Source: a virus (Duplodnaviria > Heunggongvirae > Uroviricota > Caudoviricetes). Taken from it: DNA of 64,000 bases. The notes under the pieces were generated by a model. That model saw only the letters and a program-made list of their open reading frames with translations. It searched no databases and was not told the origin of the DNA. Every line of letters starts with the position of its first letter. Within the stretch, counting starts at the first letter, position 1. Made by a program: the position numbers and the translations under genes. Positions 1 to 64,000 of this stretch are shown one piece after another. The DNA lies in IMG/VR virus record IMGVR_UViG_3300026966_000012; one strand, given 5' to 3'.

Positions 1-422
1 CGGGCTGCTGTAGCCCAGCGCCCTTTCCGCTTTCGCGCGCCGCCCCGCGCCCGCCCTGTCTGGTCCGTCAACTCCGCGAGGTGATAGTAGAGGATCTGAT
101 TAAATGCAGGAATCGTGATGTGAATACAACCCATCTACCCCCACCGCCGTGGGCCCTACTCGGCGACGCCTTCTGACGGCCGTAGCCCCTACCCTCCAGG
201 GTTGGCTCACGGCCCCCCACGCCCCGTGTACCGGGATTCATGCGCCTGTCTACGCCTGTCTCATTTCATACTCTCCGATGATACGACCCCCTCTGTTTCA
301 TCTCCGCGACCCGTCGCGTCAAACCGGCGGTGTATCAGATAGTAGAAACATTTAATATCGTATCACTCCAAGGATAAGATAGGACACCGGTCAAAACCGG
401 TGGCCAACTGGAGTGACCAGAG

Positions 423-881
423 ATGGCAAACGAGACCCAGGCGACTGAGGCACAGCAGACGACCATCGCGGGCGACGTCGACGTCGTCGACCCAACGCAG
501 CACGTCGTGGGCTTCAACGCGAAGACGATGAAGCGCGCGAAGTGGGAGGAGTACGACTTCGTGGTGACGGAGTCCGGCAACGTCGAGGTGCGCAACGCGT
601 CCTACGGGGACGACGCGGACGAGCACACGTACCACGTGGTGACTGACGCCGCGGGCATCCCGAAGTGGTGCCTGCACGCGCTGAGCGACGCGCACGAGGA
701 CGACTGGAAGCCGTGCCCGGCGATGGCCTACCACGCGGCGAAGAAGAACAAGGCGACGGGCCTCGAGACCGACGAGCTCGTGGCGCGGGGCGAGTACAGA
801 GTGTGCAAGCACGCTCTCGCCTACGCGCGCAACGAGGCGATCGTTCAGGCGGTCCGCCGCGTCAAGCAGGGTGACAACTGA
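423..881 (+). CDS. hypothetical protein, first ORF of an early cassette
   Basis: 152-aa ORF with high GC3; preceded by the module hairpin ACCGGTCAAAACCGGT and CTGGAGTGACCAGAG immediately before the ATG. Confidence 0.6.
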   Translation: MANETQATEAQQTTIAGDVDVVDPTQHVVGFNAKTMKRAKWEEYDFVVTESGNVEVRNASYGDDADEHTYHVVTDAAGIPKWCLHALSDAHEDDWKPCPAMAYHAAKKNKATGLETDELVARGEYRVCKHALAYARNEAIVQAVRRVKQGDN

Positions 882-1072
882 TGTCGTGCCCGAATTGCGG
901 CGGGGAGACCGGGCCGAACCCGGTGCGCGACGACCCGCGGACGCCGGCGATGGGCGGGCACGATCCGGGACCGACCGTCGTGTTCTGCTCGGCGGAGTGT
1001 GTCGAAACGTATGACGGCGACCCCGTGCCGGCCACGTGGGGCATCGCTATCAGCAGCCCGGAGGGACAGTGA
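881..1072 (+). CDS. small zinc-ribbon protein
   Basis: 63 aa with CPNCG...CSAEC; ATGA overlap with the upstream gene. Confidence 0.5.
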   Translation: MSCPNCGGETGPNPVRDDPRTPAMGGHDPGPTVVFCSAECVETYDGDPVPATWGIAISSPEGQ

Positions 1073-1299
1073 TGTTCCTGTTGGATGTCTACGCGGACGC
1101 TCACGACGAGTACCCGGTGCGGACGCTCGAGGCGACTGGTGTGGGGACGGCGGTGCTGACGGCGGCCCGGACGGCCGAGTCCCTCGCGGACGAAGCGTGC
1201 CGGCTCCAGGTCGGCGCTGCTGGCGAGGATGAACTGTTCGAGATGTTCCCCGACCCGGGGCATGGGACCGTGGTGGTCCGGGAGGTCGGTCGCCGATGA
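1072..1299 (+). CDS. hypothetical protein
   Basis: Internal ATG of track ORF 1036..1299 (offset confirmed by protein index); GTGATG overlap with the upstream stop. Confidence 0.45.
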   Translation: MFLLDVYADAHDEYPVRTLEATGVGTAVLTAARTAESLADEACRLQVGAAGEDELFEMFPDPGHGTVVVREVGRR

Positions 1300-1490
1300 A
1301 CGACGTCGAGTACGCGCTCTCCTGTGTCGAGATCGTGCACGGCTACCGCGATTACGTTCCGGAGGAGGTGCTGATGGGCGAGCCCGAGGTCGAACGGTTC
1401 GACAGTGCAGTGGCGAAGCTCGAACGCGCGATCGAGATGATCGATCCCGACGACCTCGCAGCCTACCACCAGCAGCGGGAGGCCGAGTGA
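1296..1490 (+). CDS. hypothetical protein
   Basis: 64-aa ORF; ATGA overlap. Confidence 0.45.
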   Translation: MNDVEYALSCVEIVHGYRDYVPEEVLMGEPEVERFDSAVAKLERAIEMIDPDDLAAYHQQREAE

Positions 1491-1669
1491 TGGTGGCCCG
1501 GCCGCGGCGCTGGATGGTGGTGACCGACGCCTGGACTGACGCTGAGTCGCCCGTGTTCCGTCGCATCCGGTCGAAGTTGGAGGCGCACAAGCTGGCACAG
1601 TTAACCGTGCGAGCGTACGACGATGGACGCCCGGTCGATGTCGTGGAGGACCTGAGCGATGAGCGGTAA
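1490..1669 (+). CDS. hypothetical protein
   Basis: Internal ATG (index 87) of track ORF 1229..1669, overlapping the previous stop (TGATG). Confidence 0.4.
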   Translation: MVARPRRWMVVTDAWTDAESPVFRRIRSKLEAHKLAQLTVRAYDDGRPVDVVEDLSDER

Positions 1670-1781
1670 CGTGCGCTGGCGGGGCCAGGAGTTCGGCGAC
1701 GGCCAGTTCATCGTCTGGGAGGGTGACCCGAACACGTCGAAGGCGTACGTGGCCGGGACGCCAGTCCCGAACGAGCCCTGA
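1659..1781 (+). CDS. small hypothetical protein (40 aa)
   Basis: Untracked ORF MSGNVRWRGQEFGDGQFIVWEGDP...; ends exactly at the conserved terminator motif GCTGTTCCGCTTTTGCGCC. Confidence 0.3.
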   Translation: MSGNVRWRGQEFGDGQFIVWEGDPNTSKAYVAGTPVPNEP

Positions 1782-1812
1782 GCTGTTCCGCTTTTGCGCC
1801 GCGCCCCGCCGC
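1781..1812 (+). terminator. conserved cassette terminator motif (T-tract in a GC context)
   Basis: CCGCTTTTGCGCCGCGCCCCGCCG; one of at least 13 copies. Confidence 0.45.
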
Positions 1813-1993
1813 TCGCCGACCCTGTCGTGTTTTCCTGTCGCCCCCTCGCGCGGCGTGGTGCGGCAACCCGGTGCCCTTGCGATGTCTCGGGTTTACCAGC
1901 AGTATCAAGTTATTAACATATCTTTATACTCGCTCCTCTCTTAGGTTAGGATAGGCACTGGGGAAACCCGGTGGCCATCTGGAGTGAAATCGA

Positions 1994-3658
1994 ATGGCAA
2001 GCAGTGACAACGACGTGGAGTACAGCACGGGACAGATCGGCGTCGACGAGGAGCGTATCATCGACGAGCTGATCTTCAGCCAGGCGGAGGGCATCGTCGA
2101 CGGCATCCGCGAGCTGGCGCAAAACGGCGTCGACGCACCCGGCTCGACGAAGGTCGAGATCAACGTGACCCCGGAGCGGACGGTCGTGGTCGACGACGGA
2201 GACGGGATGGACCTGAGCGACGAGTCGGTCCGGGAGTTCCTGACGAACCTGGGCCAGTCGACGAAGATCGACGATGAGGAGACGATTGGCCAGTTCGGCA
2301 TCGGCTTCGGTCAGGCGCTGGCGGTCGGGAAAGTGATAGTGCACAGCCAGGACTCGAAGGTCGAGTTCGACGCGAAGAACTGGTTCCGCGACTACCGGCT
2401 GTACGAGGCCGAGGAGCACTTCGACGGCACGAAAGTGACGATCGAGCACTACGAGGACGAGGTGCCCGAGGCGGGCGCGAGTGAGTGGTCCGACCACCTC
2501 GCCGACATCCGCACCCGGTTCCAGTACATGGAGCTGGTCAAGGGCGTTGAGGTGTGGCTGAACGACGAGCAAGTATCCGGATACGACCCGGCTGAGGACG
2601 ATGAGAACGCCACCGTCTACGACTCGGAACTGGCGTACATGGTCCTGAAGCACGAGAGTTACGACTGGATAACGGTGTACTCGGCGGGCCTGAAAGTCAC
2701 GGACGTCCGCGGCCACGGCATCGGGGGCACCGTGATCACGAAGCGCAACCTCGAGCTGAACACGGCGCGGAACAGCATCCGGTCTGGGTGCGAGGTCTGG
2801 CCCGAGGTCGAGGCCGAGATCGAGGAGGCACGTGTCGAGCTCCTGGACGCCGTCTCTGATTCGAAGCTGACGAACAGTGGTCGCGCGGCCGTGGGCCGCC
2901 TGGCCGCCCAGGGACACGAGGGGTTCGAGGACCGCGAAGTGTTCAAGCTGGCGAACGGTGAGATGACCACCCTCGAGACGATCCAGAGCCGAGACAGCAT
3001 CATGTTCGCTGACCAGACGGACAAGGCCGGGGGCAAGCTGGCTGACCACGGGAAGACCGTCCTGATGCGCAGCGATGGCGCGGTTCAGGCGATTCGGGAA
3101 GCGGTGAACCTCGGTCAGCTGAGCATCCCGGAGACGAAAGACGTCCAGGCGTCGGCGGCCGCGATGGGCATCGCGAACGGCTACGAGATCCTCGAGCCCG
3201 AGGAGTTCCACAGCAAGCCCCTGGCGATGGCCCGCATCCTGCGGGAGAAGATGGAGCAGTACAGCCCCTACGCGCTGGACCGGGAGATCGTGGCCGGAGC
3301 GGATAGCGGGGCCAACGCGTGGACGAAGCCGGACCCGTCGACCCTGAACCCGGTGGAGACGGCGGCGATCGCCGACTCTGAGTTCGAGTCGTTCGTCGCG
3401 ATCACGGACACCGCCTACAGCCAGTTGGCGAGCGAGGTCCTCGTGCTCGAGCTGTGGCGCATCCTGGCTCACGAGTTCGCCCACACGGAGGATTCGACGG
3501 GTGAGCCGTCCCACGGGTCGGGCTTCGCGATGCGCTTCCGCAAGATCCTCGACAAGACCCAGCCGGCGGCCGTCGAGCTCCTGAACGAGATTCGCCAGGA
3601 TGGTGTCACGGCAACGTTCGAGCGATACGACCACGGCGTCCCACACGCCCGCGCCTAA
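1994..3658 (+). CDS. GHKL-family ATPase (HATPase_c) with a C-terminal HExxH motif
   Basis: N-box ELAQNGVDA, G1 VDDGDGM, G2 GQFGIGFGQA; C-terminal ILAHEFAH; hairpin and CTGGAGTGAAATCGA leader before the ATG. Confidence 0.7.
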   Translation: MASSDNDVEYSTGQIGVDEERIIDELIFSQAEGIVDGIRELAQNGVDAPGSTKVEINVTPERTVVVDDGDGMDLSDESVREFLTNLGQSTKIDDEETIGQFGIGFGQALAVGKVIVHSQDSKVEFDAKNWFRDYRLYEAEEHFDGTKVTIEHYEDEVPEAGASEWSDHLADIRTRFQYMELVKGVEVWLNDEQVSGYDPAEDDENATVYDSELAYMVLKHESYDWITVYSAGLKVTDVRGHGIGGTVITKRNLELNTARNSIRSGCEVWPEVEAEIEEARVELLDAVSDSKLTNSGRAAVGRLAAQGHEGFEDREVFKLANGEMTTLETIQSRDSIMFADQTDKAGGKLADHGKTVLMRSDGAVQAIREAVNLGQLSIPETKDVQASAAAMGIANGYEILEPEEFHSKPLAMARILREKMEQYSPYALDREIVAGADSGANAWTKPDPSTLNPVETAAIADSEFESFVAITDTAYSQLASEVLVLELWRILAHEFAHTEDSTGEPSHGSGFAMRFRKILDKTQPAAVELLNEIRQDGVTATFERYDHGVPHARA

Positions 3659-3940
3659 GCGGGCCGTGGCGCGGCAACCCGGCGTCGGACCGGCGTGATG
3701 CTGCGGATCGAATCCGCCCGACGTCCTGGCGGCCTTCGCTACTGTCAAGTGAAGTGACCGCCTACACCCGCCTGGATGGGTCGGAGCCGTTTGTGGTAGG
3801 CTCATAGGCGGTGCGCCCGACCCGTCCCACTCCAGGTGGCCACGGCGTTTGCGATCGGGCTGGCTCCCTCGGGAGCTAAGTGGTCGCGACCGCGGGGTAT
3901 CGCTCCCCGTGTCACCTTTCGTACTGATTGCTCTGATACC

Positions 3941-3977
3941 GTGTACGTACGTACAGACGCGTGTGTACGTACATACA
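3941..3977. repeat. alternating purine/pyrimidine (GTACGTACA) palindromic element
   Basis: gtgtacgtacgtacagacgcgtgtgtacgtacataca; family of 6 copies. Confidence 0.5.
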
Positions 3978-4076
3978 GCCTTTCGGAATCCTGACTTGTC
4001 AGAACCCTTTATTACCGTATCCTGAGAAGGATTACATGGACCTCGAGAAAGCCGAGGCCAGCTGGAGTGACCAGAG

Positions 4077-4388
4077 ATGACAGATACAGCACGACTTGTC
4101 GTGAATGGCTATGTGGAACCGAGCGAGCGAGATACCCGAATTGTGTCGATCCTGGGGAGTCTGGCCGGCGTCCCGGACGGCCACCAGTTCGACTATCGCG
4201 GGATGACGATCGAAAAGCGCGTGACGACCGAGCGAGCGCGGCGCGAACCCGAGATCGCTGTCTACGACCCTGACGGCGAGTACGTCGACCAGTTCCAACC
4301 GCTCCTGTTCTCGTCGTACGAGATCGTGGAGATGCTCGACGAGATGCGAGCCTACTGGGTCGAGGAGAGTCGCGCCACGGCACTGTGA
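4077..4388 (+). CDS. hypothetical protein
   Basis: 103 aa; module leader CCTCGAGAAAGCCGAGG + CCAGCTGGAGTGACCAGAG before the ATG. Confidence 0.55.
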   Translation: MTDTARLVVNGYVEPSERDTRIVSILGSLAGVPDGHQFDYRGMTIEKRVTTERARREPEIAVYDPDGEYVDQFQPLLFSSYEIVEMLDEMRAYWVEESRATAL

Positions 4389-4468
4389 TCGTGGCCGCGA
4401 CAGCGGTCGCAGTCGTGGTCGTCGGCCTGTGGCTGTTCTACGCCCTGGTCGTCTACCTCGAGTTGTGA
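4385..4468 (+). CDS. tiny hydrophobic peptide (27 aa, predicted single TM)
   Basis: GTG start overlapping the upstream stop (GTGA); VIVAATAVAVVVVGLWLFYALVVYLEL. Confidence 0.3.
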   Translation: MIVAATAVAVVVVGLWLFYALVVYLEL

Positions 4469-4486
4469 CCGAAAACTGGTATTTAC
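4469..4486 (+). promoter_or_regulatory. CGAAAACTGGTATWTA promoter motif, copy 1
   Basis: Same motif found upstream of the protease, sheath and TMP genes. Confidence 0.4.
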
Positions 4487-4520
4487 CGCGTGGGGCCTAC
4501 CGTGACATGGAGTACCAGAG

Positions 4521-4841
4521 ATGCCCCGACCGATCGAACGGATGGGTTGTGTTGCCGACCGACTGAGCGACGAGTGGGAGCTCGATGACATCGTGATCGA
4601 GCCGTCGGCGACCGTGACAGCAATCTACCGTCACGTATCCGGGGCGTACGTCATGTGGTCGGCCGACCCGGGACACACGGTACAGTTGTGGGAGGCCGAC
4701 GGATCGGTCGAGACGTGGCTCGATGACGACGAGTTCGCTGACCTGGATTCGGCGACCGAAACTGTCCAGACCTGCGTGGAAGTCATCGAACATGCGACCA
4801 ACCGCGCCCTACCACCAGCAGCGTCGACCCCGCGCCCGTAA
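4521..4841 (+). CDS. hypothetical protein
   Basis: 106-aa ORF, high GC3. Confidence 0.5.
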   Translation: MPRPIERMGCVADRLSDEWELDDIVIEPSATVTAIYRHVSGAYVMWSADPGHTVQLWEADGSVETWLDDDEFADLDSATETVQTCVEVIEHATNRALPPAASTPRP

Positions 4842-5016
4842 CGTTCCGCTTTTCCGCACCGCCTGCGCCAACCTGTCGACTTCCCGATTCAGTCTGACCT
4901 TGCTACGTTGTGTGATTACGGGCAAACACCTCAGATATACATATATTAATATTCACTCCACCCTTAGGTAGAAGTAGGCCAGGAAAACTGGCCCACCCGA
5001 ACGGAGATAGAGAAAG

Positions 5017-5166
5017 ATGCGATACAGAGTCTACGGTACGCACAGTGGCAACGAGTTTCAGGCACCTGTCGACGCAGTCGATGCGAGTGACGCGGTCGAC
5101 GAGTTCCTCGAGTCGGTCGAGGACCCGACCGAGTTCAGCGACGTCGAGGCCGAGGTCTGGGGGTAG
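5017..5166 (+). CDS. small acidic protein (49 aa)
   Basis: Untracked ORF after the module hairpin GGCCAGGAAAACTGGCC + CACCCGAACGGAG. Confidence 0.4.
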   Translation: MRYRVYGTHSGNEFQAPVDAVDASDAVDEFLESVEDPTEFSDVEAEVWG

Positions 5167-5169
5167 CCG

Positions 5170-5340
5170 ATGTCTGGCGAACCCCACACGGGCCCGATCG
5201 ACGCACACGTGTGCGAGCTCGAACCGCTCGATGGCGACGAGTTCGCGACCGTCCACAGCAAGGGCCAGTGCACGATCTGCGGGACCGTGACGACGCCGGC
5301 CCGGGGCGTGAAGAACGCGAAGCGACAGCGGATGTGGTAG
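5170..5340 (+). CDS. small zinc-ribbon-like protein (56 aa)
   Basis: Untracked ORF MSGEPHTGPIDAHVCELEPLDGDEFATVHSKGQCTICG... Confidence 0.35.
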   Translation: MSGEPHTGPIDAHVCELEPLDGDEFATVHSKGQCTICGTVTTPARGVKNAKRQRMW

Positions 5341-5342
5341 CG

Positions 5343-5651
5343 ATGGAGACAGAGAACGTCGCGATCGTCTCGCTGGAGGCGGCTGAAGTTGCCCGACGCG
5401 AGTTGGACATCCTGATTGAACAGACTGGCGGCCCGAACGCCGGGATCGATGAGTCGTGCTCGCCGATGGCCCTCGCGCGCCAACGCATCGAGCGCCTGGA
5501 AGGCGAAGGGATAGACCCGTTCACCGTGGCGACTGTGCTGCAAGTCATGTACGGCGTCGCGGAGGAGCGTGGTGTCGAGATCAGTAGCGCCGACCCGTTG
5601 CAGGACGACGTCTTCCGGGCACGAAGCGAGTTCGAGTCGGATCTCGAGTAG
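5343..5651 (+). CDS. hypothetical protein
   Basis: Internal ATG (METENVAIV) of track ORF 5211..5651, directly after the upstream stop. Confidence 0.45.
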   Translation: METENVAIVSLEAAEVARRELDILIEQTGGPNAGIDESCSPMALARQRIERLEGEGIDPFTVATVLQVMYGVAEERGVEISSADPLQDDVFRARSEFESDLE

Positions 5652-6059
5652 TCTCGACCCTGCTGCGGTTTGCATCGTTCCTGGTGGTAGTGAGCGGTTC
5701 GATTCCGTGACGATGCCTGGCCCCCGAGCCCTCAGACGATACGTTGATAGGTTCGCGGGGCCTATGCTCACGCGGCATCCGTTAGTGATGCCGTTCCGTT
5801 CGGGTGGGATAGCACGCGTCGGGCTGTCTCGGCAAGGGCAACCACGTCAGTCGAGATCAGAGGCTCGTGCAAACCCGTTGCCCGGGGCATTTGTCCCCGG
5901 GCGCCCTTTGGTACCGCCTCGAGCGAGAGCTCTTGTTCTCTGACATCGCGTATCCGCGCCCGAGCGCGCAAACCCGGTGTGATCATGCTACGATCCTGTT
6001 CTATCAGCAATATTATCTGACAAAGATATTATTATATCAGCTCCAGCCTAAGGTAAAGT

Positions 6060-6200
6060 ATGGCACGAAAAAGCCACTCGAGCGGAGATAGCGTGAACAA
6101 GCAGCGGTACCGCGGCAACGAGTCGACCGCCGACTTCGACCTGGGCGACGCACTGAGCCAGATCTCGGAGAGCCGCGAGGAGGACGAGGACGATGAGTGA
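6060..6200 (+). CDS. small acidic protein (46 aa), N-terminus MARKSHSSGD
   Basis: ATG inside the module hairpin TGGCACGAAAAAGCCA + CTCGAGCGGAG; untracked. Confidence 0.45.
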   Translation: MARKSHSSGDSVNKQRYRGNESTADFDLGDALSQISESREEDEDDE

Positions 6201-6402
6201 GCGCATGCACCGGGAGCCGAGCAAGTTCTCGGCTGACGAACTGTCAATCGGCGACGAGATCGTGGTCGCTGGCCTCGTCCACGAGGTCATGTCGGTGGGA
6301 GAGCCCGGGAAGCAGTGCCTCGTGCGGACGGACCGGGGCGCGTTCTCGAAAGACGGCCTGAGTAGCGGGATCGACGACGGCTCCGTGGAGGTGCGCGACT
6401 GA
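6193..6402 (+). CDS. hypothetical protein
   Basis: 69 aa; ATGAGTGA overlap. Confidence 0.45.
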   Translation: MSERMHREPSKFSADELSIGDEIVVAGLVHEVMSVGEPGKQCLVRTDRGAFSKDGLSSGIDDGSVEVRD

Positions 6403-6602
6403 TGCCGATGGCATGGGGCCTCGACGAGTCGTGCCCAGACTGTGGCGAGGACGAACTGATCTGGTGGACGAAAGACGAGACTGAACGTGTCGACGAGGTG
6501 AAGGTGGACTGCACCGCCTGCGGGATGGCGTTCCCGAAGGAGATCGTCGAGAAGACTGACGACACTCCTCGCGAGGAGATTGCACGGGGGATCGTCGCAT
6601 GA
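6402..6602 (+). CDS. zinc-ribbon protein
   Basis: CPDCG...CTACG. Confidence 0.5.
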   Translation: MPMAWGLDESCPDCGEDELIWWTKDETERVDEVKVDCTACGMAFPKEIVEKTDDTPREEIARGIVA

Positions 6603-7225
6603 GCTTCGAGTTCGACGAGGACTACGAGCTCGATGCGATGTTCGAGGGCGCGACCGAGTTCGACCCCGAGTACCAGCGCGAGCGGATGCGCGAACAGCTG
6701 GAGATCGCGGCCTGGGACATCCGTGAGGGACACGTCGAGGACGGCGAGACTTGGACGATCGAGGAGCCCAGCGTGCTGACGCCGGACCCGCTCGACGACA
6801 CCGACTTCGAATGGACGCTGCGCTTCGACGACATCGACGTGCTCGGTGACGAGAGTGTTCCCGGTGTGTTCGAAGTGATGGACCCGGAGGGAGAGTACGC
6901 CGGTCAGTTCGGTGCGTACGAGGATGGCGAGGAGCTGTTGAACGCGCTGGGCCACATCGCCCAGACGTTCCACCGCGACCGGGAGATCGCGAAGTTCCAC
7001 GCCCGCGTCGACGAGATGGAGCCCGGCGACAGTCACCTGCTCCCGAGTGGGAAGATCGAGCTGCGCGATGCCGAGAAGGCCGCGATCTTCGGCCCGGGTT
7101 ACGAGGAGCGGGTCGTGACCAACGCCGACAAAGTGACGCCGAAACTCGTCAAGCGCGTCGAGGGCGACTGGCGGGCTGAGATGCGCGAGAAGTACCGCGG
7201 GACCCCGATGGAGGAGGAGTTCTGA
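6599..7225 (+). CDS. hypothetical acidic protein
   Basis: 208 aa, high GC3. Confidence 0.55.
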   Translation: MSFEFDEDYELDAMFEGATEFDPEYQRERMREQLEIAAWDIREGHVEDGETWTIEEPSVLTPDPLDDTDFEWTLRFDDIDVLGDESVPGVFEVMDPEGEYAGQFGAYEDGEELLNALGHIAQTFHRDREIAKFHARVDEMEPGDSHLLPSGKIELRDAEKAAIFGPGYEERVVTNADKVTPKLVKRVEGDWRAEMREKYRGTPMEEEF

Positions 7226-7399
7226 ATGACCTACGAGATTCCGGCCAACGCAAGTGACAGAGACGAACGTATCGCCGAGCGGATGAACGAGATGCTGTTC
7301 AACGAGTTCGACATCCCGCTCGATGATTTCGAGATCCTGAGTGAAGAAGCAGGCTCGTTCGAGATCACGATCGAACCAGGTGTCGGGACGGTGGACTGA
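7226..7399 (+). CDS. small hypothetical protein (57 aa)
   Basis: Untracked; starts 1 nt after the upstream stop. Confidence 0.35.
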   Translation: MTYEIPANASDRDERIAERMNEMLFNEFDIPLDDFEILSEEAGSFEITIEPGVGTVD

Positions 7400-7539
7400 T
7401 GGGCGTCCCCGTGGGTGAGGCTGATGGTGAGTTCGCTGTGGAGCTGACGTGCGTCGCCTGTGAGGGCACGTTCGAGACCGATGAGACGATGCCCAACGAT
7501 TGCCCCGAGTGTGGGCGGCTGAGCTACACCGCGGCCTGA
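7399..7539 (+). CDS. small zinc-ribbon protein (46 aa)
   Basis: CVACEG...CPECG; followed by terminator motif CCGCTTTTGCGCACCGCCCCGTCG. Confidence 0.4.
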   Translation: MGVPVGEADGEFAVELTCVACEGTFETDETMPNDCPECGRLSYTAA

Positions 7540-7607
7540 CCGCGCTCCGCTTTTGCGCACCGCCCCGTCGAATGAGTTATCAGTTTTGCGGTAGTATCGC
7601 CGAATAG

Positions 7608-8120
7608 ATGAGTGACGATCGCAAGCCGTGGGAGAACCCCGTGACGCTGGCGCGGGCCTACGCCGAGTACGGCTCGGCTGAAGGCGTCGCTGACGCCTGG
7701 GGCTGTTCCGAACGGACGATCCGAACGTGGCTGCACGAGCACGACGAGATCCGCGTCAAGCGACAGGGTCGACGGCCGAGCTGGGAAGACACCGAGCCCC
7801 CGAACCACGTCCTCGAAGACGACGAGGGCTACGAGATCGTCGAGGCGTTCGTTCCCGTCCGCGACGACCGTGGCGAGCTCGTGAAGATCGAACGCAAAGC
7901 CGTCCGCATGCACCGGCTGATGTGTGTCCTCGAGTGGGGGTTCGACGCCGTCTGCGACATGGAAGTGCATCACCAGGATGGAATGAAGTTGCATAACTTG
8001 CCGCGGAACCTGGTGCCGCTCGATCACCTGACGCACGCGAACATGCAGACGCATCGGCGCTGGCGGATGCCCTGGGTCGGTGACTACGAACAGGGCGACC
8101 CCGGCCCAGTGGACGCGTAG
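7608..8120 (+). CDS. HNH endonuclease with an N-terminal HTH
   Basis: HTH segment GCSERTIRTWL; HNH core EVHHQDG...NLVPLDHLTHANM. Confidence 0.65.
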   Translation: MSDDRKPWENPVTLARAYAEYGSAEGVADAWGCSERTIRTWLHEHDEIRVKRQGRRPSWEDTEPPNHVLEDDEGYEIVEAFVPVRDDRGELVKIERKAVRMHRLMCVLEWGFDAVCDMEVHHQDGMKLHNLPRNLVPLDHLTHANMQTHRRWRMPWVGDYEQGDPGPVDA

Positions 8121-8135
8121 TGGGTTACGTCTGGT

Positions 8136-8282
8136 GCGTATCCCACGTGTCGCGCGCGTTTCACGGGTCGCGTATCCCGCGCGCGTTATCCCAGGTGCGT
8201 ATCCCGGGCCCTCGTTCTCGTGTACAGCGTATCCCTTGTGAGAGCACGCGAGAGCCCTCTCCCCCAGTAGAGATACGCACCC
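8136..8282. repeat. iteron-like cluster: 5 direct GCGTATCCC repeats plus 1 inverted copy
   Basis: Copies near 8136, 8170, 8183 (GCGTTATCCC), 8197 and 8227; inverted GGGTGCGTATC near 8272. Confidence 0.55.
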
Positions 8283-8391
8283 TTCGCATATCAATCGAGT
8301 TACGTAAGCAGCTATTGCCGATTCGGCGCCCCAGCGCGGCAACCCGGTGATTGCCAACCCCTAATCTATGACTCATGTTGATAAAGAAACA

Positions 8392-8399
8392 CTTAATAT
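8392..8399 (+). promoter_or_regulatory. TATA box of a cassette promoter
   Basis: acttaatatc lies about 26 nt upstream of the ATG at 8422. Confidence 0.45.
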
Positions 8400-8421
8400 C
8401 CCTCCACTCTTAGGTTAAGAT

Positions 8422-8583
8422 ATGGGACAAAAATCCCAACTCGGGCGGAACGAGGTACAGAGCGTCAAAATTGAAACGCAGGGCTCCCATGCTACGCTCT
8501 CACACATCGAGGGCGTGTGGATCGAGGATGGAGAGCTGGTCATCCGCACCCTCGAGGACTTGCCAATTCACGGAGAAATCTGA
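8422..8583 (+). CDS. small protein (53 aa), N-terminus MGQKSQLGRNE
   Basis: ATG embedded in hairpin TGGGACAAAAATCCCA; untracked frame (track ORF 8471..8809 is a different frame). Confidence 0.4.
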   Translation: MGQKSQLGRNEVQSVKIETQGSHATLSHIEGVWIEDGELVIRTLEDLPIHGEI

Positions 8584-8734
8584 GGCACGTCCTCCCACGG
8601 GACGCGCCCCCATGTCAAGCCTTCGTCCACGCGCAGCGGAGAGTGGCGGCGCCGACGGCTCGCCCTCGCGGGCCCGAGCGCGGCAAACCGGCACCATGCG
8701 ACGCCCGCGGAATCCCCGCAGTATCAGCCGTCTT

Positions 8735-8748
8735 ACATATATTAAATA
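8735..8748 (+). promoter_or_regulatory. TATA box of a cassette promoter
   Basis: acatatattaaata, about 27 nt before the ATG at 8772. Confidence 0.45.
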
Positions 8749-8771
8749 CCCTACCCTGAGTAGGAAGAAGT

Positions 8772-9107
8772 ATGGGACAAAAATCCCACCCCCGACCGGA
8801 GCAGTGTGAAGTGCCAGGGTACTACTGGACCGCCCCCGAAGTCGTCGAGTGCTGGCGCGACCCCGAGGACGTGCTGATCGCGTGGGACGACGGTGTGTAC
8901 GTGCTGTGTGTCGGCGAGCCGGCCGAGCATGCGAGTGAGTCAGGGCGACCGCTGTGGTACGCGCCCGAAGTGCGAGTGCACGACGTGTTCGTCGACGGCG
9001 AGCGATTCGAGCTGATCGAGCGCGACGACGAGCGCCTGCGCAACGTGCGGGAAGTGAGAGTGACGCACGGGACTGCAAGCGCCGTCGCCGAGCTCGAGTC
9101 AGCGTGA
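8772..9107 (+). CDS. hypothetical protein, N-terminus MGQKSHPRPE
   Basis: ATG inside hairpin TGGGACAAAAATCCCA followed by CCCCGACCGGAG. Confidence 0.55.
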   Translation: MGQKSHPRPEQCEVPGYYWTAPEVVECWRDPEDVLIAWDDGVYVLCVGEPAEHASESGRPLWYAPEVRVHDVFVDGERFELIERDDERLRNVREVRVTHGTASAVAELESA

Positions 9108-9187
9108 TCGTCGCCGTCGTCGCGCTGCTGGTGGTGCTGATAGGGCTCGCCGTGTTCTGGGCTGTCGTGCGGGCGATGGCGTCGTAG
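9104..9187 (+). CDS. tiny hydrophobic peptide (27 aa)
   Basis: GTGA overlap; VIVAVVALLVVLIGLAVFWAVVRAMAS. Confidence 0.3.
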   Translation: MIVAVVALLVVLIGLAVFWAVVRAMAS

Positions 9188-9336
9188 GGCCCTGTCGCGT
9201 GCCGCTTTCCCGCCGCGCCCCGTCGACCGCCGTCTGTCGTTTCCCCTCCGTCCACTCCGTCACCTCCGCGCGCCGCGTCACTGAAACCCGGTGTCCATGC
9301 CACGATCCGTACCCGACGACAATATCAGCCGATTAA

Positions 9337-9349
9337 CATATCTATATAC
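9337..9349 (+). promoter_or_regulatory. TATA box of a cassette promoter
   Basis: catatctatatac. Confidence 0.45.
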
Positions 9350-9371
9350 TTGCCCCAGACGAAGGTTAAGT

Positions 9372-9575
9372 ATGGCACGAAAATGCCTCCCGGACGGGTA
9401 CAGCTGGACAGTCGACGGTGAAGACGCGCAGACGACCGAGATCTACGTCGAGAACGCAGAGGGTGAGCTGATCGGCAAAGACCACGTGGCGTCGCAGTTC
9501 GTGCGAACCGACGCCGAGCGCGAGGAAGTTGCGGCGCAGATCGCCGCGGGTGAGCGGGGGCGTCAGTTCCAGTAG
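9372..9575 (+). CDS. hypothetical protein, N-terminus MARKCLPDG
   Basis: ATG inside hairpin TGGCACGAAAATGCC; internal ATG (index 27) of track ORF 9291..9575. Confidence 0.5.
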   Translation: MARKCLPDGYSWTVDGEDAQTTEIYVENAEGELIGKDHVASQFVRTDAEREEVAAQIAAGERGRQFQ

Positions 9576-9689
9576 AGCGGCGCCGACTGTCGGTTTTACG
9601 CCGTGCCCCGTCGACCATGCGACGTTCAGCGGAAGTCGACAATATCAGCTGTCATACATATATTCATATTCGCTCCCGACCAAGATAAG

Positions 9690-9806
9690 ATGGGGAGAAA
9701 AGCCCCACCCGACGGAACCATGAGCTACGCGACCCACGTCCAGATCCGGAAGTTGCAGAGAGCGAGAGACAAGAGCCGCTGGCCGAGCGACGAGGACGAC
9801 GAGTAG
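9690..9806 (+). CDS. small protein (38 aa), N-terminus MGRKAPPDG
   Basis: ATG inside hairpin TGGGGAGAAAAGCCCCA + CCCGACGGAAC. Confidence 0.4.
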   Translation: MGRKAPPDGTMSYATHVQIRKLQRARDKSRWPSDEDDE

Positions 9807-9833
9807 CGGGGCCGCCGCGGCCCCCTCGCCGAC

Positions 9834-9872
9834 GCGTGTGTACGTACATACGCGCCCATATGTACGTACGCC
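9834..9872. repeat. GTACGTACA alternating purine/pyrimidine palindrome
   Basis: gcgtgtgtacgtacatacgcgcccatatgtacgtacgc. Confidence 0.5.
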
Positions 9873-9990
9873 CATCTCGAACCCTCACGTGCCCGAGCGC
9901 GGCAAACCGGCACCCTGCGACGTCCGTCACAAGTCGACACATATCAGCCGCTTTACGTGTCTTTAATACCCTACCAGCCCAAGGTATAGT

Positions 9991-10353
9991 ATGGAAGCCA
10001 AAAACTTCCCACCGCGAACGGTGCAGAGCGCAGAGCCAACCGACGTCGTCGAAGAAGACGGCTACCGAGTCCTGACGTACGAGGACGTCGACGTCGACAT
10101 TCGGATCTCGCGGACGATCAGCCCCGAGACGCCGAAAATCTGGGTCGCCGGCGACCGACTCGACACGCAAGTGGAGACGGTGACCGACGTCGAGTTCCTC
10201 GGCTTCGAGCTCTGGCGATACACCTACCTCGAGGGTAAGCCGACCCATGCCGGTGAGGGTCGACACCGAGGCCGATTCGCCGAGGTCGAGATCGAGGAGA
10301 ATCACTACGGCGAAGACGAAGTCCACGAGTTCAGCCTCAGGGTCAAGCGGTAG
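9991..10353 (+). CDS. hypothetical protein, N-terminus MEAKNFPPRT
   Basis: ATG in hairpin TGGAAGCCAAAAACTTCCCA. Confidence 0.55.
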   Translation: MEAKNFPPRTVQSAEPTDVVEEDGYRVLTYEDVDVDIRISRTISPETPKIWVAGDRLDTQVETVTDVEFLGFELWRYTYLEGKPTHAGEGRHRGRFAEVEIEENHYGEDEVHEFSLRVKR

Positions 10354-10394
10354 ACGGGGCTGACGCCCGGTTTCGCGCGCCGCCCCGCCGCCCG

Positions 10395-10700
10395 ACGACC
10401 CCTGTTTCCACTCCGTCTGGTCCAACGCGGAATAGTAGAGGAAATTATTATTTGCAGAGATCGAGCCCTGAATACAACCCGCCTCAGCGAGGTTCATGGG
10501 CGCTACACGTCGGCGAGTTTTGTGAGGCATGGCTCCTACCCCTTCGAGTTGGCTCACGGCATTCCGAGCGTCGTGTGGACGGTGTCTCCGCGAGGTTCGT
10601 GGGCATCTCAGGAAATGCCCCCTGATGATACGAGAACCCCTGTTTCCCTTCCGCGTGCCGCGTCACGCGAATCCGGCACGCGCCATGCGACGTCGACGTC
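10395..10700. ncRNA. copy B of a conserved roughly 250-300 nt non-coding element (candidate ncRNA or regulatory repeat)
   Basis: Aligns with 1..335 and 14085..14335; core CTCCTACCC..GCTCACGGC, GCRTCTCAGG, CCCCTGTTTCC. Confidence 0.35.
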
Positions 10701-10724
10701 CATCCAGCAGTAACAGCCGTCTTA

Positions 10725-10737
10725 CATATCTATATAC
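10725..10737 (+). promoter_or_regulatory. TATA box of a cassette promoter
   Basis: catatctatatac. Confidence 0.45.
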
Positions 10738-10760
10738 CTGCACCACTCTTAGGATAAGAT

Positions 10761-11138
10761 ATGGGAACCAAAAACCCATCCGAAGCGGAACAGAGCGACG
10801 AGATCCTCCCGGCCCTCGACCACCGCGGACTGACGGGCCACGGCAAGGCCCGACTCGAGGAGAGCGAGCTCGTGACCCCGTACCTCGTGCGGACCCTCCA
10901 GGAGGCGGACCCGGCCATCCTCCGGGCCCTCTCGCAAGTGGCTGACGCCGCCGCCTCGGCCCGGTACGGCCCCATCCAGGCCCAGCTGGCCAAGGACGAA
11001 AGCGCGAGCCGCGAGATCCAGCAGCAGTACTGGAACCAGCTGGACGACGTGAAGGGCCTGTCCCTCCTCTGCACGGAAATCCTGCGCGACGAGCGTGACG
11101 GCGTGCCCAGCGAGGACGACCCGAGACTCGGCTTCTAA
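10761..11138 (+). CDS. hypothetical protein, N-terminus MGTKNPSEAE
   Basis: ATG in hairpin TGGGAACCAAAAACCCA. Confidence 0.55.
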   Translation: MGTKNPSEAEQSDEILPALDHRGLTGHGKARLEESELVTPYLVRTLQEADPAILRALSQVADAAASARYGPIQAQLAKDESASREIQQQYWNQLDDVKGLSLLCTEILRDERDGVPSEDDPRLGF

Positions 11139-11504
11139 CGCCGACCAGCGCACTACCACCAGCAGCGGCTGGCCTGCGCACCGGTTTTCCGCCGTGCCCC
11201 GTCGCCCACGTGACCCTCGTTTCCGCTCCGCCCGCGACTGTCTCGTGCGATCGTCGCGCCCTGCTTGCGTACGTGTCCCCCCACTGTTACGCTCGTCACG
11301 CCTGCGTTCGCGGCCTGTGCTATCCGCGTCCGACCCCTGTTTCATCTCCGCGTGCCAAGGCGCGGCAACCCGGTGGCGTCCCCGTCAGCAAACGGGCCCT
11401 TTCTGCAAGCAATCCGACACTGAAATCTATAAAACGCTGTCTCAAGCCCTCTACACGAGGATTTAGACCAGAACCTTTATATCAAATCAAGTTCAAGAAG
11501 AAGT

Positions 11505-11744
11505 ATGGAATCAAAAATTCCATCCCGGACGGAGAGTGGCGAGAGTGTCGAAATCGCAGTCGGTCACCGAGCGGAGAGCGACGTCATCGCGCGGGCGCTC
11601 AACGAGAAGGCGCGGGAAGCCGAGCTCGAAGCGGAGCGGGCCGGGCCGAAAACGCAGCCCGTGCACGAGCTCGACGCCGCCGTGCTGCGAAGCGCCGCCG
11701 CCGAGTTCGAGCGCGAGTACGCCGAGTGGCGCGAGGAGCGATAG
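11505..11744 (+). CDS. hypothetical protein, N-terminus MESKIPSRTE
   Basis: ATG in hairpin TGGAATCAAAAATTCCA + TCCCGGACGGAG. Confidence 0.5.
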   Translation: MESKIPSRTESGESVEIAVGHRAESDVIARALNEKAREAELEAERAGPKTQPVHELDAAVLRSAAAEFEREYAEWREER

Positions 11745-11746
11745 AG

Positions 11747-11908
11747 ATGCGCCCCGACGTGATCGAGTGGACGGGCGAGGCGCACCTGGTGACGACGGGC
11801 TGTGACGAGTGCGGGCGATCGTTCTCGATCGACGAGGACAGCGTGCGGTGGGCGGACGAGCGCGGACGACCCGTGTTCTGCGACTCGTGCGGGTCGGGAG
11901 GGCTGTGA
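11747..11908 (+). CDS. zinc-ribbon protein (53 aa)
   Basis: CDECG...CDSCG; in frame with track ORF 11210..11908. Confidence 0.45.
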   Translation: MRPDVIEWTGEAHLVTTGCDECGRSFSIDEDSVRWADERGRPVFCDSCGSGGL

Positions 11909-11909
11909 G

Positions 11910-12017
11910 ATGCGGCGGCTGCGGACGGCGCTGCTGGCGGCGAGCGTCGTGACGCGGATCGTCGCGTTCCCGGCGGTGTTGGCTGTCGCGCGGGCCCGAG
12001 CGAGGGTCGTGCGGTGA
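11910..12017 (+). CDS. small hydrophobic peptide (35 aa)
   Basis: MRRLRTALLAASVVTRIVAFPAVLAVA... Confidence 0.3.
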   Translation: MRRLRTALLAASVVTRIVAFPAVLAVARARARVVR

Positions 12018-12229
12018 GTTCCGTGCAGCGGCGGTTGTTCGAGGAGTCGGCGGTCGGGGCGGTCTGGGTCGAAGACAGTGACGGGGGTCGCGCGCTGGTG
12101 ACCGTCGAGCGGCACCCGACGGTGTCGATGGGACGTCTGCTCGAGGCGCTCCGGGGACGTGACGACGTCGAGACGGTGCGCCAGACGACAGCGACGCACG
12201 TCGAGGCGATCGTGCGAGGTGACGCCTGA
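12014..12229 (+). CDS. hypothetical protein
   Basis: GTG start overlapping the upstream stop. Confidence 0.4.
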   Translation: MSSVQRRLFEESAVGAVWVEDSDGGRALVTVERHPTVSMGRLLEALRGRDDVETVRQTTATHVEAIVRGDA

Positions 12230-12309
12230 TGCTGGTGGTACTGCTCGTTGCCCTGCTCGTGGTGCTGTTCGGCGTCTGGCTCGTGCTGGCCGCGGCTACC
12301 GCGTTCTAA
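12229..12309 (+). CDS. tiny hydrophobic peptide (26 aa)
   Basis: MLVVLLVALLVVLFGVWLVLAAATAF; ATGA overlap. Confidence 0.3.
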   Translation: MLVVLLVALLVVLFGVWLVLAAATAF

Positions 12310-12406
12310 CCTCGCGCGACGCGCCGCGGCAACCCGGTGAATCGGTCTAAGGGCTGTTACTACCGCATCACTGATATTTAATACCTCATGCGTCGAAGAT
12401 GAAGAT

Positions 12407-12868
12407 ATGGGACCAAAATCCCACCCAACGGGCGATGAAGCGAGCGATGAAGCGAGCGACGACGTCGTTGTCGTCGATGAGTGTGCGACGTGGGTCGGGC
12501 GACGCGAAGACGTGAGTGAAGACGAAGCCGTCGCCGCGATGAGCGATGTCGAGCGGGCCGTGAAGCGGGTCGCAGACGAGCGATGGGTCGACGTCGTGCG
12601 GGTCGCGATGTGCGACGACGAAGTGCGGGCCGTCGTGAAGATGAAGCAGTGTGAAGGGCCGGGTGCGGGCGCGACGACGTGGGCGAGCGCGTTGTGCGAC
12701 GTCGAGTTGGGCGACGGGCGCGAGCGCGAAGTCGATGTGAGCGTGACGTTGCCGGGCCGTGAAGGGATGTCGGGCGATGTGATGGGCGAAGTCGAAGTCG
12801 ACGGGCGCGAGTGGGAAGTGCGACGTGAAGTGTGGGTCGACGAAGACGGGCGCGAAGTCGGGCCGTAG
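12407..12868 (+). CDS. hypothetical acidic protein, N-terminus MGPKSHPTGD
   Basis: ATG in hairpin TGGGACCAAAATCCCA. Confidence 0.5.
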   Translation: MGPKSHPTGDEASDEASDDVVVVDECATWVGRREDVSEDEAVAAMSDVERAVKRVADERWVDVVRVAMCDDEVRAVVKMKQCEGPGAGATTWASALCDVELGDGREREVDVSVTLPGREGMSGDVMGEVEVDGREWEVRREVWVDEDGREVGP

Positions 12869-12995
12869 CGCGAGCGTGGGCGACGTCGCCGCCGGGCGAT
12901 GTCGTCGCGTGTCGGTTTCGCGCCGCGCCACCGCCCAACCAGCAGTTACAGCCGGAACACGTGCCTATATATCAGTATCATGAGAAGTAAGAAGT

Positions 12996-13334
12996 ATGGA
13001 ACCGAAAAGTTCCCACCGAGCGGAGTACAGTGAGCCGCCCATCGAGCTGGCGAATGCCGTGCGACGCGGCGAGCACTACCTGCTGGGCGACGTTGGAGAG
13101 TTCGTGGTCGACGAGATCGCTGTTGGGTACCCAGTCGAGGAGCGAGACGGCGTGGTCGCCCCGAACCGCGAGGCGTTCGTCACGCGTATCGAGTTTGTGG
13201 CGCCGGGCGAGTGTATCGTGATGGGTCTTGCCGAGCTCGAGGACCGCATCGATCGAACCGATGTGTTGCCCCTGACCGTGCGCGAACGCGATGAGGAGCT
13301 GCACGCGGAGTGGGAGAGCCACGGGCTGCTGTAG
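12996..13334 (+). CDS. hypothetical protein, N-terminus MEPKSSHRAE
   Basis: ATG in hairpin TGGAACCGAAAAGTTCCCA + CCGAGCGGAG. Confidence 0.55.
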   Translation: MEPKSSHRAEYSEPPIELANAVRRGEHYLLGDVGEFVVDEIAVGYPVEERDGVVAPNREAFVTRIEFVAPGECIVMGLAELEDRIDRTDVLPLTVRERDEELHAEWESHGLL

Positions 13335-13344
13335 TCGAGGCGCA

Positions 13345-13378
13345 CCGCTGCGGTCCGCTTTTGCGCCGTGCCCCGCCG
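13345..13378 (+). terminator. conserved cassette terminator motif
   Basis: GGTCCGCTTTTGCGCCGTGCCCCGCCGCTCG. Confidence 0.45.
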
Positions 13379-13438
13379 CTCGTCGCTGCTATTACCGGTA
13401 CGCTGACACTTATACTTGCACGAGTGGTAGGTAGAAGT

Positions 13439-13630
13439 ATGGTCAGAAACGACCACCCGAACGGAGAGCTGAGCGAGTACCAGAAGGCGAACGAGCTGAG
13501 CGACGACGAGTTGCGACAGCGCGTGATCGAGCTGCGGAGCGAGCCCGCGCCGCTGGTGGGAGTGGACAGCGAGTTGGAAGCCGCCGAGGAGGTCGCGCGA
13601 GACCGCGGGCTCGGGCTGGGGATGAGCTGA
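13439..13630 (+). CDS. hypothetical protein (63 aa), N-terminus MVRNDHPNGE
   Basis: ATG in hairpin TGGTCAGAAACGACCA + CCCGAACGGAG; internal ATG (index 43) of track ORF 13310..13630. Confidence 0.45.
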   Translation: MVRNDHPNGELSEYQKANELSDDELRQRVIELRSEPAPLVGVDSELEAAEEVARDRGLGLGMS

Positions 13631-13776
13631 TGCTGGGCCACAGCGGGCCGTTCTGTCCGGACTGCGGTGCAGAGGGACTGAGCGATGAGTGGGTCGAGGG
13701 CGGGCGACGGATGGTGGCGCGACAGTGCCCAGAGCCGAGATGTAGCTCGTACTGGGAGTACGAGGTGGGCTGCTGA
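13630..13776 (+). CDS. zinc-ribbon protein (48 aa)
   Basis: CPDCG...CPEPRC. Confidence 0.4.
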   Translation: MLGHSGPFCPDCGAEGLSDEWVEGGRRMVARQCPEPRCSSYWEYEVGC

Positions 13777-14006
13777 TGCAGCGACGGATCGACGCGACCG
13801 TGGTGATCGGGAGCGACCGAAAGACGGTGTCGGTGTGGGTCGACGAAGACGCGTCCGATGCGACCCGCGAGGCCGCGGTCGAGGAGATTGTCGGCGACGT
13901 CCGGTCGTGGGAGAGTGAGCCGGTCGAGCTCGAGGGATGGGGCGAGACGGGCTGGGTCCAGGGCGATGGCCGGGACGCGATGCCCCGCCGCGAGCCCGGC
14001 TGGTAG
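13776..14006 (+). CDS. hypothetical protein
   Basis: 76 aa; ATGA overlap. Confidence 0.45.
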   Translation: MQRRIDATVVIGSDRKTVSVWVDEDASDATREAAVEEIVGDVRSWESEPVELEGWGETGWVQGDGRDAMPRREPGW

Positions 14007-14084
14007 CCCCGCCTCGCGATTGTGGCCAGTGTCGGTTTTGCGCCGTGCCCCGCCGACCCCTGCTTCCGGTCCAACGACGCTGTC

Positions 14085-14335
14085 CAGCGGATTGAGCCGA
14101 CTGTGCGCCCGCATCTGACTGTCTCCGGAGGGTCCAAGGGCGTCTCACGTCGGCGTGTTTCTGACGCTGTGACTCCTACCCTGTAGGGCCTGCTCACGGC
14201 GTTTTGACGCCTGTGCGGACACTGTCTCCCGGCGTTCTGTGAGCGTCTCAGGCTGTCGCTTGCCGTGATGTCGTACGCATGTCATGACCCCTGTTTCCAC
14301 TCCGCGCCACGTCGCGTCAAACCAGCAGTATCAGC
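14085..14335. ncRNA. copy C of the conserved non-coding element
   Basis: cacgtcggcgtgtttctgacg..ctcctaccctgtagggcctgctcacggc..gcgtctcagg..cccctgtttccactccgcg. Confidence 0.35.
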
Positions 14336-14342
14336 CGCCAAA

Positions 14343-14355
14343 CATATCTATATAC
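14343..14355 (+). promoter_or_regulatory. TATA box of a cassette promoter
   Basis: catatctatatac. Confidence 0.45.
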
Positions 14356-14378
14356 TTGTACCCTGAGAAGCATAAGAT

Positions 14379-14621
14379 ATGGGAAAGAAAAGTCCCACCC
14401 GAGCAGAACTGGCACAGAAACGCCGCGGCATCGTCAGCGCGCTCCCGTTCACGTGCCCGACCGAGCGAGGCGACCAGATCGTGGTGCACGTGCAAGACCG
14501 CAAGCTGGAGAAGTTCGAGCGCGTCGCGAAGCAGCTCGAGCTCGAAATCGTCGACCGCGAAGACGGCGGGAGTTCGCAGCAGGGCCGGCGCCTGCGCATG
14601 ACGCTGGAGACGGCCTCGTGA
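14379..14621 (+). CDS. hypothetical protein, N-terminus MGKKSPTRAE
   Basis: ATG in hairpin TGGGAAAGAAAAGTCCCA. Confidence 0.5.
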   Translation: MGKKSPTRAELAQKRRGIVSALPFTCPTERGDQIVVHVQDRKLEKFERVAKQLELEIVDREDGGSSQQGRRLRMTLETAS

Positions 14622-14761
14622 GCCGCGTCGTCCGGGTCCCGCGTCTCGGCGACCGCCGTAACCCGTGCACCGTCATGCACGAGACGCACACGGGTCGCCT
14701 GAAAGTGCGCGACCGCTACGGCTACGCCCTGCGGGTCGACCCCGAGGAGGTCGTCGAGTAG
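14618..14761 (+). CDS. small hypothetical protein (GTG start)
   Basis: GTGA overlap; same frame as track ORF 14453..14761. Confidence 0.3.
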   Translation: MSRVVRVPRLGDRRNPCTVMHETHTGRLKVRDRYGYALRVDPEEVVE

Positions 14762-14771
14762 CGCAACCGCC

Positions 14772-15293
14772 ATGTATCGCGACTACGAGATTCGATTCGA
14801 GCCGATGGACTGGCCGACGCCCGTGTACGTCAGCGAGGACGAACCCAGCCCCGACGCGGTCGACCCGATCGAGAACTGGAACGTGAAGCCGGTCGGTGGG
14901 CTGTGGACAGCACCGCTGCTCGATGACAGCGACGGCCTCGCGACCGCCTGGACAGAGTGGATGAACGCCGAGCAGTACGTCCCGTATGGCGAGAACGCTC
15001 GCCTGTACGCCCTCGAACCGCGTGACGACGTCGACCTGTTCGTGGTCGACAGCCTCGATGCCGCGAAGGAGCTGTACGCGTTCGGCGACAGCGGACCGGC
15101 CGAGGTGCTCTCGAGCGCGGTCGACTACGAGGCGATCGTCGACGAGTACGACGGCGTCCGCCTGACGCATGAGGGCCAGATCGACACGCGCCTGTCGTGG
15201 GAGGCGAATCTGAACGGCTGGGATTGTGCGTCGACGGTGTGGTTCGACTGGTGCTTCGAGTCGGTCGAAGACCTGGGCCCGCTGGAGTTGTAG
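14772..15293 (+). CDS. hypothetical protein
   Basis: 173 aa, high GC3. Confidence 0.55.
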   Translation: MYRDYEIRFEPMDWPTPVYVSEDEPSPDAVDPIENWNVKPVGGLWTAPLLDDSDGLATAWTEWMNAEQYVPYGENARLYALEPRDDVDLFVVDSLDAAKELYAFGDSGPAEVLSSAVDYEAIVDEYDGVRLTHEGQIDTRLSWEANLNGWDCASTVWFDWCFESVEDLGPLEL

Positions 15294-15295
15294 CC

Positions 15296-15330
15296 GGGCC
15301 CGCTTTTGCGCCGTGCCCCGCCGTCAGCCG
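15296..15330 (+). terminator. conserved cassette terminator motif
   Basis: CCCGCTTTTGCGCCGTGCCCCGCCG. Confidence 0.45.
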
Positions 15331-15421
15331 ACAGCAAACGGGCCTGTTCTGTGGACCGTTCCGTCCTGTTTTCGCGGATTCGGGCGTCTCAGGCCGTCTA
15401 CGCGCGGAATGGTGTGGGAAA

Positions 15422-15430
15422 ACTATATAC
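15422..15430 (+). promoter_or_regulatory. TATA box of a cassette promoter
   Basis: actatatac. Confidence 0.4.
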
Positions 15431-15453
15431 CTGTAAGTGTCCAAGTATAAGAT

Positions 15454-15651
15454 ATGGGACAAAAAATCCCAACCCGACGGAGAGCGACGCCGGCGAACCT
15501 CGAGCAGAGACTCGCCGAGATCGAGCGAGAGCTGCGGGCGATGAGCCGGGGCGACGTCGACGCAGGGACGTGCCGCTGGCTGCTGGAGGAGAAAGCCGAG
15601 CTGCGAGCCGAGCGCAACCGCCTGTTCGCGGCGACGGGGCGGTGGTCGTGA
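15454..15651 (+). CDS. hypothetical coiled-coil protein, N-terminus MGQKIPTRRR
   Basis: ATG in hairpin TGGGACAAAAAATCCCA. Confidence 0.5.
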   Translation: MGQKIPTRRRATPANLEQRLAEIERELRAMSRGDVDAGTCRWLLEEKAELRAERNRLFAATGRWS

Positions 15652-15800
15652 TGAGCGACGACGAGTTCCCGGGACCCGCGCCGATGGGCGCACGACCGCC
15701 GGACGTCGTCGAGCGGGCGAAGGAGATCGCGTACGGCGAGGTGTCGGCGACGTCCGAAGAAGTCGCCTGGGCGCTGGAGGTGATCGCGGATGAGCGATGA
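15651..15800 (+). CDS. small hypothetical protein
   Basis: Internal ATG of track ORF 15306..15800; TGATG overlap. Confidence 0.4.
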   Translation: MSDDEFPGPAPMGARPPDVVERAKEIAYGEVSATSEEVAWALEVIADER

Positions 15801-16029
15801 GTTGCTGGGCGTGATCGAGGTCGAGAGCAGCAAGCCGTACGTGAAAGACGTGTACGACGTGGTCCGCGTCGATGGGCCCGATCTCGAGACGGTCTGCGTC
15901 GAAGCTGGCGAGCGCCACGAGCTGGGCGACCGCGTCCGCTGGCCGAACGAGCTCGTGACGGTGATGTCCCGGGCGACGCTGTACGACCCCGACGGCAACG
16001 AGATCGAGATGGCTGAGCTCGGCCGATAG
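15790..16029 (+). CDS. hypothetical protein
   Basis: 79 aa. Confidence 0.45.
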   Translation: MSDELLGVIEVESSKPYVKDVYDVVRVDGPDLETVCVEAGERHELGDRVRWPNELVTVMSRATLYDPDGNEIEMAELGR

Positions 16030-16082
16030 GGCCCCGGCTCCCGCCTCGGCCTACGCGCGCCAAGGCGCCGCAACCCGGCAAC

Positions 16083-16120
16083 GCGTGTGGGTACGTACCG
16101 ACGTGTGTGTATGTACAGAC
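16083..16120. repeat. GTACGTACA alternating purine/pyrimidine element (degenerate copy)
   Basis: gcgtgtgggtacgtaccgacgtgtgtgtatgtacagacg. Confidence 0.4.
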
Positions 16121-16305
16121 GCCGACCCCGAACCCCGATTCGCCCGACCGGCTGCACTACCACCAGCAGCGACCGGCTCAGCCGACAAAAAACGGGCCCA
16201 CATCACGACGGTTTTCACGCGCGGAATCCAAAACGAACGCCTCAGGGCTCCTACGCGCGGAATGTGACCAGAAACTATATACCTGTCAAAGTACAAGTAT
16301 GTAAT

Positions 16306-16542
16306 ATGGAATCAAAAATTCCATCCCGACGGAGCAGCGAAGCGTGCGAGAACGGTGTCGAGAACGCGATCAGTGAGCGAGAACGTCGCCTCGTGCGGGA
16401 CGTGACGGCCATCGTCAACGAGCTCGAGACGATCTCGCAGCACGACGAGATGCTGAGCGGGCGAATGACGAAGCAGTGGGCCGAGGGGCTGTGCGACGCA
16501 GTCGACGAGTTCGCCGAGTCGGACCCGCACGCGCAGGAGTAG
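16306..16542 (+). CDS. hypothetical protein, N-terminus MESKIPSRRS
   Basis: ATG in hairpin TGGAATCAAAAATTCCA. Confidence 0.5.
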   Translation: MESKIPSRRSSEACENGVENAISERERRLVRDVTAIVNELETISQHDEMLSGRMTKQWAEGLCDAVDEFAESDPHAQE

Positions 16543-16544
16543 GG

Positions 16545-16610
16545 CGGGCGAGCGGGCTTTTTTGTGGGCGCTGATGTCGCGTGCCGATTTTCCGCCGTGC
16601 CCCGCGCCGC
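16545..16610 (+). terminator. T6 tract plus conserved terminator motif closing the cassette array
   Basis: gggcttttttgtggg, then GTGCCGATTTTCCGCCGTGCCCCGCGCCGCG. Confidence 0.5.
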
Positions 16611-17133
16611 GTCGTCCAGCCGAACGGTGGGTGTCGTTCCCGTGGGCGCTCGAGCTGACGCCGTGTCGTACGGTGACGCTCTGACCCGTGCAGTCGGTCG
16701 CGTCGTACGGCGGGCCCCCTGAACGGCGCCCCACTAAAGTCAAATTTTAGATATATCCTCGTTTCGACCTACTTTTCAGGGCACACCGCTGTGAGAGGTG
16801 CGTATCGACAATAATCTATCATAACCCCTCCCGAATAGCTCCCCATAACCCTGTCTTCAACGATGTCGCCCGTCCACGTCCCCATTTGTCGGGCACACCG
16901 ATTTTCAGGCACTCGCCTCTGGTGGTAGTGAGTTTCGGTGACATGAACCATATCGATTGACCTGTATGTACCCATATTTCGAATCATAACGAAAATTATA
17001 TATCCGCTTACTGACTATCTTAGAATGTCCCTCCCGTGGAACGGAGTGACGCATTGCATGAAGCGAACGCACGACCGGCCTGGAGACCCGGTCACGTACC
17101 CGAGTAGCACCGCACTCACTACCACCAGGGACG

Positions 17134-17448
17134 GTGATTCTGGTGAGTGAAGCTGACCAGTTCACGCCTGAGATGGTGGAACGTATCGAGGAGTTGCAAG
17201 ATGATGAGTCGGTCGACTCGCGTAACACGAACCGCCACGAGGATGGTTGGGTTCGATTCTACGTCGAGTGCCCTGACTGTCACGTCCCGATGGCCCGAAC
17301 GACGGTCGAAGCCAAAGACGTCGACGAGACCCACTCGCGATCGACGCACCGATGCATTTGTCCCGAGTGTCACGCAGTCCAGACGAACCTGACTGTCTAC
17401 CGCGAGACCTACAACTTCGACGAGAAGCACCGGAGGAGTGATGAGTAA
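17134..17448 (+). CDS. zinc-finger protein
   Basis: CPDCH...CICPECH. Confidence 0.55.
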   Translation: MILVSEADQFTPEMVERIEELQDDESVDSRNTNRHEDGWVRFYVECPDCHVPMARTTVEAKDVDETHSRSTHRCICPECHAVQTNLTVYRETYNFDEKHRRSDE

Positions 17449-17743
17449 CACGTACTTCGTGAACGACGTCTCTCGACAGCAGGCCGGTGACCTGTGGCAC
17501 GTTGCCGAACAGAGTACCGACCCGTACTCGAACTGGGTTGCCCGAGCGGCCCGGAGTTTGTACGAGGAACTGGACATCGATGATCGTGGGCGGATTCGAC
17601 TCGATGGCAACCAGACGTACCATCGAGCGCGCAAGTTGGTCGAAGCCCATGCCTCCGGAATAGGTTATGTCAACCGTCCTGAATTAGCCCAGTCGTGGGA
17701 AGACATGCTCGACCGCGTCTTGAACGCACAGGTGGTGCCCTGA
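17438..17743 (+). CDS. hypothetical protein
   Basis: 101 aa. Confidence 0.5.
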   Translation: MMSNTYFVNDVSRQQAGDLWHVAEQSTDPYSNWVARAARSLYEELDIDDRGRIRLDGNQTYHRARKLVEAHASGIGYVNRPELAQSWEDMLDRVLNAQVVP

Positions 17744-17991
17744 TGTCGAGTGATCCGCGGATGCTCCAACTGCTCCAGAGTCAGAACGAACTGCTTCGTC
17801 AGCAGAACGCGTTTGTCGCCGATCTCGCGAAGACGCAGAACGACCTGCTGCGATTCCAGTACCTGGAGCGTCTTGGTCGGATGCCAGAGGTCGAGATGGC
17901 CGAGGAGTACGTCCACTCGGACAAGGTCGAGCGACTCCGCATCACTGTAGTCAAAGGCTCTGATGGGGACACCCCAAAACTTCACGATTAA
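17743..17991 (+). CDS. hypothetical coiled-coil protein
   Basis: Internal ATG (index 16) of track ORF 17695..17991; TGATG overlap. Confidence 0.45.
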   Translation: MSSDPRMLQLLQSQNELLRQQNAFVADLAKTQNDLLRFQYLERLGRMPEVEMAEEYVHSDKVERLRITVVKGSDGDTPKLHD

Positions 17992-17993
17992 AG

Positions 17994-18422
17994 ATGACAT
18001 TAGCAAGTGGAGCGGAAGACTTGCCGAAACGACTCGGAGAACTGTTCGACGACCCACGTCTCGGGCTGGTCAGTGTCCGGCATGGGTCGGGGCGCGACGG
18101 CGTCCTCCCGTACAAGTCGGTTTCTCAACTCCCGAACGAGAAGCCGGCCATCGAGATCGCACACGAAGATCCGTATCTCACAGAGACGACGCTCACGTTC
18201 GACGCACTACTGGCTGAGTACGGTTGCACGTACACGACGGTTGGCGAGAACACCTACGTCTACGAGGTGACCAGTCTCGGCGAGGACGCGATGAAGGACA
18301 TGGACGTCGTCCGCGGCCTTGCAGACGCTGGGTTGTCGGCACTGGCCGCTGGTGACATAGACGGTGTGGAGGACGTGCTCAGGGAGATAGAGGACATCGC
18401 TGTTCAGTGGGAGGACCCGTGA
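17994..18422 (+). CDS. hypothetical protein
   Basis: 142 aa. Confidence 0.5.
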   Translation: MTLASGAEDLPKRLGELFDDPRLGLVSVRHGSGRDGVLPYKSVSQLPNEKPAIEIAHEDPYLTETTLTFDALLAEYGCTYTTVGENTYVYEVTSLGEDAMKDMDVVRGLADAGLSALAAGDIDGVEDVLREIEDIAVQWEDP

Positions 18423-18673
18423 CGGGCGACGACGGATACGTACCACCAGGAGCGATGCCCCGAAACGCGAATCGGATGAAAGAGGCTGTCAGACAGTGGA
18501 ACGCTGCGGTCGAAGGGCTCCAGGAGCTCGTCGACGATCTCGATGATCTCGACATCCCCGACCGACACGACATGCGGGAAGCTGAGGAGACCATCATGCA
18601 CGACCTTCCGGACGCGGAGCTGTTCCTGCGCGATGCGTGGGATGACCTAACAACGGTATTCGATGATGAGTGA
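18407..18673 (+). CDS. hypothetical protein (start uncertain: GTG at 18407 or 18419)
   Basis: Track ORF; acidic. Confidence 0.45.
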   Translation: MGGPVTGDDGYVPPGAMPRNANRMKEAVRQWNAAVEGLQELVDDLDDLDIPDRHDMREAEETIMHDLPDAELFLRDAWDDLTTVFDDE

Positions 18674-18869
18674 CGACGAAACAATCACGGTAGAAACGGA
18701 CGGAGAAACGTACGCAGACATCCGCGTCGACGGCGAGGTGGCTGCATCGGTCGATGTTGTCGACAAGGACCAGGTGAAAGCAAAGCTCTACGAGCTGACG
18801 AACGCGGCTGACCGAGACGCGATAGACGTCTGGTTCCTGGACCGGCCGACGGAGGGCGACGATGAGTGA
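18663..18869 (+). CDS. hypothetical acidic protein
   Basis: 68 aa. Confidence 0.45.
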   Translation: MMSDDETITVETDGETYADIRVDGEVAASVDVVDKDQVKAKLYELTNAADRDAIDVWFLDRPTEGDDE

Positions 18870-19305
18870 GCAGGAGGAACCGATCACGTTGGCCGAGCTC
18901 CTGGGAGACGAGGAGGTCGAGTTCGTCGTGTTCAAAGACGGCGACGAGGTGACCACATTCGAGGACTTCGGTGCAGCTGTCGACCGTGTGCTCGAGACTG
19001 TGGGCCTCGATGTTGGCGTGGTCCAGAACGTCGGTGGCCCGCGGCGCCCGGTGTACCTCTCGATGGCGGGTGTCGTTGAGACACTGCTCGCCGACGTGCC
19101 CGACGATGTCCACTTACAGCTGCGAGAAAAGTACAGCGAGTTGATCGACCGACATGGTAAGCTCAAGGACGCTGCTCGTGAGGCCGACGTGACCGACGAC
19201 CCGATGCACGCACCCGGTGAGATCCGGGCCGAGGCGGATGGTGTGCTCTACGGCATCCAGGCTATCGAGGAGGTTCTGAACGACATCGAGGGAAACGATG
19301 AGTGA
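18862..19305 (+). CDS. hypothetical protein
   Basis: 147 aa. Confidence 0.5.
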   Translation: MSEQEEPITLAELLGDEEVEFVVFKDGDEVTTFEDFGAAVDRVLETVGLDVGVVQNVGGPRRPVYLSMAGVVETLLADVPDDVHLQLREKYSELIDRHGKLKDAAREADVTDDPMHAPGEIRAEADGVLYGIQAIEEVLNDIEGNDE

Positions 19306-19720
19306 ACACGTCGCGACGTACGCACTGGAGCTCAAGCGCGACGTTGGGGGGATGACAGTCTGGTATCAGGTCGAGGCCGAGGGCGATGTCGATCTCGACG
19401 AGGACGAGCTACGTGAGATGGGTGTCGACGCTGTCGAGGCGAACCTCCCTGACGCCCCTGTCGGCGACCTGGTCCTCGCGTTTGCCGAGATGACCGAGCT
19501 GGAGACGTCGGCGTACACGTTCGAGTTCTCTGAGACGGTAAACTACCACGCAGATGGCACCGACTGTCAGGGCCTCGCTGCTGGTGGTAGTCTCGACGAG
19601 GATGGTGAGCTACGTCTCACGGTCTACCGGACGGAGATGGACGGCGTAGACGTGAGCAAACCGACGAAGGTGGACCGGGTGGCCATCGACGACGTGAAGG
19701 CGGTAGTGGACGATGAGTAG
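19298..19720 (+). CDS. hypothetical protein
   Basis: 140 aa. Confidence 0.5.
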   Translation: MSEHVATYALELKRDVGGMTVWYQVEAEGDVDLDEDELREMGVDAVEANLPDAPVGDLVLAFAEMTELETSAYTFEFSETVNYHADGTDCQGLAAGGSLDEDGELRLTVYRTEMDGVDVSKPTKVDRVAIDDVKAVVDDE

Positions 19721-20054
19721 CACCGTCCAGGGACAGGTGTCGAAAGCCTCCTCGTCGTTTTCGAGCTGGTGGGAGATCGAGCTCGAGATACCGTTCGAGA
19801 TGGCGATGGATGCGTACTTCGTCTACCGCGAGTCGAGCCACAAGTGCTCTGACCGTATGGCGAACGCCCTGTACTACGGCATGAAGCTCGCTAACCACGA
19901 GCGGTCGGATATGGTCGAGGTCGAAGTCACTTACTACGACCAGGGGTGGCGGACCTGGTTGCTGAAGACCGTCAACATGCGCCCGTACTTTGCGTCCGAC
20001 CCGGAGCAGGTGAAGCATCTGGAGGAGTTGGCCGACCTGTTGGAAAACATCTGA
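19713..20054 (+). CDS. hypothetical protein
   Basis: 113 aa. Confidence 0.5.
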   Translation: MSSTVQGQVSKASSSFSSWWEIELEIPFEMAMDAYFVYRESSHKCSDRMANALYYGMKLANHERSDMVEVEVTYYDQGWRTWLLKTVNMRPYFASDPEQVKHLEELADLLENI

Positions 20055-20245
20055 TGTCAGTCGAGGAGACCGGCGTGTGCCCCCACTGTGAGATCAACCT
20101 CAAGCAGACGGGGACAGCCTTCGGGAAGTACGACAGCGCACTCCTGTTCACGTACGAGGGTCACCTGGTGTTCGAGTGCCCTGATGTCCCCCCACAGACA
20201 CGAGCGCACCTCAATGAGGGAAAGGGTCATACTTCCCTGAAGTGA
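20054..20245 (+). CDS. small zinc-binding protein
   Basis: CPHC...ECPD; internal ATG of track ORF 19946..20245; TGATG overlap. Confidence 0.4.
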   Translation: MSVEETGVCPHCEINLKQTGTAFGKYDSALLFTYEGHLVFECPDVPPQTRAHLNEGKGHTSLK

Positions 20246-20246
20246 A

Positions 20247-20633
20247 ATGTCAGGTATGAGTTTCGAAAAGTACCAGGGGTCGAGCCGTGGTCGGAAAACG
20301 ATCAGTCACCCATGTGTTAAAATCTGGTCGTCCGGTAAGATCGCCTTCAACGACGTGGCTGTCGAGGAGTGGCTGGATAATGCAGAGTACGTCGGGATCT
20401 GGACGCACAGTGAGATTCCACAGGTGGCCATCGCTCCGTCGACGAAGTCAAACTCGGGTCTCCCACACGTCTATGCGCTCCATACGCAGGGGACGTACAA
20501 CGGCAAGCTCCTCCAGGTACGCAAGTTGCTCCGCGATTTCGGATGTTCCCGACCGGACGAATCTCTCGAGCTCGACGCCTGGTACGACGACGATCGGGAG
20601 ATGATGGTTGTCGACCTGGACCCACTGACGTGA
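20247..20633 (+). CDS. hypothetical protein
   Basis: 128 aa. Confidence 0.5.
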   Translation: MSGMSFEKYQGSSRGRKTISHPCVKIWSSGKIAFNDVAVEEWLDNAEYVGIWTHSEIPQVAIAPSTKSNSGLPHVYALHTQGTYNGKLLQVRKLLRDFGCSRPDESLELDAWYDDDREMMVVDLDPLT

Positions 20634-20685
20634 CCCCCACCCCCGGGACACCGATATAGCCTGTCCGAGCGGTGAGCCCTATTGG

Positions 20686-20717
20686 TACGGCGAGTCGGTT
20701 CGATTCCGACCAGGGCC
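20686..20717 (+). other. tRNA 3'-half-like fragment (T-arm GTCGG-TTCGATT-CCGAC plus acceptor 3' strand CAGGGCC); possible att-site remnant
   Basis: Canonical T-loop GGTTCGATTCC; no matching 5' acceptor strand or anticodon arm upstream. Confidence 0.4.
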
Positions 20718-20751
20718 GTGTGCGCCCACACGCTGGCGCCCAAGAAGTAGC

Positions 20752-21180
20752 GTGGAACGGAACCATGACGCAGATAACCCAGGAGGTGGCGCAACGATGG
20801 AGGTAATCGTTACGCCGTACGGCAACGAACCGAAGTTAGTGACGAAGGCGGAAAGTCTGGTGCGCGACGGCTACGCTGCTGATGTGTGGGTACTATGCGA
20901 ACGCATCCTCGCCTCGAATGGGGCTGATATGCTGGTCCAGTTGCGAAACGAGGATGGGGACAACTGGCTCATCGAGGAGAAGGGGCTCGGGACAGCTGTG
21001 CTCCAGCAGGACTGCATCGCGATCGAGGCCGAACACCAGACGGAGAACGCGGTCCTCGTTGGTCGATACGCGACACCTGGCGGTCAGGGGACGGAGTCCG
21101 GGCTCCACCTCCGTGATACGCTCGGAGACATATGGCTTCCGAAAAGCCAGATCACCTCGTTTGAACTGAAGTCTGACTGA
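20752..21180 (+). CDS. hypothetical protein (start may be the ATG at 20797, MEVIV)
   Basis: Track ORF. Confidence 0.45.
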   Translation: MERNHDADNPGGGATMEVIVTPYGNEPKLVTKAESLVRDGYAADVWVLCERILASNGADMLVQLRNEDGDNWLIEEKGLGTAVLQQDCIAIEAEHQTENAVLVGRYATPGGQGTESGLHLRDTLGDIWLPKSQITSFELKSD

Positions 21181-21200
21181 CACCACCCCAACGATAGACC

Positions 21201-21734
21201 ATGCGACAAGATACCACAACGGAAGACGTGAACACACTGGAGCTGACGGTGAACGATGGCCACCCGCTCGACGCGGTCGCTGCGGCGCTTGATGCGCTGG
21301 ACGTGACTGAGGACCGTATCCAGACAGCACAGATCGCAGTCACCTACGAACCCGACCACTCGGTACCACCAGAACCGGCTGTCGAAGATGAGCCAGTGCA
21401 GGACGAGGAAGAAACCGTCGAGCTCGACATCAACGTGGTCGATACCTGCTCCGTTTCGTACGGGAGTCAAGCGCACGCGATCCTCAAACACCTCGAGGAG
21501 ATCACGGACGAGAACGAGTGGGCAACCCCACTTGGGGTCGCAGAGCGACTCGGTGATGAAAGCAAAGCGACGACCGTGAGCGCGCAGATCTCGAAGTACC
21601 ACGATCGTGAGTTGGTAGAGAGAGCGCCACGAGACGACATCCCGCAAACGGCATACAAGTACAAGATCACGCTTCTTGGGCGGGAGGCGTTGCGTCGGTG
21701 CGAGTTCGAGGAGGACCAGAGCATCCCTGCATGA
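21201..21734 (+). CDS. putative winged-helix DNA-binding protein
   Basis: C-terminal region AHAILKHLEEITDENEWATPLGVAERLGDESKATTVSAQISKYHDRELVER resembles ArsR/MarR-type wHTH. Confidence 0.45.
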   Translation: MRQDTTTEDVNTLELTVNDGHPLDAVAAALDALDVTEDRIQTAQIAVTYEPDHSVPPEPAVEDEPVQDEEETVELDINVVDTCSVSYGSQAHAILKHLEEITDENEWATPLGVAERLGDESKATTVSAQISKYHDRELVERAPRDDIPQTAYKYKITLLGREALRRCEFEEDQSIPA

Positions 21735-22012
21735 GTCGAAAACGGGCGGGACTCTCGCCGCGACAACTCGGTGCGTTGACTCGCGGTGGGTTGGTCGAGG
21801 TAGACGATGGGACGCGACGCTCCGTCGAGCTGTACTGTGTACAGGACGATGCAGAGGTGTGGACGAGAATCGCGACGACAGACGATGGGGAGGAGTTGAC
21901 CGTACTTTCGTTCCCCGAGAGTACGTGGGAGGACGTCCTCGATGTCCTCGGTATCGACGATGGACGCGATAAGGTCAAGGTCGGCTCGATGGTGTGGGTG
22001 TGTCGAGACTGA
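21731..22012 (+). CDS. hypothetical protein
   Basis: Internal ATG of track ORF 21698..22012; ATGA overlap. Confidence 0.4.
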   Translation: MSRKRAGLSPRQLGALTRGGLVEVDDGTRRSVELYCVQDDAEVWTRIATTDDGEELTVLSFPESTWEDVLDVLGIDDGRDKVKVGSMVWVCRD

Positions 22013-22696
22013 CGCTGCTGGTGGTAGTGGTGACAGGTCGATATTAAATATTCTTATACTTGCCACTGTATCGGGATGAGTGATCGGCGTAGATCAGGGT
22101 TAAAACTGTCTGATGGGCTTATCTGTGGGACAACCCGAAAGTTATAATGAGTTGGGGAGCAGAGTGTATGATACCGGATATGGATAGCCACATCGGGGTG
22201 GTAGACACGATGTTGATCACCCCAGACCCACACGAGCTGCACACGCACTACGAACTACTGGAGCTTGGGCGCGAGGAGTTCCACGGGACAGTCACTGTCG
22301 TTGGACTGGCATCGTAGCCTGACGAGACGATCTTCGAGATATGACCCCCACACTCGGGACGCGGTTTACTGGTGTCCACCGTGAGTCCGATGTGTTGGTT
22401 CCATTGGTCAAAAACTCGGCCGTATGGCCCGTTAGGGCGGGATTATCGTACTATGTAGGGTCTGTATCTAAATACTTGCACGCCGTAGTGTATGCTACGG
22501 GAAAGTGCCCTGTCCTCTCAACAGTGCAGAGCACAGACCCGTTCAACTGGGTAGCTGCGAGCGACCCCCTTTCGGAACGTGAGCGATCCACCTGGGGAGG
22601 TGTCGCCTCACGTCGCTCTCAGTTTTACGTACTCACGCCCGTGAGACTGGTGTCTCTCATTCCGTTCGATTCGGGACACGGGAATCACCCATCTGG

Positions 22697-23119
22697 GTGA
22701 GGTTTCAAACGATGGAAGAACTACCGCCGACAGCTGAGCCGGCGCACGAACAGGAGTATAATGTGACGATGCCGCGCGAGATGGTCGTCTACTACGACAC
22801 GGTGCTGGACCAGACGATCACGGTCCGTGACGTCGACGACTCGGACGACGGGTTCGTCACGTACCACCCTGACGGTGACCCGGAGGGGATGCAGAGCGAT
22901 CCCATGAATCGCTTCTTGGCGTGGTTGGCCGCTGGCCGCTTCGTCAAGCTGGGCGACCGAATGGAAGCACATGGGCTCGACGCGAGTGACAAGGAGGTAG
23001 CCCGAGTCTTCGCCGAGGCGTACGGATACGACCCGCGCGAGTTCCGACCGATGGAGCTCGCTCGGTTCCTCCTATCCGAGCGGCTCGACGAAACGTTGAT
23101 CATGGAGGAAGATGGATAG
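22697..23119 (+). CDS. hypothetical protein
   Basis: 140 aa. Confidence 0.45.
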   Translation: MRFQTMEELPPTAEPAHEQEYNVTMPREMVVYYDTVLDQTITVRDVDDSDDGFVTYHPDGDPEGMQSDPMNRFLAWLAAGRFVKLGDRMEAHGLDASDKEVARVFAEAYGYDPREFRPMELARFLLSERLDETLIMEEDG

Positions 23120-23294
23120 CGCGCTGCAAGACTTCGACGAAATAGAGGTGTCGGACGACGACTGGCACCACCTGGAGGTCACGATGTGCGGCGCGGAGGT
23201 CGAGGGGATCGTCTTCGACGGCGACATCGTCTTCGCCACGGAGCAGTACATGTCGGGGCGAACCGACCTGGACGACGTCGACGTGGGTCGCTAA
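23112..23294 (+). CDS. hypothetical acidic protein
   Basis: 60 aa. Confidence 0.35.
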   Translation: MDSALQDFDEIEVSDDDWHHLEVTMCGAEVEGIVFDGDIVFATEQYMSGRTDLDDVDVGR

Positions 23295-23382
23295 CTGGGT
23301 ACGACCCATGTATCTTCCCCATTACCGGTCTATTCACTCCTGCTGACTATTCGATATAGATTGTACGGCATCAACCCCGAAA

Positions 23383-23400
23383 CGGGTATTTGTATATAAA
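23383..23400 (+). promoter_or_regulatory. strong TATA box ahead of the packaging module
   Basis: tttgtatataaaatc in an AT-rich intergenic region. Confidence 0.45.
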
Positions 23401-23445
23401 ATCACCGCAACACTTTTCTGATACTAAAGACCAACTATCACATAG

Positions 23446-24120
23446 ATGAGTGGTGGACGCCGCCCGGACATTGACAGGTCCCCGTTCCGGGACGAGATCC
23501 GTATGCTCCTCAAGAGCAAGGGTCGTGCGCATAGCCCGACCTACGAGGAGCTGCAAGAGACGATCGAAGAACGGTACGGAGAGGAACTCACTGTCCGACA
23601 ACTCCGCGACTACATGAACAAGGAGTTGCTCCCCGAGGAGCTCATGCCCGCCAAGGAGGCGCAGGAGGAGTTAGAGCGCCGGAAGGAAACGGTCGATATC
23701 GCCGCCAAGCGACAGGAACTGGTCGAGCTACAAGAGTCGCGACTGGGGAAAGCAGTCGACACGGAGGAGCAGATGGGTGGGATGCTCCTCGACCAGGTGA
23801 ATGAACAGATCGAGCTGAAAGACAAACTGCTCGAATCCCTGTCGAAAGACTACGAACGGCTTGGTGTCCTCCAGTCCACGTCGGACATCGATATCGACGT
23901 CAACCAGATTCAGGCCGACCCGTTCAGTCAGATGCTCGCCGAGTCCCTCCAGATCGAGCTCGAGGAAGATACTGACGACGAGCATGCTGACTACCGCGAC
24001 CCGGAGGACATCCGCAACGAAGCTGAGTCTGACGAGGAGTTCGAGGAAGGTGAGTCCGAGGACGCCTGGATGGACAAAGACCCCGACGAGATCAGCCTCG
24101 ACGACCTCCCCGACGAGTAG
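23446..24120 (+). CDS. putative terminase small subunit (positional call; acidic, HTH-like N-terminus)
   Basis: Sits immediately upstream of the large terminase; N-terminus TYEELQETIEERYGEELTVRQLRDYMNKE. Confidence 0.4.
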   Translation: MSGGRRPDIDRSPFRDEIRMLLKSKGRAHSPTYEELQETIEERYGEELTVRQLRDYMNKELLPEELMPAKEAQEELERRKETVDIAAKRQELVELQESRLGKAVDTEEQMGGMLLDQVNEQIELKDKLLESLSKDYERLGVLQSTSDIDIDVNQIQADPFSQMLAESLQIELEEDTDDEHADYRDPEDIRNEAESDEEFEEGESEDAWMDKDPDEISLDDLPDE

Positions 24121-24134
24121 CCACTACCACCAGA

Positions 24135-24172
24135 AGCGTGTGTACGTACATACGCGCCCATACGTACATACA
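24135..24172. repeat. GTACGTACA alternating purine/pyrimidine palindrome
   Basis: gcgtgtgtacgtacatacgcgcccatacgtacataca; adjacent to dispersed motif CCACTACCACCAGAAGCG. Confidence 0.5.
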
Positions 24173-24192
24173 CCCCCTGAAGCCCTCCCCAA

Positions 24193-25836
24193 ATGCCCAC
24201 AGCGAACCTCCTGAACACGAAGGCCGGCAAGTTCGGCCAGGTCCCCGGCGCCGCCTCTCGCGCTCGCATGTCCGAGCTCGTCGAGGGGAAAGGTGCGATC
24301 GACCTTCGCGACTACCAGTCCCACTTCGAGCAAGCGTTCGACGATCCCGTCGAAGCACAGATCAAGTTCGAGAACTGGTGTTGCCGAGTCAAAGACACGC
24401 TGATCTCGTCGTCGGGTATCGATCTCCGACCATACCAGAAGGAGTTCTCCGATCGCATCATCAAGTCCGTCGTTCGGAATGATGGACAGACGTTCTTCGC
24501 CGAATGGGCTCGTCAGAGTGGAAAAACGGAGACACTGGCCTCGACGGCCTACGCGGTGTCTGTCCTGTTTGCCCCGATCCGCATCGGTATTTTCGGTCCG
24601 AAGCAGCGACAGGCGCAGATCATGTGGGACCGCGTGAAAGAGCGGTACAACCAGGAGGTTCTCGACGGACTTGGGCTCGAGATCGAGAAGTATGGGGGAA
24701 ACACGTTCAAGCTCTCCTCTGGGTCCGTGGTTCAGGCGATCACGGCTGGCTCGGGGAACATTGAGGGGGAGACATTCGACCTGATCCTCATCGACGAGAC
24801 GCAGAAGATCAGCCGCCGGATGCTCCTTGCGGAGATCTGGCCGATGGGGGCGGAGACCAACGCGACGAAGTGTTGTATCGGAACGCCGCACTTCCAGGAC
24901 TGCTGGTTCCGAGAGCAGCTGGAGCGGCTGAAGGGCACGCCGTTCTGTATGATATACGACTGGCGGACGCCGGCGAAATACTCGAAGAACTACCGGAAAT
25001 CGATCGCCCGCCAGCTGGAGCAGATGAGTCCGGAGTCCGAGGAGTTCCGCACACAGTACGAGCTCGAGTGGATTCTGGAGTCGGGGATGTTCATCACGAT
25101 AGAGGACTGGCGCCGGATGAACCCGCCGCCGCTCATGACCCCGGTCGTGACGAAAGAGGAGCTGTACGACAGCGAGATCAACTCGAAGTGGCAAGTGAGA
25201 GCGGGCGTCGACCTCGCGAAAGAACACGACTCGACTGTTCTGACGGTCACTGGCAAATACTTCGGGTCGTGGGAGCCATACTGGGATGGCTTCTCGGAGG
25301 AGACGATCGTACTCCTCGACGTGGTCGAATTGGAGGGCCTCGAGTACCCGGACCAGATAGACATCATTCAGGAGGAACTGGACCGATGGCACGCCGACGT
25401 GCTTGGAGTGGACTCGACTGGTGTCGGCGACCCGGTGACAGATATCCTGAAGCGAGAGCTGAACCAGCACGTCGAGGGCATCAAGTTCACGTCATCGAGC
25501 AAGCACGACCTGTACAAACACGTCGAGCGGAAGGTGAAGGTCGAGGAGGAATGGGACTACTGCAACTTCGTGATCCCAAAGAAGGTCCGCTCCTACCCAC
25601 ACCTGGAGGTGTCGATGCGGAAGATGGAAGAACAGTGGTTGGAGCTGACGAAAGAGTACAAAGGGTCACGCATGAGTGTTGAGGGACCGGATAGCGGGCA
25701 CGACGACTACCCGGACAGTGCAGCCCTCTCCATGTGGGTGCAGGACGCCGACTACAACATCGACGAGAAGCACATGACCTCGCCAACCCCAGTCCTGGGG
25801 ACGATGAACGGCATCGGGGCGAAGATCGGGTACTGA
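24193..25836 (+). CDS. terminase large subunit
   Basis: Walker A ARQSGKTE, Walker B LILIDETQ, C-terminal nuclease region GVDSTGVGD; 547 aa. Confidence 0.9.
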   Translation: MPTANLLNTKAGKFGQVPGAASRARMSELVEGKGAIDLRDYQSHFEQAFDDPVEAQIKFENWCCRVKDTLISSSGIDLRPYQKEFSDRIIKSVVRNDGQTFFAEWARQSGKTETLASTAYAVSVLFAPIRIGIFGPKQRQAQIMWDRVKERYNQEVLDGLGLEIEKYGGNTFKLSSGSVVQAITAGSGNIEGETFDLILIDETQKISRRMLLAEIWPMGAETNATKCCIGTPHFQDCWFREQLERLKGTPFCMIYDWRTPAKYSKNYRKSIARQLEQMSPESEEFRTQYELEWILESGMFITIEDWRRMNPPPLMTPVVTKEELYDSEINSKWQVRAGVDLAKEHDSTVLTVTGKYFGSWEPYWDGFSEETIVLLDVVELEGLEYPDQIDIIQEELDRWHADVLGVDSTGVGDPVTDILKRELNQHVEGIKFTSSSKHDLYKHVERKVKVEEEWDYCNFVIPKKVRSYPHLEVSMRKMEEQWLELTKEYKGSRMSVEGPDSGHDDYPDSAALSMWVQDADYNIDEKHMTSPTPVLGTMNGIGAKIGY

Positions 25837-25916
25837 ACCCCTCTGACAACCTAACATTTTTCTGGTAATACCACATTAGCAATACACTTAAGCGTAGGTA
25901 GTACCAGATTTGTGAT

Positions 25917-26057
25917 ATGGGAAGAACAGTCGAGACGGGCGCCGTGAACGAGCGTCCTGAAGATATTCGGGAAGAAGGACAGTGTCCGTGCTGCGGGACC
26001 GAAGTATCCGCAGAAGACCACGACCACGAGTGCAGCTGCTCGGACGAGAGCGAGTAA
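25917..26057 (+). CDS. small Cys-rich protein (46 aa)
   Basis: CPCCG...ECSCS; untracked. Confidence 0.3.
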   Translation: MGRTVETGAVNERPEDIREEGQCPCCGTEVSAEDHDHECSCSDESE

Positions 26058-26073
26058 CCTGGAGTCGCCCTGA

Positions 26074-27807
26074 ATGAGTGACGCAGAAACACCGACAGAC
26101 GACGCGAACGATCCAGTCGAGATCACCGCCGAGGTCGAGTCGGCTGACGGCACAACGGCAACGGTCACCCGATCGGCATCGCTGGCCGAAGTTGTCTCTG
26201 AGCCCCGCGAGATCCTCGAGAAAGATCAGTTCGAGACTGACTTCGACCTGTATGAACGGCTCATAGAGATCGACCCCGAACTGGCTGGGACGATCCGCGC
26301 ACAGGCACAGCTGGCCTCTGGCTTCGAACTAATCCACCCCACTACAGAAGGAGACAGTGAGGAGCCGACGGACGCAGATGTGACCGCACATAACGACTGC
26401 ATGGAGCTGGTCCAGGCCCTGGACCTCGACCTGTCCCAGCCGTCGATGTTCAAGCACATGATCGGGATGGGTAACGACATCTCGAAGATCATCTATTCGG
26501 ATGGCGTTGGCGTGACTGGTCTCCAGTCGCTCCCCCTCCGGTCGGTGACGATCATCGACGAGGACACACAGCCGGGTGTGCAGAACGCAATTGCTGAAGC
26601 GAAAAAGCAGGCGCAGGACGACGAGGAGATCGAGCTCACGACGTACACCGATAACCTCCCGGACGCAGTCGTACAGGATGCCGACTTCTACGTCCTGAAC
26701 GAGGGCAAGAAGGACATGAAGATGATCGAGTCGTGGAAGATCCTTCACCTCGCTGTCGAGCGCCGTGGCAACTGGTTCACCGACAAGTTCGACCGCAAGA
26801 CCTACGGGGTGTGGGGTGCCCCGCGAATCGAGCCGACAAAGTTCGCCCTCCAGGCCAAGCACAACACGCTCACGAACAAGGTGTCGATGGATGACTCACT
26901 GATCGCCCGTGAGATCTACCACATCGACGTCGCCACGCTATTCGGCCACATCAATAACGACGACAAACGAGAGAAGAAAGCGAAAAAGTACGCCTCCGAC
27001 CTCAAGGAGACACTCGAGGGACTGGGTCCCGACGAGAAGCCGATCCTCCCGGACGAAGTGAGCGTCGACGTTCAGGGACCCGAGGGGAAGGCCAAAGAGC
27101 ACGGTGACTTCCTCGACCTGATGAACGATTCCATCATGCACGCACTGACGTTCAACGTCTCTGGCGTCGGGCGTGACGCTGGTGGACCGTACATTGGGAA
27201 CCGGCCGGCGAAGGATACGTCGCTGAACAACGTCCGGCACCTTCGCGAGACGATGGGTCGACAACTCCGGAAGCTGTTCAAGATCCACCTGCTCCTCAAG
27301 CACCCCGAGTGGCGCGAGGATATGGCCGACCCCGAGGACGTCTCGACATGGAAGCTCCGCGATGACATCACGCTCCCCAAAGTCGAGTGGGCGCAGATGG
27401 AAGACGGAGACCTCGAGCGCATCGTCAACGCGGCGACGAAAGCGTACGGGTCGAAGCTGATCACGCGTAACGAGGCCCGAGAGATGTTCGGCCTCGACCC
27501 GATCCCCGACGACGAGATCGACCGCCTGTTCCAGGACCAGTTCATGAACATGGAGATTCAGGACGAGTTCAACCGACGCCAGCAAGAGCGTCAACAGGAG
27601 GATGCCCCCGAACGGGATCAGGATACTGAGGAAGAAGACGAGGAGGATGCAAGTGTTGCTCAGACCGCCTCCACCTCACTACCACCAGAAGCGCAAGAAA
27701 CAGTCGCGAATGAATCGTTCCGATCGGCGCTGGCCACAGGGTTCGATGACGCTGTGTCGAACATGAACGTCGCGCTGAGTCAGGGGGATGCTGATGACAC
27801 TGAGTGA
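26074..27807 (+). CDS. portal protein
   Basis: 577 aa directly after the terminase; acidic C-terminus; size and position typical of a portal. Confidence 0.75.
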   Translation: MSDAETPTDDANDPVEITAEVESADGTTATVTRSASLAEVVSEPREILEKDQFETDFDLYERLIEIDPELAGTIRAQAQLASGFELIHPTTEGDSEEPTDADVTAHNDCMELVQALDLDLSQPSMFKHMIGMGNDISKIIYSDGVGVTGLQSLPLRSVTIIDEDTQPGVQNAIAEAKKQAQDDEEIELTTYTDNLPDAVVQDADFYVLNEGKKDMKMIESWKILHLAVERRGNWFTDKFDRKTYGVWGAPRIEPTKFALQAKHNTLTNKVSMDDSLIAREIYHIDVATLFGHINNDDKREKKAKKYASDLKETLEGLGPDEKPILPDEVSVDVQGPEGKAKEHGDFLDLMNDSIMHALTFNVSGVGRDAGGPYIGNRPAKDTSLNNVRHLRETMGRQLRKLFKIHLLLKHPEWREDMADPEDVSTWKLRDDITLPKVEWAQMEDGDLERIVNAATKAYGSKLITRNEAREMFGLDPIPDDEIDRLFQDQFMNMEIQDEFNRRQQERQQEDAPERDQDTEEEDEEDASVAQTASTSLPPEAQETVANESFRSALATGFDDAVSNMNVALSQGDADDTE

Positions 27808-28654
27808 CCAACTCATGGAGCACGTAGACACACTCCGTTCGGAGCACGAAGAAGCGACCGAGACACACATGCGCGACGCATACGATGATGGGGCGTACCA
27901 GGAAGCAAAGTGGCTTCGTAACCTGGGCGTCCAGGTCACTACCCCCGACCCTGAGCCGGGGGACGAGCTCGATGAAATCCGAGAGCGAGCTGCGTCTCGC
28001 ACCCGGTGGTACGACGATGCGCTGGAAAATGCCGTATTCTCAAGTCTCGAAGAATCGAAGGGTAGCGTCTATGAGACGCTTGCTCGCGTGTTCGACGATG
28101 GGTTCACGATCACTCCCGGAGAAGCGCCGGTCAAGTGGGTCAGTCCCGATGGTTCGGCGTCGTTTGACGACCGCACGGTCGCCTCGATAACGCTCGATCC
28201 TGAGACCTACTTCGAATGGGTGACGGCGGTGGCTATTGTCGAAGCACGGAGTGCCGGCCGCGTATCCGTTCAGCTCGAACTGGGCGAAGTCATGGGTCAC
28301 GTGTGGGTCGACCCGCTCGACGAACAGACGACCCCCATGGCCGCTCGCCTCCACGGTGAAACGTACGGCCGAGACGGCTTCCCGTTTTACCCACCTGTCG
28401 CATACGGCGGGCGGTCGCGTGTGTGGCCGGTGTTCGAAGCATCGTCGACGCCGGCGGCACGGCTCCCGTCGGTAGATACGCTCGTGGGCCAGCGAGAACG
28501 CTGGTTCATCAACTACTCGCGGATGCAGAACGGGGAGCTCCCGGAAGACGACTGGGCGAGCGAGCCTGTGGTCGAGGGAGAATACAACCTGGCGTTCATC
28601 TACACGCAGTTACTCCCGCGAGACCCTGCACAGTACCTCCCCACCAACGAATAA
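27788..28654 (+). CDS. putative head morphogenesis / minor head protein (Mu F or SPP1 gp7-like)
   Basis: Position immediately after the portal; 288 aa. Confidence 0.4.
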   Translation: MLMTLSDQLMEHVDTLRSEHEEATETHMRDAYDDGAYQEAKWLRNLGVQVTTPDPEPGDELDEIRERAASRTRWYDDALENAVFSSLEESKGSVYETLARVFDDGFTITPGEAPVKWVSPDGSASFDDRTVASITLDPETYFEWVTAVAIVEARSAGRVSVQLELGEVMGHVWVDPLDEQTTPMAARLHGETYGRDGFPFYPPVAYGGRSRVWPVFEASSTPAARLPSVDTLVGQRERWFINYSRMQNGELPEDDWASEPVVEGEYNLAFIYTQLLPRDPAQYLPTNE

Positions 28655-28920
28655 TGTCCCCCAACAAACCACTCGCAGACTGGCAAAAGCTGACGATCAT
28701 GGCCCAGGCCCCGTTCCGGGGCAACCGGACTATCGCAAAGCGCGCGGAATGCTCTGTCTGGGCTGTTAGGAAGTACCGCTCGATGATGAAGGAGAACGGC
28801 CACGCCCTCGACGTCGGAGTGACCGAGGAGTACGATGAAGCCCTCGTCTCAGAGGAAGCGATGGAGATTTTCGACACGATCGTCGACGAAGGGCTGAACC
28901 AGGAGCGCGGGAGGATATGA
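28654..28920 (+). CDS. small HTH-like protein
   Basis: Internal ATG (index 77) of track ORF 28423..28920; TIAKRAECSVWAVRKY. Confidence 0.4.
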   Translation: MSPNKPLADWQKLTIMAQAPFRGNRTIAKRAECSVWAVRKYRSMMKENGHALDVGVTEEYDEALVSEEAMEIFDTIVDEGLNQERGRI

Positions 28921-29147
28921 TGCCCCGGGCGAAGGACGTGGTGAGCGTCCTCCTGGTCGGCGCTGTCACGAGCGTGTGGCTCTACCAGACGCTCGACCCG
29001 GCGCTGGCTGAGGACTTCGCTATTAAAGCCCTCGCACTCACGTTCGCGGCTGCTGGTGGTATCACACTGTTCGGTCGTGGGACGATGAGAGCTGCAAAGA
29101 GGGTGGCTGAATCGACACTCCGCCCGCGAGAAAAGACCGAGGAATGA
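28917..29147 (+). CDS. small membrane protein
   Basis: Two predicted TM segments. Confidence 0.45.
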   Translation: MMPRAKDVVSVLLVGAVTSVWLYQTLDPALAEDFAIKALALTFAAAGGITLFGRGTMRAAKRVAESTLRPREKTEE

Positions 29148-29545
29148 GACTCGTCAAACAGGAGAACTGGAACGATTGTGCGCCAGCATGTTTGGCCATG
29201 GTCACTGGCGTACCGATTACCGAAGTCAAAGGGTTCGTTCACGTCCCGACGACACACGCGGAGATGTATGCGTTTCTGTATCATCGGGTCGACGAAGTGA
29301 ATCTGATCCCGATTCTCGACGAGATGAAATTTCGCGACGTGAGAAGGAGAGATGAGCTGTTCCGCGACAATCGCCCGTTCGATGAGCGGACGGTGATCCT
29401 GACCGTGTCTGCGCCGTATCCAGAAGTCTCCTGGCACGCCCTCGTCATCCACGACGGAGAGGTACTGGACCCGAAGCAGGAGTGGAACGACGTTGACGGA
29501 CTCACAGACGTAAGTTGCGTATGGGGATTCGACATCAAGCCCTGA
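29144..29545 (+). CDS. putative papain-like/C39-type cysteine peptidase
   Basis: QENWNDCAPACLAMV (Gln, Cys) and a later WHALVIHDG His. Confidence 0.4.
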   Translation: MRLVKQENWNDCAPACLAMVTGVPITEVKGFVHVPTTHAEMYAFLYHRVDEVNLIPILDEMKFRDVRRRDELFRDNRPFDERTVILTVSAPYPEVSWHALVIHDGEVLDPKQEWNDVDGLTDVSCVWGFDIKP

Positions 29546-29634
29546 GCCTGTCGACTTCCCAGACAGGTGGGAGATAGAAGGGTCGAATCACCAGACAAGT
29601 AAGCTTTTTATCAATGTAACGTATTTGGTAATAT

Positions 29635-30654
29635 ATGCAAGCTGTTGTAGATGCAACTGGAAACGCACCCAGCCTCGCACCCCTGAACGCGCGCCGCTCT
29701 CGATTCAGCCTCCCAGTCGCTGGAGAGACGATCATCGAGCGCGTCGTAAGCGGGCTCGTCGATATCGGTGTTGAACGGATCGCGATTGTCACGGACGAAG
29801 ACTCCATCCGGACGATCTTCGGCGCTGAGCGCGGTGTCGATCGGCTCGGCATGGAGGACGTCGAACTGTGTTTCATCCCGCACTACTACGGCGACACAGC
29901 GTCGAAGACACGCGGTCTGGCGGAAGACACTGGCTTCCTGTGGGTCCGTGGCGATACACTCTACGACTGGGAGACGATTGCCCAACTCGCCGAGCACGAT
30001 GCGGCACTCGGATACGTCCCTCACCCGCACGAGGCGGCCCACGGGAAGCTCCAGATCAACGGTGACGACCTGCGCGCATCGCCCGGCGAATACACACACT
30101 CTGGGGCACACCTGGCCTACGCGTACAAGTTCCCACCCCGAGCTCACGAGTGGGACTACGGAATCGATCCGATGACAGAGGAACTCGCCACGGAGCCCGG
30201 CACAGAGGAGGTCTCGATTCGCTGGACGCCGATCACGAACCCGAGAGACTATCTGCAAGCGAACCTCGAGCGGGCCGGTGCTGGTGGTAGTGAGATGTCG
30301 GTCGATGGAACACTGGTCGGACCCTGCGTGATCGGAGAGGACGTGACCGTCGGACCGGGTGCTGTGGTCGAATCGTCTGTGCTCCTGGACGGTGCGACTA
30401 TCGGTGCCGGATCGTACGTTGGATACTCAGTGGTCGACGAGGGCGTCACTATCGAACAGAACGTGACGACGAATACGCGAGCAGCCAGTGGGGAAACGGT
30501 CGTCGCAGAGTTCGGCGGCGAACGGGTAGACACTGGGATGACGGAGTTCGGGACAGTCTTCGGCCCAGGGGTGACGGTTCAGGCCGGGGCGACGGTCATG
30601 CGCGGGACCACGATCGACACGGGACTGACTGTTGATCCTGGGGAAGTTCGCTGA
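29635..30654 (+). CDS. sugar-nucleotidyltransferase-like protein with a C-terminal hexapeptide-repeat (left-handed beta-helix) domain
   Basis: N-terminal NTP-transferase-like fold; hexapeptide repeats GPCVIGEDVTVGPGAVVESSVLLDGATIGAGSYVG. Confidence 0.65.
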   Translation: MQAVVDATGNAPSLAPLNARRSRFSLPVAGETIIERVVSGLVDIGVERIAIVTDEDSIRTIFGAERGVDRLGMEDVELCFIPHYYGDTASKTRGLAEDTGFLWVRGDTLYDWETIAQLAEHDAALGYVPHPHEAAHGKLQINGDDLRASPGEYTHSGAHLAYAYKFPPRAHEWDYGIDPMTEELATEPGTEEVSIRWTPITNPRDYLQANLERAGAGGSEMSVDGTLVGPCVIGEDVTVGPGAVVESSVLLDGATIGAGSYVGYSVVDEGVTIEQNVTTNTRAASGETVVAEFGGERVDTGMTEFGTVFGPGVTVQAGATVMRGTTIDTGLTVDPGEVR

Positions 30655-30698
30655 GTGCGTGAAAACCCGTATCAGAGCCTGATAGCGTAGGAGATTCA

Positions 30699-31025
30699 GT
30701 GTACGTCGAAGACCTCTCATCCGGCTACCTGCTGACGAAGCTCAGCGTCGAACTGTGGGACGAGGACTACGGGGCGATGGACTACGCAGACCACGGAATC
30801 CTGTCTGACGTCGTCTACGACGGTGGCCGCCATCCGTTGTTGATCAAAGGACAGCGACATCGGTCGATGTACATCCCCGTCTACCCCGAATCGTCGGTCC
30901 CACGAGATACGGTATTCGTCCCTGGTGAGGGTCGAGCACCGCAGCCGGAACAGGAACGCATACTTGTCGCAAAACGTGCACATGCCCTCAAGCTACTCAG
31001 GCTGATGAGCCACGACCCCCTCTGA
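30699..31025 (+). CDS. hypothetical protein
   Basis: 108 aa. Confidence 0.4.
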   Translation: MYVEDLSSGYLLTKLSVELWDEDYGAMDYADHGILSDVVYDGGRHPLLIKGQRHRSMYIPVYPESSVPRDTVFVPGEGRAPQPEQERILVAKRAHALKLLRLMSHDPL

Positions 31026-31030
31026 ACCCC

Positions 31031-31066
31031 CGCACGTACATATACACACGCACATATGTACGTGCA
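31031..31066. repeat. perfect 34-36 nt alternating purine/pyrimidine palindrome (Z-DNA-prone)
   Basis: cgcacgtacatatacacacgcacatatgtacgtgca; identical copy at 51791. Confidence 0.6.
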
Positions 31067-31562
31067 AAAGGGTAGAGAGTCTGAAAGGGATTAGGTAGGA
31101 AAGTTTTCATTCCGACGTGTGCCGACCCTGTTTCCAGACCGTAACCCCCCACCTCTCGGGCCTGTAAACCACTCTCCACGCAATCCGGCCGAAAAGGCCC
31201 TCTAAACCGCACTCTCAGAGCTTCTATCCTTTGAATATGCCATGTCTGAGCGACATTCTGGGTATCCAGACTGGTTTCCCCTCACCAACCACTCATGTCC
31301 GATACCGCAGGATAACCACCCTGACACTCGTACCACCAGGAACGAAGGCCCGTATTCCTTCAAGATATACAGAGACAAGCAGAGTGGAATCGATAGACTG
31401 CACTGACCTCCACGCATATACGAAAAACGACAGAACAGAAATCTTTAATATCACATCCCACATATTTCTATTCACCCACAGCTACCCAGTGGGACGTGCT
31501 CCCCGAGTGCGTAGAACGGAGATATACATGAAGGAATGGCGACAGAAGTGGAGGAATAGTCT

Positions 31563-32444
31563 ATGAACGAACGTGCGCAGTCAGCGGCTGGGCCGATTGC
31601 GGTCGTGGTCCTGGTCGGTGCCGTTATCCTTGTCGGAGTTGGTCTCGCGTCGATGCAGACAGTCGACGAGGGACACGTCAAAGTGGTCACCTACAAAGGC
31701 AACGCCGAAGGGACGTTCTACCCCGGCAACTGGTATTTCATCAACCCGATCACGCAGGGGACCGTGTCGGTCGACGTTCGGCCACAGGTGATGCAGATGG
31801 TTGCTGCACAGGGAGAAGGCGAGCGTTCCGAGTTCGACGACTCGATCAAAGTAGTGACTAACGACAACATGCGAGTGCCAGTTGACGTTGCGATCACCTA
31901 CCAGGTCGACGACCCGGTCACCTTCTATGAGGAGTGGAAGACTCACGACCAGGCCCGACAGCGGGCGATCCGACCTGGGTCCCGGGCCGCCATCTACACC
32001 GTTGGTGGTGGGATGTCCGGTACCGAGATCACCAACGACGAGGCACGAGAGCGGATGCGCCTCGCTGTTGCTGAAGAACTGGAAGACCGGTTCGACGGGA
32101 CGGGGCTCGCTCTGATCGCTGTCGACATCCGTGGCGTGTACCCACCCGACTCGTTCCTGGATGCGGCCGAGAACGCCCAGGCCGAGCGTCAGGAGATCAT
32201 CGCTGAACAGCACCGACAGGAAGTTGCCAGAGAGCACGCAGAAACGCTCCGTATCGAAGCCGAAGGTGAGCGAGACGCCCGCCTGATCCGCGCCGAAGCG
32301 TACGAGAACGACGCTGTCCTCGAAGCGATGTACATCGACGAGCTCAGCGAGTCCAACGTGATCTACGTACCGGTCGGTAACGATGGCGTGCCACTGTTCA
32401 TGGACGTCAGCGACGACGAGAACAGTACAAGCGGGAGTCCGTAA
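31563..32444 (+). CDS. SPFH/band-7 (prohibitin/stomatin-like) membrane protein
   Basis: N-terminal TM segment; SPFH domain with a coiled-coil EA-rich tail. Confidence 0.85.
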   Translation: MNERAQSAAGPIAVVVLVGAVILVGVGLASMQTVDEGHVKVVTYKGNAEGTFYPGNWYFINPITQGTVSVDVRPQVMQMVAAQGEGERSEFDDSIKVVTNDNMRVPVDVAITYQVDDPVTFYEEWKTHDQARQRAIRPGSRAAIYTVGGGMSGTEITNDEARERMRLAVAEELEDRFDGTGLALIAVDIRGVYPPDSFLDAAENAQAERQEIIAEQHRQEVAREHAETLRIEAEGERDARLIRAEAYENDAVLEAMYIDELSESNVIYVPVGNDGVPLFMDVSDDENSTSGSP

Positions 32445-32447
32445 GTC

Positions 32448-32627
32448 ATGGCTCTCGCGGTCGTGGGCCTCCTGCTCGTGTGGGTGTCTCTGTGCATCGT
32501 TACGTTCGTCGCCTATCGGATGTACATGCGCCACCGCGACCGGAAGCACGAGGAGCGTATCAAACAGCTGGAGACGCAGCAAACGCTGTTCGAGAACGAC
32601 GAGCTGTTCGACGACGAGGACCTGTAA
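32448..32627 (+). CDS. small membrane protein partner of the SPFH protein (59 aa)
   Basis: MALAVVGLLLVWVSLCIVTFVAY, then a charged tail. Confidence 0.4.
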   Translation: MALAVVGLLLVWVSLCIVTFVAYRMYMRHRDRKHEERIKQLETQQTLFENDELFDDEDL

Positions 32628-32628
32628 G

Positions 32629-32724
32629 ATGATCCCGCCCGAATCGTACTGGATGGCGGCGGGAGCGGTACTGGGCGTCGCGGGGACGCTCCTGGGACTG
32701 TACCTCGACGGGTACATCCCGTAG
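32629..32724 (+). CDS. tiny membrane peptide (31 aa)
   Basis: MIPPESYWMAAGAVLGVAGTLLGLYLDGYIP. Confidence 0.3.
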   Translation: MIPPESYWMAAGAVLGVAGTLLGLYLDGYIP

Positions 32725-32731
32725 CGGCGAC

Positions 32732-32776
32732 TGTCGGCCCGGCTGGGTCATTCGGGGTTCGAATCCCCGACCGACA
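32732..32776 (+). other. tRNA-like minihelix (acceptor-like stem TGTCGG/CCGACA plus T-arm CGGGG-TTCGAAT-CCCCG); candidate attP core or tRNA-like element
   Basis: Canonical T-loop GGTTCGAATCC; no D arm or anticodon arm. Confidence 0.4.
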
Positions 32777-32788
32777 CTGGGGTGACCA

Positions 32789-33601
32789 ATGCAAATCAAA
32801 CAAATCGCAGGCACGCCGCACCCCGAGCGACTGGTGAGTCTGTGTGCACGAAACGACTATCGAGCTGATGGCGTCATCGACCACTCATTCGCCGAGATCA
32901 TGGCGGGTGTGAAAGTGGACGACGACGTCGTCGACGATCTCCGTGAGGAGTGGTTTGACGACGACGATGTTGCACGGGACGACCCGTGGGATGCGATGCC
33001 AGCCGAGTTCAGAACAGAAGCAGAACAACGATCGCTCCTCAAGCATACCATGAACGAGGGCCACTGGGGCGTGTTCGAGCACCCACAGGCGACGCTCGCG
33101 CTCGAGGGTATCACCCGGACATCGATGGCGCAGATCACGCGCCACCGACACTTCACGTTCGACATCATGTCCCTCCGATACGTCACACTCGACTTCGACT
33201 CGGTCGAGGAGATGAAGGAGCGATTCGCCGAGCCTGATGAGATCACGGCCGAGGAGGTCGTGAGTCGGAACGGCGTCGAGACCATCGACATGGACCCCGA
33301 CGAGCGCGAGGAGATCTGGTGGGAGACGATCGCCCACACCGCCCACACCTACAACACACTCGTGGACGCTGGCGTCCCTCAGGAAGAAGCGCGCAAAGTC
33401 CTCGGTATGGGAACGAAGGTCAACATCATGATGTCTGGGAACGCCCGGGCCTGGATGCACCTTCTGAACATCAGAGGGAAAGCGAACGTCCAGGGAGAGG
33501 CCCGAAACATCGCTGACGGCGTGATGGGCGAGATGAAGGAGTGGATGCCGTACACGTTCGAGCGGTACGACGACATGCTCCCACTGAGACTGAACCCATG
33601 A
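32789..33601 (+). CDS. thyX: FAD-dependent thymidylate synthase ThyX
   Basis: ThyX signature RHRHFTFDIMSLRY (RHRxxSxxxxSxRY-like). Confidence 0.85.
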   Translation: MQIKQIAGTPHPERLVSLCARNDYRADGVIDHSFAEIMAGVKVDDDVVDDLREEWFDDDDVARDDPWDAMPAEFRTEAEQRSLLKHTMNEGHWGVFEHPQATLALEGITRTSMAQITRHRHFTFDIMSLRYVTLDFDSVEEMKERFAEPDEITAEEVVSRNGVETIDMDPDEREEIWWETIAHTAHTYNTLVDAGVPQEEARKVLGMGTKVNIMMSGNARAWMHLLNIRGKANVQGEARNIADGVMGEMKEWMPYTFERYDDMLPLRLNP

Positions 33602-34044
33602 GTCAGAAGAAGCTTCCACGATACCAACGGCTGACACCACCGAGAGTACACAACGATGATTACGCCACATACAGAGGCGAATCGATCGGATGGGTTGGAC
33701 GAGCGGAGAACCGTCGTGGGAATGTATTCGTCCAGTATCGACCGAAGGGGGTGAAAGAGCTCCGTAAAGAGGACGGTCGTCGAACAGTCTCGTTCACGAC
33801 GGGAATCCTCGACTACGTACGCGAGCAGCTTGGTGCCAAATGGTTGCTCTCGATCATGTACACAGGGCGCGTCCTGGAGTACGACCTTGCGCAGTTCGAT
33901 GATGGATGGGTCGGTGGTAAGCACCCGGAGACGACGGAGGCGATCGTCAACCTGTACTTTGAGGACGCGCTGTACGAGTGGGAGTACGGCCAGATCAAAC
34001 TGACTGAGCCGATAAACGAGCTCGAGAAGGAGTATGAACAGTGA
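33598..34044 (+). CDS. hypothetical protein
   Basis: Internal ATG (index 19) of track ORF 33541..34044; ATGA overlap. Confidence 0.5.
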   Translation: MSQKKLPRYQRLTPPRVHNDDYATYRGESIGWVGRAENRRGNVFVQYRPKGVKELRKEDGRRTVSFTTGILDYVREQLGAKWLLSIMYTGRVLEYDLAQFDDGWVGGKHPETTEAIVNLYFEDALYEWEYGQIKLTEPINELEKEYEQ

Positions 34045-34217
34045 ACCCAACGGAAGCGCGACAGCGCGTGAAGGACGAGTTCGCACTGGCGGCCGACCTG
34101 ATGGCGACTGGTGACGTCGAACCAGAAGTGATGCGAGAAATGGTTGACAACGTGATCGGTCGATACAACGCCTATCTCGGCGACGAGATCGAAAACATCT
34201 ACGAAGACAATGAGTAA
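34041..34217 (+). CDS. small hypothetical protein (58 aa, GTG start)
   Basis: GTGA overlap; untracked. Confidence 0.35.
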   Translation: MNPTEARQRVKDEFALAADLMATGDVEPEVMREMVDNVIGRYNAYLGDEIENIYEDNE

Positions 34218-34668
34218 CGCAAACACTACAGACGCAGACGCAACGATTCAGAGCAGAGACGACATCCCGGACCGCGACGAGCTCGTCGAGCTTCGACGCG
34301 ACCGTGGCCTCACGAACGGTGAGATCGCAGAGAATCACATCACCGAGTTCAGCTCTCGACAGATAGGGATCTTCGCCTCGATGTACGGCATCGAGAAGGG
34401 CTGGAAGGACGCTGAGTACGTGCAGGAACAAATCGATAGAGGGGTGACCCCCGAAGAACTGGCCGAGCAGTGGCCGATCACGGCCGGCACCGTTCGCGGC
34501 TGGATGGCCGAACACGGTATCGAGGAGAACCCGATCCCTGACGCTTACGCCGACGCGGTCGAGGCGCTGGAACACCTCGCCGAGGTCGTCGACGACGACG
34601 ATCTCGCGACCGAGTACGAGGAGTTCGCGAACGAGCTCGTCGACGACGAGGGTAGCCTGTTCAACTAA
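34210..34668 (+). CDS. HTH-containing protein
   Basis: PEELAEQWPITAGTVRGWMAEHGI; paralog of the 34671 ORF. Confidence 0.5.
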   Translation: MSNANTTDADATIQSRDDIPDRDELVELRRDRGLTNGEIAENHITEFSSRQIGIFASMYGIEKGWKDAEYVQEQIDRGVTPEELAEQWPITAGTVRGWMAEHGIEENPIPDAYADAVEALEHLAEVVDDDDLATEYEEFANELVDDEGSLFN

Positions 34669-34670
34669 CC

Positions 34671-35411
34671 ATGGCCTCGGTAAAGGAACTGTTCAGGTGG
34701 CACATGGGCCTCAAAGCAGATATCGCGGAGATGGCGGAGAGTCTGGAGGTTGAGAACCCTGACGAACTGGTGAGACAGCTGCGCGACGACGGATACCCGA
34801 TTAGAGACGACGACCCAGACTACGGAACAATGGCAACCACGCAAGACACAGAAACTGACGGACAGAACGATGAACACCCCCTCGCGACGGAGAAAAACAG
34901 TCTCAAATCTGTTGACAACCTGAACGAGATCTACGCGGACCTGGAGACGAGGGACGATTACCCATACGACGAAGTTCCATCGAAAGAGCTGTTGAAGCGA
35001 CTCCTGCACTACTGGGGGTTGAAAAAGATCCATGCGGCTGGTATCCTGGAGGAGAAGTCGTCAGCAATCAGCACGTACACGGAAGCGTACGGCTTAAAGA
35101 GAGCGTGGAACGATCCTGACGCGATCCAGCGTGCGATCGACAACGGAGATACGGTTCATGAGCTCGCCGAGCGATGGGTTATCAGTGAGTCCACGTTGAG
35201 AAAAGCCATCGACAAGTACGACATCCGCACGATGTCGCTCATGGTCGCCTACTCGGAAATCATCGAAGCAGGAGACGTGATACTCGAGCAGACGGACAAC
35301 CCCGAGTTGGAAGAACAGCTTCGACAGGTGATCACGACTGTGAAAGCGGAGAGAGGGATGGAAAGTAGTGAGATCGGACAAAAGACAGTTGTAGAGGCTG
35401 AGGCCGAATGA
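34671..35411 (+). CDS. HTH-containing protein (paralog)
   Basis: DTVHELAERWVISESTLRKAIDKYDI. Confidence 0.5.
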   Translation: MASVKELFRWHMGLKADIAEMAESLEVENPDELVRQLRDDGYPIRDDDPDYGTMATTQDTETDGQNDEHPLATEKNSLKSVDNLNEIYADLETRDDYPYDEVPSKELLKRLLHYWGLKKIHAAGILEEKSSAISTYTEAYGLKRAWNDPDAIQRAIDNGDTVHELAERWVISESTLRKAIDKYDIRTMSLMVAYSEIIEAGDVILEQTDNPELEEQLRQVITTVKAERGMESSEIGQKTVVEAEAE

Positions 35412-35725
35412 GTACCGAGCGGTATGAGGAGTCTTCGGTCGGTGAGCCGAACATCCTCGAAGAAGCCAACGACACGGTCGGTCAGCGGGCCGAGGAGTAC
35501 GGGCCGCCGACTGAGAACTTCCGGTGCATCGCCGACATGTGGTCTGGATACCTCGGCATCGAGGTGACGCCGTACGACTACGCGATGCTCATGCAGCTCG
35601 CGAAGATCGGGCGCACCAAGACCGGTGGACCTGACCGGGACACGCACGTCGACATCCCGGGATATGCGCTCACGGCCGATCTCGTCAATCAGGACGGGTC
35701 GGAGCCAGGGCCGTACCTCGGCTGA
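35408..35725 (+). CDS. hypothetical protein
   Basis: 105 aa. Confidence 0.5.
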   Translation: MSTERYEESSVGEPNILEEANDTVGQRAEEYGPPTENFRCIADMWSGYLGIEVTPYDYAMLMQLAKIGRTKTGGPDRDTHVDIPGYALTADLVNQDGSEPGPYLG

Positions 35726-35726
35726 T

Positions 35727-35785
35727 GTCCTAACTAATCTCACCCACACGAGCCGTTCGAATCTTAGTTAGGACAGCGAAACGCT
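35727..35785. repeat. 11-bp inverted repeat (GTCCTAACTAA / TTAGTTAGGAC) with a 37-bp spacer
   Basis: Intergenic, immediately after the stop at 35725. Confidence 0.4.
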
Positions 35786-35914
35786 CAGTTCCCAAACTCG
35801 TGTTTCGAGACGACGATGGAGCTACAGTAATGCGTTTGACCGATAGTAAGAAAATAGACCTATCAGTATTAGAAAACTATATACTCGCACACTGACTACT
35901 CTTAGCAAACAAGC

Positions 35915-36877
35915 ATGCCCACCCAGTTAGCAGTTGAAGCGGACAGCAAGAACCACTGGGCGCTCCTGTGCCTCGCGCTCTACCAGGAGGAGCACGCGGC
36001 GGGAGCTACCACACGTGAGTTGTACGAAACGGCCGATGGCGTCTTCGACAACGCACAGCGCCTCTCCGGCGCGTTCCACTCCCTGTACAACAAGCGCCGC
36101 CTCCTCGAGCGTGAAGACGACCTGAGTCATCCGAGGGCGTACCGCTACTATCTGAACGAAAGCGGATGGTCGATGCTCAAGCACATCGGAAGCCCGACGC
36201 GAACGCCCGGCGGTGATCGTGTTCGGAGTATCGACATCCCTGACAAACCACCGGCTGTCAAAGCGCCAAGTGAGTACAAGCAGGTCGAGATCACCGACGA
36301 TGCTGACGAAGCAGGTCAGGACCCTGGCCCGTTCGAGTCCGCCAAGTCACGGCGCCGGTACTTTGCCCAACAGGACGAGAGTGAGTATCTCGACTGGCTG
36401 GAGAACAAGTGGGCGCCGAACCACCGCCTGACTGACGAGCAGTCTGGGATGACGGGGGAGGAGGTCGACGAGATGATCGAGCTGAACCGTCGAGCGGAGG
36501 CGAACGGCGAGGTTCGGTTCGAAGGCCACGATGAGATGATGGAGCAGGTGTTCGGCGATGATGACGACGAGGAGGAGTCGGTGGAGACGATCGATCTCTC
36601 ACCCGACTGGGACTGGCTTGGGACGCAACTCGTCAAGCTCGGATTCGTCGGTCTCGCACGGGATGCGTTCGAGGCGAAGCTCTCGCCGCGCATCGTCTAC
36701 AACGACGTTCTCGACACGATTCAGGAACACGCTGGTGATCCAGATGCCGACCTGGACCTGGAGACCGGCGCAGGTGGTGCGACCATGGTTGAGGCACCGG
36801 CCGACCCGGAGCAGGTGTCCCGGTTCAAGCAGGCACTCGGCATCGACAACACGGACTCCGACACAGCCACCGCCTAA
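35915..36877 (+). CDS. protein with N-terminal winged-helix (MarR/PadR-like) fold
   Basis: N-terminal 90 aa HTH-like; TATA aaaactatatactc upstream. Confidence 0.5.
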   Translation: MPTQLAVEADSKNHWALLCLALYQEEHAAGATTRELYETADGVFDNAQRLSGAFHSLYNKRRLLEREDDLSHPRAYRYYLNESGWSMLKHIGSPTRTPGGDRVRSIDIPDKPPAVKAPSEYKQVEITDDADEAGQDPGPFESAKSRRRYFAQQDESEYLDWLENKWAPNHRLTDEQSGMTGEEVDEMIELNRRAEANGEVRFEGHDEMMEQVFGDDDDEEESVETIDLSPDWDWLGTQLVKLGFVGLARDAFEAKLSPRIVYNDVLDTIQEHAGDPDADLDLETGAGGATMVEAPADPEQVSRFKQALGIDNTDSDTATA

Positions 36878-36986
36878 AAAACACCTACCACCAGCAACGC
36901 CCGTTTGGAGCACGGCGGTTCAACTCCGCCGGCGGGCCTGCGCTCCCCACCAGCGCGTTAGAAAACCGTGGGACGGAGTACAAGAA

Positions 36987-37238
36987 ATGACCGCAGATAC
37001 CCAGTCTACCAGCACCGGGTCTACCGAGAACCGGGAGCTGATGAGAGTGGACGTGCTCGCTGAGGACGGGCACCTCCACGAGTTTCGCAATGTCGTCGAT
37101 GCGCACGAGCGTGGCGACGGCGTCCAAGTAACGTATCTCGACGACGGTGAGGAAATCGTCGAAACCGTGGGCGAGATGGGTGGGCGCATCGTGTGCGCAC
37201 TCATACCGGCCAGGTACGGGGGACAGAGCGATGATTGA
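36987..37238 (+). CDS. hypothetical protein
   Basis: Internal ATG (index 143) of track ORF 36558..37238; GGACGGAG box before the ATG. Confidence 0.45.
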   Translation: MTADTQSTSTGSTENRELMRVDVLAEDGHLHEFRNVVDAHERGDGVQVTYLDDGEEIVETVGEMGGRIVCALIPARYGGQSDD

Positions 37239-37488
37239 CCCGGTCCACCTGGTGGTCCTCGACGGTGAGTGTGACGTGTTCGAGGACGGCTACGGGATTC
37301 AGCCGGCGCACCGCGTCGCCGTGACCGACTATTACGGTGACTTCGAGTTCCCTGGCTCGGAGGTGTATTCAACGGCCATCAAAGCGCACGGCGCCAACGG
37401 GATCGTCTACATCCGAGAGTCTGATATCAACTACATCGTCGACCTGTCTGACGACGAGTTCCGACCCGTCGGCGAGGAGAGTGCGTGA
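37231..37488 (+). CDS. hypothetical protein
   Basis: Internal ATG of track ORF 37147..37488. Confidence 0.45.
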   Translation: MIDPVHLVVLDGECDVFEDGYGIQPAHRVAVTDYYGDFEFPGSEVYSTAIKAHGANGIVYIRESDINYIVDLSDDEFRPVGEESA

Positions 37489-38009
37489 CCATGACTGATG
37501 ACTTTGTCCCTGTCCGCCGCGAGGTCGCCGAGCTTGCCGCCCAGGAGCTGTTCGAACAGGCGGAGTACACAGACGTCCCAGAACAATCGGACCGCCGTGA
37601 GCGGCTGCTGGAGGCCGCAGAATCGATCACAGTATCAGTCAATGGCGACCACGATGGGAAGCTCAGTCACCCGGACAGAGAGACGTGCGTCCGAGAGGAG
37701 GTGTTTCTCGAGGAAGACCCAACTGACGAGTACCTGGACGAGGCCGGGTGGAACGTCGTCTACAACTGTCCGATGTGTGGCCGGCGTTACGAATACTTCT
37801 ACGGGTTCGAGGGCATCTACGACACGGAGACGAAGCGGTACATTACGTCAGAGTCGTTCGACCCCTCGTGGGAGTGGGACGAAGAAGACGGGTACCACGA
37901 TGGACAGTGTTTCTCAATCCCCGCCACCGACGACGCCCGGTACGAACGGGTGTACATCATGGATGGGCTGTACGACCCACTCGATCACGAACAGATCTGG
38001 AGTGCCTGA
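37485..38009 (+). CDS. zinc-finger protein
   Basis: CPMCGRRYEY. Confidence 0.5.
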   Translation: MTMTDDFVPVRREVAELAAQELFEQAEYTDVPEQSDRRERLLEAAESITVSVNGDHDGKLSHPDRETCVREEVFLEEDPTDEYLDEAGWNVVYNCPMCGRRYEYFYGFEGIYDTETKRYITSESFDPSWEWDEEDGYHDGQCFSIPATDDARYERVYIMDGLYDPLDHEQIWSA

Positions 38010-38695
38010 TGGCGGTTACGACACAGGTCCCGACAACACTCGCCGACTGGTACCACCAGCACGACTACGGCGCCGTGCAGGACCGGCTCGCCACTGTCCG
38101 AGACGTCACGCTCGACGGTGAGATCGAGCAGGCGGCCGAGAACATCCGGCGAGCTTACCACTTCGCCGTCCTCTCGATTCGGACGGTCAAAGACATCCAC
38201 GAGCATGCGTTCGACCTATGGATGGACGGCACTGCGCTTGAGGACGCAGTACGCATCGCCGGCGTCAACTTTTACCGGAACAAAGTCGGTTGGATTCGAC
38301 AGACTGAGGAGTCGGTTCACTGGAAGGGGCTTGTTCGGAGTGTTCGAGAACACGTCGCCCGTGACGAGCTCGGCTCACTCATGGACCTGAACGAACGACT
38401 GTCCGGTGTCCACTACGCGAAGTGGGGCTTCACACTCGCACTGTCCGGTGTGTGGGAAGTGATCTGTATCGATAGCAACGTCAAGAATCACTACGGGATC
38501 GACGGGCGACTCGATCTTCGGTCGAACGATGGGATCGACACCTACCGTGAGATGATCGACCGTGTGGTGCGCGACGTGCCCGGCGACGTCCCGCCGTTTG
38601 TCGCGCAGTGGGTGGTGTACGATTACCAGCGCGGTGAACACGCCACGCACGACCCGTACTTCGAATCGGCCTACCCGTTCGCGGAGGGTGTCTGA
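38009..38695 (+). CDS. hypothetical protein
   Basis: Internal ATG (index 87) of track ORF 37748..38695. Confidence 0.5.
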   Translation: MAVTTQVPTTLADWYHQHDYGAVQDRLATVRDVTLDGEIEQAAENIRRAYHFAVLSIRTVKDIHEHAFDLWMDGTALEDAVRIAGVNFYRNKVGWIRQTEESVHWKGLVRSVREHVARDELGSLMDLNERLSGVHYAKWGFTLALSGVWEVICIDSNVKNHYGIDGRLDLRSNDGIDTYREMIDRVVRDVPGDVPPFVAQWVVYDYQRGEHATHDPYFESAYPFAEGV

Positions 38696-39696
38696 TGGAC
38701 ATCGACGAGATCTACGAGCAAGAGATTGACGCTCGCGAAGACATCGTCGAGGCGTGTCCCATCGACATCTACGTCGCGTCGATCAACCCCTACTGGGCAT
38801 ACCCGAACAAGCTGATGTCGTACTACGAGACGCGGCCCGGCGTTCGTGATTCGTGTCGCCAGGTGATCGTCGACTCTGGGAAGACGCGTATCGGTAACAT
38901 GAGCGAGATCATCCAGGCGGCTATCGACATGGATGCTGACCAGGTGATACCGCCGGACCCGACGCCATACACAGACGGGTACGACGAGCTCACGCCCCAC
39001 GGCCACGCCGAGGAACAGGCACAGCACTACTGGGAGTGGTATCGAGAAGACGTCGACGGGACGATTTTGCTCCCGATCCACCCGCCGTATCAGCGGTTTA
39101 TTGAGGAGCTCGGTCGGTGGGACCCTGGGCACATACTCGGGTACGAGGACGACCCGTACTTCGACTACCCGAGTACGCCTGAAGCTGAAGAACGCTACCT
39201 CGCCGGTGTCGAGCACTACTCGCTCACGTACGACCTGATCGGTGCCGCCGATGGCGTTGCGGTCGGGAGCCTCCTGGGCCTCGACGTCTTCGAGCAGATC
39301 ACGGCACTCAAGCAAGTACGAGAGGCGGTCGGGCCGTACAAACACGTCCACGCACTTTCGCCGACCCCTCGGCCCGAGATGCTGCTGTTTCTCCGGCGAA
39401 ACCCTGGGATTATCGACTCACTCGACCTGTCGACGCCCGAGACGGCGCCGGCTGGGAACAAGCTTCCCGACCTGCGGTTCTATCCGCAGATGAAGTACCT
39501 GTTCCCACCAGCCCATGCGAACATCAGCCCCGTCAGAGGTGCAGCGTCGACGATGATCGCGCTCATGCTCAACTTCTGGCTGAGTGAGTGGGTCAAAGAG
39601 GAGGAGTTGATGGAGATGCTCGAGGAGCACTACGACTGGGTCGAGCGTGAGCAGACCGCCCAGACCGGCCTGGAGGCGTTCGGACATGGCGACTAA
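38695..39696 (+). CDS. TGT/DpdA-like protein, degenerate paralog
   Basis: VIVDSGKTRIG (degenerate DSGG box); C-terminal half aligns with the 39686 ORF. Confidence 0.4.
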   Translation: MDIDEIYEQEIDAREDIVEACPIDIYVASINPYWAYPNKLMSYYETRPGVRDSCRQVIVDSGKTRIGNMSEIIQAAIDMDADQVIPPDPTPYTDGYDELTPHGHAEEQAQHYWEWYREDVDGTILLPIHPPYQRFIEELGRWDPGHILGYEDDPYFDYPSTPEAEERYLAGVEHYSLTYDLIGAADGVAVGSLLGLDVFEQITALKQVREAVGPYKHVHALSPTPRPEMLLFLRRNPGIIDSLDLSTPETAPAGNKLPDLRFYPQMKYLFPPAHANISPVRGAASTMIALMLNFWLSEWVKEEELMEMLEEHYDWVEREQTAQTGLEAFGHGD

Positions 39697-40915
39697 CCTC
39701 GTCGACGACGGTCATCGTCCCACGCCGGAACGAGACACGTTCCGTCACGTCTGGGCGAGAGAACGCGGGCCCTGGGTCGTCCTTGAGCGCATCAAAGGGA
39801 CGCGAATGGAGAGCGGTGAGATCGTCGCTGAGTGCGATGACTACCTGGAGGCACTCGCGTTCGCTGTCGATTCCGAGACAGAGGACTGGGTTATCACGGA
39901 GATCGCTGGTCAGTGCTGCAACTGTGGACAGCTGGTTGTCGTCGACGAGCTCGCTGAGGAGCCGACGTGTCCACACTGCAACGACGTCCTCTGGCTGGCC
40001 GCCGAGCAGCGACGGTTGGCCGAGTTTGCCCGCGACCGGCTGGCGTTCGATATGTACTGGGGTGTTGCCTCTGGCGCACAGCGGAAAGCGATCCGTGTCC
40101 TTGCGCACGGATTCGACCATCGCGAGCCAGACAATCTCAACATCATGCTGAACTACGCGACGCAGAATAATCAGCTCCTGACCGAGAAGGGACTGGAGCT
40201 CATGACGAACGTCGAGACCCTGTTTATCGACTCTGGCGGCTACTCGTTCTTCGAGCGAGAGGGTGGATACGACACTTCAGACTGCGAGTACCTGCGATAC
40301 ATCGCCCGCGTGCAACCTGATTACTTCGCACTCAGGGATTACCCGTGTGAGCCTGACATCCTGGATGCACGCGACACGACCGTCCAATACCACCAGCAAC
40401 GGACGACAGAGAAAGCCCAGATCCTGCTCGATATGCTTGATGACTTTGCGATCACGGCCACACCAGTTGCGGTCGTGCAGGGGTGGTCGCCCGATGATTA
40501 TCGGTCACACCTCCGGCAACTCTATCGCGCTGGTGTCCTCGACGAGGTGGAGCACATCGGCATTGGGACCCTCTGTGGTCGCGAAGACGTTGCCCAGATC
40601 GCGACCATCGTCGAGGCCGTCAGAAAGAGTGTTGGACCGGACTTCAAAATACACGGGTTCGGTGTCAAGCGAGAGGCGTTAGAACGCCCGGACGTCGTCG
40701 AGTCACTCGACTCGGCCGACACACTCGCGTACAGCATGAAGCCGATGTACGATTCAATCGCTACTGGTGGTATGGTCGCGAACACGTGGAAACACGAAGC
40801 GCGAGGGTTCCTGGATTACTATGCCACGATCCACGAGTCGCTCAGACGAATCGAGCACGGGGAAGCCGACGAAGATATAGTCGCCCAACAGACGCTTGCA
40901 TCATATGGTGACTGA
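39686..40915 (+). CDS. tRNA-guanine transglycosylase (TGT)/DpdA-like protein with an N-terminal zinc ribbon
   Basis: FIDSGGYSFFE matches the TGT substrate-binding box DSGG[FY]Q; CCNCGQ...CPHC. Confidence 0.5.
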   Translation: MATNLVDDGHRPTPERDTFRHVWARERGPWVVLERIKGTRMESGEIVAECDDYLEALAFAVDSETEDWVITEIAGQCCNCGQLVVVDELAEEPTCPHCNDVLWLAAEQRRLAEFARDRLAFDMYWGVASGAQRKAIRVLAHGFDHREPDNLNIMLNYATQNNQLLTEKGLELMTNVETLFIDSGGYSFFEREGGYDTSDCEYLRYIARVQPDYFALRDYPCEPDILDARDTTVQYHQQRTTEKAQILLDMLDDFAITATPVAVVQGWSPDDYRSHLRQLYRAGVLDEVEHIGIGTLCGREDVAQIATIVEAVRKSVGPDFKIHGFGVKREALERPDVVESLDSADTLAYSMKPMYDSIATGGMVANTWKHEARGFLDYYATIHESLRRIEHGEADEDIVAQQTLASYGD

Positions 40916-41046
40916 AAGAAAGAGTTCTATTGGCACACAGTCTTGCGATTAGAACAGGTAAGAAAACAGAAACATATTTTACCTCCTACTGCATACATAG
41001 ATTACCCACCGGGCACAGGGCCTGGTGGCGTGGAACGGAGTTACTG

Positions 41047-42099
41047 ATGGAAGACGGACCAGATACGCATGACGTCCCCGGGCACGACCGGGCGACAGGC
41101 ATCGACGACCCCGTACCGGACCGCGAGTATGGGGACCAGGACCACCGGCCTGAGGACGAGGTCGATCCCGCCGAAGACGACCGCTACACGATGGAGGACG
41201 AGTACGCGGTGGATGAGGTCGGCGGATATGGTTCCAGCAAACACTACGGCACGTACTGTGCGTTCGACTTCGCACAGGCGGCGGAACAGGCTCAGGATGA
41301 GCACCCCGCTCTCGACCTGGGCCTCGTCCATGTGACTCACCTGGAAACGGGAGAGACGCAGCATGTAGAGCTCGAGCCCACGGGACAGGACCCAGACGGA
41401 ACGGTCGACGTGGCCACGGACACGGTTGAGCTCGAAGGCGAGATCGGAACGCTCGAGCCCGACGTTGACGAGGAGGAGATGGAGAGAGTCAACGACTCAC
41501 TCGAGGACTGGATAACGACACTGGAGCTGAACGCGTTCCTCGAGACCTACGACTACCTGTGGGCCGAGTATCCGGTCGACGATGGGGAGGACGTTGTCTA
41601 CGTCGTTCCGGATGCAGAACGGTCGTTCACGAACAAGGAGGAGCTCGCATACTTCATCCACCAGCTCGAACAGTACCCGAAGCAGGTGAGCGTCAGGGCA
41701 CAGGTGCAGTGTCGCTTTGACCTGATGCTGGCGTCGCCGGATAGCGACCCGGAAACAGCCGCGAATGATCAGGTCGCATCGGCAATCGAATCAGTGGGCG
41801 TCACAGTTGACGGCGTGAACGTGATCGACGTCGAAGATGTCCCCAAGTATCCTGAGAGTGAGCAGGCCGACGTGGAAGACCCGATCCCAGACATCGGCGA
41901 CACTATTCGATTCATCCTCCCCGGAGATGGTGTCGAACGCGATGGTGTTGTCAAAACGGTTCGCGGGTTCGACGGCGATATCGAGATCGAGGTGGAAACC
42001 GCGGACAAGAACAATCAGACGTACGTCTCTCCAGAGCACATCACGAGTGTCCAGCCAGCTGATGATGCTGACACGCCCGATCACGAGGTGTTCAACTGA
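41047..42099 (+). CDS. hypothetical highly acidic protein
   Basis: ATG after a hairpin + CGTGGAACGGAG box; upstream part of the track ORF looks non-coding. Confidence 0.45.
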   Translation: MEDGPDTHDVPGHDRATGIDDPVPDREYGDQDHRPEDEVDPAEDDRYTMEDEYAVDEVGGYGSSKHYGTYCAFDFAQAAEQAQDEHPALDLGLVHVTHLETGETQHVELEPTGQDPDGTVDVATDTVELEGEIGTLEPDVDEEEMERVNDSLEDWITTLELNAFLETYDYLWAEYPVDDGEDVVYVVPDAERSFTNKEELAYFIHQLEQYPKQVSVRAQVQCRFDLMLASPDSDPETAANDQVASAIESVGVTVDGVNVIDVEDVPKYPESEQADVEDPIPDIGDTIRFILPGDGVERDGVVKTVRGFDGDIEIEVETADKNNQTYVSPEHITSVQPADDADTPDHEVFN

Positions 42100-42470
42100 T
42101 GTTCAACCCAGTTTCATGGGTTCGACGGTTGGTGTCGGGGTCTCCAGACCCTGACCCCTCCCCTGTGGAGGCCGACATCGAGCCTCCGGAGACTGTGGCG
42201 CGCGATGTAGCACTCTACCCGGACATCGACGACATGATCGAGTTCGCTGAACGCCGCGGTCGGGTGCTCCGATACGATGATGCAGAGACGGTGGTTGTCA
42301 AGCTCGACGAGACACAGTCGATGACGCCGGTTGCTGTCGAACAGATCGACTGCATCGTTGCTGGTGGTAGTCCGCACCTCCCCGACCATGATGTGTTCGG
42401 GACGGAGACGCCTGACCACCCAGTGTTCGAAGCCGACGAGGACCTTCCGGACCACGAGGTGTTCGCCTGA
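42099..42470 (+). CDS. hypothetical protein
   Basis: 123 aa; PDHEVF repeats. Confidence 0.45.
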   Translation: MFNPVSWVRRLVSGSPDPDPSPVEADIEPPETVARDVALYPDIDDMIEFAERRGRVLRYDDAETVVVKLDETQSMTPVAVEQIDCIVAGGSPHLPDHDVFGTETPDHPVFEADEDLPDHEVFA

Positions 42471-42652
42471 TGGCCGACAGAGGGCCGTGGGCGATCGTAG
42501 AACTGTCTGTCGGGGATCGAGCTGACCAGTTCTACAACGATGAGGGGGAGTTGCTGACGGTATCTCTCCCTGTCTACGGTGTGTTCGACGACGAGGAACT
42601 GGCGGAGGACAATGTCGAGGAGAACCAGACGGTGATCGAGGTGTTCCCGTGA
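42470..42652 (+). CDS. hypothetical protein
   Basis: 60 aa. Confidence 0.4.
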   Translation: MADRGPWAIVELSVGDRADQFYNDEGELLTVSLPVYGVFDDEELAEDNVEENQTVIEVFP

Positions 42653-42966
42653 TCCTCGATGACAGGTTCCTGGAGGGGCTGTACTACGACGCCCAATACG
42701 GCGACATCGTTCGTCTCGACAGGGACGAGAAAGCAGGCGTTGTTATCATCCTCAGTCCGGACAGAGAGGAGCTCGACCGTGTCGACCCAGTCGACTTCGA
42801 CGAGGGAGACATGTACCCAGTCCCGGAACTGGCTGTCGACGACCCAGCGACGTTCATGGCCAACGTCTACGAAGACGCGCTCGAGGTCGACGCACTCGAT
42901 GTTCGAGAGTGGGCCGGGTACATGTACGCCAGCGATCGCACAACACTCGTCGAGGTTGAGCCATGA
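42649..42966 (+). CDS. hypothetical protein
   Basis: 105 aa. Confidence 0.45.
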   Translation: MILDDRFLEGLYYDAQYGDIVRLDRDEKAGVVIILSPDREELDRVDPVDFDEGDMYPVPELAVDDPATFMANVYEDALEVDALDVREWAGYMYASDRTTLVEVEP

Positions 42967-43226
42967 CGGTCGTCGATGTCGTCATCTCGTTCGCAACCTC
43001 GGCGAAAGTCGAGATAGGCGATTACGACAGGGAGACCGCCTTCGGCGATGACTTCCCATGGAAGGAGTTCGACGAGGCACTGGTCGAGTATCTCGACTCA
43101 CTCTCCGAGGACGAGCTTCGTGAGCTCTATCGAGAGCCAGAGGCGATCGCCATGGACGATCCGATCTTCGGCGGCTTCGGTGACGCAGCGGCGGACGTCG
43201 AGATGGAGGTGAACGATGGCGCCTGA
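42963..43226 (+). CDS. hypothetical protein
   Basis: 87 aa. Confidence 0.45.
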   Translation: MTVVDVVISFATSAKVEIGDYDRETAFGDDFPWKEFDEALVEYLDSLSEDELRELYREPEAIAMDDPIFGGFGDAAADVEMEVNDGA

Positions 43227-43365
43227 ACGGTACGCCTCGTACATCGAGTTCGAGGATGATGTCGACCAGGCGTTCAAGGACCTGGTACAGGAGACGCTGG
43301 AGCAGTCAGCGTTTATCGAGACGCACTGGGTCGGTGAGCATCTCGCAGTTGAGGAGGTTGAGTGA
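43216..43365 (+). CDS. small hypothetical protein (49 aa)
   Basis: Untracked. Confidence 0.3.
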   Translation: MAPERYASYIEFEDDVDQAFKDLVQETLEQSAFIETHWVGEHLAVEEVE

Positions 43366-43682
43366 TGTCGGGTGTCGAGTTCAGTGGAGAGACCGCTCGC
43401 ATCGACGACACGGCTGACCACGACGAGACGGTCGATCACGTTCCAGACAACATGGCCGCTCACTTCGCGGGTGCCTATGAAAAGGGCGCGCTCGCGAGGC
43501 GACGCGGCGAAGACCAGTCAGCGAACCCGTACATCGCACGGTACAACCCAGACTCGGCGATGGGGGGTGAGTGGGGTCATGTCTGGTCGAACGCCTGGCG
43601 ACTCGGCTGGGAGAACGAACGCCGTGAACAAGAGGGAGAATCGATCCTGAGCTACCGGAAAGCCTGGAAGATGGGGCGATAA
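43365..43682 (+). CDS. hypothetical protein
   Basis: Track ORF 43362..43682 with the ATG at 43365. Confidence 0.45.
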   Translation: MSGVEFSGETARIDDTADHDETVDHVPDNMAAHFAGAYEKGALARRRGEDQSANPYIARYNPDSAMGGEWGHVWSNAWRLGWENERREQEGESILSYRKAWKMGR

Positions 43683-43882
43683 TGGCGACCGCTGACGAGA
43701 CGACACAGGAGACCCTCTCACCCATACCACCAGCAGCCCGGTGTGTGAACTACGCCGACTGTGGCAACGAGACGCCTGGTGGCGAGGATGCTGGGAACAT
43801 GATGTGCGATGCGTGTCTCGACGCTGCACGTGCTGGTGGGACAGGACACGACCTGGCGACGCCCGACGAAGACGACGCATAG
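43682..43882 (+). CDS. zinc-binding protein
   Basis: CVNYADCG...CDAC. Confidence 0.45.
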   Translation: MATADETTQETLSPIPPAARCVNYADCGNETPGGEDAGNMMCDACLDAARAGGTGHDLATPDEDDA

Positions 43883-43980
43883 TACGTAGACTATCTGAAT
43901 CGAATCGAATTGAAGGAATCAACCATGCCATAACTGAACGGCAAACTGAACCGAAGTGACGTAGCAAGAGACTGAGATAG

Positions 43981-44418
43981 ATGGCACAACACACACGGCC
44001 ATACCCGTACGCAGAATCGCTCAAGAACACCCAGCTGATGGCGTTGTACGACCGAGGACCGTTGTTCTCGGATGAGCTCCCCAACGGAGCCCGTTTTACA
44101 CCGCGCTCTCGCCCGTATGTCGGGTCGGTACAACCGACGTGGGGGAGTGGCAAGTCAGTCTGGTATCTCTGGGGAGACGAACGGCAAGCGATCCGCCGAT
44201 TCGTTAAGACGTACGAGGATGAAGTACGGGACGCTATGGTTAGCAAGAACAGCGCACTCTGTGCTCGACTGGACGACGCTCTCTGGCGGATGCTTTGCGA
44301 GGAGTTCTACTGGGGCGTTGCCACAGACGAGGAACAGAAAGAAATTGGTGCACGACAGCGGCGGGTCCGATCGCAAGCCACACAGAACGAGATCGACGCG
44401 GAGGCACAGGATGTCTGA
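43981..44418 (+). CDS. hypothetical protein
   Basis: 145 aa. Confidence 0.5.
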   Translation: MAQHTRPYPYAESLKNTQLMALYDRGPLFSDELPNGARFTPRSRPYVGSVQPTWGSGKSVWYLWGDERQAIRRFVKTYEDEVRDAMVSKNSALCARLDDALWRMLCEEFYWGVATDEEQKEIGARQRRVRSQATQNEIDAEAQDV

Positions 44419-44854
44419 AGACGACGGCTCTACTGACGCCGATACTGACGTCGACGAAATGGGGCTGGACCCTGACAACGAAATCGTGTACTTCGAGCGA
44501 CGACAGGAGGACGAAAGCGAGTTCCCTGATACGTATCGCGACGCGCAGATACGAGAACTCGCAAACTCTCGGGAGACGCTGGCGATCGAGTTGACGCTTC
44601 GCCAACTTCAGGGGTGGGCGGATACACTCGGAGCGAAACTCTCCGAACAGCGGCGTCGGGTTGGAGAAGATCTCGCGGCCGTCGACGAGGTGTACATCCT
44701 CTACCGGACGAGAGATGGAATCAAAGTCGACGCGAAGGGTGTCGCGTTCACACTCAGAGCGGCGAAAGAGGCACAAATGGAGCTGAGATCTGATCTCGAC
44801 GAACCGTGGTGTGAGGAAATAGAGCTCGAAACACTCCCGTTTTTCACGGGCTAA
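44411..44854 (+). CDS. hypothetical protein
   Basis: Internal ATG (index 113) of track ORF 44072..44854. Confidence 0.45.
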   Translation: MSEDDGSTDADTDVDEMGLDPDNEIVYFERRQEDESEFPDTYRDAQIRELANSRETLAIELTLRQLQGWADTLGAKLSEQRRRVGEDLAAVDEVYILYRTRDGIKVDAKGVAFTLRAAKEAQMELRSDLDEPWCEEIELETLPFFTG

Positions 44855-45012
44855 CTACGCGCCCTCACACGCACTCTAACGGAATCCGATGCCCGGCCCA
44901 TACTGGTCCTTACTATACGGATACAACAGATACAACGCCTATACAGCACCTTCTGAGCGATCATTATGTTTAGATAATAGGGTTTTTATCCCATACCGCC
45001 ATACTAACGGAG

Positions 45013-45669
45013 ATGACACTGGTGGCCGAGTTCAGTGTGACGACGCCGATTCTGGAAGATACTCGCTTGTCGTTCCCACATATATCACTCGAGATGGTGA
45101 GTCTCTATCTCACAGAGGACGGTCAGGTAAAGTTAGTGCTATGGGTTGAAGGAGATGGTGAGGAGGAGTTTTTTATGGAAATGCAGCACGATATGACAGT
45201 GGATGACGTGGAGGTGTTGGCACACCTCGATGATGACTCCCGAATCCTGTGCTCGGTGGTACTGACTGAAGAAGCGTCAAAGATGACGTCATACTCACAG
45301 GTAGTCGAATCGGATGTCGTTTGGATCAGTGTGGTCATGCAGGGAGACAGGGGCCGATGGTTGGTTCGGATACACGACAGAGACCGTCTGAGCCGATTCG
45401 TTCGAGGGATACGAGACGAGAATAATGAATCGATTCAACTGGTGAGTCTGTACGACGATGCCGAGATGAAACGTGGTGAGCGAGGACGGGTAGAGGTTTC
45501 TGTGCCCCAGTTAGATGCGCTGTCTACCGCGTACGAGATGGGGTACTTCGACAATCCACGACGAGCATCACTCGATCAGGTGGGTGATCAGCTGGGGATC
45601 TCGTCTGGAGCTGTGAGTGGACGGATCAGACGGGCTGTGAGAACATTGGTTCGAGAGACCGTAGAGTAG
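45013..45669 (+). CDS. HTH_10 (Bat/bacterio-opsin-activator type) transcriptional regulator
   Basis: C-terminal QLDALSTAYEMGYFDNPRRASLDQVGDQLGISSGAVSGRIRRAVRTLV is the haloarchaeal HTH_10 signature; lower GC3 than neighbours. Confidence 0.65.
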   Translation: MTLVAEFSVTTPILEDTRLSFPHISLEMVSLYLTEDGQVKLVLWVEGDGEEEFFMEMQHDMTVDDVEVLAHLDDDSRILCSVVLTEEASKMTSYSQVVESDVVWISVVMQGDRGRWLVRIHDRDRLSRFVRGIRDENNESIQLVSLYDDAEMKRGERGRVEVSVPQLDALSTAYEMGYFDNPRRASLDQVGDQLGISSGAVSGRIRRAVRTLVRETVE

Positions 45670-45990
45670 ATTGTGGGCGTGAGTAACAGATGGTTATACA
45701 TAAAGTATTGATAGCGACACGGTACGTGTTATAGCCATATGCGGCGATTGATCGGTAGAGAGGAGTCTGGCCAAAACCACCGCCTAAACAGGTAGTATTT
45801 TATTTTTATGTAATGGTTTAATGTCCAACTCTAAATAGCTATTTCAGGCTCTCTAAGAACTGTTTATAGTAATTCTGTCTATTTAAGAAGACTGATACAA
45901 CGTAACACTTATCTCCTAATCGCGACAAGGTACGAGTACCCCTCGGCGAAGGGGGTCGTCCCACGACGGGACGCGGCTACCCACACCTCC
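45670..45990. other. AT-rich non-coding region (lowest GC in the window); candidate origin or regulatory region
   Basis: A/T runs such as tattttatttttatgtaatggtttaatg; no ORFs. Confidence 0.35.
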
Positions 45991-45994
45991 CCAG

Positions 45995-46372
45995 ATGTCG
46001 ACAGCCACACGAAACCAATCGGTAGAGATTGGTACAGAAACGACGACGCTCGTCCGGGTCGCTATAGAAGATGGCGACCATGGATACGTTATCGTCCAGT
46101 TCGAAACGGACTACGAGCCCGCAACGCACTCAGAAGTACAGGAGCGAGTGCGGGCAATGTGGAACAATCTCCCCGTCCGCGAGTATCGGACACTTGCCGG
46201 CCGAGTAGTTACACAGTGGCCCGGTGCTGTCGCTGGTGTCTGTGGTGGAGTTCTTCAACACGATCCGTCCCAAGAGACATGGCATTGCGAACATTGCGAT
46301 GTCCGACTTCCCCCAGGAGTCTGGGCGGCTCATGTTGAAGGCTGCTTTCGCTCACAGTGGAGAGATCAATGA
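45995..46372 (+). CDS. hypothetical protein
   Basis: C-terminal HCEHCD. Confidence 0.5.
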   Translation: MSTATRNQSVEIGTETTTLVRVAIEDGDHGYVIVQFETDYEPATHSEVQERVRAMWNNLPVREYRTLAGRVVTQWPGAVAGVCGGVLQHDPSQETWHCEHCDVRLPPGVWAAHVEGCFRSQWRDQ

Positions 46373-46812
46373 CGACAGAACCAACTGACGTACTGGAAGA
46401 ACAGAAAGCAACATTCGAAGCGAAGAATGAGGACTACTCGGACACGTGGATCGTGTCGGGTATCGCCCTCTCCTCGCTTCACGACGAGCCCGTGGTGCTC
46501 GATTCAGACATCGACCACATCGTGAACGGAAACGTTCACCGTCTCCTCGACAAGGTGCTGCGCGGCTACAGCGCAACGATCATCAACGACGACGTCAACT
46601 TCGAAGCGGCGGTTGACTCGTTCAGAGATGCAGCAACCTACGCGGCGATGCTCGCGTCGGTGCTCGAGGGAGAACCAACGGAACGGCTTCACACGGCGTA
46701 CGATAACGCCCTCGCAGGCGGTATCGACGAAGGCGATCTCGATGTGCTGATCAACGCCCACGAGAGTAGTACACCGACCAGCATCGGCTACAGCCCGGAG
46801 GACCCGCGATGA
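46357..46812 (+). CDS. putative all-alpha NTP pyrophosphohydrolase (MazG-like), weak
   Basis: Adjacent to a clear MazG-like gene; EDYSDTW. Confidence 0.3.
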   Translation: MERSMTTEPTDVLEEQKATFEAKNEDYSDTWIVSGIALSSLHDEPVVLDSDIDHIVNGNVHRLLDKVLRGYSATIINDDVNFEAAVDSFRDAATYAAMLASVLEGEPTERLHTAYDNALAGGIDEGDLDVLINAHESSTPTSIGYSPEDPR

Positions 46813-47150
46813 GCTGGGACACCGAGTTCGACGACCGCTACCAGGAGATGGCCTGGGTCGTCGCAGATGGCTGGGAGATGCGTCCGGAGTACAGTAGCGA
46901 CCGAGACTACGTCGCGCAACTCGAAGCTGTCCGCGAGGAAGTGCTCGAGCTCTCGCACGCGATCCGTGGCGAGGGACGTGACGACCCGTCGATTGTCGGT
47001 GAGGAACTCGCCGACTGTCTGATCACGCTCCACCTGCTGGCTGTGCAGTTAGATGTCAACCCCTGGCCATACTACCACGCCAAGCAAGAGTACAACATGA
47101 ACAAGACGGGCACACGGACGGAGTCGGGCAAAGTCATAGACGACGCGTAA
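46809..47150 (+). CDS. MazG-like nucleotide pyrophosphohydrolase
   Basis: REEVLELSHAI...EELADCLITLHLLAVQL matches the MazG EE..E / EELGDLL pattern. Confidence 0.55.
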   Translation: MSWDTEFDDRYQEMAWVVADGWEMRPEYSSDRDYVAQLEAVREEVLELSHAIRGEGRDDPSIVGEELADCLITLHLLAVQLDVNPWPYYHAKQEYNMNKTGTRTESGKVIDDA

Positions 47151-47245
47151 ACCGCCATACGGCGGCAACGTACACACTTATTATCCCCCAGCGACTACAA
47201 GATAAGCACCCACTCCTGGAGCGGAGTGTATCAGAATAGAGTAAT

Positions 47246-50236
47246 ATGAGCCAACCAGACAGTAGTGTGCGCCTCCCGAAGAAGCAAACAACGGGAGCCA
47301 CGCTCGAAGACCGACTGACAGAGAACGCGTACCAGCGGATTATTCCACAGCGATACCTCAAGAAGGACGAGAACGGTGTGCCAACGGAGGAGCCAGAAGA
47401 CCTGTTCGAACGCGTGGCGAAGAACATCGCCATCGCTGAGGCGATCCACACGGACGAGACGGTGTGGATAGAACCCAGGCACATCAAGCCCGACCACCCG
47501 CGACGCGAGGACCTGATCCGCGAGGTATTCGACGACTACGGCATCGCTGATGCCGAGGGCATGGAGCCGACCACGGAACTGGACGAGGAGAACGCCAAGT
47601 GGGTCTCCTACGATACAATCATCGACGACCTCGACACTACCACCAGAAGCGTCGTCGAGGACACGAAAGAGCGGTTCCAGGATCGTATGGAGCGTCTGGA
47701 TTTCATCCCGAACAGCCCCACCCTCGCCAACGCCGGCGACGAGCTCCAGCAACTCAGCGCATGTTTCGTGATGTCCCCGGAAGACGACATCGCTGACATC
47801 CACGACACGCTTCGTGATGCTGCGCTGACGTTCCAGTCGGGAGGCGGCGTTGGGTATGCGTTCAGCTACCTTCGACCCTACGGTGACCGTGTCGGCTCGA
47901 CTGGTGGTATCGCATCGGGCCCGCTCACGTTCATGCGGACCTACGACCAGATGTGCCGGACGATCGCCCAGGGCGGGATGCGCCGCGGCGCGCAGATGGG
48001 TGTGATGCGAGTCACGCACCCTGACGTGATCTTCTTCATCCACTCGAAGAACAAGGACGTCTCACTCGCGCAGGCCCTCCGTCTGAACGACCCGAAGGAC
48101 TACGTAAACTCGTCGTACGGGGAAGCCCTCGAAGAAGCCCGCGACACACTCGAGCGGTTCACTGACGACGAAGGACGTCTCGAACCACACCTCCGAAACG
48201 CTGTCGAGGCACAGCTCGCCAACTTCAACATCAGCGTGACGGTCACCGACGACTTCATGCTGGCCGTGGAGAACGACGAGCTCCACACGTTCATCAACCC
48301 GCGCACTGGACAGCCCCACATCGCGACCGAGGAGACCAAAGAGATGTACGAGTGGTTCGACCTGGGTCACCACGTCACTGTGGGAGAGCCACTACGTGTC
48401 CCGGCTCGCGAGATCTGGGATGACATCATCGAAGGTGCGCACGAGAACGGCGAACCAGGGGTGCTGTTCATCGACAGTGCGAACGCGGACCACTCGTTCC
48501 CGACGGAATCGACGCCGACATGGCGCGACGACGATCAGTTCGAGATGTCGACGACCAACCCCTGTGGCGAGCAATGGCTCATGGAGAACGAGGCGTGCAA
48601 TCTGGGCCACATAAACCTCTCGACGCTTGTGGCCGAGGATGCACCCGACTGGCGAACGTACCTCGACACATACGGCGCCCCGAGTGGGTACGAACCCGAC
48701 CGGTCTGAGATGGCATACGTCGTTGGTGATTTCCTCGAGAAAGCCATCGACTGGGAGGAGCTCGACGCCCGCGTCGACGACGGCGTTCGGTTCCTCGACA
48801 ACGTCGTCACCATGTCGTCATTCCCCACCCCGGAGATCGAACAGACAGTACGGGATAACAGGAAGATAGGACTCGGGATCATGGGACTGGCCCAGATGTT
48901 CGTGCAGATCGGGACCAAGTACGGGAGCGATGTCTCGAACGAAGTGACCAGACAGGTGATGCGCCACATCAACCAGCGGTCGAAAGACGCATCGCTACGT
49001 CTGGCTGACCAGCGTGGGTCGTTCGAAAACTGGGAGCACTCGAAGTACGCCGACCCGACCGCCCACACAGACTGGTTCGAGCGCCAGACTGGAGAGGCGG
49101 CCGACGTCTGGGAAGATGGCTACCCGATACGGAACCACAACACGACCACAGTGGCGCCGACTGGGACAACTGGAATGATCGGAAACACGAGCGGTGGATG
49201 TGAACCGATCTTCGGTGTTGCACACTTCAAAAACGTCTCTCAGGACATCCAGGGAGACGAGCAGCTCGTTGAGTTCGACGACTATTTCCTCCGTGTCCTG
49301 GAGGCTAACGACGTCGACGTCGAAGCGGCGAAGACAGAGTGTCTCGAGCAGATGCAAGCCAACGAGTTCGAGGGTGTGAAGGGGCTCGAAACGGTCCCGG
49401 ACGAGATCGGCGAGCTATTCGTCACCACGGACATGCTCAGTGGCCTCGAGCACGCGTCTGTCCAGTGTGCCGCCCAGGAGGGCGTGGACAGTGCGATCAG
49501 CAAGACCGTCAACTTCCCCAACAGCGCGACCAAACAGGACGTGCAGGAAGTGTACGCGTACCTGTGGAGCCACGGAGCCAAGGGAGGAACGATCTACCGC
49601 GATGGGTCCCGTTCGAAGCAAGTGATCTCAACCAGAGCTGATCACGGAGACGTGGCCGGCGGAGAGCCCATGTCGCGAGAGGACGCTGAGGCTCGAATCG
49701 ACGAGCTCGCAGAGGAACACGGTATCCCACTGGCCGCCGCTGAGCAACCCGCTACTGGTGGTATCGAGCTGGCTGAGCCGGGCAAGGTTCTGTCTGCTCG
49801 ACGCGAGCGCATCAAGACGGGATACGGGAACATGTACGTCAACATCGGGTTCGACGACGAGGGTCGCCCCATCGAGACGATCTGCAACATCGGGAAGTCG
49901 GGCGGGTTCACCAACTCGATGGTCGAGGCCATCGGCAAACTGTCGTCGCTGGCACTCCAGGCTGGCGTTCCAGCCGAGGAAGTAGTCGAGAAACTCGACG
50001 GCATCTCCTCGCCGGACATCGGGTTCGACGATGGTGAGCAGATAGCCTCACTCCCGGACGGTATCGCCACCGCACTTCGTCGTGCGGTCGAGGCCGAGAG
50101 TGAAGCGACACTCGAGATCAAAGCCCACAACGATCACAACCCGAACGAGGAGTCCTGTCCGGACTGTGGCGGCGACGTCGTTTACGACGGTGGGTGCCCG
50201 AAGTGCGCCCTCGAGTGTGGTTGGTCGAAGTGCTGA
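47246..50236 (+). CDS. nrdJ: class II (adenosylcobalamin-dependent) ribonucleotide reductase
   Basis: 996 aa; active-site TTNPCGEQ; C-terminal zinc ribbon CPDCGG...CPKCALECGWSKC. Confidence 0.85.
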   Translation: MSQPDSSVRLPKKQTTGATLEDRLTENAYQRIIPQRYLKKDENGVPTEEPEDLFERVAKNIAIAEAIHTDETVWIEPRHIKPDHPRREDLIREVFDDYGIADAEGMEPTTELDEENAKWVSYDTIIDDLDTTTRSVVEDTKERFQDRMERLDFIPNSPTLANAGDELQQLSACFVMSPEDDIADIHDTLRDAALTFQSGGGVGYAFSYLRPYGDRVGSTGGIASGPLTFMRTYDQMCRTIAQGGMRRGAQMGVMRVTHPDVIFFIHSKNKDVSLAQALRLNDPKDYVNSSYGEALEEARDTLERFTDDEGRLEPHLRNAVEAQLANFNISVTVTDDFMLAVENDELHTFINPRTGQPHIATEETKEMYEWFDLGHHVTVGEPLRVPAREIWDDIIEGAHENGEPGVLFIDSANADHSFPTESTPTWRDDDQFEMSTTNPCGEQWLMENEACNLGHINLSTLVAEDAPDWRTYLDTYGAPSGYEPDRSEMAYVVGDFLEKAIDWEELDARVDDGVRFLDNVVTMSSFPTPEIEQTVRDNRKIGLGIMGLAQMFVQIGTKYGSDVSNEVTRQVMRHINQRSKDASLRLADQRGSFENWEHSKYADPTAHTDWFERQTGEAADVWEDGYPIRNHNTTTVAPTGTTGMIGNTSGGCEPIFGVAHFKNVSQDIQGDEQLVEFDDYFLRVLEANDVDVEAAKTECLEQMQANEFEGVKGLETVPDEIGELFVTTDMLSGLEHASVQCAAQEGVDSAISKTVNFPNSATKQDVQEVYAYLWSHGAKGGTIYRDGSRSKQVISTRADHGDVAGGEPMSREDAEARIDELAEEHGIPLAAAEQPATGGIELAEPGKVLSARRERIKTGYGNMYVNIGFDDEGRPIETICNIGKSGGFTNSMVEAIGKLSSLALQAGVPAEEVVEKLDGISSPDIGFDDGEQIASLPDGIATALRRAVEAESEATLEIKAHNDHNPNEESCPDCGGDVVYDGGCPKCALECGWSKC

Positions 50237-50355
50237 TCGCGTAGACTCACCGTTTTTCGGATAGCTTGAAACCAAACGAGTGGAAGCCACTCGTGTATGA
50301 AAACACTCTTAATCTGATAGTACCAAGAATGTGATAACGCCTCCCCAGGTGTCAC

Positions 50356-51165
50356 ATGGACAAAGAAACAACGGAAGTGTCGGCCCACACCAACTGGGTC
50401 CACCCGCAGCTGCGAAACGCGGGCTTCGATATCTTCGACGTGGAGGGGTACAGTCTGGACGAGGACGCGGATTCGGTCGAGCTGTTCATCGACCGCCGGA
50501 GAGTCCGCGACGTCCGAGGGTACAACGCTGGCCGAGTCTGGCGCGAACTACAGCAGACAGTCGACGATACAGAACTGGAGGCGAAGGAGCGGCTCGCCAC
50601 GCGCGCAGGCTGTGACTACGTCGTCGCGGTCTATGACGACAAACGCGTCCGAGTGTACCGAGTAGACAGCCAGGGTGTCGAAACGATCACCGAGGAACTG
50701 TCCTTCCCCGAGTTCGGTGTCTGGGTGTTCAGCCACAACTCGACGACCGAGCTCGGTAAGGAGTTCATCCACGACGACGACTTCCCGACGCTGGACGCGG
50801 CCCTGAGACAGAACGGGACGCCGTGGCCGCCGAACCTCGATGGGTTCTGGTACGACGATGATGGGGTGCAGTGTCTCATCGAGTATCAGACCACGAACGT
50901 CACGTCCCCGGCGAATCACTCGAACAACCGCTATTTCTCACAGGACCACGGCCGCTGGAAACACCTCTGGGGGCTGGCACAGGCGCTCGACCTCCCGCTC
51001 GTGATCGTCGTCTGGTCGCCCAACGAGAAGTACCAGAACGAAGTGAAGGTAAAGATCGTCCACGAGGTCAACTTCAGCGGTCGTGACCGCGGCCTGTCTT
51101 ACTCCAGTGTGCAGCTGCTGGAGCCAGCGCAGGTGAGTGACGAGATCCGGATGGTGGCCCAATGA
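50356..51165 (+). CDS. hypothetical protein
   Basis: 269 aa. Confidence 0.5.
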   Translation: MDKETTEVSAHTNWVHPQLRNAGFDIFDVEGYSLDEDADSVELFIDRRRVRDVRGYNAGRVWRELQQTVDDTELEAKERLATRAGCDYVVAVYDDKRVRVYRVDSQGVETITEELSFPEFGVWVFSHNSTTELGKEFIHDDDFPTLDAALRQNGTPWPPNLDGFWYDDDGVQCLIEYQTTNVTSPANHSNNRYFSQDHGRWKHLWGLAQALDLPLVIVVWSPNEKYQNEVKVKIVHEVNFSGRDRGLSYSSVQLLEPAQVSDEIRMVAQ

Positions 51166-51530
51166 CGTTCGAGTACCAGCACGCCCGGGCCGACCGGGTC
51201 GTCGACGGTGACACGATCTGGATGACAGTGGATGTTGGGTTCTACCAGTACGTGAAGATCCCGTTCCGACTCATCGACGTCGATACGCACGAGATCCACT
51301 TCGTTAGCCACGATAGCGAGGAGTACAAGCAGGGAATGGTGGAGAAACAGTTCGTCATCGATTGGCTCACTGAAGCTGAGCTCGGTCGTGGCGACTGGCC
51401 GCTGGAGCTGATCACATACGGCACCGGAAAGTACGGTCGGTGGTTGGCCTACGTCAAGCGCAAGAGTGACGGCGCGATCCTGAACGAGGACCTGCTCGAC
51501 GCGTTCGACGACATTCGGTACGGTGAGTGA
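51162..51530 (+). CDS. SNase-like (thermonuclease) nuclease
   Basis: RVVDGDTIWM and a staphylococcal-nuclease-like layout. Confidence 0.55.
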   Translation: MTFEYQHARADRVVDGDTIWMTVDVGFYQYVKIPFRLIDVDTHEIHFVSHDSEEYKQGMVEKQFVIDWLTEAELGRGDWPLELITYGTGKYGRWLAYVKRKSDGAILNEDLLDAFDDIRYGE

Positions 51531-51789
51531 GATGGGGCGTGAGAGCGTACCGGTCAGTCGTCGCGACCTGCTGATCGCCCTGGGCGCCGGGTCCGTAACA
51601 CTGGCTGGCGACTTCGTCAGAACGAGAACGACAGTCGTTGGGGACGAGTGTGAGCCAGTGACGGTGTGTACACCCACCGGATACGGTGACTGTGGCTACG
51701 GTGAGGGTCCCTTTGGCGGAACCGACCCGAGCGCCGACTTGCTCGGCTACAGTGAGGGTGGGTACGGGACCGGAGGATACGGCGGATAG
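51523..51789 (+). CDS. small Tat-signal secreted Gly-rich protein
   Basis: Twin-arginine SRRDLLIALGAGS; GYG repeats. Confidence 0.5.
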   Translation: MSEMGRESVPVSRRDLLIALGAGSVTLAGDFVRTRTTVVGDECEPVTVCTPTGYGDCGYGEGPFGGTDPSADLLGYSEGGYGTGGYGG

Positions 51790-51790
51790 G

Positions 51791-51826
51791 CGCACGTACA
51801 TATACACACGCACATATGTACGTGCA
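51791..51826. repeat. perfect alternating purine/pyrimidine palindrome (identical to 31031 copy), followed by a T-run
   Basis: cgcacgtacatatacacacgcacatatgtacgtgca + gggtttta. Confidence 0.6.
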
Positions 51827-51831
51827 GGGTT

Positions 51832-52431
51832 TTAGAGCAGGTTGTCGACGACAGTTAGTGTTCGGGTGGTGAGTTCGTCGAGCCCACGATTGTTTTGTAC
51901 GACGGCGTCTGCACGCTGGAAGTAGTCCCTGACCCCCGCATCGTGCTCGCGATCGGTCCGTTCGCGCAAATATCGAGCACTGTCGATGGGGTCCTCGCCC
52001 CCTTTCCCCCTACCCTCACGGGTTGCAAACCACCTAACACGGTCGCCGAAGGTCGCGTCGACCCACACAACGTGTGCCTCAATGTCTAACTCGGCCGCGA
52101 GGTAGTCAACTTCGGCGGGATTCCGGGTCCCTTCCAGGACAACGACATCGGACTCGTCGAGATGCTCGCGGATGGGGCCGGTGCAGGGAACGGCCACTCC
52201 ATACTCACCATGCTCCTCTCTGAGAGCTTCGGCGTAGGCCCACACTTCATCCTCGTCGCTCGACTCCATGGCTTCTCTGAGCGTCTCACCCATGCTCACG
52301 ACTGGAAACCCCTGTTCTCCCAGGAGTTGAGCGGCTGTGCTTTTCCCACTTGCCGGATATCCCGCGAGTGCTATGATAGTCATCATGATATGTAATATAT
52401 CCCGAAACAAGAACATTGCGCTCACTACCAC
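51832..52431 (-). CDS. P-loop nucleotide kinase (adenylate/dNMP kinase-like); only minus-strand gene
   Basis: Walker A AGYPASGKST; start probably at MMTII (52386). Confidence 0.6.
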   Translation of the reverse strand: MVVSAMFLFRDILHIMMTIIALAGYPASGKSTAAQLLGEQGFPVVSMGETLREAMESSDEDEVWAYAEALREEHGEYGVAVPCTGPIREHLDESDVVVLEGTRNPAEVDYLAAELDIEAHVVWVDATFGDRVRWFATREGRGKGGEDPIDSARYLRERTDREHDAGVRDYFQRADAVVQNNRGLDELTTRTLTVVDNLL

Positions 52432-52522
52432 CAGAAGCGTTTGATTGTGCCCCGTCTATCCGGGTGAGGTGACCCGAGTATAACAAATATATTCTCGATT
52501 GTATCTGTTCAAAGAGTAGTTA

Positions 52523-52539
52523 CGAAAACTGGTATATAT
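52523..52539 (+). promoter_or_regulatory. late promoter motif CGAAAACTGGTATATAT
   Basis: TATA about 28 nt before the ATG at 52563. Confidence 0.5.
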
Positions 52540-52562
52540 GTTCGTGCGTGTTTGACAACTTG

Positions 52563-53366
52563 ATGGGTGACCCACAGACCGCCGAAATCCTTCTCGACAC
52601 CCCCGAGGTAGTCGTCGAGACGGCTGCGGACGGAGATACCGTCGAGAGCGTCAAGCTCGTCGGTACCATGTTCGCAGACGGACTCAACGCCAACGCCTGG
52701 GGCCTTACAGAGAAGGGTGCGAAGGCGATCGCGTCCTCGCTTGAGGGCGAAGATCTAACGGCTGGTCATCCTCCCGTCGTAGGGTACGGCTTCACACGAA
52801 GCATCCACGACGGGCCGGGCAAACCCATCGGTTCAGTCACAGACACCGGCGTTCAGTTTTTCCAAGCTGCGATGATGGCCGACGTCGGCGGTGGGTACAC
52901 CGCTGAGTACGAGGCCGAGGTAACGTCCCCGGCGTATGCCGAGGACTTCCAGCAGGGACTGATGATCGGTGGTGACTACGGCGTCTCGATCGGGATCACC
53001 GCTCGGGACGAGGATGCCATCTGTTCAATTGATGGCGAAGTCTTCGCGGAGTGCAAGCACTTCCGTGGAGAGGAAGTCGACGGCAAGATCGCTGGCCCAC
53101 TCTACGATGCTGGGGAAGCTGACCACCTCGCGGTGGTCTATGTCCCTGCATGGGAGGAGGCCGACTCCGAAGTAACTGACGCGAACGCAGCGATGCTCGC
53201 GTCAACTGCGGACGAGTTCTTCGGTCAGCCGTTCGACGCCACCAGCAACCAGCAAGCAGACGCGACCGCCGACACCGGCACCGCAGATTCCACCGAGGAG
53301 ACCTGCACCGATGATCGGTATCGTGTCCAGGTCACACCTGACCCAACGTTCACACTTCAACTATAA
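52563..53366 (+). CDS. putative prohead protease / head maturation protein (positional call)
   Basis: First gene of the head block, upstream of scaffold and capsid; ATG inside the track ORF that starts with GTG at 52548. Confidence 0.35.
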   Translation: MGDPQTAEILLDTPEVVVETAADGDTVESVKLVGTMFADGLNANAWGLTEKGAKAIASSLEGEDLTAGHPPVVGYGFTRSIHDGPGKPIGSVTDTGVQFFQAAMMADVGGGYTAEYEAEVTSPAYAEDFQQGLMIGGDYGVSIGITARDEDAICSIDGEVFAECKHFRGEEVDGKIAGPLYDAGEADHLAVVYVPAWEEADSEVTDANAAMLASTADEFFGQPFDATSNQQADATADTGTADSTEETCTDDRYRVQVTPDPTFTLQL

Positions 53367-53368
53367 CC

Positions 53369-54022
53369 ATGAGCGACGACGACACCCCGAACCAGCACAC
53401 GGTCGCGCTCGCCGACCTCTCCGTTCCCAAGATCCGGTCTGAGAACGAGCAGGTCGCCGAGGAGATCGACCGACTGGAGGGCCGCGTCGAGGAACTTCAG
53501 GCTGTGAAGGCCGAGGCGGAAGCCCGTGCCGACCAGCTCGAGGAGGAAGCAGAGAGCTTCGAAGCAGAGAAGCAGGATGCCCTCGACGACACAGCGGCCG
53601 AGTACGAGGAACAGATCGCAGAGCTCGAGACGGAGCTCGAGGCGAAAGACGAAATCATCGAGGAGATCCGCGAGGCCGAGCGCCAGCAGGCTCTCGACCG
53701 CTTCAGCGAAGCGTTCTCCGCCGCAACCGGTGCGGACGAGGAGGCCGTCGAGGCCAAGCTCGCAGAGTTCGACGACGCGCCCAAGGCGACGGTGGAAGCC
53801 GCCGCAGAGGGCTACGAAGTCGCAGCCGAGCGCGCCGAATCCGCAGCCAACGTCGAGTCCACCGAGGAGAACCTCGGCGGCACCGGAGACGCCCCGGGAG
53901 CAGACGCGACCGAGGACCGGAAGCAGGAGATCGCCCGCGAGATGGGCGTCCTCGACCAGCTCGAAGCAGCTGACGACCTGAAGCCCCAGGGCTTCGAGGT
54001 CAACACAGAGGGGGGAGCGTAG
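53369..54022 (+). CDS. scaffolding protein (acidic coiled-coil)
   Basis: EAEA-rich coiled-coil immediately upstream of the capsid gene. Confidence 0.55.
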   Translation: MSDDDTPNQHTVALADLSVPKIRSENEQVAEEIDRLEGRVEELQAVKAEAEARADQLEEEAESFEAEKQDALDDTAAEYEEQIAELETELEAKDEIIEEIREAERQQALDRFSEAFSAATGADEEAVEAKLAEFDDAPKATVEAAAEGYEVAAERAESAANVESTEENLGGTGDAPGADATEDRKQEIAREMGVLDQLEAADDLKPQGFEVNTEGGA

Positions 54023-54469
54023 ATGAGCCGAGCAGCAGAGGTCGGCGACAACCTGAACTTCACCTCGGACGACGCCGCTGACGGCGGCTTCGACTCCGAG
54101 GGCTACGTCCTCGAACCCGGAGACGACAACGGGCGAACGGTCAAGAAAGCCGGCGCTGGCTCCAACACGAACGCCTTCATGGGCGTCAACCACAAGAGCA
54201 CCTACAACTACGACGAGTCTGTCGTCCAGCAGGGTGTCCCCGTCGGGGTCATCCAGGACGGCGTCGCGATGGTGCTCTGCATGGGCGGAGCCAACTACCA
54301 GCTCGGCGAGCACGTGTACTTCCCCGACACTGGGGAGGATGCGGGCGTCGCCTCCAAGTCGAACAACAGCAACACGGAAGTCGGCAAGGTCGTCGAAGAC
54401 CACGATGACTCCGCAGGCTCGGCGAGCGACCCGGTGCTCGTCAAGGTCCGCGTCGACGGGAGGGTCTAA
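54023..54469 (+). CDS. hypothetical head protein
   Basis: 148 aa. Confidence 0.45.
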   Translation: MSRAAEVGDNLNFTSDDAADGGFDSEGYVLEPGDDNGRTVKKAGAGSNTNAFMGVNHKSTYNYDESVVQQGVPVGVIQDGVAMVLCMGGANYQLGEHVYFPDTGEDAGVASKSNNSNTEVGKVVEDHDDSAGSASDPVLVKVRVDGRV

Positions 54470-54471
54470 AC

Positions 54472-55419
54472 ATGGCAAAGCAGACAATCACTGAGATCGC
54501 CGCAGACGGCGAAGCGACAGAAGACGACGTACTCCGTCGCCAGGTCGTGCGCGAGCTGCTCTACAAGCAGGCCGGGAACCTCTCGGTCGGCACGCAGATC
54601 GTCGACACGACCTCGTTCGACGTGCTCGACGTCAAGTTCGAGTACCCCGGCGAGATGTCGGCGGAGTACCCGGTGGCACAAGACACCACCGTGGACCGAC
54701 AGAAGATCACCTGGAACGAGTTCGACATGTCCCTCCAGCAGGGAGAGGGTCGGTACTTCATCGCCGACTCCGCCAAGCTCCGGGGCATGGGCGACCTCCA
54801 GCAGCGGTTCACCCAGCAGCGCCAGGGAGAGGCCCTCGCGCGCCGGAAAGACGAGAACATCCTCTCGGCTCTCCTGAACGGCTCCCCATCCGCCAACGAC
54901 GACACCGCGTCGGCCGGCGACGAGTGGGACCAGCCCGACGTGGACATGGTCAACAAGCTCCACGGCATGTGGACGGACATCCTCACGAACGCGCCGATCA
55001 ACAACGCGAACATCGGCAACTTCAGTGTCGTCCTCCCCATCGAGATCTGGGCGGAGATCAACCAGGTCGAGCTGATCAACAACGTGCAGCAGCAGATCCG
55101 GGACTACCTCGGAACCACGTTCGGGTTCAGCATCTACCCGACCAAGCTCGGGCTCCACGACGACGACAACGTGGACCTCCAGGACGAGGCCATCATGCTC
55201 ATCCCCGGCGACGAGACCGCCATCCACGGCGTGCTCTCGGACAACGCGGCCGCCTCCGCAGGCGTGCCGCTCGTCGAGGAAGAACGCATCGCGGGCCGCG
55301 GCGACGAGTACATCGTCAGCCAGTGGTTCAACACCGCGATCGTCGAGCACGAGGGTGCCGGCGCTGGCGAGAGCCCGCGCATCGCCACCCGGAAGAACGT
55401 CAACAGCAACCGGAGCTAA
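54472..55419 (+). CDS. major capsid protein (putative, HK97-fold size class)
   Basis: 315 aa following the protease and scaffold. Confidence 0.55.
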   Translation: MAKQTITEIAADGEATEDDVLRRQVVRELLYKQAGNLSVGTQIVDTTSFDVLDVKFEYPGEMSAEYPVAQDTTVDRQKITWNEFDMSLQQGEGRYFIADSAKLRGMGDLQQRFTQQRQGEALARRKDENILSALLNGSPSANDDTASAGDEWDQPDVDMVNKLHGMWTDILTNAPINNANIGNFSVVLPIEIWAEINQVELINNVQQQIRDYLGTTFGFSIYPTKLGLHDDDNVDLQDEAIMLIPGDETAIHGVLSDNAAASAGVPLVEEERIAGRGDEYIVSQWFNTAIVEHEGAGAGESPRIATRKNVNSNRS

Positions 55420-55449
55420 ACGCTCCGGTAACGAGTAGGTGAAGACATC

Positions 55450-55824
55450 ATGATCGACATCGGTGAAACGTTCGCCGCCCGGCGATTCGGTACGCTCTCG
55501 TACGTGCTTCACGGGGCCCTCGCAGCCCAGGACTACCTGGGCGACACGGCCGGGGACAGCGGTGTGTCCATGCCGGCCTGCACGCTCAACCACGTGCACT
55601 ACCACCTGGGTTCCGCTGACGACGGAAACACGGACGTCGTGTTCCACAACGAGACGCAAGGCACGAGCGACACCGTGACGCTCAGCACCAACACGGAAGA
55701 CGACGCTGCTCTCGATCTCGACTTCGACGAGGGAGATGAGCTCGCTGTCGAGGTGGGTGCGGTCACCACACCCGGTAGCGACCTGTCCCTCCTGGTCGAG
55801 TACGAGCAGCAGGAGATCGCCTAA
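55450..55824 (+). CDS. hypothetical structural protein
   Basis: 124 aa. Confidence 0.45.
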   Translation: MIDIGETFAARRFGTLSYVLHGALAAQDYLGDTAGDSGVSMPACTLNHVHYHLGSADDGNTDVVFHNETQGTSDTVTLSTNTEDDAALDLDFDEGDELAVEVGAVTTPGSDLSLLVEYEQQEIA

Positions 55825-55854
55825 CTGGGGTTCGTTCCCCCACCCTGACGCCCA

Positions 55855-56361
55855 ATGGTTGACTTTATCGACGATTACGACGCGCTGACAGTGGACGAAA
55901 TAGTCGAGCGGCTCGAAGACAGGCCCGCCGAAGATCTCGTTGCGCTGAAAGCACATGAAGCAGACCACAAAGCCCGGGTGACACTACTCGATGAAATCGA
56001 CACACGACTCGATCGACACGAAGGCGGAGATAGTACAGGCGATCGAGCGGAAGCAGAAGATAGCCCCCGGGACGTCGGTGAGTCCGACGATACAGACGGC
56101 CCTCAAGACAATGAGTCGGTTCAGGGAGCTGGACTCCCAGATGAGTCGGGCACAGCGTCGGACGAAAGAACTGACGACGGTGATGCCGTGGGAGTAAACA
56201 CGCCTGACTCTGGCGACGAAGTGCTGGTCAGGTACATGGGCCACGGCCGCGGGTACGCCGCTGGCCACTGGTTCGATGCCGCCTACGAAGAACGCACCGT
56301 CACATACGACAAGCGAATCGCGGACGCGGTCGATGAGGGGACACTGAGACTCCTCGACTGA
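55855..56361 (+). CDS. hypothetical acidic protein
   Basis: 168 aa. Confidence 0.45.
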   Translation: MVDFIDDYDALTVDEIVERLEDRPAEDLVALKAHEADHKARVTLLDEIDTRLDRHEGGDSTGDRAEAEDSPRDVGESDDTDGPQDNESVQGAGLPDESGTASDERTDDGDAVGVNTPDSGDEVLVRYMGHGRGYAAGHWFDAAYEERTVTYDKRIADAVDEGTLRLLD

Positions 56362-56393
56362 CCGCTCACTACCACCAGCAACGGGATTAACAC

Positions 56394-57032
56394 ATGGAAG
56401 ACTGTCCAATCGATAACTACGACCAGATGACCGTCAGCGAGGTTGGGTCAGCTGTCGGGCCGTATACCAACGGCCTCGAACAGCTATCTGACTCCGACCT
56501 CGTCGAACGGCTCGAGCTGGTCACGGCGGTACTGGAATACGAACGTGCCCACAAAGACCGGAAGACAGCGAAGTCTTCCATCACTGAAGTTCGAGACGCC
56601 CTCGTCGCCGAGGCGCGCCCACGCGGACTGCTCACCCCGGATGAGGAAGCCGAGACTGAAAGCGACGACGCTGACGACGTGCAGACAGACGAAGAAGACG
56701 ACGCAGACGCTGGCGATGCTGACGATGCTGACGGCGAAGATACTGGGGATGGCGATGATCCTGAGCCTGACGCTGCTGAGGACGAGAGCGAGGAGGGTGC
56801 TGAAGACGTAGCCCCGACATCCGGTCCGATGCAGCAGCGCGACAACGAAACGAGAGAGGCCGCGTTTACTGGCGCTGACCGGCGCTCACGTGTCCTCGTT
56901 CGGAACCACCTGAAGGAAGCACGACGCGTTGCGGGACATGCGTTCGATGGTGGAGAAGTCAAAGAGATCGTCCTCGACGACAAACTCCGAGCGGCGATCC
57001 GACGTAACCAGCTCCAGGTGGTGAAGGGGTAG
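56394..57032 (+). CDS. hypothetical protein with a poly-acidic (D/E/A) tract
   Basis: 212 aa. Confidence 0.45.
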   Translation: MEDCPIDNYDQMTVSEVGSAVGPYTNGLEQLSDSDLVERLELVTAVLEYERAHKDRKTAKSSITEVRDALVAEARPRGLLTPDEEAETESDDADDVQTDEEDDADAGDADDADGEDTGDGDDPEPDAAEDESEEGAEDVAPTSGPMQQRDNETREAAFTGADRRSRVLVRNHLKEARRVAGHAFDGGEVKEIVLDDKLRAAIRRNQLQVVKG

Positions 57033-57425
57033 ATGCCAAACAAAGAAGCGGCCTTCGCCTGTGAAATCCGCGACACACAGGCCCACAACAGCGACGACGA
57101 TCCTGACGGTGACGCGGAGTTTACTGTCGTCACGGACACGCTCCACCCTGGAGACACGTTCCGGCACTACGATGCGATCACCGTCCACGTTGAGAACACG
57201 CACGATCAGGCGTTCGACGTGACGGTCCAGTCCGATCATCACGAGGGCGACTTTACGAACCCCGTCGACGAGACAACGCTCTCTCCTGGGTCGGGCGGCG
57301 CTGCGAACACCACGTTCGTCACACCGCGCGGGAAACTCCGGTTCAGTTTCGCGGCGCCCGCGTCGTCCCCCGGCTCCGGTCAGTACAAGTGCTACGTGTA
57401 CGCGAGTGGCCCGCCGAAGCGGTGA
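57033..57425 (+). CDS. hypothetical structural protein
   Basis: 130 aa. Confidence 0.45.
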   Translation: MPNKEAAFACEIRDTQAHNSDDDPDGDAEFTVVTDTLHPGDTFRHYDAITVHVENTHDQAFDVTVQSDHHEGDFTNPVDETTLSPGSGGAANTTFVTPRGKLRFSFAAPASSPGSGQYKCYVYASGPPKR

Positions 57426-57431
57426 TCTTCG

Positions 57432-57830
57432 ATGGTCGTTGAAGCCCGCGACGTGAGAACGGCGCTGAACGAGATCGACGAAGATGCCATCTCGAACGGG
57501 GTTATCACCCAGAAGATCGGACAAGCGAAGGTGATCGTCACTGACCGTGGTGTCAAAGAGTCTGACGATCAGTACGAGTACGCAGTGATCCAGACGGCCG
57601 CGTTCCTGGCGTTCATGGCCAGCCCACCGATGGAGCAAAAGCGTGCCCTCGATGCCGAGGCGCACTGGAACGTCAAGGACTACATCGAGAACCTCAAGTG
57701 GCAAATGAATCTCGCCCTGGAATCCGCTGGCGGCGCTTCTGGTGGTAGGTCGGCTGCGTTCGTCGACAACACAGATGGTGTCTACGACGACGTTACGAGC
57801 GACACTGACGACACGCAGTTTTCGCGATGA
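57432..57830 (+). CDS. hypothetical structural protein
   Basis: 132 aa. Confidence 0.45.
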   Translation: MVVEARDVRTALNEIDEDAISNGVITQKIGQAKVIVTDRGVKESDDQYEYAVIQTAAFLAFMASPPMEQKRALDAEAHWNVKDYIENLKWQMNLALESAGGASGGRSAAFVDNTDGVYDDVTSDTDDTQFSR

Positions 57831-57919
57831 TCTGTGAGACGGCACTCACGGTTGGCATCTGGGCCATCGTCCTGTGCGTTGTTATCCTGTTCGTTTGGAC
57901 GGTGCTCGCGGACAGATAG
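57827..57919 (+). CDS. tiny membrane peptide (30 aa)
   Basis: ATGA overlap; MICETALTVGIWAIVLCVVILFVWTVLADR. Confidence 0.3.
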   Translation: MICETALTVGIWAIVLCVVILFVWTVLADR

Positions 57920-57960
57920 CACCAAACCTGATATCAAGTGCGTGAGACGTATCGCTATCC

Positions 57961-58395
57961 ATGGCGAGTAAAGTCGTCGACATCAACCGAATCCCGCAGC
58001 TCATTCTGGCGCTCGACGAGGCGCAGGAGGAGTATCTCGAGCATATGGGGAAAGCCATCCTCGAGCAGATCGACATGGGATTCGACAAGGGTGCCGACCC
58101 CCTCGGCCGGCCATGGGAGCCACTCGATCCCGAGACAGTCGCTCGGAAAGGACACGACGATATTCTCATCGAATCCGGCGACCTCCGGGACTCGTTTGTC
58201 TACCACGTCGACAAGGGTGAGAACGCCGTTGCTATCGGGTCGAACAGCCCCCTCATCGAGTTCCACGAGTACGGGACGGAAGACATCCCACAGCGTCCAA
58301 TCCTCCAGCCGGCGTCCATCTGGGCGGAAGAACGGCTTATCGTCCCCATGGGACGAGAAGTGCTTGGAAGCCACATAGACCAGGTGACCTTCTGA
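57961..58395 (+). CDS. putative virion morphogenesis protein (Mu gpG / P2 gpS-like)
   Basis: EDIPQRPILQPA resembles the Phage_tail_S PxRPFL box. Confidence 0.35.
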   Translation: MASKVVDINRIPQLILALDEAQEEYLEHMGKAILEQIDMGFDKGADPLGRPWEPLDPETVARKGHDDILIESGDLRDSFVYHVDKGENAVAIGSNSPLIEFHEYGTEDIPQRPILQPASIWAEERLIVPMGREVLGSHIDQVTF

Positions 58396-58742
58396 TGCCG
58401 GACTTTACGGCAACGGATGCGATCATGAACGATGGTCGGTGGAGAGCTGTCGTACCGGTCACACCACAGGGGACGATCACGAACACGAGCGGCTACGCAA
58501 CCCACACACCTGGCGACCCTGTCGACGTCGAGGCGGTCATCAGACCGGCTGCTGCGACGCGCTACTCGGTAATCGCCGAGGGACTGTCGGACGGAGCTGA
58601 GTACGTCATGTTTGTCCGCCACGGAGCACCTGTCTCGTCGGGCGACCAGCTCGACTACGAGGGTTCGACCTACGAGGTGCGGGGGTTGGAGGCTGACCCA
58701 TATGACGGGCTCAAGATCTTCGAGCTCGTCGAGGAGGTCTAA
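58395..58742 (+). CDS. hypothetical structural protein
   Basis: 115 aa. Confidence 0.45.
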   Translation: MPDFTATDAIMNDGRWRAVVPVTPQGTITNTSGYATHTPGDPVDVEAVIRPAAATRYSVIAEGLSDGAEYVMFVRHGAPVSSGDQLDYEGSTYEVRGLEADPYDGLKIFELVEEV

Positions 58743-59360
58743 ATGCTCAGTCACGCAGAACAGCAGCGAATCTACGACTCCGTGCCGACCTCATACTCGG
58801 TGAGTTGGGACGGGTCAACGTACACGTACAGCAACCTCCCTGTCTGGTGGGCTGACCAAGATCACGACATCGACCTCCCTGAGATCGTCCTGGGCTGGAC
58901 CGTCCAGGGTGTCGAGAAAAGCGGCCAGCAACCGATGAATCAGGTGCTCGACTACGACTACAAGCCGAACCAACAGGGGATGGACATCACCCGTGGGACC
59001 CGGGTGTACGACGAGATGCAGGTCACGTTCGCCGTCGAAGCAGACCAGAACGCTGACGGCGTCCCCGCGCCGGTTCGGTCGAACGCGTTTGGCGAGGTGT
59101 TACTCGACCACTTCCGGTACGCGTTCTCCCAGAACAGTGAGGGCTCGAATGGGGAACGAGCAGTGGTGGCCCGCGTGGTCGAGGAGCCATCTATCGTCCC
59201 GGCCGAGATCGACGGCGATCGTGGGCTGCGAGCACGGTTCCCCGTCAGATTCCACTACACGGACACGCACGTCGACGACGAGCCCACAGTCGAGCGGGTC
59301 GAGGGCGACGTGGACCTGGACGACGACCCCAACACCGTCGATTCGTTCTCGTACGACTAA
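58743..59360 (+). CDS. hypothetical structural protein
   Basis: 205 aa. Confidence 0.45.
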   Translation: MLSHAEQQRIYDSVPTSYSVSWDGSTYTYSNLPVWWADQDHDIDLPEIVLGWTVQGVEKSGQQPMNQVLDYDYKPNQQGMDITRGTRVYDEMQVTFAVEADQNADGVPAPVRSNAFGEVLLDHFRYAFSQNSEGSNGERAVVARVVEEPSIVPAEIDGDRGLRARFPVRFHYTDTHVDDEPTVERVEGDVDLDDDPNTVDSFSYD

Positions 59361-59512
59361 TAGACGCCCGCCGACCCACTTATCGGGCCACAACCCCCAC
59401 CTCTCGGGCCTGCAAACCCTCCTCCGGGAGCGTACGAATGGCCATGTATTCTCACTCTCTACTTTTGAGAGGTCTTCGAAGAATACGTGGACGTTGGCGA
59501 CCCAGAACATTA

Positions 59513-59530
59513 GCGAAAACTGGTATATAC
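59513..59530 (+). promoter_or_regulatory. late promoter motif GCGAAAACTGGTATATAC
   Basis: TATA about 31-37 nt before the ATG at 59561. Confidence 0.5.
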
Positions 59531-59560
59531 GCCAGATTGTGTCTGTTCTGATGAAACGAT

Positions 59561-60916
59561 ATGCCAACCAGTGTAGTCGACCTGAGCCTGTCGTCGAGCA
59601 CTGGTGCCACGGTCCAAGAGACGTACAACGACATCTGCGTCATCGGCCATGCCACCAGCGCACCCACGGCTGGGTTCAACACCGTGAAGTCCTACACGTC
59701 CGCCTCGGACGTGGAATCGGACTTCGGGGCCAACTCTGACGTTCACACCGCCTCACAAGCCCTCGCGGAGATGGGCGTCGAGAGTTGGTCGGTCATCGTA
59801 GCAGAAGAAAAGACAGTCACTGACGAAGTGGTCGGAAGCTCCGACTCGTCCGCAGTCACGAACGGGACAGTCGCGAACACACCGATGCACGACGACGACT
59901 CGGTCATCGACGTCACCGTCGACGGCGGGAGTTCGCTGACGAAGAACTTCACGACGGACGACCCGAGCTCGAAGTCGCCGGCCGCTGGTGAGTGCTACAT
60001 CAACACCGACACCGGAGAAGTAGAGTCCGGTGACGCATCGTCCGGGTCGGGCAACGGGATCGAGGTGGACTACCACTACCTCGACTGGTCCCCGGTCAAG
60101 ACGGAGATCGAGCCTCAGGGCTTCGACCTGGTGTTCCTCGCAGACACGTACTTCGACGTTCCCGGGTACGGGAACCTCGACGAGGTCGTGACCTGGGCCA
60201 GCTCGAACGACGCCGGTGTCGTCGGTGCCTCGGTGAACGGCGACAACGAGTCGACCGAGCAGGACGCGATGGACATTGCCCACGAAGTCGGCGGTGCCGT
60301 CTCCTCGGGTTACTACATGCAGGTGGCCCACAAGTCGACCGACGACGTCGCGGCCTACATCGTCGGCCAACTCGGCGTGAACGAAGCCTGGTTCGACCCA
60401 TTCTGGGACGGCGACGGCTACCCGTTCGCGACGAACTACTACAGCCGCGCCAACGTCGGCGACCCCGCCTCGGCGGGAACGTTCGAGGGTGGCGATGCCA
60501 GTAACCAGGAAGGCGCGACCAACGTCGTGATCAGTGTCGACGGGACGAAAGTCCTCTCGAACTCGCTGACCACAGCCGGCTCGTCGTCGAACTACCAGTT
60601 CTTCGACGTCGCCCGGACAGAATCGTTCGTCGCCAGCGAGATCGAAAACGCACTCACGTCGCTGCGTCTGTCGAGTGACCAGATCCCGTACACGTCCCAG
60701 GGTCGCTCGGCCATCATCGGCGCGATCCAGGGCCAGCTCCAGGAGTACGTCTCCGGACAGGGAGCCCCGCTCTCGGAACTGGACATCACGGCACCCACGA
60801 TCGACCAGATCTCGGACTCTGACAAGGCGAACCGCGTGTTCCCCAACATCAGCGTCACCGGCACGCTGGCCGGGAACGTGCACGAGTTCGGCGTCGATCT
60901 GAACGTGAAGGTCTAA
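59561..60916 (+). CDS. putative tail sheath protein
   Basis: 451 aa directly upstream of a roughly 130-aa tube-like protein. Confidence 0.45.
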   Translation: MPTSVVDLSLSSSTGATVQETYNDICVIGHATSAPTAGFNTVKSYTSASDVESDFGANSDVHTASQALAEMGVESWSVIVAEEKTVTDEVVGSSDSSAVTNGTVANTPMHDDDSVIDVTVDGGSSLTKNFTTDDPSSKSPAAGECYINTDTGEVESGDASSGSGNGIEVDYHYLDWSPVKTEIEPQGFDLVFLADTYFDVPGYGNLDEVVTWASSNDAGVVGASVNGDNESTEQDAMDIAHEVGGAVSSGYYMQVAHKSTDDVAAYIVGQLGVNEAWFDPFWDGDGYPFATNYYSRANVGDPASAGTFEGGDASNQEGATNVVISVDGTKVLSNSLTTAGSSSNYQFFDVARTESFVASEIENALTSLRLSSDQIPYTSQGRSAIIGAIQGQLQEYVSGQGAPLSELDITAPTIDQISDSDKANRVFPNISVTGTLAGNVHEFGVDLNVKV

Positions 60917-60931
60917 AGGAGGTGAGATAAG

Positions 60932-61321
60932 ATGCCAAAATCAGAGTACGACGCCCGCGAAGTCTCGATCATGGTCGATGGGGTCGCAATCGCCGACCTC
61001 GACTCGTTCGGATACGACCAGAGTAAAGCCCACGAGCTCGAACGCACCCTCGACGAGGGAAGCGTTTGGGTGAAGGGAACCGGGGAGTTCACCGGGACAG
61101 TGGTCATGAAGGCCACGTCCGACAACATCCCGGACGTCGAAGACCTGTTCCAGAACGACGAGATCTTCGACATCACGATCCAGTACGCAAGCACGGAGCC
61201 ACGCGATCAGAGCGTGTTCACCCGAGTCATGCTCCAGGACTGGGGCCCATCGGACTACGAGCTCGATGGACTCCCGACGTTCGAAGGGTCCTGGGAAGCC
61301 GACGAGGTCGCCCACAGCTAA
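60932..61321 (+). CDS. putative tail tube protein
   Basis: 129 aa after the sheath. Confidence 0.4.
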   Translation: MPKSEYDAREVSIMVDGVAIADLDSFGYDQSKAHELERTLDEGSVWVKGTGEFTGTVVMKATSDNIPDVEDLFQNDEIFDITIQYASTEPRDQSVFTRVMLQDWGPSDYELDGLPTFEGSWEADEVAHS

Positions 61322-61367
61322 CCTCGACGGCAAAACTGTTATAGCGACGGAATCAGTAATCTGATAT

Positions 61368-61976
61368 ATGTCGGGTAACGACAAGTCTGACCCAGAAGTC
61401 ACTGAGCGTCGCGACGTTACTGACCTCTCGACAAACGATGAGGTAGAAGAAGCTGTCGACGACATGCTCGGTATCCCGGAAGAAGAACGGCCGGAACGCA
61501 ATCTGTCCGTCCCAGAGGGCGAAGAAGACCTGGAAGCAGAAGCCGACGAACCAGAGCTTCGCCCCGAGGTCGAAGCGCACATGGAAGCCGCGCGTGAGCA
61601 ACAAGAGGCCCAGGAAAGTGAGTCCTCGACAGAGGTGACCGTCAGCTCGCTCGATGAGCCAGACGAGTGGGAAAGCTTCGACTTCGAAGACCAGGAGTGG
61701 ACGCTCGACGACGCCAAAGAGCCCGAGATCCGCGAGATCCGCGGGATGGTGTTCAAACTCGCCGAGCCAGAAGACGACGACGAGATCCTCAACCAGCTGG
61801 AAGTCGCGAGCGACGGCGACCGCTGGGACCAGATGTTCGCTCTGGTCAGCCTCGTGGTGGAGGGCCCGGAGGTCACAGAGGAGCGGTGGGACAACATGAG
61901 CTTCGCCTCCAAGCTCGCACTCGGGTCGGCCGCAGCTGACTACCTGGGGCTGGACGAGGGTTTTCTCGACGAATAA
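61368..61976 (+). CDS. acidic protein, possible tail assembly chaperone
   Basis: Position between the tube and TMP; very acidic. Confidence 0.35.
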   Translation: MSGNDKSDPEVTERRDVTDLSTNDEVEEAVDDMLGIPEEERPERNLSVPEGEEDLEAEADEPELRPEVEAHMEAAREQQEAQESESSTEVTVSSLDEPDEWESFDFEDQEWTLDDAKEPEIREIRGMVFKLAEPEDDDEILNQLEVASDGDRWDQMFALVSLVVEGPEVTEERWDNMSFASKLALGSAAADYLGLDEGFLDE

Positions 61977-62352
61977 GGGGCTGGGCACAGTCCCCTGCTG
62001 GCCAGATCACGGTCAGCATCGCCCTGAGATTCAACAAAGAGATCGAAGAAGTCGATGCATGGCCCTGGCGCCGCCGATTCGCTTACGCCCTGGCGATCGG
62101 CGCAGTCGAAAACCAGGAGAACGCACAGTCCGAGCTCCCGAATGTAAATACAAGCCAACTCCCCGCTGGCGCGAACGTGAATACGCACATGCCCTCCGGC
62201 AAAGAAGTCCACCCATCCGTCGCGAAGCACGACCACGTATTCCACGTCGAGAACGGCAACTGACCGCTCACTACCACCAGGAGCGTCTGTGGCATACACT
62301 TATTACCGCATACTGTCAATATCTATATATGGAACTAACTGAAAGAAGCACC

Positions 62353-62778
62353 ATGGGACTGACTGAAGAAACCGCGGCTGACTGGATCGGGCGATCGAAA
62401 GAGGAGATGCCCGATGACCTTACCAGTATGTTCGACGCGTTTGACTCACCGTGCCCAGAGTGTAACGAGAACATGGTCGCGTTCGCGCCAGAAGGTATCG
62501 ATAGCGAGTGTGTCTGCTTTGGCTGTGGGGCTGAGCTCCGCTCACACGACGTCGACAATATGTTCGAGGTGGCCAAAGAGAAAGTCGACAACCACATCGA
62601 GACTCGGGGAGAAAGAAAGGAAGCGATGTCGAAGGGTGAGTACAAGCGCGAGGGTAACAAGAACCTCGCGAAGATGCTCGGGATCATCGGTATACTGTTC
62701 TGTCTCACGATCATCGGCATCCCGATAGGTGCTGTCCTGATATACCTCGCCGCTCGCATCGCTCCTGACGAGGAGTGA
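62353..62778 (+). CDS. zinc-ribbon membrane protein
   Basis: CPECN...CFGCG and a C-terminal TM; TATA atctatatat about 25 nt upstream. Confidence 0.45.
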   Translation: MGLTEETAADWIGRSKEEMPDDLTSMFDAFDSPCPECNENMVAFAPEGIDSECVCFGCGAELRSHDVDNMFEVAKEKVDNHIETRGERKEAMSKGEYKREGNKNLAKMLGIIGILFCLTIIGIPIGAVLIYLAARIAPDEE

Positions 62779-62795
62779 CCTGATCTATTTCTGAC

Positions 62796-62814
62796 CCGAA
62801 AACTGGTATATAGG
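62796..62814 (+). promoter_or_regulatory. late promoter motif CCCGAAAACTGGTATATAG
   Basis: Fourth copy, upstream of the TMP. Confidence 0.45.
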
Positions 62815-62921
62815 CCAAATCGTCTTCGTTACAGTAGCAGGCGGTAGTCGTACCGCCGGCGCCGGCCATGAGAGTATCCGCGTCAGTCCCCCAAGAGCGT
62901 CTGTTCGAGGTGGTCGAATAG

Positions 62922-64000
62922 ATGGTTTTCCAGCAGATAAGACATCTTTTTATAACTCTCGACGCCACTGACAAGGCTACCAGAAAGCTCAAGCAGGTAG
63001 ACCGGACTGCGGATAACCTCACGAGGACACAGCGTGAGGCGGCTGAAGCGACACGGAAGTATCGACAGCGGCTCGTGGCGGCTGGGTTCGGTGCAGCGAT
63101 TCTCACCGGCGCACTCGCCCGCATGGTCCAGATGACCGCCGAGGTCGACCGCACGTTCGCCCGCATTGAGGGGACGAGTGGGGCGACGGCCGAGGAGATG
63201 GCACGTATCCGTGAGGAAGCAGAGCGGATCGGTGCGGAGATGCCTGTCCTCATGTCTGACGCTGCTCAATCGTTCGAACAGCTCAGCTATGCCGGCTTTA
63301 GTGTCGAAGAACAGATAGCGGCCGCGAGTGCTGTGACCGAGCTCGCCATCGCGGGTAACATGGAAATGGCCCAGTCGGCTCGTATCGCCTCGTCGGCCGT
63401 GAGAGCCTTCAGCCTCGAAGCCACCGAGGTGGAACAGATCACAGAGTCGATGGCGGCGACGTTTACGAACAGCGCCTTCGAGATGGCCGAGATGGCGCAG
63501 TCGCTCGAGTACGCAATGTCCACAGCGTCGCAGGCGAACCAGTCGTTTACTGAAGTCGTCGCGGCCCTGGGTGTTCTCGCCGACATCGGCCTCCGTGGGA
63601 CGAAAGCAGGGACGGCCCTGGAACGCATGTTCACCCGGCTCGCCAAGCAGAACGGCGAGACAGCGGACGCGATGCAGACGCTCGGGCTCACGATGGACGA
63701 CCTCGTCGACTCACAGGGCGATTTCCTCGACCTGAGTGCGATCGTCCAGATCATCAGCCAGAACATCGAGGAACTCGGCGTGGGTGGTGCCGAGACGCTT
63801 CGTATCCTCCAGGAGCTATTCGGCGCTCGTGGTGGTAGGGCTGCGGCGGCGCTCGTGAACAACACGGACAAGTTCCTCACGAAGATCGGCGACAACGCCC
63901 GTGCAGAGATCCACGCCACGATGGCCACGCTGAACGAACTGAATGAGGAAGAACTCGCCCAAACGAACGAGGTGCTGAACATGATGGTCGAGAACTTCGA
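62922..64000 (+). CDS. tail tape measure protein (3'-truncated at the window end)
   Basis: Untracked because no stop in the window; N-terminal TP901-like TMP domain ...MAQSARIASSAVRAFSLEATE...; Ala-rich and helical. Confidence 0.75.
   Translation, partial: MVFQQIRHLFITLDATDKATRKLKQVDRTADNLTRTQREAAEATRKYRQRLVAAGFGAAILTGALARMVQMTAEVDRTFARIEGTSGATAEEMARIREEAERIGAEMPVLMSDAAQSFEQLSYAGFSVEEQIAAASAVTELAIAGNMEMAQSARIASSAVRAFSLEATEVEQITESMAATFTNSAFEMAEMAQSLEYAMSTASQANQSFTEVVAALGVLADIGLRGTKAGTALERMFTRLAKQNGETADAMQTLGLTMDDLVDSQGDFLDLSAIVQIISQNIEELGVGGAETLRILQELFGARGGRAAAALVNNTDKFLTKIGDNARAEIHATMATLNELNEEELAQTNEVLNMMVENF

What the first reader, a model, noticed from the sequence alone, without database searches (positions are those of the whole stretch)
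8136..8282. Iteron-like cluster of GCGTATCCC repeats between the HNH endonuclease gene and the next cassette
Five direct copies of GCGTATCCC (one as GCGTTATCCC) lie within about 100 bp at irregular 13-32 bp spacing, plus an inverted copy (GGGTGCGTATC) about 40 bp downstream. Clustered short direct repeats with an inverted partner are typical of replication-origin iterons or a multi-site operator for a DNA-binding protein. The adjacent gene (7608..8120) is an HTH-HNH endonuclease that could be the binding or nicking partner.
Basis: seen in the sequence. Interest (0 to 1): 0.65.

Follow-up and report, generated by a model that had tools for sequence, protein, structure and literature searches.

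The report
Conserved repeat array trailing viral HNH gene
A cluster of short GCGTATCCC repeats sits just after a mobile DNA-cutting-enzyme (HNH) gene in a salt-loving archaeal virus and stays with that gene in related viruses, so it is most likely a set of protein docking sites tied to the enzyme rather than a replication origin.

Summary
GCGTATCCC occurs four times in 64 kb, all on the + strand at 8136-8235. There is also GCGTTATCCC at 8183 and an inverted GGGTGCGTATC at 8272-8282. Chance predicts 0.5 copies.

The window is a haloarchaeal tailed-virus or virus-plasmid genome. Its early region is built from repeated promoter cassettes. The adjacent gene (7608-8120) is a free-standing HTH-HNH, homing-type endonuclease.

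I examined 14 homologous HNH loci. Six carry 2-4 same-strand GTATCC copies starting 18-106 nt after the stop codon. These six genes form one clade with a single loss. The flanking genes on both sides differ, and genome GC ranges from 0.41 to 0.63. In a five-way alignment, only the G.GTATC cores and a T-rich stretch between them are invariant.

The array is therefore a selected cis element genetically linked to the HNH gene. It is most likely a multi-site protein-binding array, and the enzyme's own HTH domain is the prime candidate partner. This is an inference and has not been shown.

Nothing supports a replication origin. I found no Rep, Par or Int gene, no array-specific AT-rich region, and no known origin motif. 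The inverted copy is not conserved in relatives. A lone conserved GMGTATCC site also lies upstream of the operon promoter at 5948.

Interest is moderate. This is a new variant of a known kind.

The parts
8136..8144 (+). Repeat copy 1, GCGTATCCC, 18 nt after the HNH stop codon. It is absent from the Halorarum relative L124, so it belongs to a lineage-specific expansion.
8170..8178 (+). Repeat copy 2, GCGTATCCC.
8183..8192 (+). Variant copy GCGTTATCCC, with one extra T. A GTTATCC also lies between two GTATCC sites in L124.
8197..8205 (+). Repeat copy 3, GCGTATCCC (site B). Its G.GTATC core is invariant in all five aligned loci.
8211..8219 (+). T-rich half-unit CTCGTTCTC between sites B and C. 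The columns C.T.G.T.T are invariant in five loci. Similar G(T/C)TT(T)C words alternate with GTATCC every 13-15 nt here (8158 GTTTC, 8186 GTTATC, 8214 GTTCTC) and in L001.
   Evidence: sequence reading
8227..8235 (+). Repeat copy 4, GCGTATCCC (site C). Its G.GTATC core is invariant in all five aligned loci.
8272..8282 (-). Inverted copy GGGTGCGTATC. It is real here but not conserved (L124 has GGTACGAGCCC, L125 has GATAGGGCTGC). It lies inside a separate conserved block.
8259..8320 (+). Block CTCCCCCAGTAGAG...CTATTGCCG. It is unique in the window, about 80% identical in L124, partly present in L125, and absent from L001. Its function is unknown.
7608..8120 (+). Free-standing HTH-HNH endonuclease gene (170 aa), the element to which the array is genetically linked.
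7574..7598 (+). Inferred HNH promoter. GAGTTATC lies at about -32 and AGTATC at about -12 relative to the ATG. It is conserved in L001, L124, L125 and L126, and partly in L261.
   Evidence: the promoter role is an inference
5948..5956 (+). Lone GCGTATCCG about 110 nt upstream of the 6060 cassette start. Orthologous sites are conserved in L001 (GCGTATCC plus CAGTATCC) and L124 (GTTATC..GAGTATCC). The flanking unit CTCTTGTTCTCTGACATCGCGTATCC resembles 8210-8235.
8336..8421 (+). Standard elements of the next cassette: GCGGCAACCCGG, the TATA-like TTAATAT at 8393-8399, and the start at 8422. These are not part of the array. This is the only AT-rich stretch nearby.

Best explanation
The cluster is a selected cis-acting array of 3-5 oriented protein-binding sites. 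The consensus is G-(C/A)-GTATC-C-(C), often alternating with a T-rich half-unit. It forms the 3' part of a mobile 'promoter, HTH-HNH gene, array' module in a small clade of haloarchaeal virus or virus-plasmid genomes. The proposed mechanism is inferred, not shown. The N-terminal three-helix HTH of the endonuclease would dock on the GTATCC words. Occupancy of the array would hold the enzyme at its own locus, together with weaker GTTATC/GTATC words in its own promoter and a lone site upstream of the operon promoter at 5948. That would give autoregulation and insulation of the inserted gene from the next early promoter, in the manner of the I-TevI operator. It could also provide nicking or recombination sites that help the cassette spread. 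What is shown: the array exists, is non-random, is under purifying selection at the cores, and is linked to the HNH gene rather than to either neighbour. What is inferred: that a protein binds it, that this protein is the HNH enzyme, and what follows from binding.
For: The array is non-random in the window. Same-strand GTATC clusters begin 18-106 nt after the HNH stop codon in the window, L001, L124, L125, L123 and L260. Poisson P against each locus's own background is 5e-3 to 5e-5. Sixteen sites from the first five of these loci give the consensus G(15/16) M GTATC C(13/16) C(10/16). In the five-way alignment the mean column identity is 48%. The two G.GTATC cores and CT.G.T.T between them account for most of the 28 invariant columns. 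The array-positive HNH proteins (58-79% identical) form one clade with one loss. Upstream neighbours differ: a 208-aa gene, a 46-aa Zn-ribbon gene, a photolyase, and a tRNA-like element. The downstream ORFs are unrelated to one another. Genome GC ranges from 0.41 to 0.63. Copy number varies between 2 and 5, and spacing between 26 and 48 nt, while orientation is constant. This fits independent protein sites better than an RNA fold. The protein has a confident HTH at residues 11-44 followed by a beta-beta-alpha HNH fold. It gives weak hits to DNA-binding HTH proteins and to I-HmuI. There is precedent that a homing endonuclease also binds an operator near its own gene (I-TevI; PMC2988022).
Against: No binding data exist. 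L127 (P0007) has an identical recognition helix (CSDRTIRTWLH) but no GTATC at all in 1.3 kb. L126 (72% identical) has no array. The array is therefore dispensable for the gene, and motif and HTH do not co-vary cleanly. A lone conserved site at 5948 is not next to an HNH gene, so another early protein could be the binder. The sites lie downstream of the gene, whereas classical autoregulatory operators overlap the promoter. GTATCC itself is not depleted or enriched elsewhere (21 + and 19 - copies).
Confidence: 0.45

Rival explanations
1. The array is an operator or upstream-activating array for a different virus or host DNA-binding protein. It would control the next early promoter (TATA at 8393, start at 8422) or bracket the 6060-8120 operon. 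On this reading the HNH gene merely tends to insert next to such sites.
For: A conserved lone GMGTATCC lies about 110 nt upstream of the 6060 cassette in three genomes with no HNH gene beside it. In L260-L262 the HNH gene sits in the region that corresponds to this 5700-5950 stretch. HF2 intergenic repeats are proposed to carry sites for viral regulators (PMC8707807).
Against: The distance from array to downstream TATA box varies from about 80 to about 185 nt, and the downstream genes are unrelated. None of the other 12 or more cassette promoters in the window carries the motif. The array follows the HNH gene into four different contexts.
Confidence: 0.2
2. The array is replication-origin iterons or a partition (centromere-like) site of a roughly 150-kb virus-plasmid.
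For: The repeats are clustered, direct and irregularly spaced. Relatives include a 148,857-bp plasmid of Halorarum halophilum and a 154,791-bp contig, so an episomal lifestyle that needs ori and par functions is plausible.
Against: No Rep, Orc1/Cdc6, ParA/B or primase gene lies within about 8 kb. The array is 65-68% GC, and the only AT-rich stretch is the generic cassette promoter. There is no resemblance to archaeal ORB elements (my own knowledge). The array travels with a mobile endonuclease gene into different positions and is absent from several relatives. Cumulative GC skew shows no clear inflection at the array.
Confidence: 0.06
3. It is an RNA-level element. The repeats would act in the 3' UTR of the HNH mRNA as tandem weak terminators (T-rich half-units), as processing sites, or as a type III toxin-antitoxin-like repeat RNA that neutralises the nuclease.
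For: All copies are on the coding strand and start about 20 nt after the stop codon. L001 has a regular 27-nt tandem unit with T3-T4 tracts. Type III antitoxins are arrays of roughly 36-nt direct repeats next to a nuclease gene (my own knowledge).
Against: Folding is no better than shuffled sequence (z -1.2 on + and -1.9 on -). There is no Rfam hit. The units are degenerate except for a 7-9-nt core, and spacing varies from 26 to 48 nt. The T tracts are the least conserved part, and L260 has none. Type III arrays lie upstream of the toxin gene and have near-identical units.
Confidence: 0.12
4. It is neutral tandem duplication, or a scar of homing or repair events, inherited by descent with no function.
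For: Copy number differs between close relatives: the window has two more copies than L124. L126 has lost the array without losing the gene.
Against: The cores are invariant while spacers are scrambled. This holds across loci whose HNH proteins are only 58-79% identical and whose GC content differs by 20 points. Neutral sequence would not retain this.
Confidence: 0.07

Closest known systems
I-TevI homing endonuclease and its operator (phage T4 td intron)
   Same: A mobile endonuclease with a separable DNA-binding domain binds a non-cleaved site close to its own gene and autoregulates (PMC2988022). Here an HTH-nuclease gene is linked to conserved short sites around its own gene.
   Different: I-TevI is a GIY-YIG enzyme and is intron-encoded. 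Its operator is a single site overlapping the promoter. Here the enzyme is a free-standing HNH, and the sites form a 3-5-copy direct array downstream of the ORF. Binding is untested.
Free-standing HNH homing endonucleases (T4 MobA-E; I-HmuI family, Pfam HNH_3)
   Same: Small intergenic HNH genes with their own promoter, inserted between unrelated genes in different relatives. Isolate homologues lie between polB and thyX (HRTV-26, HRTV-14) and between a hypothetical gene and queC in the que gene cluster (HVTV-1).
   Different: No described Mob or I-HmuI-type gene carries a conserved array of direct repeats at its 3' end, as far as I could find. In this protein the DNA-binding HTH is N-terminal rather than C-terminal.
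Plasmid or phage iterons with a cognate Rep gene
   Same: Clustered, oriented short direct repeats with variable spacing lie beside a gene for a DNA-binding enzyme.
   Different: The neighbouring gene is an HNH nuclease, not an initiator. There is no AT-rich unwinding element, and the element is mobile and dispensable.
Halovirus HF1/HF2 class I and II intergenic repeats
   Same: Conserved intergenic repeats in haloarchaeal tailed viruses, proposed to be bound by viral regulators (PMC8707807).
   Different: The HF2 repeats are 58- and 29-bp AT-rich promoters dispersed across the genome. The counterpart of those repeats in this window is the cassette promoter, not the GC-rich GCGTATCCC array. 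There is no sequence similarity.
REP sequences with RAYT transposases
   Same: A nuclease gene is flanked by its presumed cognate short repeat, which also occurs singly in other intergenic regions.
   Different: RAYTs are HUH enzymes and REPs are palindromic and highly dispersed. Here there are only two sites per roughly 10 kb and no palindrome. This is a resemblance from memory only.

Membership tests
Replication-origin iterons | An adjacent gene for an initiator (Rep, Orc1/Cdc6) that binds the repeats | tested here: not met
   The neighbours are an HNH endonuclease and small Zn-ribbon or unknown ORFs. There is no Rep, Orc or primase hit.
Replication-origin iterons | An AT-rich DNA-unwinding element next to the repeats | tested here: not met
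   The array is 65-68% GC. The only low-GC stretch (0.41, 8350-8449) is the promoter found in every cassette.
Replication-origin iterons | Supports autonomous replication, or initiation maps there | not testable with these tools
   This needs a plasmid replication assay, 2D gels or marker-frequency analysis.
Operator or binding-site array for a linked DNA-binding protein | Short conserved cores with non-conserved spacers across diverged relatives | tested here: met
   The G.GTATC cores are invariant while mean column identity is 48%. The consensus comes from 16 sites.
Operator or binding-site array for a linked DNA-binding protein | Genetic linkage of the sites to the gene for the binding protein, independent of the neighbours | tested here: met
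   Six loci with four different upstream contexts and unrelated downstream ORFs. The array-positive genes form one clade. Exceptions are L126 and L127.
Operator or binding-site array for a linked DNA-binding protein | Sequence-specific binding of the protein to the sites | not testable with these tools
   This needs EMSA or footprinting at high salt.
Free-standing HNH homing endonuclease (the adjacent gene) | An HNH beta-beta-alpha-metal motif with conserved catalytic residues | tested here: met
   H121, H122, N130, N134 and H143 are invariant. PHROG 7545 matches at E 5.8e-19. There is a weak match to I-HmuI 1u3e.
Free-standing HNH homing endonuclease (the adjacent gene) | Sporadic intergenic distribution between otherwise syntenic or unrelated genes | tested here: met
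   Insertion contexts differ across the 14 loci and in isolates.
Free-standing HNH homing endonuclease (the adjacent gene) | Site-specific cleavage of an allele lacking the gene, followed by gene conversion | not testable with these tools
   No empty-site relative could be recovered. This needs cleavage and co-infection assays.
HF2-type intergenic repeats (promoter repeats) | AT-rich BRE/TATA-containing repeats placed about 26 nt upstream of a transcription start, dispersed at gene starts | tested here: not met
   The array is GC-rich, clustered, and lies after a stop codon. The cassette promoters in the window fill that role instead.
attP arm-type sites | A neighbouring integrase gene and a core matching a tRNA gene | tested here: not met
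   No integrase hit among the ORFs tested. No tRNA in the window.
Type III toxin-antitoxin repeat RNA | Near-identical tandem units of roughly 36 nt upstream of the toxin gene that fold into a processed pseudoknot | tested here: not met
   The units are degenerate with 26-48-nt spacing, lie downstream of the gene, and have folding z-scores of -1.2 and -1.9.

The most novel reading that the evidence does not exclude
The HTH-HNH gene and its GTATCC array form a self-contained mobile unit of a kind not described for homing endonucleases. On this reading the enzyme docks on, and nicks at, an oriented array at the edge of its own cassette and at lone sites such as 5948. This would create recombinogenic or replication-priming nicks that move the cassette between the repeated intergenic units of these virus-plasmids. 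That would be an archaeal-virus analogue of a nuclease with its cognate repeats, such as RAYT/REP or Rep/iterons.
Probability: 0.15. Interest if true: 0.7.

Novelty: new variant of a known kind. Interest (0 to 1): 0.42.

Why it matters
Regulation and mobility of genes in haloarchaeal tailed viruses are almost entirely uncharacterised. A conserved, gene-linked site array gives a concrete testable pair: a 170-aa HTH-HNH protein and a 9-bp word. It could be used to study how a selfish endonuclease is tolerated, regulated or spread in an archaeal virus. If the enzyme recognises GTATCC, it could also be a small, salt-adapted, sequence-specific nickase. The result also shows that the origin-of-replication label should not be attached to this cluster.

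Tried and rejected
- **DNA similarity to known phages.** A distant search of window 6000-12000 found nothing.
- **Empty-site relatives.** I searched through the 208-aa upstream protein. Only the protein itself and one 46%-identical homologue exist, so no allele lacking the HNH gene could be compared.
- **Genome-contig scan with the HNH profile.** No confirmed relatives.
- **The Halorarum plasmid record.** It is not in the plasmid collection.
- **Coding potential of the array.** ORF 8120-8350 (76 aa) is basic and reads 'RIP' at three copies. The copies are not in one frame in the window, L124, L123 or L125, so I rejected it.
- **RNA structure and RNA families.** Not significant, and no hits.
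- **Bacterial-type promoter and terminator scan.** Nothing found, and of limited relevance to archaea.
- **cos or pac site next to an HNH gene, as in HK97-like phages.** Rejected, because TerL is 16 kb away at 24193 with a probable small subunit just upstream.
- **attP.** Rejected, because there is no integrase and no tRNA.
- **CRISPR-like array.** Rejected, because the period and the degenerate units do not fit.
- **Other repeat motifs behind array-negative HNH homologues.** Only two-copy matches turned up, and these may be chance.
- **Structure search of the HNH model.** This gave only weak HTH matches at E >= 0.17.

Full report
**The observation**

Exact GCGTATCCC occurs at 8136, 8170, 8197 and 8227, all on the + strand, and nowhere else in the 64-kb window. 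The expected count is 0.54, and none of 100 dinucleotide shuffles reaches four. GCGTTATCCC lies at 8183-8192. The reverse complement of 8272-8282 is GGGTGCGTATC. It forms a perfect 10-nt inverted repeat with 8133-8142 and with 8194-8203.

With one mismatch allowed, the word is at chance frequency window-wide: 16 hits against 16.9 expected. The unusual feature is therefore the cluster, not the degenerate word. For the 5-mer core GTATC, the cluster is the densest place in the window. Only 2 of 300 Markov simulations gave four copies within 100 nt on one strand.

**Context**

All credible genes in the window are on the + strand and encode acidic proteins. They include:
- a T4-type large terminase (24193-25836);
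- a portal protein (26074-27807);
- a ribonucleotide reductase (47246-50236);
- a thymidylate synthase;
- a tail sheath (59561-60916).

This is a haloarchaeal tailed-virus genome with no close DNA relative among sequenced phages. Relatives include a 148,857-bp Halorarum halophilum plasmid and a 154,791-bp metagenomic contig, so the element may be a virus-plasmid.

The first 17 kb is built from at least 12 repeated cassettes. Each has a T-run element after the previous gene, then GCGGCAACCCGG, then CAGCAGTATCAGCCG, then an AT-rich TATA-like box, and then an ATG followed at once by a small hairpin. This recalls the promoter-bearing intergenic repeats of halovirus HF2 (PMC8707807).

The gene at 7608-8120 encodes a 170-aa protein with two parts:
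- an N-terminal three-helix HTH (residues 11-44);
- an HNH beta-beta-alpha domain with invariant HH..N..N..H residues.

Its homologues in isolated haloviruses are annotated HNH endonucleases. They are wedged between polB and thyX, or sit within the que gene cluster just upstream of queC. That is the typical placement of free-standing homing endonuclease genes (PMC2988022).

In the window, the gene together with the repeat cluster sits between the T-run element (7547-7570) and the GCGGCAACCCGG element (8336-8347) of an otherwise standard intergenic unit.

**Comparative evidence**

I recovered 14 distinct loci encoding homologues that are 51-100% identical.

Same-strand GTATC(C) clusters begin 18-106 nt after the stop codon in six of them:

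| Locus | HNH identity to window | GTATC copies in the cluster | Spacing (nt) |
|---|---|---|---|
| window | 100% | 4 (plus one GTTATC variant) | 34, 27, 30 |
| L001 | 79% | 4 | 27, 27, 27 |
| L124, Halorarum plasmid | 76% | 2 (plus one GTTATCC) | 44 |
| L125 | 78% | 3 | 30, 26 |
| L123, Lake Tyrrell scaffold, GC 0.41 | 68% | 3 | 31, 26 |
| L260 | 66% | 2 before the contig ends | 48 |

- Against each locus's own background, the Poisson probabilities are 5e-3 to 5e-5.
- L261 has two copies in inverted orientation.
- L126, L127, L128, L131, L262, L266 and L267 have none.
- On a neighbour-joining tree, the array-positive genes form one clade with a single loss in L126.
- Upstream neighbours differ: a 208-aa gene in L001 and L124, a 46-aa Zn-ribbon gene in the window, a photolyase in L123 and L125, and a tRNA-like element in L260. 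The downstream ORFs are unrelated to one another.
- In a five-way alignment of the downstream regions, mean column identity is 48%. The two G.GTATC cores and the pattern CT.G.T.T between them account for 17 of the 28 invariant columns.
- Sixteen sites give the consensus G-(C/A)-GTATC-C-(C).
- The window has two more copies than L124, so copy number is fluid.
- The inverted copy at 8272-8282 is not conserved. L124 has GGTACGAGCCC and L125 has GATAGGGCTGC. It lies within a different conserved block, 8259-8320.

**Additional sites**

A lone GCGTATCCG at 5948 lies about 110 nt upstream of the 6060 cassette start. The orthologous positions in L001 (GCGTATCC plus CAGTATCC) and L124 (GTTATC..GAGTATCC) keep the motif within otherwise diverged sequence.

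The unit around this lone site (5929-5956) resembles the last array unit (8210-8235). In L260-L262 the HNH gene itself occupies the region that corresponds to window 5690-5950.

The HNH promoter region carries GAGTTATC at about -32 and AGTATC at about -12 relative to the ATG. These words are conserved in four loci.

**Interpretation**

The cores are under purifying selection, and the array is linked to the HNH gene rather than to either neighbour. The simplest reading is a multi-site protein-binding array. The enzyme's own HTH is the leading candidate, because cis linkage is the rule for operators, iterons, transposon ends and homing sites. I-TevI provides a precedent for a homing endonuclease that also binds a non-cleaved operator at its own gene.

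What the binding achieves is inferred only. It could be autoregulation and insulation of the inserted gene, or nicking that promotes recombination of the cassette.

There are caveats. L127 has the same recognition helix and no GTATC at all. L126 lacks the array. The lone 5948 site is not adjacent to an HNH gene. A different early protein could therefore be the binder.

**Rivals**

- *Replication origin or partition site.* No initiator or partition gene lies within about 8 kb. The array is 65-68% GC, and the only AT-rich stretch is the generic promoter of the next cassette. The element is mobile and dispensable.
- *RNA element.* Folding energies are not better than those of shuffled sequence (z -1.2 and -1.9). 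There is no Rfam match. Spacing varies from 26 to 48 nt, and the T tracts are the least conserved part.
- *Coding.* The overlapping 76-aa ORF is basic, and the copies are not kept in one frame.
- *attP.* There is no integrase and no tRNA.
- *cos or pac site.* The terminase is 16 kb away.
- *Neutral duplication.* This is contradicted by invariant cores amid scrambled spacers across a 20-point GC shift.

**Verdict**

The 'origin iterons' half is unsupported. The inverted partner is lineage-specific.

I could find no description of a free-standing HNH gene carrying a conserved 3' array. I therefore class this as a new variant of a known kind, of moderate interest.

Noticed in passing
window 6060, 8422, 8772, 9372, 9690, 9991, 11505, 12407, 12996, 13439, 14379, 15454, 16306 (gene starts): At least 12 early genes start with ATGG followed at once by a 4-5-bp hairpin with an A-rich loop. 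The stem sequence changes in a compensatory way between copies: GGGA/TCCC, GGCA/TGCC, GGAAT/ATTCC, GGAAC/GTTCC, GGTC/GACC, GGGG/CCCC. A TATA-like box lies about 29 nt upstream, so the mRNAs are probably leaderless with a conserved 5' hairpin. This resembles the promoter-plus-stem-loop cassettes of T4-type phages (from memory) and the HF2 intergenic promoter repeats.
   Followed up: partly
window 5672-5722, about 32715-32785, and near 3705, 17250, 20697; L260 about 240-290, L261 about 20-65, L262 about 2185-2230, L001 about 3190-3245: These are tRNA-like minihelices. A 6-8-bp outer stem encloses a T-arm GGTTCGAWTCC. The outer stems differ by compensatory changes between loci (GCATCGT/ACGATGC, ACGTCGAC/GTCGACGT, GGCCAC/GTGGCC, GTCATTG/CAATGAC). 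They are not called as tRNAs by ARAGORN and have no Rfam hit. They may be RNA-processing or attachment-related elements.
   Followed up: partly
window 1-17000: There is a repeated intergenic architecture: the T-run element CCGCTTTTGCGCCGYGCCCCGCCG after stop codons (8 copies), then GCGCGGCAACCCGGTG, then CCAGCAGTATCAGCCG about 55 nt upstream of the starts. The HNH gene homologues sit at different positions within this repeated scaffold in different relatives. This suggests that the repeats provide the homology for cassette movement.
   Followed up: partly
window 3943-3977, 9836-9870, about 16100-16140; L128, L262 and L266 upstream of the HNH gene: GTACGTAC/GTATGTAC-rich purine-pyrimidine tracts (for example GTACGTACGTACAGACGCGTGTGTACGTACATAC) recur in several intergenic regions and upstream of array-negative HNH homologues. 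Their function is unknown.
   Followed up: no
window 8151-8158 and 8178-8185: Two (CG)4 tracts lie between repeat copies. They have Z-DNA potential. They are not present in L001, L123 or L125, so they are probably not part of the conserved element.
   Followed up: no
L126 1000-1290: In this contig the HNH homologue is followed by a 63-aa ORF and then an ORF with a LAGLIDADG-like motif (WVGFLLGDGW). This would be two homing-type endonuclease genes side by side.
   Followed up: no
window 1994-3658; L262 534-2138: A 554-aa GHKL/MORC-like ATPase (Pfam HATPase_c_3) is conserved in relatives. In L262 it lies just upstream of the tRNA-like element and the HNH gene.
   Followed up: no

What the first reader, a model, noticed from the sequence alone, without database searches (positions are those of the whole stretch)
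8422..16330. Covarying 5' stem-loop that contains the start codon of leaderless mRNAs; conserved N-termini MG[QTPK]K..P are a by-product
At many cassette starts the ATG is the first 3 nt of a hairpin: ATGGGACAAAAATCCCA, ATGGAATCAAAAATTCCA, ATGGAACCGAAAAGTTCCCA, ATGGTCAGAAACGACCA, ATGGGAAAGAAAAGTCCCA, ATGGGAACCAAAAACCCA, ATGGGGAGAAAAGCCCCA, ATGGCACGAAAATGCC, ATGGAAGCCAAAAACTTCCCA. Stem bases change with compensatory changes on the other side, which argues for RNA (or ssDNA) structure rather than protein conservation. The hairpin is always followed by CCCGAMCGGAG, which can form a second small CCG..CGG stem or act as a GGAG ribosome contact. In other cassettes (starts 423, 1994, 4077, 5017, 41047) the same hairpin plus the ..GGAG.. 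box lies 10-20 nt upstream of the ATG instead. Since the TATA box is 25-30 nt upstream, the transcript probably starts at the hairpin. The structure would sequester the start codon of a leaderless mRNA, making it a candidate translational operator or binding site for a virus-encoded regulator.
Basis: partly seen in the sequence, partly recalled or inferred. Interest (0 to 1): 0.85.

Follow-up and report, generated by a model that had tools for sequence, protein, structure and literature searches.

The report
Start-codon hairpin on viral early transcripts
About twenty short early-gene cassettes of this salt-loving archaeal virus each begin with the same promoter followed by a small RNA hairpin at the predicted first bases of the transcript, a hairpin that often contains the start codon itself, keeps its pairing through compensatory mutations, and also occurs in three other virus genomes, so it looks like a real and undescribed RNA control element.

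Summary
The window holds 19 promoter-plus-hairpin modules: 13 in 8.4-16.4 kb, five at 0.3-6.1 kb and one at 41.0 kb. All are on the + strand. Each has a TATA-like box ending about 23 nt before an A, and a 4-10 bp stem-loop starts 1-4 nt after that A. An SD-like box, CC(C)GA(A)CGGAG, follows.

In 14 modules the A is the A of an ATG that reads in frame into the cassette ORF. Stems differ between copies and between orthologues but stay paired, with G·U tolerated and no A·C. The stem-shuffle, motif-count and covariation tests beat every shuffle.

The same modules occur in two relatives, a metagenomic virus and a 149-kb Halobaculum "plasmid" that carries a terminase. The start-codon hairpin also occurs in halovirus HGTV-1.

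The N-terminal peptides are a by-product: one orthologue without the module starts eight residues later.

Five modules have the hairpin well upstream of the start codon. Hairpins holding an in-frame AUG are much weaker than leadered ones (-5 versus -12 kcal/mol). So the common feature is the 5' end of the transcript, not the AUG. I read it as a 5'-terminal RNA element of early mRNAs, probably for stability or identity, that leaderless translation has to tolerate. A translational operator is not excluded. TSS and function are untested.

The parts
351..425 (+). Leadered module. TATA-like TTAATAT at 352-358 and predicted TSS at A381. 10-pair helix 382-405 (GGACACCGGU-caaa-ACCGGUGGCC, one A.G mismatch). 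Box CUGGAGUGA at 408-416. ATG at 423.
1923..1996 (+). Leadered module. Predicted TSS at A1953. Hairpin 1956-1973 (CACUGGG-GAAA-CCCGGUG, with a U.G wobble that is kept in the orthologue). Box CUGGAGUGA at 1979-1987. ATG at 1994.
4006..4079 (+). uORF module. ATG at 4036 sits at the predicted TSS. Hairpin 4041-4057 (CCUCG-agaaagc-CGAGG). Box CUGGAGUGA at 4062-4070. The 14-codon uORF ends in ATGA, overlapping the main start at 4077.
4946..5019 (+). Leadered module. Predicted TSS at A4976. Hairpin 4977-4993 (GGCCAG-gaaaa-CUGGCC). Then CACCCGAACGGAG, with ATG 5017 starting 10 nt after the GGAG.
6030..6091 (+). AUG module. ATG at 6060. Hairpin 6061-6076 (UGGC-acgaaaaa-GCCA). Box CUCGAGCGGAG.
8392..8453 (+). 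AUG module. ATG at 8422. Hairpin 8423-8438 (UGGGA-caaaaa-UCCCA). Degenerate box ACUCGGGCGGAAC.
8742..8803 (+). AUG module. ATG at 8772. Hairpin 8773-8788 (UGGGA/UCCCA). Box CCCCCGACCGGAG.
9342..9403 (+). AUG module. ATG at 9372. Hairpin 9374-9387 (GGCA-cgaaaa-UGCC). Box UCCCGGACGGG.
9660..9721 (+). AUG module. ATG at 9690. Hairpin 9691-9707 (UGGGG-agaaaag-CCCCA). Box CCCGACGGAACC, then an in-frame internal ATG at 9720 where protein conservation with the relatives begins.
9961..10022 (+). AUG module. ATG at 9991. Hairpin 9993-10009 (GGAAG-ccaaaaa-CUUCC). Box CCGCGAACGGUG.
10731..10792 (+). AUG module. ATG at 10761. Hairpin 10761-10779 (AUGGG-aaccaaaaa-CCCAU). Box CCGAAGCGGAAC.
11475..11536 (+). 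AUG module. ATG at 11505. Hairpin 11505-11523 (AUGGAAU-caaaa-AUUCCAU). Box CCCGGACGGAG.
12377..12438 (+). AUG module. ATG at 12407. Hairpin 12408-12423 (UGGGA-ccaaaa-UCCCA). Box CCCAACGGGCG.
12966..13027 (+). AUG module. ATG at 12996. Hairpin 12998-13013 (GGAAC-cgaaaa-GUUCC; the orthologue in the Halobaculum element has UGGGA/UCCCA). Box CCGAGCGGAG.
13409..13470 (+). AUG module. ATG at 13439. Hairpin 13440-13455 (UGGUC-agaaac-GACCA). Box CCCGAACGGAG.
14349..14410 (+). AUG module. ATG at 14379. Hairpin 14380-14397 (UGGGA-aagaaaag-UCCCA). Box CCCGAGCAGAAC.
15424..15485 (+). AUG module. ATG at 15454. Hairpin 15455-15471 (UGGGA-caaaaaa-UCCCA). Box ACCCGACGGAG. The orthologous ORF in the relative lacks the module and the first 8 residues.
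16276..16337 (+). AUG module. ATG at 16306. Hairpin 16306-16324 (AUGGAAU-caaaa-AUUCCAU). Box CCCGACGGAG.
40974..41049 (+). Isolated leadered module outside the early region. TATA-like CATATTTTA at 40973-40981 and predicted TSS at A41004. 9-bp hairpin 41006-41028 (CCACCGGGC-acagg-GCCUGGUGG, one G.U). AACGGAG, then ATG 41047 starting 6 nt after the GGAG.

Best explanation
The window is part of a tailed haloarchaeal virus of about 150 kb or more. Its early region is built from roughly 20 short transcription units.

Each unit starts with a ~75-bp module:
- a TATA-like box;
- about 23 nt of purine-rich spacer;
- an initiating A;
- a stem-loop whose 5' arm begins at +2 to +5;
- an SD-like box, CC(C)GA(A)CGGAG, at about +20 to +32.

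The host RNA polymerase starts at the A (inferred), so every early transcript carries the stem-loop at its extreme 5' end. The stem-loop is selected at the RNA level.

The ancestral layout is hairpin, SD-like box, 5-10 nt, start codon. In most cassettes the first three bases have become AUG and are fused in frame to the ORF. The mRNA is then leaderless, and codons 1-10 are dictated by the RNA element.

I think the hairpin's primary job belongs to the 5' end rather than to the AUG. It would protect or mark early viral mRNAs against 5'-end-dependent decay. Haloarchaea have the 5'-3' exonuclease aRNase J and lack an exosome. Where the hairpin also holds the start codon, it is kept weak enough for ribosomes to open it, so it also sets or throttles initiation.

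Shown: the structure, its covariation, its position relative to the promoter, and its conservation in four genomes. Inferred: the TSS, leaderless translation, and the stabilising role.
For: Hairpin presence and covariation:
-.

Compensatory changes between orthologues:
- 9690: UGGGG/CCCCA versus UGGGA/UCCCA.
- 6060: UGGC/GCCA versus UGGGA/UCCCA and AUGGG/CCCAU.
- 4036: CCUCG/CGAGG versus CUUCG/CGAAG.
- 12996: GGAAC/GUUCC versus UGGGA/UCCCA.
- 381: CACCGG/CCGGUG versus CAUCG/CGAUG.

Sense-strand RNA:
- Internal non-Watson-Crick positions in helices are U.G or G.U four times and A.C never.
- All covariance-model hits are on the + strand.

Tied to the 5' end:
- The TATA box ends at -22 to -24 from the A. 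This is the spacing accepted for mapped halovirus promoters (PMC8707807 figure legend).
- The hairpin is present in modules with no 5' AUG (381, 1953, 4976, 41004 and their orthologues).

Not a peptide:
- The box falls in three reading frames.
- The module can be present or absent on one orthologue.

The AUG is used:
- It is in the true coding frame in 14/14 window modules.
- uORFs from the 5' AUG stop on or 2 nt before the main start.

Stability trade-off:
- Mean MFE is -5.3 kcal/mol for 31 in-frame AUG hairpins and -12.3 for 8 hairpins without a 5' AUG (p = 8e-6).

Deep conservation:
- The same modules occur in IMGVR_UViG_3300027007_000012 (= ENA ORDC01000044) and in Halobaculum halophilum NZ_CP058532.1.
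- In HGTV-1, 86% of 22 promoter-proximal early starts have a stem of at least 4 bp that includes the G of the AUG. The figure in shuffles is 43% (0/1000).
- The five operon-internal starts of that HGTV-1 region and 39 HGTV-1 late-gene starts show no enrichment.

5'-end decay machinery exists in these hosts:
- aRNase J in Haloferax (PMC10470531).
- aRNase J as a euryarchaeal 5'-3' exonuclease (PMC7144898).
- aIF2-gamma protection of 5'-triphosphate ends in Sulfolobus (PMC3936769).
Against: - No transcript 5' ends have been mapped; the TSS is inferred from promoter geometry only.
- AUG-class stems are weak (-4 to -7 kcal/mol under standard parameters), and two copies are almost unstructured (L001 20682; L007 3907). 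Protection by such stems is unproven.
- A pure stabiliser does not explain the conserved A-rich loop ([C/G]AAAA) in the three close genomes.
- It also does not explain the conserved SD-like box inside the ORFs.
- A structured 5' AUG is expected to hamper leaderless initiation, which would fit a repressive role equally well.
- The copies are paralogues and close orthologues, so the shuffle statistics overstate independence.
Confidence: 0.45

Rival explanations
1. Translational operator. The hairpin, with the A-rich loop and the adjacent box, is the binding site of a virus- or host-encoded RNA-binding protein or nuclease. That factor switches early leaderless mRNAs on or off, in the manner of T4 RegA, T4 RegB or a boxB-type recognition.
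For: - U2 and G3 of the AUG are paired in nearly all AUG modules.
- Stems that hold a functional AUG are held within a narrow, weak energy range, as expected for a tunable element.
- The loop is conserved as [C/G]AAAA even in non-coding modules.
- A conserved GGAG-containing box follows, in all three frames.
- Early genes of large viruses commonly need post-transcriptional shut-off (own knowledge of T4 RegA and RegB).
Against: - Five of 19 modules have the hairpin about 20 nt upstream of the start, so it cannot sequester either the start or the SD there.
- HGTV-1 loops are not conserved.
- No candidate binding protein was identified.
- All cassette proteins tested are ORFans.
Confidence: 0.25
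2. DNA-level element. The module, palindrome included, is a recombination or shuffling site or a promoter-proximal operator. It would work like the PeSL 'mobile regulatory cassettes' of T4-type phages, and the RNA hairpin would be incidental.
For: - Gene content of the window, the metagenomic relative and the Halobaculum element differs by whole cassettes, with homology that starts at the modules.
- One ORF has gained or lost the module.
- HGTV-1's early-region motif was likened to PeSLs (PMC3950731).
- Repeated promoter modules of HF2 are thought to bind regulators (PMC8707807).
Against: - Homologous recombination or a sequence-specific DNA-binding protein needs conserved sequence, not compensatory change. 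Here at least 12 different stems keep their pairing.
- G.U but no A.C mismatches, and a strictly asymmetric loop, point to one strand.
- 5-bp stems are too short for cruciform extrusion (own knowledge).
- Shuffling at repeats can still be a side effect and is not excluded.
Confidence: 0.15
3. Processing signal. Long read-through transcripts are cut at the 5' base of each hairpin by a structure-specific RNase. This creates the 5'-terminal AUG of leaderless mRNAs.
For: - Long primary transcripts that are processed to smaller RNAs are described for HF2 and phiH1 (PMC8707807).
- The hairpin begins exactly at the AUG.
Against: - Every module has its own TATA box at canonical distance, and a T-run element ends most cassettes. 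Independent initiation is therefore sufficient.
- No nuclease candidate is known.
Confidence: 0.08
4. Protein-level signal. The conserved N-terminus MG[QTPK]K..P is a functional peptide, for example for processing or targeting, and the complementarity is accidental.
For: M-G/E-x-K-x-P recurs in many copies.
Against: - Residues 2 and 5-6 change together in ways that have no protein logic (G..S, E..I, V..D, A..C) but keep base pairs.
- The same hairpin occurs in untranslated leaders.
- The box is read in three frames.
- An orthologue lacks the peptide.
Confidence: 0.02

Closest known systems
Conserved early-region motif of halovirus HGTV-1 (TATA-like region plus inverted repeat; Sencilo et al. 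2013, as summarised in PMC3950731)
   Same: - A large haloarchaeal myovirus with an array of small ORFan genes.
- Each gene is preceded by a repeated module with a TATA-like box.
- I find that its promoter-proximal starts also carry a covarying hairpin containing the AUG, and often a ..CGAGCGGA.. box. Examples are GUAUGGAGCAAAACUCCACCCUCGAACG and GUAUGGGUCAGAUAACCCAAGCCGACGCGGAG.
   Different: - The repeat family I found upstream of the HGTV-1 early genes carries an inverted repeat that is sequence-conserved (CTCCTCGTGGCACGAGGAG). It lies about 60-110 nt upstream of the start, between two TATA-like boxes.
- I assume this is the inverted repeat meant in the published description, but I could not read the original paper, so I cannot rule out that it also mentions the start-codon hairpin.
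- That inverted repeat is absent from the window.
- TerL identity to HGTV-1 is only about 25%.
HF2 class I / class II intergenic repeats (Russ, Pfeiffer & Dyall-Smith 2021, PMC8707807)
   Same: - Repeated intergenic modules that carry archaeal promoters.
- They are conserved in position among related haloviruses and are proposed to be sites of viral regulation.
   Different: - There is no sequence similarity; the gamma motif CGTCTNNTAGAG is at chance level in the window.
- The paper describes no stem-loop at the TSS and no start codon inside the repeat ('hairpin', 'stem-loop' and 'leaderless' do not occur in it).
PeSL (promoter-early stem-loop) mobile regulatory cassettes of T4-type phages (PMC2839356, PMC4122927)
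   Same: - Short composite regulatory motifs flank ORFan genes in hyperplastic early regions.
- Indels between relatives fall at the motifs.
- The overall idea is gene cassettes with their own expression signals.
   Different: - PeSLs are a terminator-like stem-loop upstream of a bacterial sigma-70 early promoter.
- Here the stem-loop is downstream of an archaeal TATA promoter, at the transcript's 5' end, and includes the start codon.
- In this element the stem sequence covaries rather than being conserved.
5'-terminal stem-loop mRNA stabilisers of bacteria and phages (E. coli ompA 5' UTR, B. subtilis and SP82-type stabilisers; own knowledge)
   Same: - A stem-loop within a few nucleotides of the 5' end.
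- The sequence is free as long as it pairs.
- It works in cis on many unrelated ORFs.
   Different: - The known examples are bacterial, sit in leaders upstream of an SD, and never contain the start codon of a leaderless mRNA.
- No archaeal or archaeal-virus example is known to me.
Phage lambda nut boxB / T4 RegB GGAG targets (own knowledge; leads only)
   Same: - A small hairpin with an A-rich loop (GGCCAG-GAAAA-CUGGCC at 4977-4993 resembles boxB GCCCU-GAAAA-AGGGC), plus a nearby conserved linear box, on early transcripts.
- GGAG is conserved in early mRNAs.
   Different: - Most loops here are 6-8 nt of the form [C/G]AAAA(A), not GNRA-like pentaloops.
- There is no N-like or RegB-like protein, and no antitermination context was identified.

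Membership tests
HF2-type promoter-bearing intergenic repeats | Repeated intergenic sequence immediately upstream of genes, containing a TATA box at promoter distance | tested here: met
   19 modules. The TATA heptamer ends at -22 to -24 from the initiating A.
HF2-type promoter-bearing intergenic repeats | Sequence match to the class I motifs (e.g. gamma core CGTCTNNTAGAG) | tested here: not met
   8 matches with up to 1 mismatch against 5.3 expected, none in a module. The class II motifs were not searched for.
HF2-type promoter-bearing intergenic repeats | Demonstrated promoter activity | not testable with these tools
   Needs a reporter assay like the one in PMC8707807.
HGTV-1 early-region motif | TATA-like boxes flanking the conserved inverted repeat CTCCTCGTGGCACGAGGAG upstream of the ORFs | tested here: not met
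   0 matches in the window with up to 3 mismatches.
HGTV-1 early-region motif | Promoter-proximal AUG embedded in a short variable stem (a feature found here, not part of the published definition as far as I could check) | tested here: met
   HGTV-1: mean stem 4.55 against 3.46 in shuffles, 0/1000. Window: 5.14 against 3.36, 0/1000.
T4-type PeSL cassettes | Stem-loop (terminator) located upstream of the promoter | tested here: not met
   The stem-loop lies downstream of the TATA box, at +2 to +24.
T4-type PeSL cassettes | Bacterial sigma-70 early promoter | tested here: not met
   Archaeal-type TATA box with about 23-nt spacing. The relatives are from a haloarchaeon.
T4-type PeSL cassettes | Indels and replacements between close relatives have their breakpoints at the motifs | tested here: inconclusive
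   Homology blocks between the window and L001 start near modules, and one ORF has or lacks the module. Only two or three genomes are available and no junction analysis was done.
5'-terminal stem-loop mRNA stabiliser | Stem begins within about 4 nt of the transcript 5' end | tested here: inconclusive
   True if the TSS is the A predicted from TATA spacing. The TSS has not been mapped.
5'-terminal stem-loop mRNA stabiliser | Pairing matters, not sequence | tested here: met
   At least 12 different stems in the window, with compensatory changes.
5'-terminal stem-loop mRNA stabiliser | Increases mRNA half-life | not testable with these tools
   Needs half-life measurements.
Known RNA families (Rfam 15) | Match to any curated covariance model | tested here: not met
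   No hit at gathering score for the whole window. No hit at E <= 1 in 1-17000.
Integron attC-like cassette sites | Imperfect inverted repeat at the 3' end of promoterless cassettes, recombined by an integron integrase | tested here: not met
   The element is at the 5' end of each cassette and carries its own promoter. No search for an integron integrase was made.

The most novel reading that the evidence does not exclude
The 5' hairpin plus the GGAG box may be the recognition signal of a dedicated post-transcriptional control system for leaderless early mRNAs in large haloarchaeal viruses. A viral or host factor (RNA-binding protein, helicase or nuclease) would tell viral early transcripts apart by their structured 5'-terminal AUG, then activate, protect or shut them off. 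This would be an archaeal counterpart of boxB/N or RegA/RegB, acting directly on the leaderless initiation site.
Probability: 0.2. Interest if true: 0.85.

Novelty: new variant of a known kind. Interest (0 to 1): 0.66.

Why it matters
Leaderless mRNAs are the main mRNA type in haloarchaea, and they are thought to need a free 5'-terminal AUG. Here viral early genes place that AUG in a stem that selection maintains, in at least four genomes from two distant virus lineages. That contradicts the simple picture.

If the hairpin protects or regulates these mRNAs, it would be the first cis-acting 5' RNA element described for archaeal virus gene expression. It would also give a handle on two poorly understood processes in archaea: how leaderless initiation copes with structure, and how 5'-end-dependent decay works.

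The idea is directly testable, because two carriers are cultivable: HGTV-1 on Halogranum, and Halobaculum halophilum Gai3-2 with its 149-kb element. Haloferax reporter systems for halovirus promoters already exist.

There are practical consequences too. The first roughly 10 codons of these ORFs are RNA-dictated and should not be read as protein motifs. The Halobaculum 'plasmid' is a virus-like replicon.

Tried and rejected
- Megablast and blastn of the region against the phage collection found nothing. Only the Halobaculum plasmid came up among plasmids.
- The exact-pattern scans of public collections gave chance hits only, apart from re-finding the known relative. The chance hits were a low-GC phage (L002) and a Micrarchaeota MAG contig (L010).
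- The protein-guided scan of GTDB genomes found nothing. The Halalkaliarchaeum chromosomal homologue of the HATPase gene (L005) has no modules.
- A generic scan for 'AT-rich block followed by a hairpin' over the whole window was not discriminating; the two strands gave the same stem distribution. It was dropped.
- MAFFT could not keep the stems in register. The covariation counts therefore rest on a covariance-model alignment (which leans towards the structure) and on anchor-based and shuffle tests of my own.
- 34-nt MFE z-scores for HGTV-1 starts were uninformative, so I used a stem-specific test instead.
- The second CCG..CGG mini-stem was rejected on geometry. Protein-level conservation was rejected.
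- Rfam gave no hit at either threshold, and no tRNAs were found.
- Pfam on ten cassette proteins gave no informative hit.
- The original HGTV-1 paper (Sencilo et al. 2013) could not be fetched.

Full report
**What the window is.** The 64-kb window has about 60% G+C, and in the stretches I examined the genes lie on the + strand. It encodes a T4-type large terminase (24193-25836), a ribonucleotide reductase (47246-50236), a DpdA-like protein and a DUF3383 domain protein. It has no close relative among 50,697 deposited phage genomes. By TerL it is only distantly related (about 25% identity) to halovirus HGTV-1. The first 16.4 kb is a dense array of very small ORFs with no family assignment.

- A profile built from the 13 copies in 8.4-16.4 kb recovers them at E = 1e-12 to 1e-17, plus copies at 6020-6087 and 4934-5007 and weaker ones near 345, 1914 and 4006.
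- Together with the copy at 41004, the window holds 19 modules.
- Each one folds into a hairpin that starts 1-4 nt after a conserved A.
- The pattern TATGG-N8-14-CCAHC occurs 14 times against 0.88 expected by chance.
- The stem that includes the G of the ATG averages 5.14 bp against 3.36 in shuffles that keep the first six bases (0/1000).
- The 5' segments are far more structured than 35 other ORF starts of the same window (p = 5e-7).
- A covariance model of the hairpin hits only the + strand and only this region.

**Covariation.** Within the window there are at least 12 different stems. They include UGGGA/UCCCA, AUGGAAU/AUUCCAU, GGAAC/GUUCC, GGAAG/CUUCC, UGGUC/GACCA, UGGGG/CCCCA, GGCA/UGCC, UGGC/GCCA, GGCCAG/CUGGCC, CACCGGU/ACCGGUG, CACUGGG/CCCGGUG, CCUCG/CGAGG and CCACCGGGC/GCCUGGUGG.

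- On the model-based alignment of 32 distinct copies from three genomes, 94.9% of cells pair against 83.3% after shuffling partners.
- The covariation score on that alignment is 0.281 against 0.064 (0/500).
- The outer three pairs are fixed by AUGG...CCA. The inner pairs vary, with G-C 20, C-G 5, A-U 4 and U-A 1 at pair 4.
- With an anchor-based alignment of 60 distinct AUG-type 5' ends from four genomes, position +5 is paired in 92% against 42% and uses five pair types. Position +6 is paired in 72% against 45%.

These copies are related by descent, so the shuffle numbers are not probabilities. The orthologue comparisons below do not depend on that caveat.

**Relatives.** A protein-guided search with the HATPase-domain gene (1994-3658) found three loci.

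- IMGVR_UViG_3300027007_000012 has 79% amino-acid identity. It is identical over the fetched stretch to ENA contig ORDC01000044 (154.8 kb).
- Halobaculum (Halorarum) halophilum Gai3-2 'plasmid unnamed3' (NZ_CP058532.1) is 148,857 bp and circular, with 66% identity. It carries a terminase, an NDP-sugar synthase and thyX in the same order as the window, so it is a virus-like replicon.
- A Halalkaliarchaeum chromosomal homologue has no modules.

The first two elements are syntenic with the window and carry the same modules.

**Orthologous cassettes show compensatory changes**:

- 9690: UGGGG/CCCCA versus UGGGA/UCCCA.
- 6060: UGGC/GCCA versus UGGGA/UCCCA and AUGGG/CCCAU.
- 12996: GGAAC/GUUCC versus UGGGA/UCCCA.
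- 4036: CCUCG/CGAGG versus CUUCG/CGAAG.
- 381: CACCGG/CCGGUG versus CAUCG/CGAUG.
- 1953: CACUGGG-GAAA-CCCGGUG versus CACUGAGG-GAAA-CCUCGGUG. An extra pair is inserted and the U.G wobble is retained.

Internal non-Watson-Crick positions in the helices are U.G or G.U four times and A.C never. That, and the strictly one-stranded A-rich loop, point to the sense-strand RNA.

[quoted passage not shown] I fetched that arm.

- The repeat family I recovered there, which I take to be the published motif, carries a sequence-conserved inverted repeat (CTCCTCGTGGCACGAGGAG) between two TATA-like boxes, roughly 60-110 nt upstream of the genes. It is absent from the window.
- Closer to each gene there is a further TATA-like element ending about 23 nt before the start codon.
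- The starts themselves read GUAUGG followed by a variable stem. Examples are GUAUGGAGCAAAACUCCACCCUCGAACG, GUAUGGAGCAACACUCCAACAACGAGCGGAAG, GUAUGCCUCACUACAAGGCA, GUAUGGUUGAAGCAACCA and GUAUGGGUCAGAUAACCCAAGCCGACGCGGAG.
- Of 22 such starts, 86% have a stem of at least 4 bp that includes the G of the AUG, against 43% in shuffles (mean 4.55 against 3.46; 0/1000).
- Five operon-internal (CAAUG) starts and 39 late-gene starts show no enrichment.

So the start-codon hairpin is shared by two distant lineages of large haloarchaeal tailed viruses. I could not read the original 2013 paper, so I cannot be certain this hairpin was never noted. The review that summarises it mentions only the upstream inverted repeat.

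**Promoter geometry and the start codon.**

- The AT-richest heptamer ends at -22 to -24 from the conserved A in 34 of 47 modules. That is the canonical archaeal TATA-TSS distance, and it falls within the -24 to -28 accepted for mapped halovirus HF2 promoters. The A is therefore the likely TSS. This is an inference; nothing has been mapped.
- In all 14 window modules that begin ATG, the ATG is in the frame with the coding G+C signature (chance about (1/3)^14).
- Most of these have no other in-frame start in the first 60 nt, so leaderless translation from +1 is the simplest reading.
- The N-terminal peptides are by-products. The box that follows the hairpin is read in all three frames (8:6:5).
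- The orthologue of the 15454 ORF sits inside an operon in the relative, lacks the module, and starts MRRSTPADLEQRL against MGQKIPTRRRATPANLEQRL in the window.

**What the hairpin is tied to.**

- Five window modules have the hairpin 18-24 nt upstream of the start codon. An SD-like GGAG lies 6-10 nt before the ATG. Three of the five begin AGG instead of AUG (381, 1953, 4976), 41004 begins ACC, and 4036 keeps a 5' AUG that opens only a short uORF.
- In other copies the 5' AUG opens only a 10-14 codon uORF. It ends on the main start (ATGA at 4077; L001 16254) or 2 nt before it (L001 12041; L004 19802).
- In one case the 5' AUG is out of frame with the conserved protein, which then starts at an internal ATG just after the box (L004 17391).
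- The ancestral layout thus looks like 5' hairpin, SD-like box, start codon. The 'leaderless' form is an in-frame fusion of a +1 AUG.
- Hairpins that hold an in-frame AUG are much weaker (mean -5.3 kcal/mol, n = 31) than hairpins of modules without a 5' AUG (mean -12.3, n = 8; p = 8e-6).

I read this as a 5'-end element whose strength is capped wherever ribosomes must open it. An element whose purpose is to hide the AUG would not need that cap.

**Most likely mechanism, and rivals.** The constant features are these:

- The stem-loop sits at the very 5' end.
- Its sequence is free.
- It is present whether or not it contains the start codon.
- It is restricted to promoter-proximal early genes.

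These features fit a 5'-terminal stem-loop acting in cis on early mRNAs. Its most plausible function is protection or marking against 5'-end-dependent decay. Haloferax has aRNase J and no exosome (PMC10470531). aRNase J is a 5'-3' exonuclease conserved in Euryarchaeota (PMC7144898). In Sulfolobus, 5'-triphosphate ends are protected by aIF2-gamma (PMC3936769).

This reading does not explain the conserved [C/G]AAAA loop or the box inside ORFs.

A DNA-level role, whether PeSL-like shuffling or an operator, is disfavoured for the stem by the compensatory changes and the G.U asymmetry. Recombination between repeated modules probably does shape gene content as a side effect. A processing-site model and a peptide-signal model are unlikely.

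**Comparison with the known.** The modules are an archaeal-virus analogue of repeated promoter cassettes: HF2 intergenic repeats (PMC8707807), the HGTV-1 motif, and T4 PeSLs (PMC2839356, PMC4122927). They fail the sequence-level or architecture-level membership tests for each of these. No Rfam family matches.

A covarying stem-loop at the transcript 5' end that embeds the AUG of leaderless mRNAs is, as far as I could find, undescribed. I class it as a new variant of a known kind. The structural signal is robust; the function is open.

Noticed in passing
window 60-300, 10400-10650, 14060-14300; L001 ~17100-17360: A ~240-nt non-coding element is present in three copies in the window and at least one in the relative. 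Its conserved blocks are GAATACAACCC, GGGCGCTACACGTCGGCG, CCCCTACCC, GCTCACGGC and TCTCAG. Both ends are flanked by a ~20-nt direct repeat, ACCCCTGTTTCC(A/C)CTCCGCG. It could be a small mobile element or an RNA gene. RNAalifold found no convincing consensus structure, and there is no Rfam hit.
   Followed up: partly
window 1788-1822, 7547-7573, 9202-9236, 9590-9616, 10367-10401, 11181-11215, 13355-13389, 14032-14066, 15300-15334, 16584-16618: A cassette-end repeat, CCGCTTTTGCGCCGTGCCCCGCCG, lies just after the stop codon of the last ORF of most cassettes. It is probably the oligo-T terminator region that closes each transcription unit (families D3/D4/D7).
   Followed up: no
window 4036-4080; L001 12041, 16254; L004 19802: The 5'-terminal AUG opens a 10-14 codon uORF whose stop overlaps the main start codon (ATGA) or lies 2 nt before it. 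This suggests leaderless initiation followed by termination-reinitiation.
   Followed up: partly
NZ_CP058532.1 (L004, L007): Halobaculum halophilum Gai3-2 'plasmid unnamed3' (148,857 bp, circular) carries a terminase, an SPFH protein, an NDP-sugar synthase and thyX in the same order as the window. It appears to be a virus genome kept as a plasmid, but it is annotated only as a plasmid.
   Followed up: partly
window 3938-3980, 9831-9873, 16082-16124, 24133-24175, 31027-31069, 51787-51829: Repeats of alternating purine-pyrimidine type (GTACGTACATACGCG...) sit at several intergenic sites (family D9). Their role is unknown.
   Followed up: no
window 4797-4823, 11141-11167, 21351-21377, 40375-40401, 52413-52439, 56357-56383, 62259-62285: A recurrent motif, CTACCACCAGCAGCG, occurs near gene ends and intergenic regions across the whole window (families D11/D14/D16).
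   Followed up: no
window 3690-3940 and 5650-5940: Two long stretches have no ORF with coding signature and have GC-rich, self-complementary-looking sequence. There is no tRNA and no Rfam match.
   Followed up: no
L001 6030-6066: A sequence resembling the 3' half of a tRNA (GGGGGTTCGAGTCCCCCACCGGGCA) lies immediately before a variant module in the relative. It may be an attachment-site remnant.
   Followed up: no
window 381-405; L001 8455-8481, 12041-12066: The long helices of the leadered modules keep an A.G mismatch at the same place: (U)GG-A-[stem-loop]-G-CC(A). This is a conserved non-canonical feature.
   Followed up: no
window 39647-40915: The window has a DpdA-like (deoxypurine-in-DNA) protein, which suggests the virus modifies its DNA with a 7-deazaguanine derivative.
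   Followed up: no

What the first reader, a model, noticed from the sequence alone, without database searches (positions are those of the whole stretch)
20686..20717. tRNA 3'-half fragments (T-arm GGTTCGAWTCC with acceptor strand) at 20686..20717 and 32732..32776, and a weaker T-loop box near 5695
Two elements carry a canonical tRNA T-arm (5-bp stem, TTCGATT or TTCGAAT loop) followed by a 7-nt acceptor-like strand. Neither has D or anticodon arms, so they are not functional tRNAs. Integrases commonly target tRNA 3' ends, and attP sites carry exactly this portion. The 32732..32776 element even folds as an acceptor-plus-T-arm minihelix. Both sit at boundaries: between the small-ORF region and the regulator/packaging block, and between the SPFH and thyX blocks. 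They may be attP cores for an integrase encoded outside the window, scars of past tRNA-targeted module insertions, or tRNA-like structures.
Basis: partly seen in the sequence, partly recalled or inferred. Interest (0 to 1): 0.6.

Follow-up and report, generated by a model that had tools for sequence, protein, structure and literature searches.

The report
tRNA-like punctuation elements in a halovirus
Five short tRNA-like elements (acceptor stem plus T-arm, no anticodon arm) sit between genes of a haloarchaeal tailed virus and have the same build as the 't-elements' that haloarchaeal cells use as cutting signals for tRNA-processing enzymes, so they most likely mark where viral transcripts are cut rather than where the virus integrates.

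Summary
GGTTCGAWTCC occurs three times, all on the + strand (0.14 expected). None of the sites is a 3' half. Each has both acceptor strands, an 8-16 nt linker with an invariant TGG, and a canonical T-arm. Two more copies exist, so there are five in all: 5672-5717, 20675-20718, 22637-22684, 32732-32777 and 36899-36938. All are intergenic, on the coding strand, and start 8-42 nt after an upstream stop codon. They are not tRNA genes (ARAGORN and Rfam find nothing).

Orthologues in related viruses, including a 149-kb plasmid-prophage of Halobaculum halophilum, keep both helices through many compensatory changes.

A covariance model trained only on viral copies finds, end to end, the two cellular t-elements that lie directly upstream of 5S rRNA in a Natrinema rRNA operon. 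Published work shows that Haloferax t-elements are cut by RNase P and tRNase Z.

Best reading: these are viral t-elements that punctuate polycistronic transcripts and set the 5' ends of downstream mRNAs. One of them precedes a conserved non-coding RNA.

The attP reading is not supported. There are five internal, syntenic copies, and the relative is a circular ParA/ParB replicon with no annotated integrase. Cleavage itself is inferred, not shown. This is a new member of a known kind.

The parts
5672..5717 (+). t-element E3: GCATCGT | TCCTGGTGGTAGTG | AGCGG TTCGATT CCGTG | ACGATGC | C. It starts 20 nt after the stop codon at 5651.
   Evidence: Sequence; descriptor; CM 29-36 bits. An orthologue not used for training, L176 13673-13722, scores 31.9 bits and has compensatory changes. 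Plasmid orthologue is L130 31924-31981.
5718..5909 (+). Conserved structured non-coding stretch directly after E3. It ends in the hairpin GCCCGGGG..CCCCGGGC plus CCCTTT (5880-5909). It is a candidate ncRNA whose 5' end would be made by cleavage at the 3' end of E3.
   Evidence: Alignments with the plasmid and the IMG/VR relative include a 37-nt identical block (5790-5826) and compensatory hairpin changes. No Rfam family matches.
20675..20718 (+). t-element E1: AGCCCTA | TTGGTACGGCGA | GTCGG TTCGATT CCGAC | CAGGGCC | G. It has a 5-bp acceptor core with mismatches at 1:72 and 7:66. It starts 42 nt after the stop codon at 20633.
   Evidence: Orthologues are L001 4961-5003 and L124 about 5352-5393 (acceptor TCCCG/CGGGA, two compensatory pairs). 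The linker matches the Haloferax t-element primer at 11 of 13 positions.
20722..20762 (+). Leader downstream of E1: hairpin GCGCC..GGCGC (20722-20739), then the SD-like motif GTGGAACGGAA (20752-20762). A 13-codon uORF starts at 20765 and the gene ATG is at 20797.
   Evidence: The same layout follows E4 and L176 5966-6009.
22637..22684 (+). t-element E5: GCCCGTG | AGACTGGTGTCTCTCA | TTCCG TTCGATT CGGGA | CACGGGA | A. The linker forms a mini D-like hairpin, AGAC-TGGT-GTCT. It lies 27 nt upstream of the ATG at 22712.
   Evidence: Orthologues are L001 6968-7015, L124 7810-7858 and L133 835-881. Compensatory changes occur in the acceptor stem, the T stem and the mini D stem (AGAC/GTCT versus AGGC/GCCT).
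22686..22699 (+). Conserved hairpin CACCC-NNNN-GGGTG directly after E5, overlapping the SD-like GGGTGAGG.
31555..32786 (+). SPFH/Band-7 cassette (SPFH 31563-32444, small membrane ORFs 32448-32627 and 32629-32724, then E2). It is inserted between the thyX leader and the thyX ATG and is absent from relative L001.
32732..32777 (+). t-element E2: TGTCGGC | CCGGCTGGGTCATT | CGGGG TTCGAAT CCCCG | ACCGACA | C. It starts 8 nt after the stop at 32724 and ends 11 nt before the thyX ATG at 32789.
   Evidence: There are analogous elements upstream of thyX in L125 11716-11760 and after the SPFH gene of HGTV-1.
36899..36938 (+). t-element E4: GCCCGTT | TGGAGCAC | GGCGG TTCAACT CCGCC | GGCGGGC | C. It starts 21 nt after the stop at 36877. 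It is followed by hairpin 36940-36956, motif GTGGGACGGAG at 36968-36978, and an ATG at 36987.
   Evidence: The orthologue L124 21514-21555 (= L131 12273-12314) has compensatory changes.

Best explanation
The window is part of a tailed virus of a haloarchaeon (Halobaculum-like host). It carries five 't-elements', which are miniature tRNA-like RNA structures within the viral transcripts. Each consists of a 5-7 bp acceptor-like stem, a short linker with a conserved TGG (the counterpart of D-loop G18-G19 that contacts the T-loop), and a canonical T-arm. There is no anticodon arm.

Shown: the architecture, the copy number, the strand and intergenic placement, conservation with compensatory changes, and structural equivalence with the cellular t-elements that precede 5S rRNA.

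Inferred by analogy with published Haloferax work: host RNase P cuts at the 5' side of each element and host tRNase Z cuts after the discriminator base. Each element would then act as punctuation. It would give the upstream message a 3' end a few nucleotides past its stop codon. It would also give the downstream RNA a defined 5' end. For thyX that leaves an 11-nt leader. After E5, E1 and E4 it leaves leaders of about 27-80 nt containing a hairpin and a Shine-Dalgarno-like motif. After E3 it leaves a conserved non-coding RNA. This would let genes or cassettes such as SPFH be placed within an operon without their own promoter or translational coupling.
For: 1. Enrichment and strand bias: 5 on + and 0 on -, against about 0.1 expected. 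The CM score gap is 25-48 bits against 14 or less.

2. These are not tRNAs. They are not copies of the 31 tRNAs of the related plasmid.

3. Conservation at syntenic sites in L001/L176 (IMG/VR contig), the Halobaculum halophilum plasmid NZ_CP058532.1, L133 and L125.

4. Covariation. On the Infernal alignment, 89% of cells pair against 33-49% when the partner strand is slid. There are 53 double-sided changes against 15 in shuffles, and no shuffle reaches the observed value (0 of 500). Within orthologue groups alone, 18 of 48 pair positions change on both sides and stay paired. The E3 orthologue in L176 was not in any training set and scores 31.9 bits.

5. Link to cellular t-elements. The Natrinema rRNA operon (L172) has two elements that each end 1 nt before a 5S rRNA gene. 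They have the same layout, including the 5-bp core, the 1:72 and 7:66 mismatches and the TGG linker. The model trained only on viral copies finds both end to end, at 23.2 and 15.8 bits. The E1 linker matches the Haloferax t-element primer at 11 of 13 positions.

6. Function of t-elements. [quoted passage not shown]

7. Context. All elements start 8-42 nt after a stop codon. E2 and E5 leave no room for a promoter before the next ATG. After E1, E4 and L176 5966 comes the same hairpin plus GRACGGAG leader that elsewhere follows TATA-like promoters. E3 precedes a conserved structured RNA.

8. A similar unannotated element follows the homologous SPFH gene in the cultured halovirus HGTV-1.
Against: There are no transcript or cleavage data, so processing is inferred purely by analogy.

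Pair 1:72 is unpaired in 9 of 14 copies and pair 7:66 in 7 of 14. This could affect RNase P or tRNase Z site choice, although the cellular Natrinema elements share the feature.

Folding energies are not better than shuffles.

Presence is patchy. The plasmid has SPFH-thyX without an element, L001 has neither, and L126 lacks E5.

The paralogue alignment was selected by a descriptor and a CM that reward pairing, so its statistics are partly circular. The orthologue comparisons are the cleaner evidence.

Only three or four relatives exist, and some registrations (L124 E1 with a bulged T, L130 E3) were made by hand.
Confidence: 0.6

Rival explanations
1. The elements are tRNA mimics with a role other than transcript punctuation. 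Candidate roles are: structured 3' ends that protect upstream mRNAs from 3'-5' decay; substrates of the CCA-adding enzyme or of T-loop modification enzymes; decoys for host tRNA-binding defence or toxin proteins; or modules of Y-RNA-like RNAs.
For: The structural evidence is the same. All elements sit just downstream of stop codons, where a 3'-end stabiliser would be. The viral lineage invests heavily in tRNA biology: the relative carries 31 tRNAs. HGTV-1 encodes a TROVE/Ro-like protein, RtcB and a tRNA nucleotidyltransferase.
Against: The closest structural match is the cellular t-element, whose documented role is as a processing signal. The elements have no anticodon loop for anticodon nucleases to target. 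Discriminator bases vary (C, G, A), and identity pairs such as G3-U70 are not conserved. No Y-RNA family is hit in Rfam. No TROVE protein is annotated in the related plasmid.
Confidence: 0.2
2. They are decayed relics of tRNA genes (internally deleted pseudo-tRNAs) with no present function.
For: The T-arm and acceptor parts look like tRNA. The 3' part of E1 is 20 of 25 identical to a viral tRNA-Arg, and 22 nt match actinophage tRNA-Cys at chance level (E = 0.3). The lineage carries a large tRNA cluster.
Against: Five independent internal deletions would have to give the same architecture with an invariant TGG. Both helices are maintained by compensatory substitutions between orthologues while flanks and linkers drift. 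All copies lie on the coding strand, just after stop codons, and far from the tRNA cluster. Cellular t-elements share the same reduced design.
Confidence: 0.07
3. They are attP cores or scars of integrase-mediated insertion into tRNA genes.
For: E2 lies exactly at the 3' edge of a 1.23-kb cassette that is absent from relative L001. Integrases do often target tRNA 3' ends (general knowledge). TerL of this virus also occurs on a 320-kb contig, which could be an integrated copy. This was not examined.
Against: There are five copies in 64 kb, all internal. Four are conserved at syntenic positions in a circular ParA/ParB plasmid-prophage that has no annotated integrase or recombinase. Each has the 5' acceptor strand as well, closing a helix that covaries. 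The same SPFH cassette occurs without the element in the plasmid.
Confidence: 0.03

Closest known systems
Haloarchaeal t-element (tRNA-like structure upstream of 5S rRNA; Hoelzle et al. 2008 and 2012, as cited in PMC4326828, PMC4946936, PMC3296008)
   Same: Same build: a 5-7 bp acceptor-like stem (core pairs 2-6, with 1:72 and 7:66 often mismatched), a roughly 10-16 nt linker with TGG, a canonical T-arm, no anticodon arm, and a single discriminator base followed directly by the downstream RNA. A model trained only on viral copies finds the Natrinema examples. The host group is the same (Halobacteria).
   Different: The viral elements are multi-copy and lie between protein-coding genes, whereas the cellular ones sit in an rRNA operon. 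Only E3 precedes a structured RNA. Some viral copies carry a mini D-like hairpin (E5), and the plasmid E3 orthologue carries an extra hairpin. Cleavage has not been tested. From memory, Hoelzle 2012 also reported other genomic tRNA-like elements in H. volcanii; I could not read that paper.
Plant mitochondrial t-elements and the mitochondrial tRNA-punctuation model (PMC1920247; title and abstract seen)
   Same: tRNA-like structures or tRNAs between coding regions are cut by RNase P and RNase Z to form mRNA 5' and 3' ends.
   Different: Different domain of life and different enzymes (protein-only RNase P in plants). There is no sequence relation. This is an analogy only.
MALAT1 mascRNA / MEN-beta tRNA-like elements (Rfam RF01684; PMC8457004)
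   Same: A tRNA-like module inside a longer transcript is cut by RNase P (making the upstream 3' end) and by RNase Z. The T-arm of E2 gives a weak hit to this family (16.5 bits against a gathering score of 42.5).
   Different: mascRNA is eukaryotic and a full cloverleaf-like fold. The Rfam hit covers only the 17-nt T-arm and is below threshold. The viral elements are not members.
tRNA genes interspersed with ORFs in large haloviruses (e.g. HGTV-1)
   Same: tRNAs abut small ORFs on the same strand, so tRNA processing already punctuates such transcripts.
   Different: The elements here cannot decode, because they lack an anticodon arm. They lie outside the tRNA cluster region.

Membership tests
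Haloarchaeal t-element (tRNA-like processing element) | Acceptor-like stem closed by 5' and 3' strands, stacked on a T-arm with a tRNA-type T-loop (TTCRANY) | tested here: met
   All five window copies show this. T stem cells are 98.6% paired and acceptor pairs 2-6 are paired in 69 of 70 cells.
Haloarchaeal t-element (tRNA-like processing element) | No anticodon arm. Instead a short linker with a GG (D-loop-like) motif, as in the cellular examples | tested here: met
   Linkers are 8-16 nt with an invariant TGG. The Natrinema elements have 10-nt linkers, TTGGTATTGC and GTGGTCTGAC. The Haloferax primer has ATTGGTATGGCAA.
Haloarchaeal t-element (tRNA-like processing element) | Recognised by one common sequence-and-structure model together with bona fide cellular t-elements | tested here: met
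   Model R1, built from viral copies only, finds both Natrinema t-elements over their full length at 23.2 and 15.8 bits (E = 1.4e-5 and 1.7e-3 in 820 nt). Caveat: parts of real tRNAs also reach 17-26 bits.
Haloarchaeal t-element (tRNA-like processing element) | Lies directly upstream of the RNA whose 5' end it defines (5S rRNA in cells) | tested here: inconclusive
   E3 is followed at once by a conserved structured non-coding stretch. E2 and E5 lie 11 and 27 nt before start codons. No 5' ends have been mapped.
Haloarchaeal t-element (tRNA-like processing element) | Cleaved by tRNase Z after the discriminator and by RNase P at position 1 | not testable with these tools
   This needs in-vitro cleavage assays or end mapping. 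It is established for the Haloferax element only (PMC4326828).
tRNA gene (including intron-containing archaeal tRNA) | Cloverleaf with D arm and anticodon arm | tested here: not met
   ARAGORN in default and intron modes finds 0 genes. Rfam at gathering threshold finds nothing. The elements are only 40-48 nt from strand to strand.
attP / tRNA-3'-end integration site | An integrase on the element, and the site at the junction of the integrated form | tested here: not met
   The complete related replicon (149 kb, circular, ParA/ParB) has no annotated integrase or recombinase. There are five internal copies, conserved in synteny. The window's own complete genome was not available.
attP / tRNA-3'-end integration site | Sequence identity with the 3' end of a host tRNA gene | tested here: inconclusive
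Against the relative's 31 tRNAs, the best match is 16-20 of 25. Against the phage collection there are only chance-level hits.
Y-RNA-like (YrlA) tRNA-mimic module | Ro60/TROVE partner gene and a match to the RNA family | tested here: not met
   Rfam gives no hit even at E <= 10 around three of the elements. No TROVE protein is annotated in the related plasmid.

The most novel reading that the evidence does not exclude
t-elements may be a general modular device of haloarchaeal viruses. On this view, a portable 'cut here' signal travels with accessory gene cassettes (SPFH plus element in this virus and in HGTV-1). It would let new genes and small RNAs be slotted into existing operons by borrowing the host's tRNA-processing enzymes. 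The excised ~45-nt mini-tRNAs, or the conserved RNA after E3, might have a further role of their own, for example as decoys for host tRNA-directed defence.
Probability: 0.15. Interest if true: 0.75.

Novelty: new member of a known kind. Interest (0 to 1): 0.5.

Why it matters
RNA processing in archaeal viruses is almost unstudied. If these elements are cut as the cellular t-elements are, a virus is using host RNase P and tRNase Z to resolve polycistronic transcripts and to mature a non-coding RNA. That would be the archaeal-virus counterpart of mitochondrial tRNA punctuation.

The idea is directly testable, for two reasons. A close relative is a plasmid-prophage in a cultured strain (Halobaculum halophilum Gai3-2). 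A similar unannotated element also exists in the cultured virus HGTV-1.

There is a practical annotation point as well. tRNA-like hits that lack D and anticodon arms in haloarchaeal mobile elements should not be read as att sites by default.

Tried and rejected
1. ARAGORN with relaxed thresholds (-ps70/80, long introns) and in mitochondrial mode gave hundreds of meaningless calls and was uninformative.

2. Rfam at E <= 10 around the elements gave only sub-threshold T-arm hits (mascRNA and plastid UTR families).

3. MFE z-scores are not significant in this 60% GC background, so stability alone cannot be used as evidence.

4. The window has no nucleotide match in the phage collection. BLAST of the five elements against phages gave only chance-level tRNA hits.

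This was my design error. As a result, the host-tRNA test of the attP idea could not be run.

6. A viral-contig scan with the hairpin pattern that follows E5 found only the one relative already known. The metagenome scan with TerL added only the same contig plus a 4.6-kb fragment.

7. MAFFT alone puts the 5' strands out of register.

8. A weak C/D-box snoRNA hit (sR23, 15 bits against a gathering score of 45) downstream of E3 was rejected.

9. The motif GTGGRACGGAR is not more frequent than chance overall. Only its placement in leaders is notable.

Full report
**What is in the sequence.** The motif GGTTCGAWTCC occurs at 5696, 20697 and 32756, always on the + strand. Shuffles give 0.14 on average, and none of 100 reaches three. 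Reading the flanks shows that none of the three is a tRNA 3' half. In each, the 7-nt strand after the T-arm pairs with a 7-nt strand that lies 8-16 nt upstream of the T-arm.

A descriptor search was run with these requirements: at least 5 contiguous acceptor pairs, a linker of 5-22 nt containing TGG, a T stem of at least 4 bp, and the loop TTCRANN. It finds five hits on the + strand and none on the - strand. About 0.1 per strand is expected, and 0 of 200 Markov simulations reach five. The five elements are:
- E3, 5672-5717
- E1, 20675-20718
- E5, 22637-22684
- E2, 32732-32777
- E4, 36899-36938

ARAGORN (default and intron modes) and Rfam at gathering thresholds find no tRNA or other family anywhere in the window. 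Folding energies are not better than shuffles, so the case does not rest on stability.

**What the window is.** It has 60% GC and an acidic proteome. It encodes a large terminase, a class II ribonucleotide reductase, ThyX and an SPFH protein. It has no nucleotide match among deposited phages.

The large terminase is 84% identical to that of plasmid unnamed3 of Halobaculum (Halorarum) halophilum Gai3-2 (NZ_CP058532.1). That replicon is 148,857 bp and circular. It carries ParA/ParB, tail, baseplate and tape-measure genes, and has no annotated integrase. The window is collinear with plasmid coordinates of about 76-137 kb. The plasmid carries 31 genuine tRNA genes at 46-47 and 53-59 kb, outside the part that matches the window.

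Other relatives are an IMG/VR contig that is the same as an ENA contig (L001, L002, L136, L176; about 78-90% nucleotide identity) and short metagenomic contigs (L125, L126, L132, L133).

**Conservation and covariation.**
- E1, E5 and E3 are present at the syntenic sites of the IMG/VR relative.
- E1, E5, E4 and an E3-like element are present in the plasmid.
- E5 is present in L133.

The T-loop and the TGG are invariant. Linkers and flanks drift, and both helices change by paired substitutions. For example, the E5 acceptor goes from GCCCGTG/CACGGGC to ACTCGCG/CGCGAGC, and its pair 52:62 goes C-G, then U-G, then U-A. The E1 acceptor goes from GCCCT/AGGGC to TCCCG/CGGGA. The mini D-like stem of E5 goes from AGAC/GTCT to AGGC/GCCT.

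Counting only within the four orthologue groups, 18 of 48 pair positions change on both sides and remain paired. On Infernal's alignment of 14 viral and cellular copies:
- 89% of cells pair, against 33-49% when the 3' partner is slid.
- There are 53 double-sided changes, against 15 in shuffles (0 of 500 reach the observed value).
- Pairs 2-6 of the acceptor stem are essentially always formed. Pairs 1:72 and 7:66 are formed in only 5 and 7 of 14 copies.

The paralogue set was selected by methods that reward pairing, so these global numbers are partly circular. The orthologue comparisons are the cleaner evidence. So is the L176 copy of E3, which was never in a training set and scores 31.9 bits.

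With either covariance model, the five window copies score 25-48 bits and the next best hit 13-14 bits. There are therefore exactly five copies of this type in the window.

**Link to a known family.** Maier et al. (PMC4326828) describe the Haloferax 't-element'. It is a tRNA-like structure directly upstream of 5S rRNA. tRNase Z cuts it to make the 5S 5' end, and it is also a substrate of RNase P. When placed on either side of a crRNA, it releases that RNA in vivo (see also PMC4946936, and PMC3296008).

Their primer itele1 (ACCGATATTGGTATGGCAACC) resembles E1. Its stretch ATTGGTATGGCAA matches ATTGGTACGGCGA in E1 at 11 of 13 positions. BLAST of that primer against plasmids found a Natrinema megaplasmid. 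There, Rfam places the end of 23S rRNA and two 5S genes, and each 5S gene is preceded, with a 1-nt gap, by an element:
- ACCGATA TTGGTATTGC AACGG TTCGATC CCGTT GATCGGC A
- ACCGATC GTGGTCTGAC GGCGG TTCGATT CCGCT GATCGGC A

This is the same design as the viral elements, including the 5-bp core, the mismatched 1:72 and 7:66 positions, and the TGG linker. The covariance model built from viral copies alone finds both over their full length, at 23.2 and 15.8 bits. I therefore file the viral elements in the t-element class on structural grounds. The enzymatic feature could not be tested.

**Context and likely mechanism.** Every element starts 8-42 nt after the stop codon of the upstream + strand gene (stops at 5651, 20633, 32724 and 36877). 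E5 instead follows about 320 nt of non-coding sequence.
- E2 ends 11 nt before the thyX ATG.
- E5 ends 27 nt before the ATG at 22712, with a conserved hairpin CACCC-N4-GGGTG in between. Neither gap has room for an archaeal promoter.
- After E1 and E4 comes a GC hairpin. About 30 nt further on lies the motif GTGGRACGGAR, which contains GGAG at Shine-Dalgarno distance from an ATG. A sixth element in the relative (L176 5966-6009, which would lie just upstream of the window) is followed at similar spacing by the shorter core GAACGGAG.
- The same leader motif follows TATA-like promoters at 17036, 31511 and 41030, preceded by a GC hairpin at 41030 at least. This fits the idea that cleavage at an element produces the same kind of 5' leader that a promoter produces elsewhere.
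- E3 is followed directly by about 190 nt of conserved, covarying non-coding sequence. It ends in a hairpin plus CCCTTT, before the next promoter-like region. That mirrors the cellular arrangement of a t-element followed by 5S rRNA.

The inferred mechanism is that host RNase P cuts at position 1 and host tRNase Z cuts after the discriminator. This would split polycistronic transcripts and define the ends of the neighbouring RNAs. All of this is inference.

**The boundary observation.** The SPFH cassette plus E2 (about 31555-32786) lies between the thyX leader and the thyX ATG. The states upstream of thyX in relatives differ:
- L001 has the same leader joined directly to thyX.
- The plasmid has SPFH, then a small ORF overlapping the thyX start (ATGA), and no element.
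- L125 has a different gene followed by another t-element upstream of thyX.
- In the cultured halovirus HGTV-1, the only non-tRNA hit of model R2 (22.8 bits, E = 0.003) lies between the homologous SPFH gene (32% identity, E = 4e-29) and the next ORF. It is not annotated and is not a tRNA by ARAGORN.

So an element is present where a downstream gene is neither translationally coupled nor given its own promoter. That fits punctuation. It also suggests that elements can travel with cassettes.

**Why attP and pseudo-tRNA readings are unlikely.**
- Against attP: there are five internal copies conserved in synteny within a circular ParA/ParB replicon that has no annotated integrase. Both acceptor strands are present, and the stems covary.
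- Against relics: five independent decays would not converge on one design with an invariant TGG that is shared with cellular t-elements. The helices are also under purifying, pair-preserving selection.
- The elements are not copies of the relative's 31 tRNAs (16-20 of 25 identical in the 3' part, much of it T-loop).

I could not compare the elements with host chromosomal tRNAs, because my single genome-collection scan was wasted on an under-specified pattern. TerL also occurs on a 320-kb contig that I could not retrieve, so integration of this particular virus is not excluded. Even if it integrates, that would not explain five internal structured copies.

**Novelty.** Full-text searches for tRNA-like or t-elements in archaeal viruses returned only the Haloferax tool papers and unrelated RNase P literature. 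I found no report of t-elements in archaeal viruses, but the library is incomplete and I could not read Hoelzle 2008 or 2012. The kind of element is known, both as cellular t-elements and, by analogy, as plant mitochondrial t-elements and mascRNA. The viral, multi-copy, inter-ORF setting and the pairing with a conserved ncRNA are new instances of it.

**Verdict.** The finding is real and more extensive than reported. The attP interpretation is largely wrong, and the 'tRNA-like structure' interpretation is right. My confidence that these are t-element-class structured RNAs is about 0.85. My confidence that they act as RNase P / tRNase Z processing signals is about 0.6.

Noticed in passing
window 5718-5909 (also L176 13723-13897+ and L130 31982-~32190): There is a conserved, apparently structured non-coding RNA directly after t-element E3. 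It has a 37-nt block identical in three genomes (5790-5826), hairpins with compensatory changes, and a terminator-like hairpin plus CCCTTT at 5880-5909. No Rfam family matches.
   Followed up: partly
window 17036, 20752, 31511, 36968, 41030 (+ strand): A leader motif GTGGRACGGAG, usually preceded by a GC hairpin, lies 2-11 nt upstream of an ATG. It follows either a TATA-like promoter or a t-element. At 20765 and 31528 the ATG opens a 12-13 codon uORF that overlaps the start of the main gene. The uORF after E1 (MTQITQ...) and the ORF after E4 (MTADTQ...) begin similarly. The motif count overall is not above chance.
   Followed up: partly
window 31555-32786 vs L001 18547/18548 and L124 17472-18500: The SPFH/Band-7 cassette with two small membrane ORFs is an indel between close relatives. 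It is inserted between the thyX leader and the thyX ATG. Imperfect repeats (AGTGGAGG and CTGGGGTG) lie at the two edges.
   Followed up: partly
L175 11621-11664 (HGTV-1 NC_021328.1 111621-111664): An unannotated t-element-like structure (GGCGGGG..GAAGG CTCGATT CCTTC ACCCGCC A) lies between the SPFH gene gp140 and gp139 of the cultured halovirus HGTV-1. Its T-loop starts with C rather than T, and its linker has AGG rather than TGG.
   Followed up: partly
L176 5966-6009: A sixth t-element (35.4 bits) is present in the IMG/VR relative, about 7.7 kb upstream of E3. That corresponds to sequence just before the start of the window. It is followed by the same GAACGGAG leader and an ATG.
   Followed up: partly
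L125 3777-3898: At the E5 position of a more distant relative, the T-arm and 3' strand (GGCGG TTCGACT CCGCC .. GCGGGC) are present. The best-matching 5' strand (GCCCGT) lies about 115 nt upstream, with no TGG nearby. This could be an element with a large insertion or a different structure. It remains unexplained.
   Followed up: no
L001 8890-10004; L126 5519-8191; L133 2187-4934: The large terminase of several relatives carries an intein (Intein_splicing plus LAGLIDADG). It is absent from the window's terminase (24193-25836) and from the Halobaculum plasmid copy.
   Followed up: no
L129 46225-47197 and L130 3010-9106 (NZ_CP058532.1): The related 149-kb 'plasmid' of Halobaculum halophilum is a plasmid-prophage of a tailed virus with ParA/ParB and 31 tRNA genes. 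It is listed only as an unnamed, non-mobilizable plasmid. PLSDB's 'cmlA5' resistance call on a 41-codon ORF (L130 40906-41031) looks spurious.
   Followed up: partly
L172 401-442 and 594-635 (Natrinema sp. SYSU A 869 plasmid NZ_CP082248.1): This 881-kb megaplasmid carries an rRNA operon with two tandem 5S rRNA genes. Each is preceded by its own t-element.
   Followed up: yes
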